A stretch of 60,259 nucleotides of DNA, filler included, from Sluysia triapertura (Eukaryota), in NCBI GenBank assembly GCA_046118255.1. It is 4 parts of 4 records of this genome, joined end to end, with 100 filler letters (N's around TTAATTAATTAA, not from the genome) between each part and the next. Parts side by side here need not be neighbours in the genome. Positions count along the whole stretch, not along the records: positions 1 to 16,933 come from JBJNIA010195598.1; 3 more parts are not named here. The stretch is one strand, 5' to 3'. Position 1 is the first letter of the stretch, and each line of letters opens with the position of its first letter. Shown piece after piece: positions 1 to 60,259 of this stretch. The position numbers and the translations under genes are program-made. The notes under the pieces were generated by a model. That model searched no databases. It was not told where the DNA came from and saw only the letters and a list, made by a program, of their open reading frames with translations.

Positions 1-133
1 AGAAAAAAGCAAAGTTCTTTCTGTTTCAGAAATATTATGGTGAATGATTTACCATAAGCGCTTTTGAGTACTTTCGCGGTAGATATGAGCGCAATATAAA
101 TTAATGTATTATTATTATATTATTATTATTATA
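1..133 (+). mobile_element. 3' terminus of L2/CR1-type LINE (ORF2 end, stem-loop, ATT tail)
   Basis: Encodes KKAKFFLFQKYYGE* followed by AAGCGCTTTTGAGTA...TGAGCGCAATATAAAT and (ATT)n. Near-identical to 51347-51470, where more of the LINE ORF2 is preserved. Confidence 0.75.
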
Positions 134-2502
134 TAAAACAATCTGTTGACATGTAGACATAACAACTGTTGAGATTAGATTAGAAATTGTCTTTAGTAGT
201 TTCCGATCCGATATACAACTCATTCTAGAAGTAATTAAATAAAATGGCTGCTGCAAAATTTTCAGGCAATCTAGATTTTTTAATCAATAAAAAAATTTAT
301 TTTAATATATTATAATTATTAAATTTATTTTTGTAAAGTATAAAACTTATACATTAATCGTAAAATTGGTCTAATTTTATTAGGAATAAAATAAGGCCTT
401 TATTAAAAACACAATTTCCTTCTACAGGTATCTTTATGCAGCTTTAAAATAGCATATATTCATTTTTATGAACCTTTAGAAATGTCAATCATTGATGATT
501 TTATTGAACCATACAATCACGATAATGCTCAATTAGCTACAACGAAAGGCCTCAAACAATGATAACTCCAGACAATAAATACGTAATTTAAAATAAAACT
601 TTAAACATAATACGAAAAATAGATCCATATTAAAATAATAAAAGGAGAACAAAATATCAAAGATACAATTATTTCACATCTTATTACTTTAGAAAGTGTG
701 AGAAGTTAATATTTATATAAAAAGAAACATTTCAAGACATCAGAAATACTTCAAACACGACAGAATAAAATGCATACTTAGTGTGTGTGCTGAAAATTTC
801 ATTAATTGTTTTATTTAATGTAACAATTGTTTAAATAATTAATTTTGTTTTATGTTGGTAGATAACTTGGTAATGTAAAATTTTGGATTATTAGGCGAAT
901 CACTACAAAGTGTTTGGTTGTGAGACCGGGAATTGATTGGAAGATGAGAGAGTATAAAATAAAGACTTCTAAATTTTTAACGCACAATAACAACAATGAC
1001 ACAATTATGCAATTATCCAGTGAAGATCCATGCACAGGGTAATGTTCTTGTTTATTTTTTATTTTTATTTTATTATTTTAAAATTAAAATAAGGTAATTA
1101 ATTGATTTTATTAAAGGGAAGATAATTGTATACAAAATCATTCTAATTTTGTTTATTCTTATCATCTATTTCCTTATAAATCTGAATTGTAATCTTTTTG
1201 GTTTCATTTCACATTCAAAAAGAATTTTACAAGTCTTCTTCTACCTCAATGAATTTTTGTATATCTGTGAGTATCATTGTATCATATATTCATTAAAAGC
1301 ATTTATAGGTATAGTTATTTCTTCTACAAAGTTTATCTTTTCATCAATTCTGAAAACTTAGTAAGACACATTATCAAAATGTATAATCTCAACAATAACA
1401 ATATAAAATGGACAAATTAAAATTAAATGTTAAATTAAAAATTTATCGAAAATCTTATAGTCCAATTAAAATTTATATCAAAGTTAAATATAAATTTGTA
1501 AAGTTAGTCAAATATATCGAACTTAAACAAAACTGTAAAACTTCTAATAATATTCAATGAACTATATTTAAACTTATCATAAACTTAGATAATGAATCAA
1601 ATTACCAAACATAAATATGAATTTTTGATTTACTCGGATTTATTTTTCGTGTTCTTTAGATTTATTTCTGATTTTAAGGCATTCGAAAATGTTTATTTTT
1701 AGATTTATTTAAAATCAAGATATTTCTTATTTATTGTTCTATAATAGATACCAACCATTTTAATTTACATATTGTTTACTAAAAATGATGATTTGGGCTA
1801 AATCTTAGCCACAATGACACCTTCTACCTTATTTACATCAAGTTACTATTATTGTCATACATTACTTGACTACATACTAAGTTTTAATCATTCATTTTTG
1901 AAATAATCTAACTTAAAAATGTACCTTGTTACTATGAGATCATAATTCAATTATATTCAATATTGAATAATTTACCATTCACAAGTTCTCTAACCATCAT
2001 CATTCATTTGTATAATTCTATATTATTATTCAAATTATATTATATTGATTTTCTATCTTTAATTTATATTAATAAAGACAGAATTATATGGTAATATCCA
2101 AAAATAAGCAATTTAGGCAATATATTATACGGTATTTAATTACAAGAAAATTATGGATTGTAATAAAATAAATATATAGACACATTGCTCTTAATTGAAC
2201 ACATAAATATCAATACACATATCTAGGTTATATATATTCACATTTTTGTTATTATTTTACTAATTTAATATAGATTATTCAATAAAAAAGTTAAAATTTT
2301 ATAGTAGAAAATGTAATTAAAATTAAAAACATTTTAAAAAATGAATTAATAATTGGTCAAAGTTCAACAAATCATAATCTATAAAGTAGTTTAATATTTA
2401 TGAATTTTTATACATATGTAGAAATTCATTTTATTTGTGATTTGACAAATTAATGTGATAAACAATTTATTGATTTATTTTATTTTCGTTTTTTTTCTTA
2501 CA

Positions 2503-3651
2503 ATGTCAATAATTGATTTTACAACATCACACAATGTATCAATGAAAGAAATTAATGATTATTACAAAATTGGATTTAAACGATTAGAAAGTTATTATTT
2601 ATCATGGTATTTACCTATGACAATATTTGTGGGTTTTTTTGGTAATATCGGTTGTTTGATTTTTATGATAAAATCGAAATTATTTCCACGTAATGTATTA
2701 ATTTGGATGATTTGTATATCAGTAGGTGATTTATTGATCTTGTCATTAGATGCAACCAGAATGTTGTTAAAAGTTTGGTTTAGTTTTGATATTCGAGATG
2801 TAAATGATTTTATGTGTAAAATACACACTTTTCTATCGAATTATTTCTTTTATTGGTCCAGTTATATGCAAGCTTGTATGTCAGTTCAGAGATTAATATT
2901 GATGCTATATCCGTTACGAGCTAGAACATTCTTTACCACTAAATTAGTAGTCATAATATGTTGTGTGTTTACAGGTCTCATTGTTTTCCCGAATATACCC
3001 TATTTAATATACTGGGATGTATCGAAGAAGAAGCATGATTGTGAACCAACATCGGATTATTTGTACACTATCATTACTATTCTCGATATAATTATCTGGG
3101 GATTTATGCCTCTATTGACAATGACAACGTCAACAATAGGTATTAGTATATCTGTATTTAAGGCATCAAATGAACGACGTGAAATGTCACAACAAAATTC
3201 CAACCTAATTATTCAACCGGATAACAGTAATGATAACAACAATATCAAATCCAGTACGCACTGTTCCCAAAAAGATGGTGCTTGGCATGTTACTCGTTTA
3301 TTAATAAGCATGAATATGCTGTATTTACTAAGTGCTTATCCGTTATTAATTTACCAGATTTATTTGAATGTTGGCGGTAACAAAGTTAATCGTATAATAC
3401 CTCAACAATTACACAAAACAATTTATTACACATTACGAAGCATTTGTTATGTCAGTTCAACATGGAATTGGGTGTTTTATTTCTTCGGTGGTAGAAAATT
3501 TCGACAAACAGCGTTTAAGATTTTACATAAGCAATTGTGTTGTTTGTGTGGCACTCATATATCATCTACAGATAATACGGTATCACTACATGGAATGTCA
3601 AAAGTAAATAATAAAAATTCATCTACAAAATTCACCAATACCAATATGTAG
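2503..3651 (+). CDS. Class A (rhodopsin-like) GPCR, FMRFamide/neuropeptide-receptor-like, intronless
   Basis: 398-codon ORF, first ATG at 2503, seven hydrophobic segments. Motifs: TM1 GN (FFGNIG), TM2 D (SVGDLL), Cys at the top of TM3 (FMCKIH), DRY-equivalent SVQRL...YPL, TM6 P (SAYPL), TM7 NWVFY followed by GRKFR helix 8. Confidence 0.93.
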   Translation: MSIIDFTTSHNVSMKEINDYYKIGFKRLESYYLSWYLPMTIFVGFFGNIGCLIFMIKSKLFPRNVLIWMICISVGDLLILSLDATRMLLKVWFSFDIRDVNDFMCKIHTFLSNYFFYWSSYMQACMSVQRLILMLYPLRARTFFTTKLVVIICCVFTGLIVFPNIPYLIYWDVSKKKHDCEPTSDYLYTIITILDIIIWGFMPLLTMTTSTIGISISVFKASNERREMSQQNSNLIIQPDNSNDNNNIKSSTHCSQKDGAWHVTRLLISMNMLYLLSAYPLLIYQIYLNVGGNKVNRIIPQQLHKTIYYTLRSICYVSSTWNWVFYFFGGRKFRQTAFKILHKQLCCLCGTHISSTDNTVSLHGMSKVNNKNSSTKFTNTNM

Positions 3652-4210
3652 ATTGATTGATTCATTCTCAGTTTGATTATCTTGTAGCCAATTGGGTTGA
3701 TGTTAGTTGAAATCAACGTATCTTTAAATGTGGATCTAGACATTTCGAACGGAATATAAACCACGATCAATTTTAACTCACATTTTTTCTATATTTATAT
3801 AATGTATTTTAAATTTAAATTTAATTTGTGTTTAAAGTAGTTATTTAATAAAATAATAGTATCATTACCACTTATAAATAACTCAAGTACAACAAAATAT
3901 TGTTTAAATATTCATTACAATTATTAAAATCATGTGTGTATATTTAAATTTCAAATTTATATATATAATTTATTATTTTTTGAATGCTTTATTATAAAGA
4001 TTATATTCTAGTTTCCAATACAATTTCACAAACATACTCAAGCTTTTTAAGACCATTGAAAGTGATTTACTATAATTTACAGGACAGATCTAGATCTAAA
4101 TAATATTCAGAACTCTGAAGTGATGCTCTAAAATAATCAACCTTAGAAAGATATATTAATTAGGGTTAAACAAATGAACCAACTTTTTCTTTGTTTCTTC
4201 GTATAATAGT

Positions 4211-4683
4211 TGTCATCACAACCCTCTTAAATGCTATTAAAACACTTTAAAATCATTTAAGAATCTTTTAAAACATTTAAAACCACTAAAAAATAGTTAT
4301 TTTCGAAAAAAGAAAATTCACTTCTAAAAATAGAATAGAAGCTTCTAGAATGTTTTAGAACATTCCATCGATTACTATTGGCAGTATATAAACTAGCATC
4401 AGTTTAAATTAGTCGCCATCTATTAATCGTCATTTTGGATTTAACGACAACTTTCATTTTATACATTGTTACAACTTTATTTGCGTTGTTCCGCAATTTT
4501 GATTTAATTCAATCGACATTTTGGTGATTCATTTCAATTTTCCTTATTCCATGAAAGAATAAACTTTGTTAATATTAATAATAATCAAAATATTAAAATA
4601 TACTTAAATTTCAATTTTACTATTTTATTGTAAGAACCCAGATATACTGAGGGAAAAAATTTAACTTAAACTTTGATCCCACA
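4211..4683 (+). repeat. HSE-promoter module copy 1 (LTR-like)
   Basis: Alternating nGAAn/nTTCn array 4338-4365, ATTGG, TATATAAA 4385, TCAGTT/TTAGTC, CGCCATCT, and a 3' CCCAGATATACTGAGGG motif. Candidate ends TGTCAT...ACA, no TSD. Homologous to 4852-5328, 21055-21385 and 40880-41340. Confidence 0.7.
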
Positions 4684-4851
4684 AAAATTTTATTCATAAA
4701 ATAATTATTTGATGTTTGTTTTTTAACTTTTTGAATACATTTTAGTTGTGTATAAAACATTCTTGTAATAAAATCGTTATTGGTTGAATTTTTATTACAG
4801 AATGGATTTCGTTCAATTTGTTAGGTTGTCATTGCAAGAATAATTTAAAAA

Positions 4852-5328
4852 TGTCATAATAACACTTTAAAATTATTTAAAACTATCAAAAATTAATTAA
4901 ATCATATAAAACGCTTTAAAACCATTTATTAATCTTTAAAATCACTTTAAAAATATTTATTTTCCAAAAAAGAAAATTAGCTTCTAGAACATTCCATCGA
5001 TTTTCATTGGCTGGTGACTGGTATATAAACTAGCATCAGTAAAATGAAGATCGCCATTTTGGAAAAAACAATTTTTCGTCAATTTCCTTCAGTTTACTGT
5101 GTGATTCGAGAAATTGTGAAATCTTAGCAATCGTTCACAATTTACAGTTTTTCATCGATTTGGAAATTATCCTCCGGGTAATATCAATTCCATTTTTAGT
5201 AATTTATTTATTTGTAAGGCGATTCCTAAGTTGAAATCATAAAATTCAGGCAAATTTTATATTATTTTGTAAAGTTTTTTAAGTCCCCGATATATTGAAG
5301 GGTAAAATCCACTCAAATTATATTAACA
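4852..5328 (+). repeat. HSE-promoter module copy 2 (LTR-like)
   Basis: CTTCTAGAACATTCC-ATTGG-TATATAAACTAGCATCAGT-CGCCATTTT, plus the 3' motif CCCCGATATATTGAAGGG at 5285. Begins TGTCAT like copy 1. Confidence 0.7.
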
Positions 5329-5534
5329 CTAGATTAAACGCCCAGGGAGCTTCAATTTCTAAATTATATTATATTTTTACTTTTTACATTAACTCTAATT
5401 AAAAATTTTTTTGTATTTTGAATAAAAAATTAATAATTTTGTGTTGTTTAATAAATTATTAAAGTAATACATTTGAGCGATTGTAAGATCTTAACCATAT
5501 AACATTTGAGTTTAGATAAATTATTAGCTTACAT

Positions 5535-6786
5535 TGTTACGGAAGCGTCCTCTTTACGATATAAGACTCTGCTCAAAAATATTTTGTTGTATGTTAAGAG
5601 TTAGCAAAATTTGGCACCCGAATTGGGACCAACACAAGTTAATGAATAACGTTAAATTTTGACATAAGTTGAATGTTGAAAGTATTAAAGATAAAGTATT
5701 AAAGAGTGAATTTTTGAGTATTTGGACATTATAAACTGAATTTAAGCATTAAATTTATAAGTTAAATTGAGATTAAGCATTCAATTTAGGATAATTTTTA
5801 AGTTGTGTCATTTTAGAAGTAAGAATGTTATTATTTTTCGAGTTAAGTTAAATTTTAGTATTAGTATTTGAATTTTTGACTGTTTTAAGTCATTTTTTAA
5901 GCATTGAATTTAAATTTTTATAAGTTTTTACGTTGATTTGATAAGTTTAGGTAAGTAAGTTTAAGTAAGTTTAATATTAAATTTAAGTTGTTTAATTTTG
6001 AATTTTTATGCCATAAATGTAAGTTATTTTGCATATTTTTTTGATTAAGTTAGGTTTCCAGTAAGTTTAAGCTTTCGAATCGTGGATTTTAATAAGTTTA
6101 AGTGTTATATTTTGAATTTTTTAAGTCATGAGTTATAAGTTGTATCGAATATTTTGATAATTAACTTAAGTTTCTATTAAGTTTAAGTTATGATAAGTGA
6201 ATATTTGGAATATTTTTTAAGTATTTGATAAGTTATAGTTGATTTTTTTAAGTTTTCATTTAAGTTTAAGTAAGAATTTATAAGTTTCTTATGTATTTGC
6301 ACTAATTTTATAAGTTTTGTACGATTTTTATAAGTTTGACACTACGTTATATAAGTTTAACAGTTATTTTAAGTTGTCTTATAAGGATTTCATTAAGTTT
6401 TCATAGTATTTATTAAGTTTCATTTGATCATTTGAATTTTACATAAGTTTTAAGTAGGTTACATCCATAATTTTGATAAAAGTTAAGCATACAAATACGA
6501 TTTTCCTGCGATTTTATTGAATTAAAGTATCTTTTAGAATTTTATCTAAGTTGTTTATACGTTTTCTTGATTTAATAAGTAAATTTTATAAGTTTTTGAT
6601 CTTTTGTTAGGTTTTATAAGATATTTGACGATTTTTAAAATTACCCCACCAAGTTTTATATTAATTTTGATAATAATTTTAAGTTTATTTGACAAGTTAC
6701 CTATGTTTTGAGTTTGATTACAAGTTTATTTTATAGTTGTTAAGTTTAAGTTTATTGATAAAAGCTTCCCGATTAAGTTTTGTAAG
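5535..6786 (+). mobile_element. Possible LTR retroelement 5' end: short TG..CA segment, tRNA-Lys-type primer binding site, degenerate TAAGTT-rich internal region
   Basis: TGTTAC...TTAGCA (5535-5606), then TGGCACCCGAATTGGGAC (5612-5629), a 15/18 match to the tRNA-Lys PBS TGGCGCCCGAACAGGGAC. This is followed by about 1.1 kb of C-poor sequence full of TAAGTT words. Confidence 0.5.
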
Positions 6787-6944
6787 TGTTAGACTTCGTA
6801 AAATGGACTGACCGGGGATCGAACCCGGGACCATCGTCTACGCAGTCGATGCTCTACCACTGAGCTATCAGCCCCGTCTAACAAATTCATTTTTATTAAA
6901 TTCAAGTTTACCAAATGGCACTTTTAGGCCTTTTTACCCCAACA
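6787..6944 (-). mobile_element. tRNA-cassette mini-element copy 1 (pseudo-tRNA-Ala-like at 6804-6874)
   Basis: Highly similar to 18087-18246 and 23053-23214. Has an A box (TAGCTCAGTGG), a B box (GGTTCGATCC), an acceptor stem GGGCTGA/TCAGTCC with G3:U70, a TTTT terminator and a non-canonical anticodon arm. Confidence 0.8.
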
Positions 6945-7810
6945 ATTCGCTCGCGCCTACCATTTCATTTGCGCAATACGAATATAAACACTCAAACCTT
7001 ATATAGGCAATCCAAGAACTTTCCGCAAACTATTGGATATGATGAGAAAATGCATCATATACTTAAGGGCTTCCTCGGTCTGAAAAATTTTCCATTTAAC
7101 AAATTAACAAAATCATGGTGGCCTCAGTTTAATTTCCTCTTACGATGACTATATATGCCAGAATACAACTTTTTAATAGTTGAAAAACCCTAATTCGCAT
7201 CCTAGCTTTACTGGAAATACCCCGGAGTCGCTTCTGACAGACTGAATAAAGTTGATAATATGTCTGATGCCCTTTTGTGGCTAAATGGTGTTAAAGCCGG
7301 TAAACGCGCAAAACTTCAGACATGGTGGACAAAAATTCGCCGATCAATCCTTAATCTGTTCCGCAAATATAAAATCAGTGTCAGCTTCGTTTATTGTGAG
7401 GAACACATTAAACTGAATGTTAAATATGACATTCTTGGAGATTTCGAAGTTACTTTTAATCGGTTTCATAAAGATAAAGTGGGGAAATATCTGCATGAGC
7501 TGATTAATCATTCCAACACCAATTCCGGGAAATCCCGTAAAGTCAAAGGTCGCTTTGTCGAAAAGTCCTCTATCTGGTCGTCATTTCCCCTCCAATTAAG
7601 AAACCAGTGTTGGATTTTCATGACTAAAGCCAGGAAAAATATTCTGAAACTTAATTTTTGAACCAAAAAAATTCTACTTAATCTTCCTCTTACCTGTCGT
7701 TGGTGTGGCTTCGAGCGAGAAACTCTTGCTCGTATATTATGTCTTTGTCCACATAGAGTCAGTGGCCGTACAGTAAGACATAATAAAATTTTAGGTGTTT
7801 TGTGTTTTGA
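6945..7810 (+). mobile_element. Degenerate RLE-type (R2/NeSL/R4-like) non-LTR retrotransposon, C-terminal region
   Basis: ORF fragments 6915-7148 and 7260-7661 continue past a stop into CRWCGFERETLARILCLCPHRVSGRTVRHNKIL, the CCHC zinc knuckle plus RHN motif that precedes the restriction-like endonuclease. Frameshifts and stops are present. Confidence 0.75.
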
Positions 7811-7919
7811 GGGCGTTTGTATTCAATTTTAGTCTTAAGATTTGATGATATCGTCATGTTTTTTCGTTAGTCAGGTATAGTATGATTTTAATTTTAAATT
7901 CTTTTAACAAATTATAAAT

Positions 7920-9250
7920 CTTTATATTTTAGACTTAAATTTAATAAATTTAGTTTTAAAAATGTCAAGAATTTTATCATCGTTTATTTTATAAAAATCT
8001 AATAAATACATGATCATTACGTAATTCTTTCTAAAGAGCAAAAAACCTTTTAATATACTAATACGAAAATTTAAGACAATAAGATTAATTGACATATATT
8101 TGAACAGCGACAAAATTATATTTGAATTTAAAAAATTGTTTTCCACTTCTATTTCTTCTTCTAACCCCTCGTAGCGTAGTATGCACTATTGCGCTTCACC
8201 TTCCGGTTGACAAATGTGTGAACTAAAATATGTCAAGAAATGTAAAAAATTAGCACTCACGCAAATTGTCTCTAGGTTTAGGACGCCTTCGACAAAACAC
8301 TCTGGAAATTCTTCAACTATGCATTCATATATCAAAATCTTGCGTCGCAGTACTTTGTTGGAATATTGGTACTGGTTCACCAAGTTTAGATCTTTAAATG
8401 AGTTTCCATACATAACAAAGCTTCTGATCCTTGAGTTGTTTAAATAAGTAACATTTGACCCATTGTTGATCATGAGGATAATAATATTTAGGCATAAATT
8501 GGTCATGTCTATCAGCACTTTAATAATTGTTTGTGACCAAGCTAATGATGCAGTCTTTCCCTGTACTGTACTTAAATCTACGTCATGTAAATAACAATCG
8601 TGATCACGATCATAAAATCTAAACACATATCTGTTCCGTAATTCTCCTCTTTGACTATCGTGCGCGGCTTCGGCATTCATACAAGCTACATCAACTGAAA
8701 ATTGTTGATACGATAAACACAAATAATCAGAATGAAATAAGAAACTTTTAAAATATTGTTCAACATCTTTATCGATTTTCTGTCGCTTTTTATAAATCTA
8801 TGGAACTGTGGGGAAACCATCTTACGAGATGGATACGAATATTTCATGAACGCTTCATAAATATTTTCTGTGATTGTTTGTAAATGAACTTCGTAATTTT
8901 GTATAGGAAAAATAGAGTGTAATCCGAAATAACTTAAAATGATATTGATCGATTTACTAAATTGTTCAATCTCTGAAACGAAATATAAGTCTGCTGTTGA
9001 GGGATGAAATGGATAACATAAATCAATTAAAACTAGATCTTCCGATGAGAGTGATTTCATTAAATTATAACAAAAGATATAATTGTTGTCTTTTACATTT
9101 TCATATTTTTGAAAATACACGTTTAATGATTCTGCACTGGTAATAAGATTTAGATCGCCAACAAACAGTTTGATACATAAATCTAATTTGGTATACTTCG
9201 TTTTAATAGCATTATTGTGGTTTATGTTTTTTTATTTAAAGACAATAATA
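7920..9250 (-). pseudogene. Multicopy EF-hand-like gene family, copy A (N-terminal part)
   Basis: Overlapping ORFs 8686-9120 and 8186-8722. Contains the EF-hand-like loop FRFYDRDHDCYLHDVDL. Peptides align with copy B (FVMYGNSFKDLNLVNQ vs IVIYTNDFNRFVFVNQ) and copy C (ITENIYEAFMKYS vs IKENFIDSMKYT). Confidence 0.6.
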
Positions 9251-9424
9251 ATTTTTATTTTTATCTTAAAAATTTTTCTAATGTTTATTCTGTAATTAGT
9301 AGTAAATAGTTCGCTAATACTGCATTCTTGCCATTGGTTGTCCAATCACGACTCTTATAATACACTGTACAATTTTTGCGTCGTAATTGGATGTTGGTGC
9401 AAATAATTAATTTGTGGTATTGAA

Positions 9425-9486
9425 CCACCATCAATAGTGACATATGAATAAAAATAATGAATAAAGTGTCACCATTGATGATGGCG
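9425..9486 (-). other. Conserved long hairpin upstream of family copy A
   Basis: Minus strand reads GCCATCATCAATGGTGACA...TGTCACTATTGATGGTGGT (about 19-bp stem with G.U pairs). Homologous to 13111-13173. Confidence 0.7.
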
Positions 9487-10924
9487 ACAACCAAAGTAAT
9501 TTGATTTTTAAAATTATTAGTTGATTGATAATAATAATAACAATAATAATATTGTTATTATATTATTAGTAAATAAAAATTAATTTACATAAATATTTCT
9601 GTTGATTAAAATCCACATGAACTTTTCTTTCAATATCTAATATTTCTTACATATAAATAAATAAAAAAAGAGAAACAGAAACAGATGGCATCTGTGAAGG
9701 AGCAACGGTAACGAGATATACTACGTATCAGTTATCGTTGTTACATCACGGCAAGACAATGAATTCTTTAAAGCTGTAATAAATTTGTTGAGAATTCTTG
9801 AAGTTAAATGGTTTGAATTGTAAGTGAAATAAAGAATGTTAGAATAAATTCTTAGAATTTATTTAAGGTTTATAATTGAAAACAATATATATGCATTGAA
9901 TATAATGGTTTGAAATACTTATTGAAAGGTTGGAGTTTATTTAATTTAAAATACTATTACGAAATAAATCTTAGCGTAATTGTAGTGTCGTTAAAAATGA
10001 GTATTGATAATGAACATGTGTAAATGAAGTGGGTTTAGTTTGGTGTAGTTGGTTAGAGATTTTAATGTAAATGTTTTCTATGTCTGAGGTACTTGTTAAC
10101 GTTGTTAAATGGTGTTTATATATTTATGGTTTCTGTATTATATATTATGGTTATGGTTTGTTTGATAAAATAGCTTTTGAGTGAATGTTGTGGATTATTC
10201 GGGATTGATTATCAGAGTATGTTGTGATTCGATTTGAAAAAATAGTTTCATTTAAACAATAATTTTAATATTTATTAATATTTACAAATTTTTACATTTA
10301 AAATTTTACTTATTTAATTTATTAATAGAAAATTTTTACAATTTTTAATATATTTAATTTTAATTTCAATATTTAGTGTTTGCACACAATAATATTTAAA
10401 TATCTCATGGACTATTTTAAGACTATTTTATAATTATCCAATTCAACCTTTTGAAAGCGGAATATTTCAGTTTTAATTGGTTTATTTAATTTTATTAAAA
10501 TTATATTTATAATGACTAAGATCACTTGATTCATTTTCAGATTAAAAATTTACACTTTCGACTTGTTTACTTTGCTATTGATTGTTGTTATCGATCTACT
10601 GTGGTACTGAATTGAAATATTGACAATTAATGAATTAATTTTAGAAAAACATCATGAATCCAGCTCGAGAAATGGTAGAATCGGCAGTCCCTCGTCTAAA
10701 TTCTAAAGAAAGTGGCACAGTACGCATTGATCCGTAATGTTTTAATGTCAAAAGTACAAAAGAACTTAACTTGAATTTTTTTCAGCTATTGCGAGGAACA
10801 AGTGCTGCGTTATCTAAAAAATCATAAAATTTGCTCTTATGAAATGTGTACCCCGTTCTGTGGTTATGTGGAAATTCCATTCCAATTTTTAAATACCTTA
10901 GTTAGACCTTCTATTTTTTGGGTA

Positions 10925-11130
10925 TCATTAATTATAATTATATTATTACTAATAATAATAATGATAATAACAATTATAGTTGTAATAATAATATTATTAT
11001 TATTAATATTATTATTAATTTTAAATAATATTATTATTAAATTTATTATTATTAAATTTATTTAATAATAAATTATTATTAAATAATTATTATTAATAAT
11101 TATTTAATAATTATTATTATTATTAAATTT
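10925..11130. repeat. Degenerate (AAT/ATT)n low-complexity tract
   Basis: About 200 bp made almost entirely of AAT/ATT triplets. Confidence 0.85.
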
Positions 11131-11139
11131 ATTTCTAAT

Positions 11140-12200
11140 ATCGTTATTATTATATTTAACATTAGATTCATTACGAACACAATTATCGTCGTCCATGTAC
11201 AAGTAATTATGAAATTGGTGCTTAAGGCACAGAATTTTTATCATTATTGAAAGTCTTAATATAAAAATTGCACGAAAACTTTTTATTAATTTTACAAACA
11301 AAAAGAAAGTGTTTTACACACTTGTTCAATAATCACTTTCAAGACAAAACTTAACAAAGTTTCCTTCATCATAGTAATCAAACTAACTAGATTGTCCAAG
11401 AGTACAGTCAGAGATGCTGTTACTACGTATTTGCAGTTCACTGCGCGGGTCATGTCTCGAGCGATACATAGTCCTGGATAACCTATTCTGAATTATTGAT
11501 TTCCGGATTCTGCCTAGGGCTGAAAAACGAGTTTAATGCACCTAAGTAAATCCTTATAACATGACACACAAGACGATCTTTAGTACTACAAAAACTAAAA
11601 ATTACAAGAATTATAAGAACTAAAAAGGCAGAATGAATAGTTATAATAAAAGAGCGGTTTTATAACGAAATTTGTCATTGGAACGTAAGTTTCCGTAAAA
11701 ATTGCCTTAATCACTGTGCAGCCGTTGTGATACATATATTCGAAACATCAAAATTCGTATATCTAATTTGATCGAGTTATTAATTACAATAAAATTTAAT
11801 TTTACAATTACAATAGAAAATTCAAATTTAACGTTTTTAATTACTATAAAATTTATTTCAACACACTCATTCAGCTCTTGCATGACTGAACTATATCGTT
11901 AACAGCATCTTCAATATCCTTTTCTTTGGTATCACGAGCGACACTATAAATTGAATCGAGGTTGCAAAGGTAGTTTACTTACGAACCGCATTAAAAGTAT
12001 CGATTGAATATAGATTTTATAAAGTGACAGATTCTGCAACAACTTTGTATAATTATTTTTATAATGGATTTTTAAATAATCTCAAACGGGGTAATAAGTA
12101 GAAAAGCTTTGAGGATTGTTAAACCGATCCAAATTAAAAAGATGTCAGTAAACAAAACTTTCTTGATAACTTTTAGGGTTAGTTTTAGAAAATATTTACT
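11140..12200 (-). pseudogene. Multicopy family copy E (middle part), split by a solo LTR
   Basis: Exact 14-mer TGTGCCTTAAGCAC (CLKH) shared with copy C at about 48236. DTFNAVRK here aligns with NMFNVVRR in copy B (about 14465). Confidence 0.5.
11323..11863 (-). mobile_element. Solo LTR (541 bp) with 4-bp TSD CACT
   Basis: Ends TGTTCAA...TTCAACA (imperfect inverted ends, TG..CA). Flanked by CACT at 11319-11322 and 11864-11867. TATAAAAA on the minus strand near 11660. Confidence 0.75.
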
Positions 12201-13110
12201 GATTGTTTGAAAATTTATTAAAATAACAAATTAAACAATGAAATTTGTGTGGTGCCGAACCTATTACTTTTAATAAATTTTATTTAGATTTTTCCTTTAA
12301 TACAACAAAATCACATTCACCTTCAGAATATACAAAGCACATTTTAAAAACATTTTTTTCACATAGTCCCACATCAACATAATCAAAATAACATGTTTTT
12401 AACATCACACAACCACCTTTTTAGATTGTACCAAAACATAGTCTATAACTTATCTTCTTTACATTCACTAAACCACACTCTTTTCAATGCACTTTTAAGT
12501 CACAATCTACTAACATCCAAACATTATTTTCATTCATAACATCAATGTATATTTAAAAATTCACATAAAACATTTATATATTATCTCAAAGCACTTAAGT
12601 CATAAGTTTTTAACACCCAAACTTATCTTCAGTTAAGACAATTAAATATCATTTAAAAAACCATTTAAAACATTTTATGCATCATCTAATAATATTAAAA
12701 TCACAATTACACCTTAAACCATCGAACACACATCTTTAAGTCAATCCAAAACATTCCACGCTTGCAATATTTTTACAGTTAGCCTCTAAATTCACCGAGA
12801 AACATTAGCTCAACACTTTTAAAACATTCAAATTGCTTCCTTTTAATATATAGTCACACATTAATTCTTCTACCACCTCTTTCTACACATTACATGTTCT
12901 CAGTAGAAGTCATGTAAGAAGTCATATCCTTAAACTTTAAATATGTTCATAAAAAAGAAATTTATTGAAGAAAGATCGTGTTCTTTCGTATTCAAAGGAT
13001 TTATGCATTTTTGGATTAATATTATTATTATTATTATTGTTATTATTATTACCATCTTTTTTATTCTAGATTATTTTGATGTCTATTTTATTAAAAATCA
13101 ATTTGGTAGC

Positions 13111-13173
13111 TACCACTATCAATGGTGACACTAATAATTCACATATACAGTTACCGTGACTATTGATAGTGGT
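13111..13173 (+). other. Conserved long hairpin upstream of family copy B
   Basis: ACCACTATCAATGGTGAC...GTGACTATTGATAGTGGT with a perfect 12-bp outer stem. Preceded by an ATT tract and TTTGGT, as in copy A. Confidence 0.7.
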
Positions 13174-13439
13174 ATTTTGTTTAACAAACAGACATTTAAT
13201 CTATTCATACTACTTTACTAAATGCCGATTGATGACAACTAACTACAAACTTACTTCATCGTGTTCAAATGACTGCCCAATTAGAATTATCGACATTACG
13301 TACTTTTTATGTTTTGATTAGGCAGCCATTCACAACATGAGGAGTATTGACCATTTTTAGTTTGTAAGTAGTACCTTATTATTATACATTTATTGTCATA
13401 ATTATAGTAGCAGAAAATTCTAAATTTTGTGTTCTGTTT

Positions 13440-15420
13440 TTCATTTAGAAAATGAATTTTGAAAGCAATATTTCATACAACTTTATTAATTCTACAATTA
13501 AATCGAAATTTCGTGCATAGTTAATTAAACTATTTCAATATTTATCTGGTCTTATTAAAGTGTATTTAAAACCGTCTACGAATTATAGAAATCATGAAAA
13601 TATTATTTTAATTAGTCAAAGAATTGAATCACTTGGTTTTGCTAAGAGTTCCGTAAAGAAAAATCAAATGTTTACCACATTACCATACATTACAATGTCT
13701 TTTCATTATTTGTTTAATAATTTCAGATTTTTGCATCATATGAGATACGATGAAGTGAATGGTATGTTTTATAGTTATTCAATCGAGTCTTGGTTTGTTT
13801 CACCTTGTTGTGCTTTATCACGAGATTTGAATAAATTTCTACAGATTTATAAAATTGATTCTGATTACCGGCCTCTATACTGACATGACAGATTATGATG
13901 ATAATCGAAAGTGTTCCTCAAAACTATTGGACTTTGATTACTCAGAAATGAAAATATTGCACTGTCTTCTAACTGAAGACTTTTGGTTCAAATATTTTTT
14001 GTGCGTCTTCACAGTAAGAGGAGGTATTCAGTGCTGGTTTCTGCTGGTGCGATTAAGTTATTAGATGTCGATCAGTTTAATAATTAGTAGATCTTATAGG
14101 TCGTCCTATCAAGGCAGTATTAAATTAAAAATGAATGATAAATCTAAAGCTGATGTTTATCCAGTTTTAACAGCTGGTATAGTAATATACACAAATGATT
14201 TTAATAGATTTGTTTTCGTAAATCAAACAATGTTATATGATACTTTAAGAAACAAATATATTTTTTCAAATATGATTTTCAATTCCAATTGTTCAATATT
14301 GATAAAGCAAGCAATGAACCATGGAAACCATAGAAAAAATTGATGAAATTCTCATTTATAATATTTATCTACATGTTCTTCATCCTAGACTCGATGTTAA
14401 TGTTTCAAAACAATTTACTAATCAAGATCTAGAGTAAATGATTACTCGTCTGGATAGCTATGAAAATATGTTTAATGTAGTTAGACGTGAAATTTGAGGA
14501 CTCTCATCACCAGTTTCAGTAACAAAACTAGATTAAGCATTGACAACATTATCGGAATATTCTCTAAATGCTATTCGACTTCAGAAGTTAAAGTATCAAC
14601 CAAAAATCTAAAAGAACGTGCCTTTTATGAATTTATCATGTCAATTCGTACAGAATTATCTGAAAACAGTAAAGACAAATTTGAGATGATTCAAGGGATA
14701 TTGAGTTTTTAGTAGGAGGAGATATAATTAGTCGTATTGATTGGATTGATCCAAATCAAAATGTAAAGCTTGCGCCAATAGTTACTAGTATAGTTTATGA
14801 TTACTCTAAGTCATACAAAAGCATGTTCGAGACCGCTATATAAGCTACAGAAGATAATGTATTGAATATAAAAATGATTACGCTTTTTGAGATTCTAGCA
14901 ATAAATGTAAGCATAAAGTTATTTATAAATAAAATTCGACCAATTAACTTATCTCGCTTAAACAAAGATGATAAAGCTGAATGTAAAAAGGGCTTGAGGA
15001 AGTGCCCAGTACATCTTCATATTGATTTTCACGAGAAACAACACGGTAACGACGTATCTGAGAATCTAAGTTCTTTCCGATCGTCCGCTGTAAATTCGAT
15101 TCGTCGCAATTTTTTCAAAAGTTTTCTTATTTATTTCTATTACATTAACAATAATTTGATTTCCGATTATTTTTTAGATAGCGAAATATGGTCACAAACA
15201 AACTGCATATACGGAACAAAGTCATAAATATTAAATTTTTATATTTTGATATAGCAAATAAAATTTTATAAATGTATCTTCATTCATTTATTATTTATAA
15301 ATTACAAATATTCCCAATTTCGTTAAATTTAATAAAAATTAACTTAGAAGTAAAAAGTTTCATAAATCAAATAAATTCTTTTAAAACAACTCGACTATGA
15401 TTCACATGGAAGTTATTTTC
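13440..15420 (+). pseudogene. Multicopy EF-hand-like gene family, copy B (frameshifted)
   Basis: Chain of same-strand ORF fragments (13560-13883, 13855-14064, 14065-14343, 14494-14712, 14862-15227). Clear DNA identity with 48390-49080, e.g. TTTTGAGATTCTA.CAAT.AATGTAAGC, ATTCGTCGCAAT and GCATATACGGAACAAA. Confidence 0.7.
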
Positions 15421-15443
15421 TAAAAGAAAAACCATAAAAACTT

Positions 15444-15717
15444 NNNNNNNNNNNNNNNNNNNNNNNNNNNNNNNNNNNNNNNNNNNNNNNNNNNNNNNNN
15501 NNNNNNNNNNNNNNNNNNNNNNNNNNNNNNNNNNNNNNNNNNNNNNNNNNNNNNNNNNNNNNNNNNNNNNNNNNNNNNNNNNNNNNNNNNNNNNNNNNNN
15601 NNNNNNNNNNNNNNNNNNNNNNNNNNNNNNNNNNNNNNNNNNNNNNNNNNNNNNNNNNNNNNNNNNNNNNNNNNNNNNNNNNNNNNNNNNNNNNNNNNNN
15701 NNNNNNNNNNNNNNNNN
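15444..15717. other. Assembly gap (274 N)
   Basis: Run of N without a linker. Confidence 0.99.
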
Positions 15718-16041
15718 TGTAAAGTAAACATACAGTAATTCTATTCTAAAACTATAATTCTAATGTAAAATACACACACTTTAATACATAATTCTAAAAA
15801 TAAATATAATTCTAAAAATAAATATTGATTTTATAAATTCTAATATTAGATTTTTATCGTTTTTAATTCTAATGGTATTATTGTTATTTATTTAAAGTCA
15901 TTATTAATATTATTTTTTTAAAAATTAAATAACATTTCTTTAAATTTTATATTTTAAATTTTAAATTTTCTAAATGTAGGTCAAGGTGACCATTTCTCTA
16001 TTATAAATATGCATAAAAAATTTTATAAATCTTTTACAAAA

Positions 16042-16205
16042 TTCTATTACGTCGAGATTTATATTGGAATTCTTTTACGTGGAGATTTTATATTTGGAAC
16101 AAAATTTTTGGAATAATTACTACGTTTTGGAACAATAAATTTGAAAAAATTCTTTTACGTGGAGATTTTATAATTACTGCGTCTCGGAACAATAAATTTG
16201 AAAAA
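16042..16205. repeat. Compound minisatellite
   Basis: Three copies of TTCT(A/T)TTACGT(C/G)GAGATTTTATA interleaved with two of TAATTACT(A/G)CGT..(T/C)GGAACAATAAATTTGAAAAA. Confidence 0.75.
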
Positions 16206-16933
16206 GATTCACCTGCGATTTCTTATACATATATTAACTGTTAGTTCGTTTTTATAGGTTTGCTCAATTTTAACTGATAGTAAAATTTATTTATGTCATT
16301 TAAATATTTTCTTTAAAAACCCCCTTTTTAAGAGGGAAATAACTAACAGACAAAAGAGATTATATCATAATTCTTTAAATTTTATATTTATATATATTTA
16401 TTCATATTTTGTATATTAATTTCCATAAGTTTTATTTAGTTTTAATTTCATTGAATAACTAACCCTAAGGTCCCCGATTTTATTCGGTGGTAAATTTTAC
16501 GACAAAATCATAAACCAATTTGATAAAAGAAATGAAGGTACGCCGTTTTTACACGGTCGAAAAATCCAGGCAAAATATTTTTGAAGTTTTTTTATAATTT
16601 TAATAATCCTTTAGCGAATTGATTAATATTCACCTCAATAACCGTAAAAAAGAATTTTTTAAATTTTTAAAGAACTGATATAAGTATAAATTGATTACTA
16701 TACCTAATAGGAAAGCAACGACATTTAAGTTTTCCACAGCAAATTATCATCGAGTAAAAGCTAATTTAGTACTTTAATAATAAATTCTAGAATACAGCCT
16801 ACAACTTAGCCCTTAAGTGCGTAAGACTAAGATGTAGTGGCCAACTCTATAAGTTAAGATTTAAAACAATTTCATTAAAATAAAATTTATCACAACCATA
16901 CTCTGCAACTACAATCACCACACAATTCATCAC

Positions 16934-17033
16934 NNNNNNNNNNNNNNNNNNNNNNNNNNNNNNNNNNNNNNNNNNNNTTAATTAATTAANNNNNNNNNNN
17001 NNNNNNNNNNNNNNNNNNNNNNNNNNNNNNNNN
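16934..17033. other. Artificial scaffold-joining spacer
   Basis: N44-TTAATTAATTAA-N44. The 12-mer has stops in all six frames and the identical spacer occurs three times. Confidence 0.95.
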
Positions 17034-18086
17034 TTCTCTATAGTTATCTTACTATTGCAGTTCATCATAATGCCTCGTCTTAGTTCTTTAATAACATTCA
17101 ACTTATTCTGTTATCCTAAGTTTTGACCCTTATTTTTCACTAATCCCAACAAAAGTTACAACGATAACCTTAAAGTTAAAAGATAGGATAACGATGATTA
17201 TATATACCTTCATCTTAAAATTGAAAGTTACCATATTAATGATGTCAATTATAAAAACTATAACCTTAAACCCATAAACAATGGCAATCATAATGATAAC
17301 TATAAAGACGATAATTGTGAAACTAAAAGTTATAATACCATTCAATACATCAATAATGCGTATTACAAATAGGATGAGTCTAAGACATAATTGATCGCAG
17401 TTTGCCATTCTGTACCGACCAATGTAGTTTATGTATTGGTAATGGAATCCTATGTTCTTATTCACACAATAATTGAATTGGAAGCTCAGAGGAACTTCGG
17501 ATCAATTTGTGATTGGCAATCTTCTAGAGTGAACGGATTTTTAAAAGACCTTCTGGTACGGATTTCTAGAGGCGTGGAAAATAAACAGTATCGAAACGAA
17601 CAAGTAACTCTTAATTTTATGAATAATCATAACATTATAAATTGTGTTTATTTTTAGGTGCAGAACATGGTAGTGTGAAGATCGTGTGCAGGACCCTTTT
17701 TGTGCTTAACAATATTAAAATAACATTATCTTATATATTTTTATAAAAGTTAATAAATCATTGTTTATTTTAGAGTTTTTTCTAAAAAAGTTTATTTTTA
17801 AAGAAATTTTTATAATTCAATTAAACAATTTTCATAAAATTTATCAATTAAAGTCAAAACGGAATTTAATATTTCATAGATATACAAAACCACAACACAA
17901 GGATTAAATTGAATCGAAATTTATTAATAGTCATGATTCTCTTTGTTTGCTTCAACATAACTGTACCATGATCTGTAGTCAGTATAATGAATGGTTATAG
18001 AACCTATAATAACATCTATTTAAATTGCGACATTTTGTCATAATTAGACCATCTTGTAAATGATTAACATTATATTATTGATTAAA

Positions 18087-18246
18087 TGTTAGACTTCGTA
18101 AAATGGACTGACCGGGAATCGAACCCGAGGCCATCGTCTGCGCAGTCGAAGCTCTACCACTGAGCTATCAGCCCCGCCTAACAATTTCAGTTTTTTTATT
18201 AAATTCAATTTTACCAAATGGCACTTTTAGGCCTTTTACCCCAACA
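18087..18246 (-). mobile_element. tRNA-cassette mini-element copy 2 (pseudo-tRNA at 18104-18174)
   Basis: Same TGTTGGGG...GTCTAACA unit. Flanks share only AAA on both sides. Confidence 0.8.
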
Positions 18247-19621
18247 AAATTTATATAATTTGTCATTTAATATTTAGTGAAACTAAATCAAAGATGGAAA
18301 CACGAATGAATGAATCAACAATTAAAATTTGTTCTAACTTGATTACATTATTTATTTATTTCGAATACCATAATTAATTCATTGAAAACAAATATCGACT
18401 TGATTGAAGTATGTAACTTAAGAAGGTTGAAAGCGGTCTCCTAGCACAGGATGTACGTCATCTTTACAATTCTTACTAAATGGCGTATATTCAATAACAG
18501 TTTAGAATAACTTTGGCGACTGTTTTAACACAACTACACGAGAAATTAATTAATCCGAGAATTACTGTCTTAAACCATTTAAAAATCAAAACGAAAATAA
18601 TTAATTTAGAGCATTTATAGCAACATTGACTAAGTAAATTAGCATTTATAAGGAAACTCTTTTTAGCAAAATGCACAATGAGTGTACATAAAATAAAGAA
18701 AAATGATAATAAAATAAAAACGATATTACTACTACTATGACTAAATATTACCATTATGAACGATTGTAAAATATTTTAAAAAAGCTGAAAATGTGAAAAT
18801 AAAATGTTCCATTGTTTTATAGGGGTGCGATATTTAAGAATTTGTGTTATGACGTGAAGAGATTAATGTGTTTCGATGAATGCATTGATATTGATTGTGT
18901 AGCTAAAATGTAAATATTGTTTGTGGTTAACTTTTGTTATGTGTGGATAGATAATTTGGTATAAAATTCTGGATTATGAGGTGAAACACTACAATAGATC
19001 AGTCGGTTTTCTTTTGCATTTGTCAATAGAGAGCTTTTCTGATTTCGCGTAATTACACAGATACGACTAACATTAACCAAAACCAATAAAGGTACCCACC
19101 ATTCGGTTATTCTATTAAAAAGTGTCCTTACACTTACAATCTATTTGTGAAGTACAATTAATTCTAATATTGAAAAATTCCCAGTTTTTCTACGAAATAG
19201 AACTTCTTCCATGATAATATCCCAATCTATCCGTAGTATTATCAGCTTTCGTAATTCATCGACATCATTAATAAAACTAATAAATCCAACTTCGATTTGA
19301 GAAATAAACCGAATAACAAAACCATCTTAAAACATTGTTCAATGTTTGACCTTCTTCAATGAAGCACAAAATTAGATCGCAAAACTTTAATACTAATGCT
19401 ATAAAAGAATTAATTTACAACATAAGTATTTCAAAACAATAAACGTTGTATTTCTAAAAAAAATCAAATAAAGTTTCAACTGTAATTTAAAATTACAAGT
19501 CTCATTAAACGTGATTTATTATTGGAATTTTCTACACACTAATTAGTGATCATATAAAAACACGAAATACATTTGCTTAATTAATAAAATTAAAAGCATT
19601 TACATATCACCAAGCTATCCT

Positions 19622-20091
19622 TCAATCAGTTACAAGTACATAAATCATACTAAATTAAAATATAAACTTAAAAACCAAACTAACCAGTATAAATAATAAA
19701 AAAATGACAAAATATAAAACACTATTTTACCCCAACTTTCAAATACTGCTTTATTTAACTGCTCTGCATTTAGAATTGTTGTAGGATCATATAATCCAGC
19801 ACCGCGGATTAATGGACGATTATAATAACGATGAATGTGATACGCTAGTAAAGGTAGATTAAATATAACTGTACCAAATTGCCCAGCTATAATAAATGAC
19901 AACGTCATCAAAGCATGAATGCCATATTCAGGTAATATTAATGGATTTAAGCCTTTACAGACATCGATCGGATTTTTATAATCTGTTTTCAGTTCATCAA
20001 ACGCTATAACTAAATAAATCGTAAAAAATATCAATACAATTGATAATAACAATGCTGCTATATAACAAAATGCAACAAATCCAAATGCCAT
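19622..20091 (-). CDS. cni: Protein cornichon (ER cargo receptor), two exons 19685-20091 and 19622-19649
   Basis: Contains IAFDELKTDYKNPID, LNPLILPEY and GLYDPTTILNA. Removing a 35-nt GT-AG intron (19650-19684) gives the canonical C-terminus FFYYLYCMIYVLVTD*. Confidence 0.96.
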
Positions 20092-21054
20092 CACTCAAAT
20101 AAAACTTTAAATTGAAATATGTTAAAAATATGTAGTTAAAAAATATGTAATTAAATTCCTAAATATTTATAAAATTAAAAATATACGTATAAATCAAAGT
20201 ATAACTTAGAAAAATAAAATGTAAAAACAATTTTTAATAAAAATTATTAAAATATATTAATTCAGAAAATCTTAATTGAAAAATATAAATTTATAAACTA
20301 AAACAAAATATATTGGAAATAATTTCTATAAAAATGTGATTTAATAGAAATATTAAATATTTTAATACTTTTTAATATATTTTAATGTATTTTTTGATAA
20401 TTATTTACGAATATTCGTTCAAACAACTATGATCATGAAAATTAAATATGTATATTTTACGTATTACAAAACTAATATTTTCAAAAAGCGATGCATGAAA
20501 TATGAATAATTAATATGAATTAGTTATTACAATTATGTAGTTACATCTTGATATGAAGTATACTCAACTTCTCACTCTACATTCTTAATATCTTTTGATA
20601 CATTTCAAACATAAGCTTATACCAATTCTAACACATCCCAAAGCTACCAATTTTAAAATATACTCATAAATAAACTTTCAGACCGTACTTCTGAAAATCT
20701 TTATTTCAATTTTAGATGTATTAGTATTATTATATATTAGTATTTGTATATTTTATTTTAATTTCCTTCAGTTTAGTCAAAAGTCTATAATATATAAATT
20801 GTAAAATATTAATATCTATTACAAAGTACTTCCAAGCGCTTATGATAAAATCAATTACTATAATATTGCTGTGATAATATAAATTTTATCAGGGTCCCTT
20901 ATACAAAAAAATTCTGATATTAATCTTCAAAATTAATGAAAATAAATTAATTATTATAAAAATGTATTAGGAAAAATAAAAATCATTATATAAGTGGGAA
21001 TTATTTGACAATTACAAAATAAATTAAAATATTGCAAATTTAAAATTAAAGCCT

Positions 21055-21385
21055 TGTTGAGCCTTCCATTTTTAGCCGTTATTAATTTTAATAATAGATT
21101 CTAACCCTCATTAAATCGGGGATTAACGGAATTACTAAATATGAGTTTAAATATGAGTACTTTAAAGATTTTACATTTCGCTTTAATAATATGAATAAAA
21201 AATCGATAAATAGTCGAAATGATACAACCAATTTGATGTGACCAAAATCTTAGAATGAAAATATATTTTTTCTTGTTGTTATTGTAGTATGTAAGTGACT
21301 GAATTTATGCTAGTATATATAGACCAATAAGTAGCCAATCAGAATAGATGGACATTCTCGAAAATTCCAGAACATTCTAGAATAA
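21055..21385 (-). repeat. HSE-promoter module copy 4, more diverged
   Basis: Minus strand has TTCTAGAATGTTCTGGAATTTTCGAGAA, two ATTGG, TATATATACTAGCAT, TCAGTC, and the 3' motif CCCCGATTTAATGAGGG (21104-21121), ending ...CAACA. Confidence 0.65.
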
Positions 21386-23052
21386 ATAATTCGATGAATA
21401 CCTGTAAATACTGTAAATAATACGAATACTAATATTATATAAATAGTTAAAAGTAAAACAAAATATCAATAATCAAAATATATCAAAATATACTTGATAT
21501 ACTGACTATTGAAATTATTAAGGTTTAAGCTGATCAAGATAATAATATTGATTTTAACAGATTTTAAAGACGCAACAGTATTATTATTTAAATAAATAAA
21601 TTTTTTACACAGTTTTTTATTGTGCAATTTTGATTTTTTGCCTTTTTTTACTATTTTTGTTAATTCGTAGTAAATTTGTATATTCTTGTATGAAAATTCG
21701 TCAAATTTTGTTTTAGCCGGGGCGCTCAAAACCCTAAATCCGGCCCTGGTAATCCGTTATATGAAAATAATAATATTTTCTTGAAATTATCGAAATTATC
21801 CATGAATTCGATATGTATTAAACAATTTATTCGACTACTGAACAATACATCGCATCGAATTGATTATCAAAGATCATCAGTACAAAGTTTAACCTCATCG
21901 GTTGACAATTTAATACCCTGATCAAAATACTTAATAGAATCATTAAATAAACAATTAGACAGTAATATTCAGGTAGAGATGTATTAAATAGTATGCGTTT
22001 GATTTAAATTATCAACATTCAAATAATGCTTCTTATCTCTGTATTATCTTATATCAGAATTTATAATGATGTATCTATGAAGATTTATTTCCAATATTTA
22101 AATGAATGAATAATATGGAGCACCTCTAATTTAATTTAAGAGTTTATTTTGGGCTTGGTGGTGACAGAGATGACGAGCATAAAGAAGACATATTAAAATA
22201 CATGTTAAAATTTTTTGTAAATGATTAAAATATTATTTTAATTTATAAATTTTATTATTTCACATCATACAGAAATTAATGTTATTTGTGGAGTGCCTTA
22301 TTATATGCTCATGGTGGTAATTTTTGTATGTGAAAGGTTGAACTATTACCATATATGTGTAAATTGTTTAAATTAGAAAGATACGAAAATTTTACTCTTG
22401 AAAATGCAAAGTTACATTTGCGATTTAATTTAATTAAAAATTGTTTGGTTTAATAATTTTATGAAAAATGACTGTACATGAAAAAACAACATACGAATTA
22501 AAGTATAATTATTAATATTGAGATGTTGCGCAAATAATGTAAAAATTATTTAATTTTATTTAGTTTTCTGTAATGTAAAGTTAAATTTGTGCATGTTGTA
22601 ATGTTTAAGCATAATCAAAATATATCTATCAGATAAATGTTTTTAAGATATAAATTCAAACAAGTTATTAAAATAGATGTATTAAAAATTTTTATGGAAA
22701 ACAAATTTGACATTTAATTAATTTTGTGTTTTCTTTAAGTTGATGTATTATTTGAATAGTAAATATTATTGTGATTATGGTGTTACATTTAGTTTTTCTT
22801 ATGTTAACAGATAAATGAATTGTCTGTTACAAATCCAAATATATTTTGGTAATTTCTAGGAGACGAAAAATTAGCAGTCAATGGATATTAACATTAAAAT
22901 TTAATTATTAAAATTGGTCAGTTTGTAACCAGCTCAAAAGAATAAGTAATTACTTTTACACTTCCAATTTCGAATCTCCTTGGAAATTATACAATTATTA
23001 TATAAGTGATCACATTTTTGTCAAATATGCAAGAGAAGAAATCAATAAAAAA

Positions 23053-23214
23053 TGTTGGGGTAAAAGGTCTAAGAAGTACCAAGTAGTATAATTGAATATA
23101 TTTAAAAAAATGAAATTGTTAGACGGGGCTGATACCTCAGTGGTAGAGCATTCGAACTGCGCAGCGATGGTCCCGGGTTCGATCCCCGGTCAGTCCATTT
23201 TACGAAGTCTAACA
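23053..23214 (+). mobile_element. tRNA-cassette mini-element copy 3 (pseudo-tRNA at 23126-23197)
   Basis: TGTTGGGG start. TGTTAGAC (23117-23124) and GTCTAACA (23207-23214) are perfect inverted repeats bracketing the tRNA-like unit. AAAA on both flanks (possible 4-bp TSD). Confidence 0.8.
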
Positions 23215-23990
23215 AAAACGCCAGAAGATTTAAGTGAAGAAAAAAATTTGACTAAATTTAGAAAACTGCTTTGACACAATTAAAGTGATAACTTATTCTT
23301 TGTCAACTGGCGAGATTCGATAATATTATTCATTTTGTTTGAATACGGACTTTGACATTTTGTTTGTTTTGGCATTTCTGGATTTTGAGTATTTTGTTTA
23401 TTAAATGATTGTATAAAGACACTGATTTATAATTAAGAATATGTATTATTTCTGTAATTAGAGAATCATCAATACGTATTGTACTGAAAATATATCAAGA
23501 TTTCACTCAAACTTAATTATTGAGTTATTGTTGATAATTTCAAATCAAGTCACAACACAATATCGTAAAAATGCTCATTATTGTCTAAATGTTCTAAAAT
23601 ATAATTTGATATGTTTAGTCAGTTAAGCATTAATTCGAAAACATCTATTAGATTTAGCCGATTGTGCAATTTCCAAGTGGGATTAACTGGCACTAAATAC
23701 TAAATAAAAATAATCTCGGTAGATGTTTCACATAACTAATATAAAGTTATTATTCACAATAGTAATTACATTTAACAAAATTTTTTAAAATACAAAAAAT
23801 ATATTATGTATAATATAATATTGTATCCTTATGCTTAATTTCTCCATGTTCCATGAATAGCAACCAAGCAATACCACTTGGTAAGCATCATCAATAGAGT
23901 AATTAATTTCAAATTAGTGATATTCAAACACTGCATTAGAAAATCGAAATAATTCATTAATGATAAATGACCATTCATTCAATAAAGTGC

Positions 23991-24022
<32 letters not shown>

Positions 24023-26620
24023 TATTATTATTCAATAATTAGTATTCAATTATTACAATATATTTTCAGTAATAACTTACAGAGGCACACAGAAATTAAT
24101 AATAAATAAACAAGTCTAATGCCATAAAATATGTATTTGTTTAGTAAATAATATATCACATGGACCAATCGTATTACTAAAAATAAATTTGAGCTGGCCT
24201 TTAATTCCATTCAATAAAGTATTATTATTGATCGCTTTATGTATATGTGATTTAAAATAATAATAATAATTTAAAAAATACAAGTTTTCTCACAAAAATA
24301 CTTTCTTAGTACAACAATTCAAATATAATTTAATAATAATAATAATAAATAAAACAGCAAAGAGTAAATAAAGAATGTTAAATGTCTCATTTCAATATCT
24401 TATTGGCACATTTGGATAGGGAAGAATGACAGTATATAAAATCAATAAAATATTTGATAATGAGAATGGAAGAAATTGAATACTACCTAGGATCGAGTAG
24501 ACGGAATTACATGGAAGAAGCGATAAATGGAGGTCTTTAAAAACTATTTCATTATTATTATTCAAACATATTTCAATAATATTTACAAGTACAAATACAA
24601 ATTTACAGTTAGAAGAAAACACTTTCTACTGAACACGTATTCCGATAATTCATTTGTCATTTTAATAGGAAGTAATCGAATTTTTTATAAATGTTATAAA
24701 TATAAATATAAATCAAGTATTACCTATAACTCATTATAATAATTGATTCATTTTTTACAATTACGTATAGAAAAAATTAAAGCAACCAATCAAATATCAA
24801 TTACTAAAAATAGAGCCCAAGTATTTAAAACAATAACAAATTTCATTGAGTATTTTAATGAAATAATAAATAGCTTTATAGAAATTCATGATCGCTGGAC
24901 AGGACATCTGTAGCTTTATATGAGTAGAGAATTAAATATGCTTAGAAATTGAAAATCGTTCCTATAGCAATAGAAACTTACATCTAATTTGTCATTCTGC
25001 TCGTATTTCTGCATTAATTGAATAGCGGTGCAGAATAAATAAATAAAATATGATCATTAATGTATTCTGTGATTACTGCTCGAACATCACAAAAACTTCT
25101 GCAACAGACACCACAATGTTTACTAAAACACCAAATAATAATACTCATACAAAACACCTTTACATTTGTTTGTATAGTAACACATGTGACTGCTTCATAT
25201 CCAAATTAGGTCTGTCTTATGTTTCTTGTCATGATTACATGCATACACACCTTCCAATTGCATTATTTCAAATTCGGAATGTATTTATCAATTGTGGAAC
25301 ACTTTGTAAATTGAGTCATTTTTACAATTAAACATATTTCATTTGTAAAACATGATACAAATTGATTATATTTTTATATAATATTAACAATGAATATTTC
25401 GTATTTCCTCATTTATCATTTCCTTCGAATACTCAAATAAATCTGCAACAATGTCAAGATAAAGCTGTGTTCTGATTGAAATACGTTTCTATTTGCAAGA
25501 ATCACTTTATTACGATGCTGCAATAACGATGCGCTCGGATAATTTCAAAACATGCACCATTTTAAATAAATTTTTAATATTGTAAAACATATAATAATTC
25601 ATATAAAAATATTAAGTTATTATTGATGATATTTTCAGTTGTGCGTTAATCATTGAAATATAAATTAATTACTGTTTCATGCACACATTATTATTATTAT
25701 TATTATTATTTAATAATTGAATTATCTAAAATCTCTAATATTTCTTTAATTTTCTAAATCAATTCGTCTTCATCCCCCTCGTGTCCAAAGAACGATGATA
25801 TTATGAATATTAACAATAACAATAAATGTTTCTGTGTCTAAATAATTATAATTTCCAATAAATAATATTCATTTATAACTTAATCTCAAATTTAATCTAT
25901 CCAATATACAATATCAATCAACAACATTGATTTTAAAATAAAGAATCGAATTTTATTGAATGGAATTTCAAATATTGGCTTGTAAATACGTAAAAATTCG
26001 ACAAATCTTCCATCGAGAAAAAACAAAACAACTGATTAATTAAATCGTAAGATTAATCGATTAAAATAGACGGACTTATAATACAGAAACATATTCGCAA
26101 GCAGAGCTGCAATAAGTGCAATTTTCTCATTTCAGCTTTCTGTGAATATGTTTCCAAAATGTATAATCTAATAACGATTTAATAAATCAATAAATTAAAT
26201 AAAAAATAATTCCACAAATTATCAATAAGAAATCGATCGTTTTAAAAAATAACAATTCAATTACAACATTTGTTTACTACTTAATTATCATTATCAATAA
26301 ATAAACTTACATTCATTTTCTTCGAGCATATTTGAAATAGTCAGTTATAACTTTTCCATTTTTCATAATCACATTTAGTTGTATCAATCGATTTCCACAT
26401 TAAATTCTGTGGTTTTATTTAAGGTTACATTTAAATGCATATTACGAGTTTGAAAATTGCGCGAATAATAGTACAATGTGTCTTTAAATGTCAAGACACA
26501 ACAACAATAACAATATTAACATCAATATTAAAAAGGTCATTATGTTTAATAATACTTTTGATATGTACTTTTATTACATTTACTCAAAAAGTGGCTGAGT
26601 AATCATTGAACTTTTTCAAT

Positions 26621-27139
26621 TTATGTGGTACATTTTAATTCGCACAATTTTTTATAATAATCCCTTTCACGTTGCAACTGCGAAACTATCGAGTTTAAAT
26701 GTGCAATCTCAACCTCATACATTTTTATATGAGCATCATTTTCGAATTTGAGGTTTTGTTTGCGAGAACGACTTAATCGTGCATAATGACGATTTTTCAG
26801 TGTCCTTCGTTTACGTTTGATTTCTTTTAATCGATCACAATTTTCTTGATTTTTAAACAATAAATTTAAATGTTTTATTGACATTTCTATTAATCTTTCA
26901 TCGTTTAAATCGACATCGATTTCGTTCAAGGTTTGATTCTGATCATGATCTTGATCTACACCTTCATTGTTGATATTTACATCGCCATCGAAGACACTTA
27001 CATCAGGTAGATCATCGATCAAGTCAAAATCTGATGATAATAACAACTTATCTAAATATTCATTTTCAATATTGAAGCCGCTTTCATTTAAGCCCGTCTA
27101 AAATGCAAAATCAAATAAAATTACATTTAATTGTTTCAT
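26621..27139 (-). CDS. Maf-family bZIP transcription factor; predicted exons 27125-27139 and 26621-27097
   Basis: Maf extended-homology region (DERLIEMSIKHLN) and basic region KRKRRTLKNRHYARLSRSRK with the Maf-type Tyr, followed by a zipper ending ERDYYKK. The upstream frame is open to an AG at 27098. The ATG lies in a 15-nt first exon beyond a 27-nt GT-AG intron. Confidence 0.9.
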
Positions 27140-27959
27140 TTTTCGAGATAATTTCTACAACAATAATAAAATACCGAATTTGTTATCAATAATGTAGAAA
27201 GTAATATTACAAGAACAAAATATCAAATAACTCATTATTTGGAAATCAACGAAGAGAAGACAGAATTTAGTATAAACGATGATGCATTACAACGTAAGAA
27301 TGCCTTATGGATTCAAAGGTGAACATGGATAATAATACTAATTGTATTGTGAATACGATTTAAAGAGAATATCAAATATTAGAATATTCATTCACTGATA
27401 ACTAATATAGATTTCCATAATTACATACCGTACTTGATTAGATACAGATAACACCTTATCTAAAAGTATTATTATAGAATAAAAGCAAGAGTATAATTCC
27501 AATTATGACAATAATTCATGGAAGTCCTGCATATCTCTAAAGGTGATCAAAATGTGAAAACCAAAATCAACATAAGAAACAGGATGTCTGTTTCAAAAAT
27601 CCACTATACTTTTTAGAAACAATGAAATTAATTCGATTCCATAAGAGATTACCAATCACATTTCATTTAAGAATACCTTTATTAAGGTCAACTTTTTAAA
27701 ATGTTGTAAATGATTTATCCACTCCGTTTTCATTTGTAATTCAAGTTAATCTCGAAAGGTTGGACTGCTAACTCAAGCAGTAGAATTAGATATGTCTAAT
27801 AGTACAAAGATTGTTTCAGTAAAAACAATAGTTGAATATTCAATATAGAATTAAACAGCAAAGATTGGCATTAATTATACTCTCCAGATGAAAATTAAAA
27901 TTGACAAAATGTGAATAAAAATTAAATATCACAGTATCGAAGAAAGCTAACTAATAACA

Positions 27960-28260
27960 CTTCTACTACTGTTACTACAAAAACTGCTACTACTACTACT
28001 AGTACTAGTACTACTACTATTATTATTACTACTACTACTACTTCTACTACTGCTCTTCTACTACTATTACTACTCCGACTATTACTACTACTATTATTAT
28101 TACTACTACCACTACCACTGCTACTACTACCACTACTACCACTAGTACAACTATTACTACTACAACTGCTACCACTACTACTACTATTACAACTACTACT
28201 ACTCCTACTACTCTTACTACTAGTACTACTACTACTAATAATAATAATAATAACTAGTAA
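27960..28260. repeat. Degenerate (ACT)n microsatellite grading into (AAT)n
   Basis: About 300 bp of ACT/ACC/ATT triplets. Confidence 0.9.
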
Positions 28261-30456
28261 TGATTATTCCAATGCAATTTTAAGAAAATAAAAGGCAAAA
28301 ATGCTACTAAAACAAGCACCACTTATAATAAAGAGCTACCAGCAGAAAGAATAACATATTAAATTAAATATTTCAATATTGGAGTAGTTATTTCAATAAA
28401 AAGTAATTGTTGTAGAAATTATGACACTGTCTTACTGAATAATCATTACAAATTTGGATATTGTTTCATATTTAACATTCCACTGCATATTTAAAAACTG
28501 TATAAAATAGTTAAATTTAAGTACTTAATAATAGATAGTCGACACATTAAATTTTGTTTATGAACGAGACAATTTCTTCATTTTATCTTAAGACGATGCC
28601 ACGTCGTTATTTAATACTTGTGATATTTTATTATTAATCTTTATTACTCTCATCTGCCTCAATTTCACACTCTAATCTCTTACACAAAGTTGAAGCAGCA
28701 CTTCTCATTCTTTAATTGTCAAACGAGAATATTCTGCACTAATCCGCTGTGTAAATAAACAGTTGTGCTACTACTGTAACAATGCTTCATAATTCCTCTT
28801 TCTATTTTAAACATTCTCATTGAAGCTCAAAAATTATTTTTACATCCTTATCAAATTCTATAATTACAGATAATGAATGTACATAAAATAACTATTCAAA
28901 GACATTCACGAGCACGCATATACTAACAAACAACAATACAGTGTTATTCATCAACATTCTGTGTTTTTTATAAACCATTCTTCATAGCTTTGCAATTAAT
29001 AAAGATACCTTTCTTTACAAATTCATTCGATGAATTGCGGACATCAAGTTATGCTAATAAATCATTCACTTCGTGTCATGTCGAGTTTTTTAAACGATGT
29101 TAGTTAAAGAAATTATTCAACATAAATTTGCTGAAGCATGACTTCCATCAGAAGTTCCAAAATAGCAGCTTGTAAGAAACTTTATCTATGCCGCAAAAAC
29201 TTTTACTTTAAATCAATCAGAAATAAAATCGAATTATCGATTATTACTTCTCTGCGGCTAGAAATGAAAATCCGCCAAAATGTCATTAAATGCTATTCAA
29301 ACACCTTTTGCATGCGTTTCAAAATGTGTGGTACTTTTGTTTCATTAAGCAATATTTATCTATTAAGTTCAGCCCGAAAGTTGCTGTCACAGCATATTCC
29401 CAACTAATTTACATTACTGGCTTCGAGAATAGATTAAAAAAGAAGTGTAATTTCCTAAATTTCAAATAATCAAATAATAATTAATTTTATTAAAAATATT
29501 ACCAAAAATATCAATATGCAACTCGATCAGATAAATCCGAAATACATTTTACATAATTTAATAATTTTACAAGTCTAATTTAAATATTTAAAATACAAAA
29601 ATCATTTGAGATAGACGTTATTGCATTACTTTCTAATTAGGGCTGCTTATAATTTATGCTTCTAACAATGATATATTCCTTGTATTAAATATTACTTTTT
29701 AATTTATTACTTTTCCTTTTATTACGTTATTACTTTTTTATTAAATCCTTTTGCAGTCTCAATATAAAACACTGATAAATTATCGCAATAATTATTCTTA
29801 AAACATACTTTTCCTTTTCATTAAAATTAGGTTTTACCATTAAAAATATAATGCTTCATAATACTTTCACAGCAAAATCTAATTAGGTTACTGAACAAAA
29901 ACATTTTGCAACTTTCGTTTTTAACTTATTTGGATAATTAAAAATTAATATATAAAACCGATTTCGATTAATTTAAGTCCGTTTTCAAAATCTAAATTCT
30001 AATAGTTAATAATAATATCCAAATTTGTATTTCTTAATATACTAGTAAAAACAATTAATAATTTTTTAAAATGTTTAGCTCAGCACAATTAATGAGTTAT
30101 ATTCAGTAAAACAAATTTGATTTAGTTCAAAATATTTTTAATGAATTTATTGGAATCATTTTTAAGAACAATTCCATTTTATCATTATGAAATCTTTTGT
30201 ACGGTAACAAACGACAATATATATACCAAATTAAAGTTGTTTGCATTGATTTTAAACAGCATTTACAACACATTTAAATGCTTCAATAACATTCACTTTT
30301 ATTAGTGCTAGTATTTTTCTTATACTTAACAAATTATCCGATAGGTCGGTTCGCCTAATATAAACGTTTTACACCAAAGGTTGGAGACATACTATTAGGT
30401 TTTCTTAAACTTATTAACTGTTATATTTATTATTAGTTAATTACTTCTACAACCCT

Positions 30457-30556
30457 NNNNNNNNNNNNNNNNNNNNNNNNNNNNNNNNNNNNNNNNNNNN
30501 TTAATTAATTAANNNNNNNNNNNNNNNNNNNNNNNNNNNNNNNNNNNNNNNNNNNN
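30457..30556. other. Artificial scaffold-joining spacer
   Basis: N44-TTAATTAATTAA-N44. Confidence 0.95.
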
Positions 30557-31866
30557 ATAGTAATAATAAATAATAGTATTAGTAATAATAATAACTATAA
30601 TAATAGTAATAGTATGATGATGATAATTATAAAATAATATAAATAATCAAATTACACTGAAGTCGACAAAATAAACTGATTGTTGTTGTTAGGTGTTCTT
30701 GCAACTCTGTTGAGTAAAATAAATATAAATTGCGCATAAATTGATTGACGTATTAATTCACTATTATTATTGAACGGATAAAAGTCATTTTGAGGCAGTT
30801 TAAACAGCGGAGGACATAAGAAACTGGCTATATTCCAATTTGTTTCCCGTGATTTATCAATCACATATTCCTGTATAATGTAAAAATTAAATATAAAACA
30901 CAACTAATTAATCAATCGAAAACACGTTATATTATTAATTATTGTATTTAGAAACCCATATTATGTTTCGGTTCAAAATAAGCTTTTCGATGGTTGTATT
31001 TTAACTATCCTATTTGTCTAAGAACACATAAGCATAAAACCTACACAGATATGACAGTTTTAAGTCCAAAATGTATTAAAAATTTGCATTTTACTTATTA
31101 CTTTTTCAGGTATCCTTTTTATTTTAGAATTAAAGAGTGTGATACTCTTTGAAACAAGGGTATATGCACAATCCAACGTTACATTTACTATATTGAAATT
31201 TTGTATCTTTTCTTATTTTTTCCCTTCTCTTCGTGTAGCTACTTAAAACACATTTTCTTCGTTATTGAAGCTTTGATGGAAAATGTCGATATAGAATGCA
31301 CTATATTGAGAAAAATATGACGAAAACAACATTTTATTGATAAAACAATTCATTAGTTTGTTTATTTTGCTTGTATTGTTTATATTATTTATCTAAATTT
31401 TGTTTTAGTTTATTCAAATGTTTTATAATAAAAACTTATTAATTTTAAAAATGGCATATGTGAAATTTATTTTATTTATGTTATAATTTTTCTAATAATA
31501 ATGAATTATTAAAGAATTCATTATTACCAGAGACTAAGAGTCCATTTCAACACATTCAAATATTTATAACCCATAATTACATAACAATTTACTATTTACA
31601 GAAATGTTATTTACTTAACTGAAAAATTTCTCAGACACTGTTGAAGAATAAATGAATCTTAGAAAAGTGGTTTCATGGATTAATTTTATTAACCCTTTGT
31701 GATCCATTGATTTTATTAGATTGCTAGTAGCCAGGTCCATGTTAATTTTTAGAACGAATGAATGGAAAATGAATAAGTATTTGACGAAATCATGGAGATT
31801 TAGTTAAGATCAATATAAATTTAATACATTCATACCTCGACTTATTGTCACCTTTCGTCTTTCTTA

Positions 31867-32197
31867 TTTTAGATATCAAAAACAACAAATGTAATTTTAT
31901 GTTATCCTTCTGCGGATAGTACTCTTTGTTACGTGATCTTACTGATTTTATTCTGATGTCATTGCTGGATTTTTTACGCAGCGAAGGACTTTAGATTTAA
32001 ACGAACTTATCTTCGTTATTACGAGTGATCAACTAAAACAAAGTTTTCAGCACGAGTGGAACTAAATTTTAGAGGAAACTTGCCAGAAAGTATGTCGCAG
32101 TGTTTTCAAAAGATGTCGTACTTATATTGAAGTTCAATGTGAACATTTGTAAATACTAAATATAACTAATAAATTTGTCGTTTTTGATATCTAATTT
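31867..32197 (+). mobile_element. Tc1/mariner-superfamily relic
   Basis: Inverted repeat TTAGATATCAAAAACAACAAAT / ATTTGTCGTTTTTGATATCTAA enclosing LDFF and CQKVCRSVFKRCRTYIEVQCEHL*, which resemble transposase C-termini of the R..CIE..G.H type. Confidence 0.5.
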
Positions 32198-32877
32198 TTA
32201 TTGAAGTTTGCACCATGCATATTAATATTATAAAATTACTAAATTTAAAAACTATTATTGTAAATAATATCAAACATCATATTTAATTTTGATATCAAAA
32301 TAGTTGCGCTAATTAAACCATATATTACAGTAAACTCATCTCCGTGGTAGTTAGAAGATTATGCAAAAGCTCTACAAATGAGAGAATGATTGTGCGAATT
32401 ATTGAGAGAATAAATTTGACATGACACAAGATCTCATAAATTGCGATCCGATGTACGCCAATATAACATGACTTCATTTTTCAACCTCACAAATGATGGA
32501 CAATTCACTTCAACTCTACAATTTGGCTCGATTTCCATTGCTCAAATCATTACCAAAACCTTTCTCATCTATATTCAAAAAATATACTTATCAAGATCGA
32601 TATTGAACATAATCAGAATTCTATTGCGATAAAATATGGAGACACAAATGTCAGTTCATCCAAATCAGAGAGAGTCAAGTCTATTGTCGATTGTTCATGT
32701 AAGAATTTTGTCTCATGATTTAGATTTCTATATATTATTCTAATAGGAACTCAAAATTTTACAAAAGTACCTGACAAACTTATTAAATTTGAATTTTACG
32801 AAATTGATTTAAGCCGAGCCTTAAGTTCAAATATAGTAAAAAAATATCAAGTTATTACGAAAAATATAATTGTGATG

Positions 32878-33494
32878 TTAACTTATTTGAGAAATATCCT
32901 TAGACTCAACAGCGTATTGTAATAAATTATGTTTAACATACCCCTTGAGGGTTAATAGTGAACGCTCTCTTATGATAATAATAATAATGATAAATAAACT
33001 AAATTGTGGTAAATCTAATTTAATAGTTAATTTTGCATCAAATTCATCTAAGCTTATCTTAAAAATGAGATCATAACATATTACGACAAATTTGGTACCC
33101 TGAAACCGCACAAAAATTATAAATTACCTTAAAGAAACCAATCACAAAAAGTAAAACAGCAAGATTAATAGCCGACAGACTTCTTATTGAAATATTATAA
33201 TTGTTTTCTGTCGGATTGACTGATAAAGTTGAATTTGGTGAAGATGGTGACGATGACAATGAGGATGCTGATGATATTATATTAGAAGAGACAATAGTTT
33301 GATATGTAACAACTGGTTGAGGTAAACATTCGAACCAATGAAGGAACACAGCTAATGAAACATTCTTGAGATTAGGAACTGCTGCTGACTGTTTATTGCA
33401 CATTGAGACACACCAATAATCTATGCAGTTTATTGCTTCAACTAGTTTCGAAGACAATGATGATTGATAAGGATACGAAGCATGCATACATGCG
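32878..33494 (-). CDS. Probable RhoGAP-like domain exon(s), OCRL/INPP5B-type; partial
   Basis: VSLAVFLHWFECLPQPVVTY...IRSLSAINLAVLLFVIGFFK resembles the RhoGAP core LL.FL..LPEPVI ... LP....VF.YL..FL. Exon 33128-33494 is bounded by AG/GT, and a 28-nt intron (33100-33127) joins it in frame to ORF 32878-33111. Confidence 0.4.
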
Positions 33495-34964
33495 CTGAAT
33501 ATAAATAATACTTTTAATTCATATTGTGTGTTCTAAATGTTTGTGTAAACTGTGATAATCATAGATATTTGATCAAATTGTTGGGATAAAATTTTAAAAG
33601 ACGAATGTCCAAAAGTCGAATCATAAGAGGCACAATAAAAGGGGACTATGCTGACTTTCGTTGTGAAAAATTTATGAAACTTTTATGGATATTTTGAAGA
33701 TAAAAAAAAGGAAATATCTAAAAACATGAAAAAATGTCAATATTTAACAAGATTATATTTAAGATCATGAAGAAGTATGTACCAGTTTGAAAAATATTGT
33801 CTACTATTATTTATGTTTTGATTAAGCTAAATAATGAATCAAAATATGACACAGTCGAACTTTTAAAAATTAATATTTTTATCTCTATTTATCATATTTA
33901 TTTAGATATTATGATTTTAATGAATTTTTCCTAATAACGAATTTCTTAGATTTTATAAATCTCTTAGTAAAGCGTTTCTTAGAAATTATTTTGAAACAAA
34001 AGCATATAACATATCACTTATCTTAAATCAAATTTAGTTTGGTTTCCAAAATTGTATCAATAAATGATAATTGGTTGTGTCGTTTCGTTATTAATAAATT
34101 TTCAAATAACACTTTTTAACAGTGTAATTAATATTTTCTTAGATGTTCAGTTTCAAATCCAATATTTTGTTTTAACTTTGTTTAATTTATTTTAACATCA
34201 TGACAATTTTTATTACTGAAAATTATAAATTCTGACATTTCATTGATTTTCAAATATGTATTTCAGTTATTAGTTAATTTTTCTAATCACATTTAGTATA
34301 TATTTGAATATCATCGGAATCTATATGGTATTTATAACCACGTCATTCAATTGTACTTTAAATATTATTGATTGACATATAAGCAATAATGAATCAAATA
34401 ATTATCTCTGAATAACCTGTTTACTTTATATTTAATTTTAGAATATTTAATAAAATGTATTTAAATAAGATAACCAATCCTTTTTTATATATCAACAGCA
34501 ACAATAATCAAAATTATTTAAAATATCAAAATATATTAAAATAGCTTTATCGCTAGGCAAAATGACACCATTCATTTAATTTATATTATTTTAATTAATA
34601 ATAAATTAAGATATTTAAAATATGACCTTGATGTATCATATTTATATTTGAGAAGTCTAAAAAGTAATTATAAAATACAACAATTTTAATCTTAAATAGT
34701 GATATAAAATTCAGTATTCATATTGAAATATTAATAAATTAATGAATTCTTAATCTGAAACAGTATTGAATTCCATAAAAATTAAATAAAGATATAATCA
34801 AACATTAAATTAGACATTGAATTATTATTCTCACAGAAAATTTTTATCAAACATTTAATATAATTATTTTACTTAGATTTTAATTTGTTTTTTATTTTCC
34901 TTTATTTCATTTGTAACCTTAGTTATTATTATTTATTATTAATAAATTACTCATATAATATTAA

Positions 34965-35132
34965 AACGTTGAATGCCACGCTAATTTTACATGATTTGCC
35001 CGTCTGGCCAAAATGAATTTCTCAGTATGTGTTGCATATTTTGATGAAATATTATTTACAACATAACATGTTAATTTTTGTAATTATTAGTGACGCATTT
35101 AATTCACTGAGGTCTCTGTAGCATTCAACGTT
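34965..35132. mobile_element. piggyBac-like MITE (168 bp)
   Basis: TIRs AACGTTGAATGCCAC / GTAGCATTCAACGTT, with TTAA on both sides (34961-34964 and 35133-35136). Confidence 0.75.
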
Positions 35133-35311
35133 TTAAAAATGTAAAAACTCATAATAGAAATGGTAATAGGAATAACTTCATATAATTTTGTTTTGCCAGA
35201 GAATGGATTAATCTATATAAGGAAAAAATGTGCATATTAAAAAATCATTTATAAGCTGAATAATGTTTATAAATTATAAATTATAAATTATAAAAAACTG
35301 TTTCAAATATT

Positions 35312-35790
35312 TTGTTAATGTATATCTTTGATAAAAGTAAAAGTTTTTGGTTTATAAAATTATATATTGAATATATCGTGGAATATGACAATTTAATGCG
35401 GTGCATTTTATTAACAAATGTAAATATTCTCTGCAGTAGCAATCAGAGACTAATGTTAATCAGAATGATGCAGGAATCTGCGTTAAGTAAAATATTCTCC
35501 ATCTCGAAGTCCCAATACATTAAACTATGCAGATGTGATTTGAGTTATGCAGAACCGAGTAAAATATGGACGAAAATAAGAACTGAATTCCTAAGATCGA
35601 ATATATATTCTTTTGGATGCAGTACCATAGGCTTTAACTATGTTACTGTATGCTTTATTCGTTATCAGATAGCCAATATCAAAATCTTTTCATTTTATTT
35701 TTTAAAATTTAAATTTACGAATAACATTAGCATTTTAGTGGGAACCTTCTATCCAAAGATAAAATAGAAACGACAATAGGACAAAATTTT
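35312..35790 (+). pseudogene. Possible multicopy family copy D (C-terminal part, diverged)
   Basis: TIGFNY...RYQIANIKIFSF resembles NIGFTD...YYHI...ITNIKIFIF of copy C. Weak match. Confidence 0.35.
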
Positions 35791-35949
35791 ATAATATAAA
35801 CATTAAAACTGAAAAACATAACATCCCAAAAGTAAAGGCTCAGATTCAATAAGAGCATAAATGTTCCTTAAAATGCTCTTTTTGAATCCACATATTTTCT
35901 TAAAAAATACAACAGCAACTTCAATTAAATCTGCTTTACAAACCATTTT

Positions 35950-37235
35950 GGCCAACGATAGATTCACGATGGACTGACGTTTACGCATATTCGCTTTACT
36001 TGGCTACGTGACACTGATATTGGTGATACTAATACAAAAGACACTGATTTGATAGCCAGATAAGAATAAGTTTCGTGATTGTCAACGAGGATTTCTGGGG
36101 GCTTTATTTTGCATCAAGTAACATTACGTGATTGTCCTGCGACAAAGATGATAGCCGTTTGATTTTACGAATTTGTCTTTATAATTTTTTGAAGACCGAA
36201 TAACGTGGGTTTTCTACTATATGTCAGACATACTCGCTATTGCTGATTCCTTTAGGAGTGAAAACACGTGAGGAATCGTTGTGGCCTGACATCGTGTCGG
36301 GATTGGAAAAGTATTCTCGAATATACGATGAAAATATTTTCTCTTTTGTGAATGCAGTATTGAAAAGTTCGCGAGGCATTCCTTACACTATTTGTGCAAG
36401 AGAATATTCTGTCGAAATATGTGGGATATTTCTCCAACCAAGAAGGATCAAAGGTAGTGCATCAGATCAGTTATGTTTTATCGATAAGAAACGTAGTGAG
36501 ACGTTCTATCATCCAGTTCTGAGTCTGGAACTTCCGAGATGTTTCATTAAGTTGTTAAGTAGTTCTGACTCGAACTGAGTTACTTGATCAACTATTGTGT
36601 GTTTCAGAACTCCAAACCTTTGTAACAAGTATTTGTAATATAGTGATTCCTCCAACCAACACCTATGTCGATCTATAATTTATAACCTTTAGAGTTCGGG
36701 AGGGAACCGACAATGTTCTTATTAATAGTTTCAAAGAGTTGCCCTTTAGGAAGGTGGATGACTAGTTAAGCAATTTACAACAGTAATTGATATCTTTGTG
36801 CGTGAAAGGCCAAACGACTTTAGCTTCGGAATGAGTCATATTATGCATCAGTTAGGTCGTGAGTTTTCTGAAAAATGATGATATTAATAAAGACCTCACA
36901 AGAATGATACGTTTTCTGCAGAAGATTATCACCTTTAAGATCTTCTATTGTGACCCTTGATAAAGCGTGTACGTTCACGTTTTCATGTCTCAGAATATGC
37001 TGAATATCGAAGTTGAATTGCGACAGGTAAGCGATATGTCCTTGTCGAGGAGATGGATTTTGCATCAAATATAACATCAAATGTTTGTGGTCGGCTCATA
37101 GTAAGAACTTGGCTGGCATTAGAAAGTATTCAAAATGATTGGCAACTGGATAAATCGCTAGGATTTCACGGTCGAGAGCTGAATGTCGCAGCTTGTGAGA
37201 ATAAAATTCTAGAGGTTTAGAAAACTCATCGTGAT
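35950..37235 (-). mobile_element. Ty3/gypsy pol remnant (RNase H and integrase), decayed
   Basis: Minus-strand peptides KPLEFYSHKL, DREILAI, ADHKHL, SPRQGHIAYLSQFNFDIQHI..ENVNVHALSR, VGSLPNSKGYK and FGVLKHTIVDQVTQFES, with many stops. Confidence 0.85.
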
Positions 37236-39317
37236 ATTGTGTTAAAATTAATTTATTAATGTATTCAAATTAATTTATTTTTACGTAACATAACATTCAA
37301 TATTCAATAAAATTTAACAAACTCTTTAATATTAAAAATTGTTATAATATTAAAAAATGTTATAAAGACTGAATAAATCGAATGCTTGAAAAATTCCATA
37401 AATATAATAAAAATCAATAAAATGTATCAACTATTATAATGCTTGCTACAAACAAATACCTGAAAATATAAATATTATACTTTAACTTATAACTGTATAT
37501 AATGCTTGAATAAATCGAACGCTATAATCGAATACATGAAAGTACAAAAAGCGAGTGCGAAGGAATAATACATGGTGAGCCACAAACTAGTTGAATAATA
37601 TATTTGGAATATATTGGATGTGTGTAAAATAATAGACTGAAATTAAATGTTCAGAATGTTGATATGAATAATATGAGAGTCGTGAGAGACTGAGCATTTA
37701 TACATTTTGTATATATATTTTATTATTTATTTTATTTAATACAAAATTATTATTTATTAAAATTATTATTTATTAAAAATTACAAAATTACTAAACCTAT
37801 AATTAAAAAATTTTATTAAAATTATATTTTACTAAGTAGATTAAATTAATGTTACTAATTAAAAAATTAGAATTATAGAAAATATAATAGGTATATGTTT
37901 TGTCAAAATAAAAATTAATATGGCTTCCAATTGCCAAACACTACAAATTTAAACAGAGACATAAGAGATAAACAAAAGTAGTAGCAAGCGCTTGCATACG
38001 ATTAGTGTAAACACAATTTGTAACAAGTAGTTATTTTGATAAGTTCAATAAAATTATTCCTACGATCCATTGTGAAAATTAGAATCACAATCGGAGTTAT
38101 TTCTTTTAGATGACAAATAATCAAAATTGGTATTGTTTCTCTTTCTCATAAAAATTACCAAAACAGTTTTAATTTTCAAATGACTCTATTTATTAATAAC
38201 TTAACGTCTTTTTCGTATTATTTTATTTGTTAATTTGTGTTTTGTATTTTTAATATATAATCGTTGAATTGGACAGTCCATTATTTAAATACATAACAAA
38301 TTATTATGAACAATTTTACAAGTAAAAATTCCTGTACAGAAAATTTTCAAATTATTAACTACTATTATTTTTAATTTATTAATTTATGAGCGTACATTAA
38401 AATATTATTATTATACACGTTTATTTTTCAATACATTTACTGTATTACAACACACTCAAAATTTTCAGTACATTATGTACTATTAACATTTCTTCGTTTA
38501 AGTTAGACACATTTACTACTTATTAGCATTCATTTATGAGTAATAATTATCATTCATTCGTTTATTTTAATAATTCGACAGAACCATTTAATGTATTATA
38601 ATTAACATCATCAACGTTTTAATATTTGTTATTCGACAAAATCTCATTCTAACGCATTTATTAACATTTAAATAATACTACTAGTAATTCAAACAAATTC
38701 TTTAGCAACGTTTCAAATATCTATCACTATTCAATTTTTTATCAGACGTTCATACGTCTTATTCCAACATACATTTATTAGTATTACATTTAAGTAAAAT
38801 TCCAAAACCCCTCTAAATAGGGATCATGGCAGTTAATGGGTTAATAAAATATTAAAAATAAAGAATTTAAAGATTTGCACTCATATTATGATCACCTTCA
38901 TATGTTTTTATGTGCATATCAAAATTAGGATATCTTAAAAATAGTTTTTTATTTTTTTGCTTTATATCCATAAAATTTCATAATTTAACTTATTCAATTC
39001 TATTTTTGTTACTGTATCATTGTTGTTATTTATGAAACTTTACTGTTTTTAAGTTAATAATTTATTAAAGCAATGTCCTTAAATGTGTCTTAATTCATAA
39101 TTTACTGTATATACTTTTCAGTAATCAATTTATATTCCCATTTATCTAAATAAGCTTTATATTCTATAATTATAATCCAATAATTATAAATCTAAAAATA
39201 ACATTACCACAAATAGTAACTTTCAAAATAATAATAAATGATTATAATAAACAAAAACAATGTATTTTTATTGATTGATTTAGTTATTTAATTTTATCGA
39301 ATCTCTAAATTATTTAG

Positions 39318-39814
39318 TTAGAATTAATTAATCACGATAATAAGAAAGAAATAACTATACTACGGCAAGCCAATGAAGATTTAACAAATAAAGCTTTTGA
39401 TGTAGAACGTGAAAGAGATTGGCGTGAAAAAGAAATTCGTTATCGTGCACGAATAGCTCAATTAGAAAAAACAATTCGAATGGATATAGGTGAAAAAGGA
39501 GGTATTATAGATGATTTTCAGAAAGAAAGAGAAAAATTCGATAAACAAGAAGGTGAAATGTCAAGTTTAAGGCTACGTAATTTTGAATTACAAAACAAAA
39601 TGGAAGAACTAACAAAGCAACTTAAAATGTATACTAAAGTAAGTTTTATTATTCATTAATTAATAAATTGTTATATTTATATTTCTTGTTTAGGATGTTT
39701 CAGCAAGTCCTGAAGAAATCCAAGAAGCAATAATATTAATTCAACAAAAGAAACATCTAACTCCTACCACTTCAATGCCTGATTTGCACAAAAGAATAGA
39801 AAGTAAAAACGTTG
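39318..39814 (+). CDS. RPGRIP1L: RPGRIP1L/fantom (MKS5)-like ciliary transition-zone protein, two internal coiled-coil exons (39318-39638, 39694-39814)
   Basis: Not in the ORF track. Spliced translation LTNKAFDVERERDWREKEIRYRARIAQLEKTIRMDIGEKGGIIDDFQKERE...KQLKMYTK|DVSASPEEIQEAIILIQQKK matches the fantom pattern SAF...W..KE......IAQLE..LKSD..DK..I.D..K.ER ... EL.EALLLIK. Intron is 55-nt GTAAGT..TAG. Confidence 0.82.
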
Positions 39815-40879
39815 GTAAGTGTTTCTTATAATTTATGTTATGTTTCGGTATTAATATTGTATGACTTTTAAATTTTAAATTTTCATTTATAAAATTTCTC
39901 AGTGATATCTGTCCTGTTCCGATCGGAATAATTCCATTATTTGAAATCTTTTATGGCAAAACAAGAAAGAAGTAACTACAAAATGAAATTTTTTCAAGTT
40001 AATTTTCTTGTTGCTTCTACATAGTAACAATAAAGTTATTCTTTATGGTAAATGGATATTTTGTTAACTGAAGAATATTTATTGTTTTTCTTGTGTCTGA
40101 TTAATTTTTTTAGTAGTAATTTTACAGTTTTCTGCTATATTTATATTGATGCCAGTTCACTATAATAACTATTCTATAATTAATTTTCATGTTTGGTCAA
40201 TTTCTTTTATACTTTATTAATTTTATTTATATTTTAGTGATATTACGTCCAATTTCACATATTTTAATATTGCTGTTATATTTGTTTGGACATAATGTAC
40301 TTTTTCTTTCTAGTTTCTTGCTAATTTCTTCATTTCTATTTCATCCGACATTTGATACGTTACATTTTTTGATTTACTTATTAATTGTGATTCTTTTCAT
40401 GTGCTTTACTTGCGTCCAATCTTTATTTTCATTTGTTTTTGATTTTTACGACATTTTATGTTTATTTTGAAGTTACAAAGATATTTTAATATTTAATTTT
40501 TGTTATAATTTTATTATTAGATTACTTATGCATTTTTACTTATTTTATTATAATTTTATAATCTCACAAATATTATGTATTATATATGTATTTCTACTAC
40601 AATTTAAATTTTTCTGTATTTTGCAAAATTTTTAAATACAAATGAAGTATAAAGTTTTAATACATTGCAATTAAAAATTCATTTTAATTAAGCAGGAATT
40701 AAACATAAAGAAGTACCAAGAAAAATGATACATTCTTTAATATACCAGAAATATGCAGTTCTGGATGTCAGTAATGGCGGTTGGAATTTTATCAATATAT
40801 TCCATATTTCAGAGAACCCTACAGTTAACTCTTGTAGCTTATGTTATAAGTGTTGAGAAAGATTATTTAGTCTTTCTTA

Positions 40880-41340
40880 TTTTCTGAAAAAGAAAACTTA
40901 TTACTAAAAATAAAAAGAAGCTTCTAGAATGTTCTATAATATTCTACCGATTCCTATTGGCTGATGATTAGTATATAAACTTGCATCAGTTTAGTGAAAA
41001 TCGCCATTTGTAGTGTTAGCCATATTGGATTGTAATCATCATTTTGCAGTTAGTTTGTTACAGTTATTTCATTTTTCAAATTTTATTGGAGTTATTCGGA
41101 GTTTCAGTCAATTAACTGATTACATTTTAGATAATTTTAGTATGGTTTCCAACATTAAAATTGGAGTCTAATTTTATCCATTCTTTTGTAAGTTCTATTT
41201 GTTTAAGGTGTTTCATTCTTCTGTATTGGAACAATAAAATACAAAAATTCTTTTTAATAATTTTTAAACACCCCATCTAATGAGGGTAAAATTGTAAATT
41301 AAAAACCATTAAGAGGATAAATATCCTAAGTGATTTTAAT
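40880..41340 (+). repeat. HSE-promoter module copy 3
   Basis: GAAGCTTCTAGAATGTTCTATAATATTC (40917-40944), ATTGG, TATATAAAC, GCATCAGTT, CGCCATTT, AATAAA at about 41233, and CCCCATCTAATGAGGG at about 41271. Confidence 0.7.
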
Positions 41341-42193
41341 CATAAATTATTAATTTTGTTCACTCTTCTTTCTTTATATTATTATTTGATAATAATCCTT
41401 CGATTTGTTGTGAACTTATTTTTCTTTTTATAGGGAAATCTAGAGGATGTTGATTTATAATGTCGTGGCGAGTGTATGTCATAGCATGTTTCCAGCGTAT
41501 GAGCTGGTGAAGCGATTCAGTCGGCTTACATTCGTTATTGAACTCCTTGTTGTTCCTACTTACGTGGTAAGTACTACGTGAATATAAGATTGTCATAATT
41601 GCATTATCGTTAGAAACTGACTTAAATTGACGAAGTGTCTTATTAAAAAGGTTCATTATGGTATGGCTAATACTAATATTAGAGTTATTAAAAACTGGTT
41701 TACTGTGAATGTTTGTCGGTGACACCTTAGTACTTGACATCAATTTATAAACAAATTCGTTGTGTAAGGTATTCAATAACGACATATAATATTTTATGAT
41801 TAGTCTATTAAAATTCAAGTTGAAAACATAAAAACTTTGTTTTAAAACATTTATTTTGGTTATATTATTTACAACAAGATTACGCATACGCCTGGGGCTC
41901 TGTCTCATTCGCATCTTCTTCTTCATTGGCCGGCACGTCATTCTGTAATTAAAATCATAACATATAAGACAATCAATATATAGGAAAATAATGTTACGGA
42001 GAAATTTATTACCTTTAAAAGAAAGCTGGAAGCTTGTGACGTCATATTTATAATTACACGTTTCGGTGAGCTTGCCGTTTACATGGTGTGTGCGGTAGAA
42101 AACTGCGGGCATTAAACATTGTCGAATCTCGCGTCCTGCTTGACTGTCTTTGACTAAAACTCTTGCAGCATCTAAAAGTTCAACATTCTCGAC

Positions 42194-42439
42194 TCCGGAT
42201 ATCTTCATAACTAAACTAGACATCATCTCCTCTGCTATTTTCATTGGATCCTTATAATCAGCACACGCAATATAAAATTCACACGTCGTGAATTCCGGAT
42301 TATGAGTTAACTCTGCATCTTCGTCACGCCATTGTTTATCAACTTCAAAAACACGAGGAAAACCGCCAACTACCGATTCTTTTAAATATAATTCTGGTAC
42401 AATTCTCATGTAAACATCTAGATCGAACGCATTATGGTG
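42194..42439 (-). pseudogene. KARS: Degenerate lysyl-tRNA synthetase fragment (class II motif 2 region) fused to unrelated sequence
   Basis: HHNAFDLDVYMRIVPELYLK..VVGGFPRVFEVDKQWRDE..LTHNPEFTTCEFYIACADY. The conserved FRNEG and YMAYADY motifs are altered, and similarity stops after KISG while the ORF runs on to 41360. Confidence 0.85.
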
Positions 42440-42539
42440 NNNNNNNNNNNNNNNNNNNNNNNNNNNNNNNNNNNNNNNNNNNNTTAATTAATTAANNNNN
42501 NNNNNNNNNNNNNNNNNNNNNNNNNNNNNNNNNNNNNNN
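42440..42539. other. Artificial scaffold-joining spacer
   Basis: N44-TTAATTAATTAA-N44. Confidence 0.95.
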
Positions 42540-43239
42540 TAGATGTTAATAAATGAATTAAAAATTTAATTAATCCAGCTTGATCATCGTCAAAATAACG
42601 GATGAATATTCGTGTATCTATCCTGGTATTGTTTGTAAATACACGGGCCGCCACTTTGAAACCACTGGCTTAAGGTAAGAAAATTCATTATCATGGTTTA
42701 ATATATTCGATTGAAGAAAGGAATTTTATGAAATGTTGATTTTATTGTTATGTTTAGTAATTAAATGAAAATTTGTGACATATTTAAAGTTTGATTTGTT
42801 GTGGTTTTCAATAAAATTTTGATATAAAAGGTTGTAACACCAGTCTCTAATAGAAATTACGTCATCGTTGCTATTCATTCATATCTTACAATTAAACTTT
42901 GGTAAATTTTAATTACTGAAAATGTGATTAAAAAATCTAAATTACCATCCACACAAAAATAAGTACTCTTTTAGAAATAAATGAAACAATTCAAAAATAT
43001 TTTCTATAGTTATTAAAAAATATTTGCTTGTTTCAAATATATAAAAAAATAATTAGAATAAATTTTTCAACAAATATTGCAAATGAAATCGTTTAAGCAC
43101 TTATTAAACATAATTTTAATTAATAGTTTCAATGTTTGTCATTCAAACATAACTCGGACATAAAATATTCACTAAAGCTTTCAATAAAAATTTTAAACAT
43201 CTCCAGAAGTTTATTTTAAAATATTAAACTAATAAAAAT

Positions 43240-43828
43240 CGATTAAGAAAATTCATAAGTACTTATTAATAAAAACGGATTACGTCGAATCAGTGAATAA
43301 TTTATTAGCAAATGGGTCATATTTTCCAAAACAGCAACCAATATTAAGTAGCATGCATACCATAATTCTCATGGATGTACATAACTATTTATTATTATCA
43401 TTATATACTAAATAATTAATGAACTGTCTATAAATCATTAAAAAGTAATAAATATTTAAACAATTACTGAAATTAAATTTATTGTTTAGGATAACTGAAA
43501 TTAAAATTAATGAATTTAATTAAGTAATTAAGTATTTATATGATAAATAATTAATATAAAATGATTATAAATCATTAAACATTTAGAACAAAAATACTTA
43601 CAATACTAAAGTTTAGAATGCTTTTTTTAAAAAATGTCTCTAAATATTTATTTTAAAATAATTATTTTAATTTAAGAAATTTCGAAATTCAGTACGATTA
43701 AGAAAATTCATAAATACTTATTAATGAAAAACGAATTATGTCGAATCTGAACTTCAGTGGATAATTTATTAGCAAATGGATCGTATTTTCCAAAACAGCA
43801 GCCAATATTAAGTAACATTATGCATACC
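43240..43828 (+). repeat. Direct repeat pair of about 125 bp (43240-43362 and 43696-43828)
   Basis: CGATTAAGAAAATTCATAA...TTTCCAAAACAGCA.CCAATATTAAGTA...ATGCATACC occurs twice with small indels. Confidence 0.85.
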
Positions 43829-45899
43829 GCTATCCAGCTGATATATATGTATATATGTAACAATGTAACATATGTAATACGGTGTATATAAATATTTTAT
43901 TATTAGTTTTAGTTCTATTATTGTTTTATTAGTAAACTTATTGTATAAAGAAATATATTAAAAAATCTTTAAAATTATAAATTAAACAATTAAGTACAGA
44001 TGAAACCAGATTTTAAGTTTAAATATTAATCATTAATGCGTTTAAAAGTACATTTAATTAAGCGTAAAAGAAGTTATATAAAGTCACCATTTTAACAATT
44101 AACAATAAAAAGATAAAAGTTAAAATTTTTTGTGCTAATTGAATCAAAAGTTTAAAGTTGTTTTTAAGCTAAGATTTGTCAGAATTTACAATGTGATCAT
44201 TCAACAATTATTTTGATTTATAGTTTCTTGGAGGTTATTTTCTGTATCATTAGTTTTTTTAATTAAGTCATTTGCGTATTTAAAGCTAATAAATAAAGAA
44301 TAATCGTTATAAAGTATTACGTCTTCATAGATAAGTTAATATCATATTTGTTCAATAATATATTTTGATAAAATATGTATTTTTATTTTAAGAAATTTTC
44401 TTATTAAAGAAGTACAATAAATAATTCAAAGTGAAACTTTTAAAGTTTATATAAAGTTTTACAAAATATTTTTTGAAATAAAAATTACATTTTTCAAGGT
44501 TCGATTTAAGAATCCTAATAAATTGTCAACAAAATCTTTAAAAAGTTATATTTAATCGTCAATAAATTCTATAGTCATAATCTTATTTTAAAATCCCACT
44601 TTTGTATAAAATAAAGAATCAATATAAAATACAACTTTCCAATGGTTCAATTTAATAAAGGAATCATAAAATATTTACATTAACTCGCCTGAAAAAGCAA
44701 AATATCAATGTTGTTAAATCTAAGTAAGATTTAAATTTCATCTAACCTCGCTGTAACGCGGAACACTAATCCTCTATTATAATCTTTAAGAATATCTTCA
44801 AAGAAATATTCACAAGTATATCATTTGTTTTCACCTTTGAAAGTTAACCTCCACTAAGTATACATTATTATTCTTTAAAAAATCCTTTGGACTAGGATCG
44901 TAGATGAACTCGCACACACGAATATTTATTACCGTCAGGACTTAAGAAACTTATTTTAAAATATAAACAATACATAATAAACTTGATTGTGTGACGACTA
45001 AATAAACTGATTGATATTTTAAATATTGATTGGTAAATCATACTACCGCTATTTAAAAGTAGTATATATCAGAAGATCATTCAGATGTCCATCTTCAAAA
45101 TCAGTCAAATAATCTCAATAATAATAATGAAGAAACAAGCATAAATAATAGTTCTTAATTGATCATACTTTGAAATAATGCATATCTTTGTATAATTTAC
45201 ACATCCAACTTCTAAATATATATTTTCAAGTCATTGTATAGCGGTAAAGCAACATAATACTCATGCTGATATTTAATCTTTGGAAAATAAAATTCTTGGT
45301 TATGTCTAATGAAATGTCTGTAATTGATTGCAAACAAAACGTTACAATAATATCGAACATTTGAATGTTCTCTAATCGAATGTCTTGCCCAACAAGTATA
45401 ACTGCATGGATGCATTATTGAAATGTTAACTTGAACAAATGCTAACTTGAATTGTAAATCAACACAATACTCAGTACTCAAAATAATAAAATGCTTAAAT
45501 ACTTTAAAGTAATGAGAAACAAATAATTGTGCTCGAGTGAATTGAAGAAAAGTTGTTTATTATATCTGTTTGATAAACAAGTTAAAAGGTTATGAGTGCC
45601 TGTGGTGTTTAAGAAATAAAAATGTAATCAATAGACTGATATTTAACCCTCAGAAAATATTATCGAATGATTTGAAAATGTTGGAATGTTTGGATTTTGC
45701 GTGCTGAAATGCAATAGTGAGAATAATTGTGAGCACGAACATTACTGAAACAATATACGGAATGATGGGATGTTATAAATATTATTAGTGTCTGTAAATG
45801 AAATCATAATAAATTTTGGTACGTAATAGCACTAATATGTATAAAAAAATTATATGTTAAAATTGTGAAGTAAACTTTCGTTCATATTTTAATAATTTA

Positions 45900-48800
45900 T
45901 AAATTTTATATTGGTTGAAATTAAATGATTTGATATAACAGTTGAAGATTAAATTTCATTCAACTTTTGACTATAAATACCAGAAACATATAAAAAAAAG
46001 AAACAAGGAAATTTATAATCAACAAAATCAGTACAACAGAATGACAAATACTTGTATCAATATGAACAGTATCAAGGAGAACTTTATTGATTCAATGAAA
46101 TATACCTGGATATTATTATTTAATTCGGCAGAAGCTTTTGAATATTATTAACGATACTAACAAATGAGTTTTAAATTTCGGCCTAAAATTATAAAATTAA
46201 ATTTTTATTTTTTCTTATTTTTAATAACTTTAAAATCAATATTTTTAAATGATTAATTGTGTTAATGTTTTAATTTACTTTTTAATTTTATTCAGATAAA
46301 TAAATACGTGAAACTTGTTTATTTAGTAGGAGAACTCACTTTCTGAAATACGAAACATATTAGTTAGATAAAATCGACATCGAATAATAAATTCGCTTAA
46401 ACAAAGATAAATCAAAAGATTATTAAGTGGATTTTGGGAAATAGTTCGAGTTCAATATTTAGTAAACAAGTAAAACTTAGAGTATTATATACACAATTAT
46501 TAGCTAATGCAAAAACGATTTCTAAACACAGCAAGGATAAAATAATAATCGAATACAAATTAACATTAAAATATTATTAAATTATACATCATTATAAAAT
46601 CATAACTCATTTCGGTATGAGACTGACGATTATAAACCAAACAGTACCAACATATTTATCAGATTGCTGACAAAACCGAATAACAGTATAATAATATACT
46701 TAAAAAGATATTTAAATTTTAATTAACAAATTAGTAGCTTCAATTAAATAATCAAATACATCTTTTCAAATTCATCATGTAAAATTAAAATTTGTTTTTA
46801 ATTTTATTAAGTTCATCCTTATTGTAAAGTACAAGGAACGATGTATTCATTAAGTCAAAAATTGTGGCATATAAATAATTAAAATCTTGGTACGAAAATC
46901 AAAATATTAAAATTATATTAATATTAATTATAACGAAGAAGTATTTTTGTAAATTAATTAAATGTATGACAATTAAAATATATTATTTTAATCTAATCAT
47001 GTAAACCAACAAATTTTATAAAATAATTAATTAGTGAATAAATACGTAATCAATAAATTTTAATAAATAATTAATAATAAATTTATGGATAAGCAAACTA
47101 ATATAAAAGACATATTACGCACACAATAAAGGAATAAATAAATTATTCTAAGCTGCTTTTTATCATAAACCTCTGATCTGCGAAACAGGCTTATTTTACT
47201 TGTCAAATAATTATTATTACGTATAGAGAAAACTGCTTGGACAAACTAGAAAATCTTGGAAATATCATGTATTAATTCCGTAAGTTTGTTATTTTAAGTT
47301 TGCTCTTCTTTAAAGGAAAAGTTAAAATATTACCTAAACTTGCACACACATTTCTGAATCCAACTTAAGCTAGATATAATCTTACTTGTTGATACGAATA
47401 GAGAACATAAGTATAAACCAAACAACAAGACAATAGATACAAGTTTAACAAGAAACAGTTTTATGGATTCTGTACTTGCGGTACACTCAGTTCCAAAATT
47501 TATCACAAAATAAAATCTTAATTTTTGCAAAATCTCTTATCCATAAAGTGGACCGTTACAACCTTCAGTATAGTAGTGTATCAAAGTCAAGTAATATAAA
47601 TTTTGAAAATTTTTAAAATGTTATTAATTCCTATAAATGCGTCTCTCGAACCAAAATAAACCGCGTATTATAGAGAAACCCAATTAACAAATAAACTAAT
47701 TTTGCAAAGATATAAGTTAAAGTTATTAAATACAAAAGGTTAAGGTTAAATTTAAGACTTTAAGAACAAAAAAATTAAAAACACTTGCAGTATACTACTA
47801 AAATAATACAAGTAAGATATTTGCGAAGTTCCATCATTTCGTTTAGCATTTGAAATCTTTAACTAACAAAATTTCGTACTCGATAGTCATTTTATATTGG
47901 CTAATTTTTCGGATAATTTTATTGTAGTTACACCAGTCCATGTATTCTTGCAAGTTGTATTAGTGGAGCCATATCATTATTTGAATTTGATGTACCAGTT
48001 GAAAAAGACACTTTCGAACTTATTAATTCAAAGCGTGAAGAAAGCGAAAGCGGTGACTCTGATGGTGGTGTTAACTTGCACACGAAGAAACGTTTTATAT
48101 GTAAGGTTTTTGCTTTTAGTAATATACCGTTTAATCTATTAAAAACGACTGTGAATGTACCGAAATTATGTCTTAATAAAATCATGTTAATGTGTTATTT
48201 TATTCGCCCTCATCAACTTAACATAAATATTTTGATGTGCCTTAAGCACAGTTTTTGTAATAATTATGTCGAACTTTATAAAGAATACAAGTTTTTTGAG
48301 TTAAAAAAGAATGTTCGTAACATAAGTATAACGTCGTACGAATAAAATCTAATACAACCACTATAAAATTAAATCAAACTACAATATAAGCCTTTTGAGA
48401 TTCTAACAATGAATGTAAGCGTAAGGTTAATCGCAAATAATGTAAATATAAAATAATAAATATAAAAGGAGCTTGGAGAAGTGTACAGTAAATCATTATA
48501 CTGATTCTTGTAATGAACAATATGCTAACGATATATTCAATAATTTAATGTCCTCCTTCCTGTTGCTGTTAATTCAATTCGTCGCAATTACATCAACGAT
48601 TTATCAAGTACAGATGTATGTCGTAAATCAGTACTTTGCTCATATACAGCTTACCAAAATGGCGAATGTACAAAATTCGGATCAGATTGCCTGTATATAC
48701 ACACGGTCAATCAATTGCTGGATGATATCTCTAGACTGACAAAAGCATTCATAAGTATCGGCGTACCAACTCGAGATATATTTGATAACATTGGTTTTAC

Positions 48801-49333
48801 TGATCATGATAGGGCAATCATTTTTTACTATCACATTAAAAATAACTTGACTTTTGATTATTTTTCAGATAGTGAAGCATGGCCGTCGGAGAATAGCATA
48901 TACGGAACAAACATTACAAACATTAAAATTTTTATCTTTGATACAATGAATAAATTTTTAGATGTTCACCAATTTTCAATTATTATTTAAAAAAAGTGTT
49001 AATTTAATAAAAATTAATTTGAAATTAAAATGTTTTAAAAATCAAATAAAATTTTCTAATAGAAATCAATTTTCAGCTAAAGTAATGTTAATTTCTAAAA
49101 CAAACAATTCTAAAGCAATGCAATTAGTTAATATATTCCACCAATCTGATTTTATTATTTCACAAAGATTTGTTGAAGTTTTGCTCGAAAAAGTGTTGAT
49201 ACATTTAGTTACAACATGTTCACTTTCTATCGGAAATGCTGGATTAATATCGAATATTACAACTCGAATATTCGGTTTTATTGTTGTTATAGTAACAAAC
49301 ATCTTAACTTTCGAAGGGTTTAATTATTATTAA
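45900..49333 (+). pseudogene. Multicopy EF-hand-like gene family, copy C (longest span, interrupted)
   Basis: The N-terminal piece 45942-46400 (KFHSTFD, IKENFIDSMKYT) matches copy A. 48236-48249 matches copy E. 48390-49080 matches copy B at DNA level (DYFSDSEAWPSENSIYGT vs DYFLDSEIWSQTNCIYGT). Confidence 0.6.
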
Positions 49334-49438
49334 TTGTAATATTGATAAAATTTAAATAAAAAATAGCCGTCTAGTGATATTTGAATAAAAATAAATACAA
49401 TAATTCACAAATTTATTGAAAAATAGTTACATAAATTT

Positions 49439-50742
49439 TCAAATAATATCCAAAATTGGATTTTTCTGAATAACTTTTCGTTCTGCCTTACCACCTTCAT
49501 TATGCAACAAAACCAGTTCTTTATTCTCCACGACACATTCACATTCTTCTCTAAGACGACCACCGATTTCACACGCAAATTTCTTATTTGAATTTGGAGC
49601 TATGCATTCACCGTCGGAGGATTTACACTCTTAATAAGATTCATTTTAATGATACCTGAGAATTACATGCTTACTTTTTTCGACAACCTCAGTGACTCCA
49701 CCCTTCATGCACTCCAGTGTAAAACAATCCAAAACCCACTTATTTCCAACTTCGTAACGTTTTTCGGTACCTTTGTGTTCGCAATATTCAACTAAACTTT
49801 TATTGTTTTTTTCATTATTATCTGAATAAAAATTTAATATTTATATTAGTTTATCTACTTATTATAATAGATAGATAATCTATTATTATTATATAAATAA
49901 AAATAAATATTTACATTAATTTATCTACTTATTATTATAGATAGATAATCTATGACTAACTTTGTTGAACAACTTTTCCCTTTACACCTGTATTTTCACC
50001 ATAACCGAAATTATCCTGAAGACAAATACAGGACTGATACTCATCGGATTTAACACGACACGGATAATTATCGGCATTTAGTGGTACACACGTTCCATTT
50101 AATGTTTTACATCCTGTATAATTAAGTATTAAAATGTATTAATCTACTTACTAATATAAATAGCTAATTTTAATTTAAATTAAATAACCCTTACTTGCTG
50201 TAACATAAGGAAGTCCACTGGAACATGAAACTATATTACACCCTACAACCCATTTATCTCCTTCTTGATATACCTGATCTTTGAATATGCACTGTGATTT
50301 TACTTCTGTCACTACAATAATCAAATCAAATCAATAAGTAATTAATTAATTAACAGCAATACGAATATTGGGACGTCTGGTAGTACATATTCCAGGAGCA
50401 CCATCGCTTAATACTCTTTGACGACGTACAAGCATATTGCCATTCTTTTTCATATTTGAATGGCAGCACACATGTTCTGTTATCTTCTGTCTTTGTCTTC
50501 TCTTCTGTTACGTCTAAGAAGAGTAATTTTGGTTTTAGTTAGTAATATAAACGTAGAAAAAATCAAATCGATACTTTTATCAAAATGAATGATAATATAT
50601 TCAATATTTTGTTGTTTGTGTCCGGTTTCCGCTTCCACGTATTCCACAATTTTGCACTTACAACGCCAATTCAAAGCTCCGTTTAAGTTACACGGGAAAT
50701 ATTGACTTTCTTTGTAACACTCGCCATCAAATCCCATACACA
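49439..50742 (-). CDS. Cys-rich extracellular mosaic protein with a fibronectin type II module and repeated VWC/FN1-like Cys units; 5' end unresolved
   Basis: Exons 50575-50742, 50355-50513, 50195-50311, 49961-50113, 49675-49821 and 49439-49629 splice in frame through phase-1 GT-AG introns. FN2 motif: CVLPFKYEKEWQYACT...RWCSWNMYYQTSQYSYC. Confidence 0.8.
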
Positions 50743-50889
50743 CTGAAATAAAAATAAATCGGAAATTATTTACTTACATTAGTAAGTAGATTAAAAAATA
50801 TTTGAAATTATTTGAAATATTTTAAATGAAACAAAGTTAATTGAGACATACTAAATGCGAAGCAAAAAGTAGGAAATATAGACTATTAT

Positions 50890-51470
50890 AAGGATTCAAA
50901 AAAGGGTAAATATTAATTAAATAAAATGTCACATATTCGAAAATTTATTAATAAAGAAACAGCTAAACTTATTGTTTATTCATTGATAACTAACAACATA
51001 GATTTTAACAATGGTTTATTGTACTCATTATCATATAGAAAAGTGAAAAAATTACAATTAACAATTAATTAAGCAACAAGACTAATTTTCCAAGAAATTC
51101 TACTAATTGCCAGTAAAAGCAAAAATAGAATTCAAAATTATGACAATAATTTAAAAATGCTTACCTTACGGAATATTTTTTAGAAATGATAAAAAATTTG
51201 AATCAAGATGACTATTTCATTGAGACATAATAATAATCTATACAGAATCCACAGTGATAACAAGCTAGGTGATAGGTTGTATAGCGTTTATTTTTCAACA
51301 ATATACAACCAGAAAATGTCAAATTACTGGAAAATTGAGATATTTAAGAAAAAGACAAAATTGTTTCTGTTTCAGAAATATTATAGTGAATGATTTAATT
51401 TAAGCGCTTTTGAGTAGAATACTTTATAGTAGATATGAGCGCAATATAAATTAATATATTATTATTATTA
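50890..51470 (+). mobile_element. 5'-truncated L2/CR1-type LINE
   Basis: MSHIRKFINKETAKLIVYSLITNNIDFNNGLLYSL...KLQLTIN*ATRLIF and GDRLYSV...IFKKKTKLFLFQKYY* match the L2 ORF2 C-terminal patterns (LDYCNSLL..L, GDRAFSV, FKK.LKT.LF). Ends in a 3' stem-loop and ATT tail. Confidence 0.8.
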
Positions 51471-52060
51471 CAGAATACCCGATTTCATAGTTATATATTA
51501 AAACAATAACAATGACCTTACATTTTATTCTATTAATAATATTTTTATTTTTATCTCACGTTTCCAATGACAATAGTCAATTATACAATTTAGTCTTATT
51601 TTGCACTGTTCTTAGTGTGTCCTCACTCATGTACCATTTGCTGCCAAAAAAACATCAATGTCTTAATAAAATCAAGATTAGTGCTACTTTTCGTAAAAGA
51701 ACAGTAAAACTTTTCGTAAAAGAAGAGTAATAAATTGTTTGTCCGAATATTAAGATAAATACCAATAAATAAATTGGATATTTATAGTAACACAATTTGT
51801 ATATTAATAACATTTTATTTTTATAAAATTTGAATCTAAACAATGAATAATATATTTTCGTATTTCAAAAAGTCACATTTTAATCCATTACGTCCATTAT
51901 GTAAATCTGACATAAAAGTGCATTATAATTATAAACTATCATCAATTATTACGGTTACTAAAACAAATGATAAGCAAAAGCTTAAAATAGTACTATAAAT
52001 AGATGAGTGAATTTAGTAATTTCTATTATCATTATCATTATTTATTTTGGAAAATTAAAT

Positions 52061-55000
52061 ATGTTGAAATATCTTGTGCTAACTTTATTTATTGTGTGTA
52101 AATTAGAAGTGAAGTCAGACATAGCAGATCGTAAAGGATTTGGTGCGAATTTTAAAACTAATGCAAACAACTTTGCTCCTAAAAGCGGTAATTGCGACAT
52201 AAAAGACTACACTGCTCCATCAGTATGCGATGGTGATTTCGGTACTAATTCGGAAATTATTGAAAAATTGGCATCGTTGTTCTTAGATTCATTAACTGCA
52301 AAAGATACTCAAACATTAATTGACAATATGAATGCTTATTGCAAAATGGCGGCCGAATCGAAAAAATGTAAAGATGATTTAGATAATAAATGTATGAATT
52401 CTGGAAATCGTGGTAATGTAGATGAATATGTACGTTTTCAAATGAATAACAATCCAGGGTATACTGCTATTAAAAAATTGTTTTGTGATCCTACAACAAG
52501 TATGGTTTCTCAAAATTTAATAAACTCTATAAAATCGTTGAAATTGTCTGATTGTTTGACAGACACCACGAAATTAGACGAATTGAAATTCGCGATTGAA
52601 CATTTTATTAAAATGGTTAGATGAATTAAATATATTTAAAAATTGTCTCCTATTCTGATTAATTTCAGAATAAATGAATCTTATTATTATTGACAGGTAC
52701 GAAGAAGTAAAAATAATTTTGATGTTAATGAACCACCGAAAATGACTGGGCGACCTACCATGCCACCAGGAGCCACAATGAGACAATTAATAACAACGAA
52801 ATCTCCTAGAGATAATCAACGAGATATGGACCGATCACAATCTGTATGTCTGATGAAAAATAATATTGTTAAAGCTATTCTAGTTCAACTGGCTAATTGT
52901 GATGTTGCTTTCAAGTACTTTTTCCTGAATTTGACAGAAATCTTGGTTCCATCTGGTTAGTGCCACGGTTTTCATGAATGGTTTAATTTTTATGCATCAA
53001 TCATTGAGATTATTAATTAATTGTCATTTTTCCTTTATAACAATGATAAATCAATGATGCTGTGATTTAATCGTTGTGATATTCAGAAGCCGGTGAGAGA
53101 TGCAATCCACCTGATCATGACAATCCAAACGGTAAATTGAAAGACAAAAATATAGTTTTAACGGTATTTGGTGGTCTACAAATCTCTTCGATGGGTGGAA
53201 GTGATGCAAATGGCGTTACTACTTGTAATCATGATAATGACGAGGAAGTCACCTTGTTCAGAAGCAACAAACTCATCGTGAAATGTATGGTTAAACAATT
53301 ATCGAATAAATACTCTTATTTCAATAATGTAAGTTTTTCTAGCGTTGTAACTTTTCAGTTAAATATTAAAATTGATGGTGTGATTAGAAATAAAAATATA
53401 ATTATAATTTCCATTGTGAAGAATTGTTTTTTATTTTTACTAATATTAAAAAATGATATCAGATATTATTTATATTTGAATTTTACTAAATGTGAAATTT
53501 TACGAAATTTATGAATCAAATGAACAAACACAATAAAAAGGTACAACATTTATTGTATTGGTTAAGTTGGATAGTCTGCACTATAACTTATAGATTCCTA
53601 GAATTGCACACTGGATTCTGTCAAATTATTTAAATGTTTCAACATATTTGTCGAATTCTAGATCTCACATTTAATGAAAAAGTACAAGTAAATTACCTGC
53701 CGCAGTTTAAGCGTCATTTTTCTTGACAACTGTCTTATACCTGGGTATAAAAGTCATCTATTTTTGTCATCCACATTTTTCAGTTCTGCTAGTTTTGATA
53801 TTTTTCAATGCTTCAACAAACATTTCTTCAATAATCTTCAAATAGATAATATACAAATGAAAGTACTTAACAATGAATAACATGCCCAGTTTTAGTGGTT
53901 GCAATTAATTTTTTGTTATCAAAATATTGATTTAATAATTTATAATACAACAAACTAAGCCAATAGGCGTGTTTTATTTGTTATACGTCATTCATCAATT
54001 TAAAGTGCACAAGGTATGCATTTTGAAGATTTCCTTCAATACATTTCAATAATTTGAATATTTGCTGAGTTTGTTTGCCATATTACTTCATCATATTTTT
54101 AAATATATTTTTACATGTTTGTCAAATCATAGATTCTTCGTGAATAAGGAGTTGTATATTCATAGTTATCATTTTGACATCATAAAATCAATTAACTGAA
54201 AATCAATCGATAGAAACAAATAATTTGAATAAAATGATATATAATTATATTTGAAAATACAAATTTGTTGCAGTGCACTATAACTTTTGTTGGAGCTGAT
54301 GAAATTAGTTACGGAAACGGTAAATTACCAGCAACCTTTAAAAATTCTGGTACAAAAATTGCTAAAACTGGAACATATTGGAGTAAAGAAGTCAAAATTA
54401 CTAAAGCAACGGATACTGAAGTCAGAATTCATGACACTAATTATAACGTATCTATAGTTATATTTGTGTATGTTGCAAAAAATAAAGAGTTTGTATTATT
54501 ATTGTTATTATCATTATTATTATATTAGATTTTGTTAATTTTGAAACCGTAATAACATAGTTGTCAAGCAGAATGACCTTTACCACGTTGAAGTAAAAGT
54601 GGTATTAATCATTCTAAATTTTTAGATCAGTGATTCTCAACCAATGTGCCGCGGCACTTTTGTGTGCCGCGAAATTCTAAAAATGTGCCGCCAAATTTTG
54701 AAATCTTTAAAATAGTGCCGCAACAAAAAAAGGCTGAGAATCACTGTTTTAGACCCTCATTCAGACTTTGGAAATACATTAATGGATCACTGAATCCTTA
54801 TTGATGTCGACGAATAAGTCAGATGAGTGGAAAAACTGATGAAAAAAGAAAAGTTCATTGTCATTCTACACCTCTTAGTGCTAAAACCATCTTAAATTTG
54901 ACTGAATATTTTCTAATGCTCGATTTGTTTGTTTCAGATCTGTCTGCAATATGCTTATTCGTTTACCGAAAGATGTATATCAAGGAGGAATGGGATCTTT

Positions 55001-55766
55001 CATCGACAAATGCTCAGATAAAGTTGATCGCGGTAATTATTTATTTATTTCCAATATTTTAAATATTAATTATATTATTTAGATAATTTTGTCAAAAGTG
55101 GTCAAATGGGTCCTCCGACTAGTGTTAGAATATTTTTTATTCTAAATGATACATTGTCCAATAATTACAATATTCATTTTGATTGGCCCTTACATTATAT
55201 TTATAACAACTTTATTATCTCCAGACACACATCTATTCATTATGTTGTTATGTCATATATTAAATATTTGCATTTTACTGTTTTGTGGATACACAAATTT
55301 TTCATTCTGAAAAGTCTTCTTTTGTGAAATTTATCAATAATTTAAGTCGTGTCAGTAGATACATATGTCTCTGGTAAATCGACGTTTTATATAATCGCAC
55401 CCCTAAAACTTTGTGACCACGCTAAATACACTAAACTACTCGTTACAACCAATAAAAATGGTTCGAGCAGTACCATCTCCTAGACCAGTGCGGACATCTG
55501 TATCTACTAGAGCGATCTAGATCTCCAATCACAATTTAAAAGATCTTTTTAGATATTACAAATTATGATTAATAAAATAAAATTTCAATATTTTAAATTA
55601 AATCGTGTTAAATATTGCTTTAATTTAGGGAATCGATGAAGATGAAGGTTAGATTAAGTATTTATTATCACAAGACCCATTATTATTTTAAAATACTGCA
55701 ACTTAATTTAAGTATCCAAAATTTAGTTTTTGAAAATTTTGATTATTTTTCACTACAATCATTCTA

Positions 55767-55830
<64 letters not shown>

Positions 55831-56428
55831 CCTTAATATCACAGAATGTATAAAAAAGAAAATTATTTTCTAAAATAGAACACGAAGTTCAATCATAAAG
55901 ACAATAAACAATTTTCAATTTCAACTTCAAATTTTAATCATACTATTGATTATTCAAAGAATTAATTGGTCATACTGGAAATATAATTTCAAAAATATAG
56001 ATTATTCATTGAAATTAGTAATTTTAATTATTAATTTTTAATCCCGCTTTAATGAGAGAAACAATTATTTTTTAAAATCATAAAAGTTAAAAAATGAAAG
56101 GCCTTAGAGACATTAATTTTAATATATACATTTTCAATTATTTGTTATAAAGTTAGTAAAAAAAGTTAATGGTTGACCACATAAAGACATTCTGCTAAAG
56201 TAAATATTCATAAGTTAAAGTGGATAAGGTAAATTCAAGGATGAAGGATTAAAAGTAATATAGCAGTTAACACGCCTACTTTACATCAGAAGACAATCTA
56301 TAATCGAAAATTATGCTGAAAATTATTTTTCTGTAGGTTAACACGATGACAATGACGGCGGGATTTATATAAACAGTCAGAAGAAAGTTTTAACAAAAGA
56401 TACAAATAATAAAGAAAAATAAATAAAC

Positions 56429-56471
<43 letters not shown>

Positions 56472-56859
56472 TTACAATTATAAAAGTCTTTTATTGTCAA
56501 ATTGTCTTTAGTTAATCCGCGTTTCAAACGTGATATTGATTCAACATCTTTGTCAAGCGCCCAGAATTACGATGTGAAAGGATTATCTGATGATAATGTT
56601 AGTTTTACATACGAATTTGTCATTTTTATTAATAATAATAATAATCTACTTTCAAATAATACTAATACATGTTTATTAATAATAATAATATACTTTCAAT
56701 ACTAATAAATGTATATTAATATAGGCTAAAAGTATGGGATCTAGTGCTACATCTTTGATGACTGATGTTTACAGTGGTACTGCTAATTCTAGATCTGGAA
56801 TTATGGAAATAAGCTTTATTTTGCTACTCGGATCAGTATTGATGGCGCTGTTTCAGTAA
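52061..56859 (+). CDS. Secreted Cys-containing protein of unknown family, probably GPI-anchored; middle exons uncertain (may be two genes or partly decayed)
   Basis: Signal peptide MLKYLVLTLFIVCKLEVKS. In-frame exons 52061-52615, 52697-52955, 53087-53328 and 54274-54447. Terminal exons 56512-56597 (furin-like RFKR) and 56725-56859 end in small residues plus the hydrophobic tail ISFILLLGSVLMALFQ*. Confidence 0.6.
54628..54746. mobile_element. hAT (Charlie/Buster-like) MITE, 119 bp
   Basis: TIRs CAGTGATTCTCAACC / GGCTGAGAATCACTG, 8-bp TSD TTTTAGAT / TTTTAGAC (nnnTAnnn), and four internal GTGCCGC motifs. Confidence 0.88.
55770..55830. repeat. (AAT)n microsatellite
   Basis: About 20 perfect AAT units. 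A second tract lies at about 56429-56468. Confidence 0.95.
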
Positions 56860-58536
56860 CCGGATTTGATTTGATAAACGATTTTTTGACATTCGTACTT
56901 TCTCGATTTATACATAACGTTTTAATTGATATTCTTAACTATCTTTATTTTCAGAGTAGTTTTATAATTTAACTTTTTATTAGTGTTTGTGTTCTTCATA
57001 TTTTAAATTAGAATAAACCTTTTATTTATTCGATTTCTATTTGCGTAATTAATAAAATCATCTTCCTGATTATCGCAACAAAACAGAAAAGCATGTCTGT
57101 CATTGAATGATTAACTTTTGGTGTCAAACAAGGGTATGGTAATATTCACTAAAATAAAAATCATTTATTAAATAAGAGCTAGAAAGAGACAGACTCTCAA
57201 TCGATCGAAGAATACTTCAGTTACTTTTGCTTCTTAATTCGCATTGAGAAAGAAAATAGTGGTTTGGTGTATAATGTTTAAACTAATAATATGTTTCACC
57301 AAGAAGTTACAACTTTGGATACCACAATAGAATGCTTCTGAATTTGTGAATTTTCAGAGGTTATTAAACCCTTCGGTATACTTCATAACGGCAGGACGCA
57401 AAAAAATCCTTGTAAAATTGTTCACACTTCGCCAAGTAAAACAGCCGATCACTGTTTCTCTGTTTCACTCTTATTCTTTTTCAGGAAAATCGCGAAAAAT
57501 AACGGTAACGACTGACTTCGAAAAATATAGAATGAAAGTAATGAAGCGACGAGACTAGTAAATTATTTATCCATAGTCATAGTTTAGGACTTCAATAATT
57601 CTAAGTACGGAGTAGACGTGATACAAACAAATCTAAAACATCCTATCATACTATACACAACTGATATAGCCAGGCACTAACATAACTAATCAACGCATAC
57701 TCAACATATATGCAATGGTAATAAGCGTTATTTGGTTATTAAAATAAGTATATTTATTAGAACTCTTTTGATGCTACTCGGCTATCGCGGAAGTTACGCA
57801 AAAACGCTTATTAACATAACCCACACGTAAAGGGTTTAAAAAGGTAAGAATTTCCTGTGAAATTTAAAAGAAATGATTTTTAAAAATTTTACAACCAAAA
57901 ATAGATATAGTTTAGTGAATCATTTTCTTTTCATTACATGCAAACAACCAATAAGATCTAATGAGCTTCAGAATAGAGAATCGTTGAGAGATTATCATAG
58001 AGAAATTTGTTTTGTAAGAATAAAAAGATCAATACCCTAATAAAAGAAAGGTAATGTCAAAAATGTTTCAATTTGTGCAAGTATAAATTCTTTTTTAGTG
58101 TTAACAATGTATTATTTTATGTAATTATTGATAGTTGTTATTTCAATTTGATAATCACACAAAATCTTGAAATTATTAAAAGTACACGTATTTCTAGAGT
58201 CTCCATGTGAACTAAGTGATTAATTAGAAAATGGTTGATACTAACTTTAATTAGTATCAATTTTAATATCTATTGATTTATCAAAAAATGTTTATGTGGG
58301 ATCCACCTTATGAGAGAGGATTTTAATTATGAGGATGTAACTAATTTGTCAAAGTTCTTCATTATTTCGAAGTGATATTGAGATCATCCCCTCAATTTAA
58401 GTTGAGCCATCCATGCTCCTGTTGTAATATCACTGTTATTCTGCTGATCACAATTCATATCTGTATTAATCGTCATCGTCCCATTCATTCATCGCGATTC
58501 CTCCATTATTGAACAAAGATACAAAATAAAAGTATA

Positions 58537-58969
58537 CAGTGGTGGCCAAATTATTAGACTAAAACAGGAAAAATGTGTTTTTATTTGGTTTTCTTGATAT
58601 TTGCTACCCCGGCCTGGAAACTGTCGATAGAAAATCTATGGAATATTGTCAAAAGAAAATTTTCTACCCATAAACCAACCTCCAGGACGGAACTTATTGA
58701 AACCCTGATAAAAGTATGGCATCCCGATGACAAGATCAAAGACTTGTGCCTCAAGCTCATCTATGGCATGTCTTTAAGGATCAGGAAATTATTGGATAAC
58801 AAAGGATGGCAAGCAAAGTACTGATAGAACAATTGGTACATATTTGATTTGTAGTAAATTGTATGTTATTATCTATTGTTTGGAAAAGTAGTTATTTTCC
58901 GTGACAATGTTTTATACACTTTTGATTAATACTTTCATAGTCCTTAGTCTAATAATTTGGCCATCACGG
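58537..58969 (+). mobile_element. Internally deleted Tc1 transposon (433 bp)
   Basis: TIRs CAGTGGTGGCCAAATTATTAGACTAA / TTAGTCTAATAATTTGGCCATCACGG with TA on both sides. Retains the transposase C-terminus IENLWNIVKRK...LIYGMSLRIRKLLDNKGWQAKY*. Confidence 0.92.
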
Positions 58970-59732
58970 TACATTTATGAATAAGAGTAGCATTTATAGC
59001 TATCACAAAACATAAGTATATGTTTATTTAGACACATCTGATTTGCTTTAGACAACGCATTAGTTTTCTCTTTAATATTTTAAATCATATTCATCTAAAG
59101 CAACTTTTCTCTCTTCTTTAGATTTACAAAAAATATAAAATGTAAAAGAATTTATTAAATGATTAAAGTTTGTAACACACATTTTAATTTCATGCCACAC
59201 TCATTGACTACTTGGAGTTTATTTGTAATACAATAGGAATTTTAAGATATTACTATCCAGTTTAAAATGCTAAATAACTTGGAGCAATATCTCTTTTTTC
59301 TAAAATAAATTTAATTTAAAAAATGTCGACATTTTGTCAATATTTCCAAACTTCGTGTTTATGTTTCTATTGAATATGTACCTGAACGAGTAATGCATGG
59401 GGTCTAAACAATTATGATAATGGAAATAAAAGCCGAGAATTCAGTATCAGTAATCAAAATCCTAACAATAATCTTAAAGATGATACGCTATGAGGTAAAA
59501 TGGTCATCGGTTCGACATAATCATATCGAAATTTCAATGGATTCATACTACGGATGATACTTATTTCAAAGAAGCCAATTCGATATATTTGGTTTTAATT
59601 GGTACTTTTGCTAATACAGTTTCAAGTAATTCATTTCAATCGATTAATTCAATCACATACTTTTATCATTGGCTAATTGTATACATTATAACAATATAAC
59701 AATTAAGAAATTATGTGATTTATATTTTATAT

Positions 59733-59770
59733 CAGGCGTGCCCAAACTTTTCAAGTTGTGACCCCATTTC
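59733..59770 (+). mobile_element. Isolated hAT-like terminus
   Basis: CAGGCGTGCCCAAACTTTT...GACCCC resembles hAT MITE ends. The partner end was not found. Confidence 0.35.
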
Positions 59771-60259
59771 AACATATTCAACTTAATAAAAAACACCTTT
59801 TTAACAACATAATGTATTTTTCTGTTTCTTATAAATTAAATAAATTAAATATTATGAAAACAACAGTTCTAATTATTTAGCAAAAGTAAAGAAAAATTAA
59901 CAAAATTAAATTTTAATTCTTTTTATCAAAAATGCAATATTATGTCTGTTAATATATTTCACTTCTGTGAAATATTAATATTTTTTCAATACGTCGCTGC
60001 TATTTAATAGCTGCTATTTCGTGATTGTAATAGCAGTGTCTGCTAACGTTATTTTTAATTAACAGCTAAATAATAGCAGAATACCAAATAGCATAACATC
60101 TCTAACGGACATGTATAATTACTTTATGAATTTGTAAGTATATTTGCTTTTGCAGGAAATGTGTAAAGTAATATAAAGGTTGGAGAATAAAGCTTAAGAA
60201 TACAAGTGAGTCCACCAACGTATTGGACTTACAGACTAAACGGCCAACCGTTGGATTTT

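Follow-up and report, generated by a model that had tools for sequence, protein, structure and literature searches.

Chimeric, partial retrocopies that combine several genes have been described in animals (PMC5131818), and the LTR-mediated ones among them (Tan et al. 2016, PMC5131818) are, as characterized there, young, flanked by LTR elements and marked by microsimilarity at the joints. Capture of host-gene fragments by DNA elements has likewise been described in animals, in accounts of Pack-TIRs (PMC8277862) and of gene-capturing Helitrons (PMC4224331). Here we compare with these systems a 60,259-nucleotide window of the Sluysia triapertura genome (GCA_046118255.1), which consists of four scaffolds concatenated via N-spacers, and in particular five pieces with long open reading frame (ORF) fragments (A to E), spread over three of the four scaffolds. 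Pieces A, C and D are best explained as mosaics of host-gene fragments, broken and unrelated to one another, likely non-functional and likely produced by template switching of a retrotransposon reverse transcriptase, a reading to which we assign a probability of roughly one half.

The scaffolds are small and AT-rich and, in self-comparison, carry several unrelated repeat families; the inverted-repeat listing of the window is dominated by AT-rich noise. The window contains 12 ORFs of at least 140 amino acids, compared with none in each of 10 local shuffles, and both the ORF fragments and the motifs quoted in the initial annotation are present, as seen in the ORF listing and a motif scan. There are also three tRNA-derived SINE-like copies and, previously overlooked, a remnant of a reverse-transcriptase RNase H about 1.3 kb from piece E (E 2.4e-6).

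The initial annotation described the five pieces as matching one another and forming a single collinear unit of about 3 kb, representing one massively repeated, unrecognized family of long ORFs. Only one of the ten pairings, C with D, proved to be homologous:

14865-15429, plus strand: the C copy of a block common to C and D (blastn and alignment), without the ~210-230 bp that contain a zinc finger in D
48383-49104, plus strand: the frameshifted D copy of this block, which aligns with C in six ungapped blocks of 69-92% identity

The homology of these two copies (z 18-43) is apparent in blastn (E 5e-29), at the DNA level (z=17.8) and in the frameshift-aware, composition-adjusted comparison (z=42.7), and the pairing ranks 1/592 among the window tiles. 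The remaining 13 of the 14 frameshift-aware, composition-adjusted comparisons gave z values from -1.3 to 2.7, the highest of these coming from an 18-residue match between A and B that lies outside the coding frames of A. Marginal signals obtained with unadjusted BLOSUM62, at p of about 0.02 for C-E and 0.03 for D-E, were lowered by composition adjustment to z=0.7 and z=2.0, respectively, and the partners claimed originally rank 104/590, 173/592, 14/592, 95/592 and 143/590 among the window tiles. A shuffled window contains 0.3-1.2 occurrences of each of the linking motifs FH.ST, MKY[ST], FN.VR, CLKH and NIKIF; the linking motif DYF.DSE did not appear in any of 20 shuffles. A composition-corrected alignment, the comparison on which the annotation itself had staked the single family, is thus obtained for C and D only. 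Because the other pieces fail to align, the very high copy number that had been proposed is without basis in this window, and no support was found for an effector family. Two pieces stand apart:

11140-12250, minus strand: piece B, a stop-riddled region, with no relation to A, C, D or E in pairwise, profile and tile-rank tests
35294-35767, plus strand: piece E, a 157-amino-acid ORF, with no relation to the other pieces in profile, pairwise and tile-rank tests

Searches against PDB yielded nothing usable for two of the three frames of B, the start and the middle of C, or the tail of A.

Examination of piece A reveals a fragment of an EF-hand/PPP phosphatase family, continued in frame by sequence from elsewhere:

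9088-9168, minus strand: possible RRM start, a weak lead comprising the first 27 of 70 profile positions (Pfam RRM_1, E 0.036, 14.4 bits in a targeted scan, under the cut-off of 20.7 bits)
8567-8874, minus strand: the core of A, a fragment of the EF-hand/PPP phosphatase family, profile positions 201-302 of 817 (hmmsearch, hhalign and intron comparison)
8189-8560, minus strand: a stretch of 124 codons that extends A in frame and comes from a different source, possibly leucine-rich repeats (LRR)

The family set comprises 115 retrieved members of about 800 amino acids, mostly labelled uncharacterized, from ctenophores, sponges, cnidarians, spiralians, arthropods, echinoderms, hemichordates and amphioxus; its architecture combines Pfam PF13499/PF13405 with PF00149 and, in some members, NUDIX PF00293. 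No published description of the family was found in a full-text literature search that covered few subscription journals, and this parent family, with its EF-hand lobe, PPP domain and optional Nudix, is a side result of some value. The likeness of A to invertebrate EF-hand/PPP proteins, suggested in the initial annotation, is borne out by hmmsearch with the family profile (42.9 + 9.9 bits) and by hhalign (95.9%); A scores 89 bits against the family profile, compared with a reversed-profile maximum of 37.5, and the best members share 31-36% identity with its EF-hand lobe across 60-72 residues. A differs from the family in that it covers only about 100 of the 817 positions, is frameshifted and has no phosphatase domain. 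The latter absence, also remarked on earlier, was confirmed over 160 tiles, where no PPP (Metallophos) domain was found downstream of A (best PPP sub-profile score 24.7 bits, best reversed-profile score 22.5), and B, C, D and E gave null-level scores with the family profile. Interpretation of the C/D block or the tail of A as a degenerate PPP domain found no support in restricted profile tests and hhalign. The reading frame of A stays open over 181 + 203 codons and is broken once, by a frameshift near 8776-8782 at a short A run; piece A is uninterrupted at a site that carries an intron in 18 of 18 distinct intron-bearing relatives, and its similarity to the family stops at approximately a conserved exon end (the next conserved donor). 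For the continuation, the first Atlas match is an LRR protein (score 0.82, a lead only), with neither Pfam nor PDB support for LRR, and the continuation does not match the PPP family. Protein databases searched directly with A, and the Atlas searched with its first ORF, produced no matches, and single-sequence folds of A and D have a mean pLDDT of 34.

Piece C includes part of a different gene, which had escaped notice:

13879-14238, plus strand: a decayed PRIM1 copy (DNA primase small subunit; PDB phmmer E 3e-8; Pfam DNA_primase_S E 8.7e-4)

This copy is animal-type, matches 16 PDB sequences (best E 3.1e-8) and aligns with PRIM1 over 120 collinear residues without an intron-sized gap (PDB phmmer). 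It differs from PRIM1 by an in-frame stop codon, by the replacement of SGRRG..H, a motif with a catalytic role in primase, with the aligned TVRGG..Q, and by being joined to unrelated downstream sequence. Positions 14384-14410, in another frame, hold what we take to be a further primase-like motif.

Judging from profile matches, the block common to C and D likely contains an Unkempt-type CCCH finger:

47917-48345, plus strand: 142-amino-acid ORF upstream of the block in D (ORF listing), with no relation to the sequence ahead of the block in C
48610-48720, plus strand: likely CCCH zinc finger, best matched by the Unkempt type (Pfam zf-CCCH_UNK, E 4.9e-5, 23.6 bits, under the cut-off of 31.1 bits)

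The finger of D, overlooked before, matches PDB 5elh weakly (E 0.37), and the Pfam scan detected one finger only, with no sign of a second putative one; the RRM, LRR and CCCH labels are all under the curated cut-offs. The primase copy and the finger make parts of the pieces known genes, at odds with an unrecognized family. The upstream neighbors of the block differ between C and D, and the divergence of the two copies does not differ from neutral (dN/dS 0.59, Fisher p=0.13), with 20/19/18 differences at the three codon positions. A search of 1.84 billion proteins with the D ORF returned two matches, both repeat-driven and uninformative.

Upstream of both A and C lies a hairpin module that had likewise been missed:

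9425-9484, minus strand: 60-bp hairpin with 17-18-bp arms, upstream of A, with a TAT-type microsatellite before it on the minus strand
13113-13172, plus strand: second 60-bp hairpin, upstream of C, preceded by an ATT microsatellite

The two hairpins have identical arm sequence and span; the pattern drawn from these sites has 4 exact matches, with 1.1 expected at up to 3 mismatches, and the alignment of hairpin plus microsatellite scores 102, compared with a maximum of 93 in 300 shuffles.

Thus, the phosphatase and primase fragments are identified, truncated and broken, unrelated fragments are joined on the same strand, and one block occurs twice behind different upstream sequences. The route of copying probably went through RNA. 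A retrotransposon reverse transcriptase would copy host mRNAs and switch templates, joining fragments of EF-hand/PPP phosphatase, primase and, likely, CCCH genes; the chimeric copies would decay afterwards, and the common hairpin could be a remnant of the 5' end of the carrier element. The resulting copies in A, C and D are likely without function. We favor this explanation because the family profile matches only A, over about an eighth of its length; because a stop and an altered motif disrupt the primase copy; because the C/D block has different upstream neighbors and a divergence that does not differ from neutral; because neither A, at the conserved site, nor the primase match shows an intron; because the fragments of each mosaic share a strand; and because retroelement debris (reverse-transcriptase RNase H, SINE-like copies) is present in the window. 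The missing introns are weak evidence given that several host ORFs here (GPCR, cornichon, bZIP) are also long and intron-free; the intron missing from A may have been lost in the lineage, a copy made at the DNA level would account just as well for the end of A at a donor site, and the reading of A is cleaner than expected for old debris. The likeness to the LTR-mediated chimeric retrocopies (PMC5131818) would consist in partial, intron-free copies of several parental genes per unit, as judged here against outside relatives. The difference is that LTR flanks were not found around the pieces: self-comparison of the window showed no flanking LTR pair, including around A or D, and C runs up to an assembly gap, its copy of the block ending 14 bp short of it. 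Visual inspection revealed no poly(A) tail.

Rather doubtful is the possibility that a non-autonomous DNA element of the Pack-TIR or Helitron type carries the mosaics as cargo, assembled by serial genomic capture, with the hairpin module as its end. The same hairpin and microsatellite 5' of both A and C, and the C/D block behind differing upstream fragments, resemble the host-gene fragments beside a repeated structured end and the common blocks with different neighbors, produced by serial capture, in Pack-TIRs (PMC8277862) and Helitrons (PMC4224331) as described, but the paired ends with target-site duplication of those elements were not found here. When the two hairpins were treated as the ends of one element, the sole pairing considered, the best target-site duplication was 5 bp, equalled by 187 of 300 random position pairs. 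Furthermore, the window pattern scan found no such hairpin near D, B or E, similarity past the hairpin is not significant (p=0.13), and the scanned ORFs produced no transposase or Rep/helicase matches. The hallmarks of Helitrons are a 3' hairpin with a CTRR end and empty sites; CTRRT was not found at the 3' side of A, and the AT-rich candidates near D and B have no clear hairpin. The earlier proposal of mobile-element cargo survives in a weaker form, through the common hairpin and the mosaic build.

Plain debris of duplication and rearrangement appears distinctly improbable. In this scenario, segmental duplicates and pseudogenes of separate origin would have accumulated in a repeat-rich region and been shuffled there, and the hairpin would be a small element unrelated to them. 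The nature of the scaffolds, small, AT-rich and with several unrelated repeat families, and the failure to find element ends would suit it, but neither the same-strand, in-frame joining in A nor its missing conserved intron is expected from random rearrangement. Less probable still is the initial reading in its strongest version, descent of all pieces from an EF-hand/PPP gene as a highly diverged, lineage-specific family, with the C/D block as a degenerate phosphatase domain. On visual inspection, certain spacings in C, D and B are reminiscent of the family linker and PPP motifs, and the start of B is the second-best tblastn match of a family member in the window (E 4.5), but the restricted profile tests gave p 0.11-0.66 in 10 of 10 cases, hhalign places the C, D, E and B ORFs between rank 13, with one aligned column, and rank 145 among 163 (probability <1%), the middle of C is primase, and the finger of D matches CCCH models. 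An endogenous virus or viral cargo is hardly credible: one viral contig weakly matches D, at 48% across 24 residues and with an E value of 1e-3 that applies to the candidates alone, but four queries against one viral collection yielded no hallmark gene and no viral relative of A or the primase piece, and the latter is closest to human-type sequence entries, far above the 5e-4 and 0.013 classes.

Overall, the pieces look like commonplace remnants of host genes, which transposon activity likely copied and fused, and as such matter little, chimeric copies of gene fragments being already known in animals. In an unlikely but more consequential case, an undescribed non-autonomous element ending in the microsatellite and 60-bp hairpin would densely capture and reshuffle host-gene fragments in a small, AT-rich animal genome, building long in-frame chimeric ORFs; A, with its RRM start, EF-hand lobe and LRR-like tail, would still be translated, its frameshift being an assembly error. 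If the hairpin module is the end of such an active gene-shuffling element, it would provide an exon-shuffling route for a compact animal genome, with testable products.

The window comprises four scaffolds with N-spacers between them (1-16933, 17034-30456, 30557-42439 and 42540-60259), has a G+C content of about 25% and encodes animal-type genes, namely a rhodopsin-family GPCR, cornichon, a Maf bZIP protein and a fibronectin type II domain. At a scaffold end, a class II tRNA synthetase fragment (42140-42415, minus strand; Pfam tRNA-synt_2, E 5e-21) forms the head of a 358-aa frame. The initial annotation assigned five long-ORF fragments, delimited there as follows, to a massively repeated, unrecognised family whose members cross-match and tile into a single collinear unit of about 3 kb.

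7920-9250, minus strand: piece A
11140-12200, minus strand: piece B
13440-15420, plus strand: piece C
45900-49333, plus strand: piece D
35312-35790, plus strand: piece E (there a probable member)

The long ORFs are genuine (12 of at least 140 aa in the window vs none in any of 10 local shuffles), and the cross-matching holds for C and D and fails for the other pairs. C-D was the sole link among the five pieces in blastn and tblastn searches of the window against itself, and stood apart in composition-aware DNA alignment (z = 17.8, vs -1.3 to 1.8 for the remaining 19 of 20 comparisons) and in frameshift-aware, composition-adjusted alignment (z = 42.7, vs at most 2.7 for the remaining 13 of 14). 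Among about 590 tiles, C-D took rank 1 and the claimed partners ranks 104, 173, 14, 95 and 143; unadjusted protein alignment gave marginal values for C-E (p ~0.02) and D-E (p ~0.03). Five of the linking motifs each occur 0.3-1.2 times per shuffled window which, together with the poor alignments and ranks, argues that the 3-kb tiling was built mostly from chance words; with only C and D homologous, the repeated family finds no support.

Direct searches with piece A found no relative. A degenerate pattern derived from its EF-hand region led to 30 metagenome loci; the full 852-aa ORF of one metagenome locus, L002 (18-2573), combines Nudix, EF-hand and PPP domains and retrieved 114 relatives (P0007-P0120) across invertebrates. 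This EF-hand/PPP family, with an optional Nudix domain, an EF-hand lobe and a PPP domain, is widespread in invertebrates and mostly labelled uncharacterised; no published description was found in the literature searched. The 115-member profile matched the window only at 8782-8567 (profile positions 232-302, 42.9 bits) and 8874-8776 (positions 201-233, 9.9 bits), which are contiguous across one frameshift; the frameshift-aware score was 89 bits vs a reversed-profile maximum of 37.5, and the two A ORFs ranked first and second of 163 in hhalign, so that the likeness proposed in the initial annotation was right. Because the matches lie in the EF-hand lobe and the Nudix, linker and PPP sub-profiles gave nothing above null in 160 tiles, piece A is, on sequence evidence, a truncated copy of a family gene. 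Near the end of scaffold 1, 16790-16847 (plus strand) carries a short, non-significant match to a family linker motif (25 bits vs a null maximum of 32).

In 18 of the 19 distinct relative contexts, an exon has AG ahead of the RAFD-type motif and GT behind EF[RK] as its boundaries, the 19th being the intron-free L002. Taken by itself the AG test is weak, because L002 also shows AG through coding sequence; the intron calls are backed by stop-bounded short frames in the relatives. Piece A passes the first conserved site without an intron, and its similarity stops at about the second. Upstream of the A core is a weak RRM start (Pfam, E 0.036); downstream, the frame stays open for a further 124 codons, a tail that may be LRR-like (Atlas score 0.82, a lead only, without Pfam or PDB support). 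Adjoining the 3' end of A is a nearly open frame (6950-7830, plus strand; G+C ~38%) that ends in a CxxC..H..C motif (weak Pfam zinc-finger match, E 0.046) followed by RHN, an arrangement known from restriction-like-endonuclease non-LTR elements.

Piece C contains a decayed DNA primase small subunit (13879-14238; 120 collinear residues, E 3e-8, also a Pfam match) with an in-frame stop and an altered SGRRG..H motif. The block shared by C (from 14865) and D (48383-49104) consists of six ungapped segments of 69-92% identity, with unrelated sequence upstream in the two pieces. C lacks ~210-230 bp present in D, and the part absent from C includes a likely CCCH finger (best matched by the Unkempt model with E 4.9e-5, which falls short of the cut-off; PDB 5elh, E 0.37). 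The dN/dS of 0.59 over four segments is not significant, and differences are even across codon positions.

Pfam, a PDB search with two of its frames and the family profile all failed to place B, as did Pfam and the family profile for E. The scaffold that carries E also has RT RNase H sequence at about 37.0-37.3 kb (E 2.4e-6), part of a decayed LTR-retrotransposon pol remnant (36200-37270, minus strand) with possibly integrase-like wording downstream that has no Pfam match. Upstream of E lies an inverted repeat (34957-35140; 20-21-bp arms, ~140-nt loop), then a 7-bp tandem repeat; it differs from the 60-bp hairpin found 5' of A and C, each time behind a TAT-type microsatellite:

9425-9484: hairpin copy 5' of A
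13113-13172: hairpin copy 5' of C

The two copies have identical spans and nearly the same arms, and their module alignment exceeds all 300 shuffles; similarity farther out is not significant. A pattern search of the window found no copies near B, D or E, its match count being partly circular because the pattern was drawn from the A and C sites. Between the hairpins, a small ORF (10655-10860, plus strand) is apparently spliced (GT..AG intron of ~52 bp). Other repeats include a tRNA-derived SINE-like element in three copies (6783-6947, 18083-18254 and 23045-23214; ~165 bp, 87-92% identity), a dispersed 60-130-bp repeat (4297-4406, 4982-5059, 21307-21352 and 40877-41009) that resembles a promoter or LTR and carries ATTGG and TATATAAA boxes, and three small dispersed families (1-118, 20787-20871 and 51347-51468; 817-908 and 18907-18994; 43240-43361 and 43695-43828).

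These comparisons show truncated and broken pieces of unrelated host genes that are joined on one strand, with one block present twice, and we infer that transposon machinery made such mosaics. Given that a conserved intron is missing, that the primase is collinear, that the joints keep to the same strand and that retroelement debris lies nearby, we favour, with a probability of roughly one half, reverse transcription of host transcripts with template switching, a route described for animals in PMC5131818. Capture of genomic DNA by an element of the Pack-TIR or Helitron type (PMC8277862 and PMC4224331, respectively) would account better for the hairpin, but the two hairpins, taken as ends of one element, lack a target-site duplication, and we regard this route as possible yet doubtful. 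Plain duplication debris is unlikely. Descent of all pieces from one diverged family is less probable still: the tiling would be rescued if the C/D block were a degenerate PPP domain, an idea arrived at by eye, but all ten restricted profile tests gave p of 0.11-0.66 and the hhalign probability was below 1%. A virus is scarcely credible, going in part by searches with four queries in a single collection of viral contigs.

Because none of the defining end structures of the candidate systems was found, the mosaics are likened in their working to chimeric retrocopies, Pack-TIR and Helitron-type systems and assigned to none. Gene-fragment mosaics of this type would be a new instance of an already known kind, with an open upside in the unusually clean reading frame of A and in the hairpin module.

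Follow-up and report, generated by a model that had tools for sequence, protein, structure and literature searches.

Two copies, A and B, of a unit of about 1 kb that carries two hairpins lie back to back in the genome of Sluysia triapertura (assembly GCA_046118255.1), within a window, meaning the whole stretch of DNA analysed, of 60,259 nucleotides including filler. To the reading that we favour we would give an even chance: the hairpins would form a duplicated, lineage-specific candidate microRNA cluster, and A and B would have arisen by an old inverted, back-to-back duplication and now lie 3.6 kb apart. The feature is best filed, provisionally, as a candidate lineage-specific microRNA cluster. 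A preliminary description had placed a single hairpin ahead of two supposedly related coding sequences and had offered a pre-microRNA-like hairpin as one of its possible explanations; this is the option that fits best, although neither an Rfam family nor Microprocessor motifs could be found for it.

The window, at about 25% GC, comes from an AT-rich animal genome. Its uninterrupted frames include a GPCR, a cornichon protein and a Maf-type bZIP protein. The cornichon is 55-67% identical to the best 120 of 538 proteins, molluscs being the best among the matches listed, and it sits on a long, unsupported branch in the tree; the host is a fast-evolving animal.

Table 1. Features of copies A and B, with positions counted along the window
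Feature	Position	Strand	Description
Hairpin 1, copy A	9424..9485		Arms 9485-9467 and 9442-9424; folds best on minus; 19-position stem, 19 pairs, 24-nt loop
Hairpin 1, copy B	13112..13173		Arms 13112-13130 and 13155-13173; folds best on plus; 17 of 19 positions paired, 24-nt loop
Candidate mature strand, hairpin 1, copy A	9467-9488	+	If read from plus
Candidate mature strand, hairpin 1, copy B	13130-13109	-	If read from minus
Hairpin 2, copy A	9341..9391		z -2.1 on minus; core of 12 bp with a 27-nt loop, lower stem poor; lies 32 nt past hairpin 1
Hairpin 2, copy B	13253..13345 (core 13276-13322)		z -4.5 on plus, -4.0 on minus; 31-bp stem, 23-nt loop
Hairpin 3	9692..9751	+	z -4.8 on plus vs -0.4 on minus; copy A only, no counterpart in B
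Interrupted ATT tract, copy A	9529..9551	-	23-nt word identical to that of B
Interrupted ATT tract, copy B	13029..13051	+	23-nt word identical to that of A
GC-skew zone, copy A	9780..10240		G 81 and C 17 on plus in 9801-10200; ranks second in skew among the window's 400-nt zones
GC-skew zone, copy B	12290..12900		G 16 and C 84 on plus in 12341-12740; ranks first in skew among the window's 400-nt zones
Neighbour of A	7922..9231	-	Broken coding remnant with 181-, 203- and 87-aa frames; weak RRM-like piece at 9174-9088
Neighbour of B	13879..14238	+	Decayed DNA primase small subunit (PRIM1) fragment; deletion and in-frame stop
3' part of B	14861..15429	+	Remnant matching 48368-49104 at 63-70% DNA identity

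The shared unit

Read on the minus strand of A and the plus strand of B, both copies present the same order of elements: a zone of 460-610 nt that is poor in G, an AT-rich stretch of about 200 nt, an interrupted ATT tract, the word TTTGGT, hairpin 1 and hairpin 2. The unit shared by A and B is larger than first noted, at about 1 kb. The two top 400-nt skew values of the window (0.68 and 0.65) belong to it and have the same orientation to the hairpins in A and B; these GC-skew zones are left unexplained by the microRNA reading. The 23-nt ATT word occurs exactly twice in the window, once upstream of each hairpin 1. The preliminary description had run the ATT tract, TTTGGT and the stem together; TTTGGT does stand 4 nt ahead of the stem in both copies, and the stems of 19 positions and loops of 24 nt are there, but the ATT tract lies about 30 nt (A) or 50 nt (B) from TTTGGT and does not adjoin it. 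The flanks of A and B resemble each other only marginally, with 1 and 5 of 100 shuffles reaching their score, which would fit an old local duplication.

Two other uses of the surrounding sequence were tried and rejected. Neither skew nor AATAAA served as a sign of the direction of transcription, the four host genes being inconsistent in this respect and AATAAA being common in the window. A mitochondrial insertion was also discarded: the flatworm mitochondrial code gives no long frame and a relaxed tRNA scan returned noise only.

Conservation of hairpin 1

The hairpins 1 of A and B are real and homologous. Copy A folds on the minus strand at -31.3 kcal/mol (z -6.5) and copy B on the plus strand at -26.5 kcal/mol (z -4.0), with none of 200 shuffles as good in either case, and the opposite strands fold more weakly (z -3.5 for A plus and -2.2 for B minus). 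The arms are identical at 34 of 40 positions, as against 2 of 22 in the ungapped loop (Fisher p 4e-9); aligning the loop with gaps raises its identity to 9 of 23, and the arms still differ from it (p 5e-4). The stems have been kept and the loops have not, just as first noted. The longest run identical between A and B measures 15 nt and adjoins the loop.

Fourteen of the 19 pairs are invariant between A and B, one differs on both sides, two differ on one side to give G.U, and two are broken in B (G.G and A.C); one further G.U pair is common to both copies. The double-sided change is the C:G (A) to T:A (B) pair already pointed out, which is present as described. The accompanying statement that most other differences yield G.U pairs holds for two of the four, with the shared G.U pair in addition, and fails for the two broken ones. 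Taken alone, the C:G/T:A change carries little weight, being expected by chance: given three differences per arm its hypergeometric p is 0.42, and 230 of 500 shuffles scored as high. The proposal that the structure was under selection is nevertheless supported as regards the arms, on which selection appears to have acted, because of the contrast between arms and loop and not because of the compensatory pair. The G.U events were also said to favour the gene-sense strand; counted against A.C events, the bias is not significant (three of four events in hairpin 1, p 0.31; six of eight when hairpin 2 is included, p 0.14), and the strand is therefore not shown by it.

Hairpin 1 occurs twice in the 60-kb window, where a model built from both copies found no third (next score 18.3 bits). 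Its pattern had no match in metagenome contigs. The one match in viral contigs was rejected as a chance match without a stem, and a pattern covering hairpins 1 and 2 at A-like spacing had none in prokaryote genomes.

Hairpins 2 and 3

A second hairpin follows in both copies, its core in B beginning 102 nt beyond hairpin 1. Among paired sites, neither hairpin 2 has a better match than the other, the two being identical at 22 of 34 positions, and on sequence alone only 1 of 120,076 and 2 of 120,056 positions outscore the counterpart. The core of 12 pairs holds three double-sided changes and a shared U.G; the p of 0.067 for these changes is to be read with the knowledge that the arms were chosen by eye after the alignment had been viewed, and that any two core-aligned hairpins show paired changes. 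Hairpin 2 is probably homologous between A and B, and no more than probably, because neither nhmmer nor plain local alignment picked it up (63 of 100 shuffles equalled the alignment score) and because its arms were picked by eye. On no single strand is the basal stem good in both copies. The hairpin 2 of B is the most pri-miRNA-like of the set. Altogether, five of the window's nine long-stem, large-loop hairpin loci fall inside units A and B.

Coding remnants beside the hairpins

Broken coding sequence lies beyond the hairpins of each copy. Between the stem and the first long frame lie 348 nt in B, within the 300-400 bp originally given, but 193 nt in A. With 0.0007 frames of 203 aa expected, the length of the frames beside A is not a matter of chance. 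The RRM-like piece reaches an E value of 0.039, and the seven weak matches to this remnant are all RNA-binding, among them hnRNP A2/B1, SUP-12, DAZAP1 and a yeast nuclear RNA-binding protein. In the remnant beside B the PRIM1 match (E 1.2e-7) spans residues 114-239 of the solved chain, and two other B frames gave no primase match. The 291-aa read-through of A had no relative among 1.84 billion representatives or in the PDB, and its 181-aa frame and a 148-aa frame at 48.5 kb had no match in a search that covered longer proteins only. Atlas matches stayed below 0.9, viral relatives were not found, and a single-sequence predicted fold had a pLDDT of 32.6.

The preliminary description took A and B to lie upstream of two copies of one gene family. 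We could detect no such kinship: all nine pairs of A and B frames scored within shuffles (48-96 of 100 as high), as did the DNA alignments of the two ORF regions (44 and 34 of 100), a DNA profile of B and its relative at 48.4-49.1 kb had no match in the ORFs of A, and hhalign of these ORFs against the B/48.4-49.1 kb family returned a probability of 0.13. The remnants do not look related and would be unrelated neighbours, although the last frame of A may conceivably be very distant kin to B and the 48.4-49.1 kb copy. Nor does the suggested linkage of a hairpin model to the ORF family emerge, the hairpin being absent near 48.4-49.1 kb and present beside A, whose ORFs show no detectable kinship to that family. 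The option of a cis element belonging to the mobile unit of that family loses its basis, because no kinship between the A and B ORFs could be detected and the copy that is truly related to the 3' part of B, at 48.4-49.1 kb, is without the hairpin.

A broader form of the same idea would make the skew zone, the ATT tract and the two hairpins the cis-acting end (leader, packaging signal or origin) of a non-autonomous mobile unit, with the ORF remnants as variable host-gene cargo; we regard this as possible though doubtful. Both units are indeed followed by broken coding sequence in the same orientation, PRIM1 in B and the RRM-like piece (E 0.039) in A, yet A and B share no 3' end. The B-related copy at 48368-49104 carries an extra CCCH-finger-like insert, as changing cargo might, but this sole clear relative of the 3' part of B has no hairpin that we could find (best other score 18.3 bits), and another decayed host-gene piece, from a tRNA synthetase (41.9-42.4 kb), likewise has none beside it. 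These units hold the window's two strongest skew zones, and folding and G.U pairs lean to the strand of the remnants; against this, no terminal repeats, target-site duplication or CTRR were seen near the hairpins, none of the 121 frames scanned belongs to a transposase, helicase or reverse-transcriptase family, no RepHel remnant was detected, and the flank similarity is barely detectable (1 and 5 of 100 shuffles), in keeping with an old local duplication. It is improbable, in particular, that the 1-kb unit is the end or origin of an undescribed non-autonomous element that collects RRM, PRIM1 and CCCH pieces and has none of the hallmarks of Helitrons, MITEs or LTR elements.

Hairpin 1, brought along by the duplication, might alternatively act as DNA, its arms being inverted protein-binding sites at 24-bp spacing or the shrunken terminal repeats of a DNA transposon. 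We consider this unlikely. The loop has kept its length exactly (24 nt in both copies) while its sequence turned over, each arm is partly palindromic (with a 9-pair stem within the arm of A), and the G.U bias is not significant, all of which suit a role at the DNA level. The letters kept past the stem, however, lie on one side only (TTTGGT, besides 2 nt into the loop), both copies go on to a second hairpin whose arms are different, and the DNA folding energies are modest, at -10 to -13 kcal/mol. The flanks of hairpin 1 also share no target-site duplication. Trimming the stem by one base puts TA at both ends in B alone and not in A, and in both copies the word TGGT occurs 4 nt ahead of the stem and again as the bases that end it. 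The stems do not look like the collapsed terminal repeats of a MITE, the case named beforehand as fatal to the first proposal, there being no shared direct repeat at them and the homology running beyond them.

That the hairpin has no present function, as an inverted repeat older than the duplication and kept paired by local arm-to-arm repair, is very unlikely: a single compensatory pair is no more than chance predicts (p 0.42) and neutral simulations from A retain the 17 pairs of B in 13-24% of runs (those from B toward A succeed in <0.1%, a direction that demands mismatch repair and so is no fair null), but repair inside each copy would give the arms of A no reason to stay like those of B while loop and flanks diverge (34 of 40 as against 2 of 22 or 9 of 23).

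A candidate microRNA cluster

Should the microRNA reading be right, a locus of about 1 kb with a small microRNA cluster would have been duplicated long ago to give the inverted, back-to-back copies. A long transcript over the hairpins would be cut by Microprocessor and Dicer to release a 66-nt precursor and then a 22-nt duplex, and the loop, being discarded, would be free to change. Hairpin 2 would be a second, more diverged member of the cluster, possibly decaying in A. Both the processing and the targets are what we infer for such a locus.

Canonical animal microRNA genes have two arms of 20-27 nt, about 19 pairs and a loop of at least 8 nt; the curated ones have arms of 22 +/- 1 nt, 19 +/- 1.6 pairs and a median loop of 15-16 nt; several invertebrate groups have longer loops, and U is over-represented at positions 1 and 9 (PMC11701709). 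Flatworms and other invertebrates are noted to have longer hairpins (PMC12553114). Modelled as a 22/22 duplex with 2-nt overhangs, hairpin 1 leaves a 22-nt loop and a 66-nt precursor with 16-19 pairs, in both copies and on both strands; across the best hairpin models the precursor is 65-69 nt with about 18 pairs. The hairpin 2 of B forms 17-18 pairs, while that of A falls short with 12-15 of 20. Hairpin 1 has the arm, pair and loop geometry of a canonical animal microRNA gene, as well as its conservation of arms over loop (34 of 40 vs 2 of 22).

As to the strand, we lean slightly toward A plus / B minus, which would imply convergent transcription and is opposite to the strand originally preferred, because of the identity at the seed end and because hairpin 3 folds only on plus. 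The 3' arm product read in this way has U at positions 1 and 9, and the copies agree at its positions 1-13 and at 17 of 22 overall, so that its seed would have been kept while its tail drifted. On the strand first preferred, the 15-nt identical run makes up the tail of the 5' arm, and A and B differ in the seeds at both arm starts, though a register 3-5 nt into the 3' arm does keep a seed. The folding energy of hairpin 1 and the lean of the G.U pairs point to that strand instead.

The Rfam scan of the window at gathering score returned tRNAs only, the best microRNA matches reaching 14-26 bits against cut-offs of 45-70. Well-placed Microprocessor motifs (basal UG, apical UGU/UGUG, CNNC 16-18 nt downstream) were found in none of the eight hairpin/strand models; such motifs have a moderate effect each and are lost in some lineages (PMC11701709). 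In hairpin 2 no 2-8 seed is kept at the arm starts. Short words from the arms hit no animal microRNA in a full-text literature search, of a kind that misses microRNA databases and most supplements, and the arms were unmatched in the four supplementary files of PMC3840308 that the search covered. Our confidence in the microRNA cluster remains middling because it lacks an Rfam family, the motifs and a hairpin 2 seed, because the hairpin 2 of A is weak, and because the skew zones are unexplained.

A microRNA cluster would add one or two candidate families specific to the lineage of a fast-evolving animal that has no close relative in the protein searches made, and would be useful for annotation and as a phylogenetic marker, while not surprising a specialist. 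The finding would matter more if the unit were the end of a new kind of gene-capturing element.

Comparison with known systems

The 19-bp inverted repeat pair of hairpin 1 recalls a MITE or a terminal-inverted-repeat remnant. The hairpin measures 62 bp, however, its homology extends for about 1 kb to one side, and there are two copies in 60 kb. Helitrons that capture gene fragments, according to PMC12001565, start with TC and end with CTAG, with a short hairpin at the 3' end. They resemble the present case in having a hairpin near fragments of unrelated host genes, but here the stems are 12-31 bp long with loops of 23-27 nt, and the test for a Helitron end failed, with no CTRR within 25 nt after any of the eight hairpin/strand models.

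The nearest likeness is to animal pri-microRNA clusters, from which A and B differ in lacking UG, UGU and a well-placed CNNC and in keeping a seed in hairpin 1 only; the mir-2 Rfam model scored 15.2 bits in the window against a cut-off of 45.5. Duplicated multi-hairpin clusters, those of mir-71/mir-2, are described for flatworms (PMC3840308), and the following is shared here: hairpins lying close together, two copies of the cluster, arms that are kept, and loops and spacers that vary. By analogy, kept arms, free loops and spacers, clustered hairpins and a duplicated set make up the pattern of paralogous microRNA clusters.

Intact coding frames and hairpins

The four uninterrupted frames of the window encode a cornichon protein, a rhodopsin-family GPCR, a Maf-type bZIP factor and a Cys-containing protein that belongs to no family and is probably secreted; that all four run without interruption suggests an intron-poor genome. 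Four further long single hairpins fold at -17 to -29 kcal/mol; that at 26081-26165, which follows the Maf frame at a distance of about 450 nt on its downstream side, looks precursor-like.

Features of the window
Feature	Position	Strand	Remarks
Rhodopsin-family GPCR	2446-3651	plus	uninterrupted
Cornichon	19645-20094	minus	uninterrupted
Maf bZIP	26621-27097	minus	uninterrupted
Cys-containing protein	52007-52624	plus	uninterrupted
Single hairpin	18448-18493	plus	long
Single hairpin	26081-26165		long
Single hairpin	35841-35890	minus	long
Single hairpin	58608-58690	minus	long
tRNA-like repeat, copy 1	6783-6945
tRNA-like repeat, copy 2	18083-18254
tRNA-like repeat, copy 3	23045-23214
80-120-nt motif	4297-4406, 4982-5059, 40877-41009		about 80% alike
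Two-copy repeat	1-118, 51347-51468		identity within 78-85%
Two-copy repeat	817-908, 18907-18994		identity within 78-85%
Two-copy repeat	43240-43361, 43695-43828		identity within 78-85%
Satellite	5750-6400		period about 116
tRNA synthetase fragment, class II	41939-42436	minus	Pfam E 1.7e-21
Relative of B's 3' part	48368-49104	plus
Broken frames, terminal Cys/His motif	7206-7832	plus

Repeats

The three copies of the tRNA-like repeat, each of about 165 nt, are 87-92% alike. The anticodon loop is odd, and the tRNA-like sequence is flanked by an 8-nt inverted repeat, starting with TG and ending with CA, that carries one mismatch in one of the three copies; the repeat is probably a SINE of tRNA origin or else a very small element bounded by terminal repeats. 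The 80-120-nt motif (folding energy -29.8 kcal/mol in one copy) contains the words ATTGG and TATATAAA, which we take to be promoter-like. The satellite is decayed and skewed, with the word ACTTA abundant on its minus strand (33 occurrences). In the pattern scan for hairpin 1, the 19-position stem with a 24-nt loop, the match at 3001-3048 of viral contig L001, between a GroEL-like gene (identified by eye) and other genes, lacks the stem and is an unrelated chance match.

Broken gene pieces

The tRNA synthetase fragment, which adjoins an assembly gap, is another remnant of a host gene, and hairpin 1 is absent from its surroundings. The relative of B's 3' part (the coding remnant neighbouring hairpin copy B) has about 220 nt more than that remnant; this extra stretch codes for a CCCH-finger-like motif in an open frame of 148 aa, for which database searches covering longer proteins and viral ones found no relatives. 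The broken frames at 7206-7832 gave a weak zinc-finger match (E 0.046) as their sole one, and the Cys/His motif that ends them may be the knuckle preceding the endonuclease of R2-like retrotransposons.
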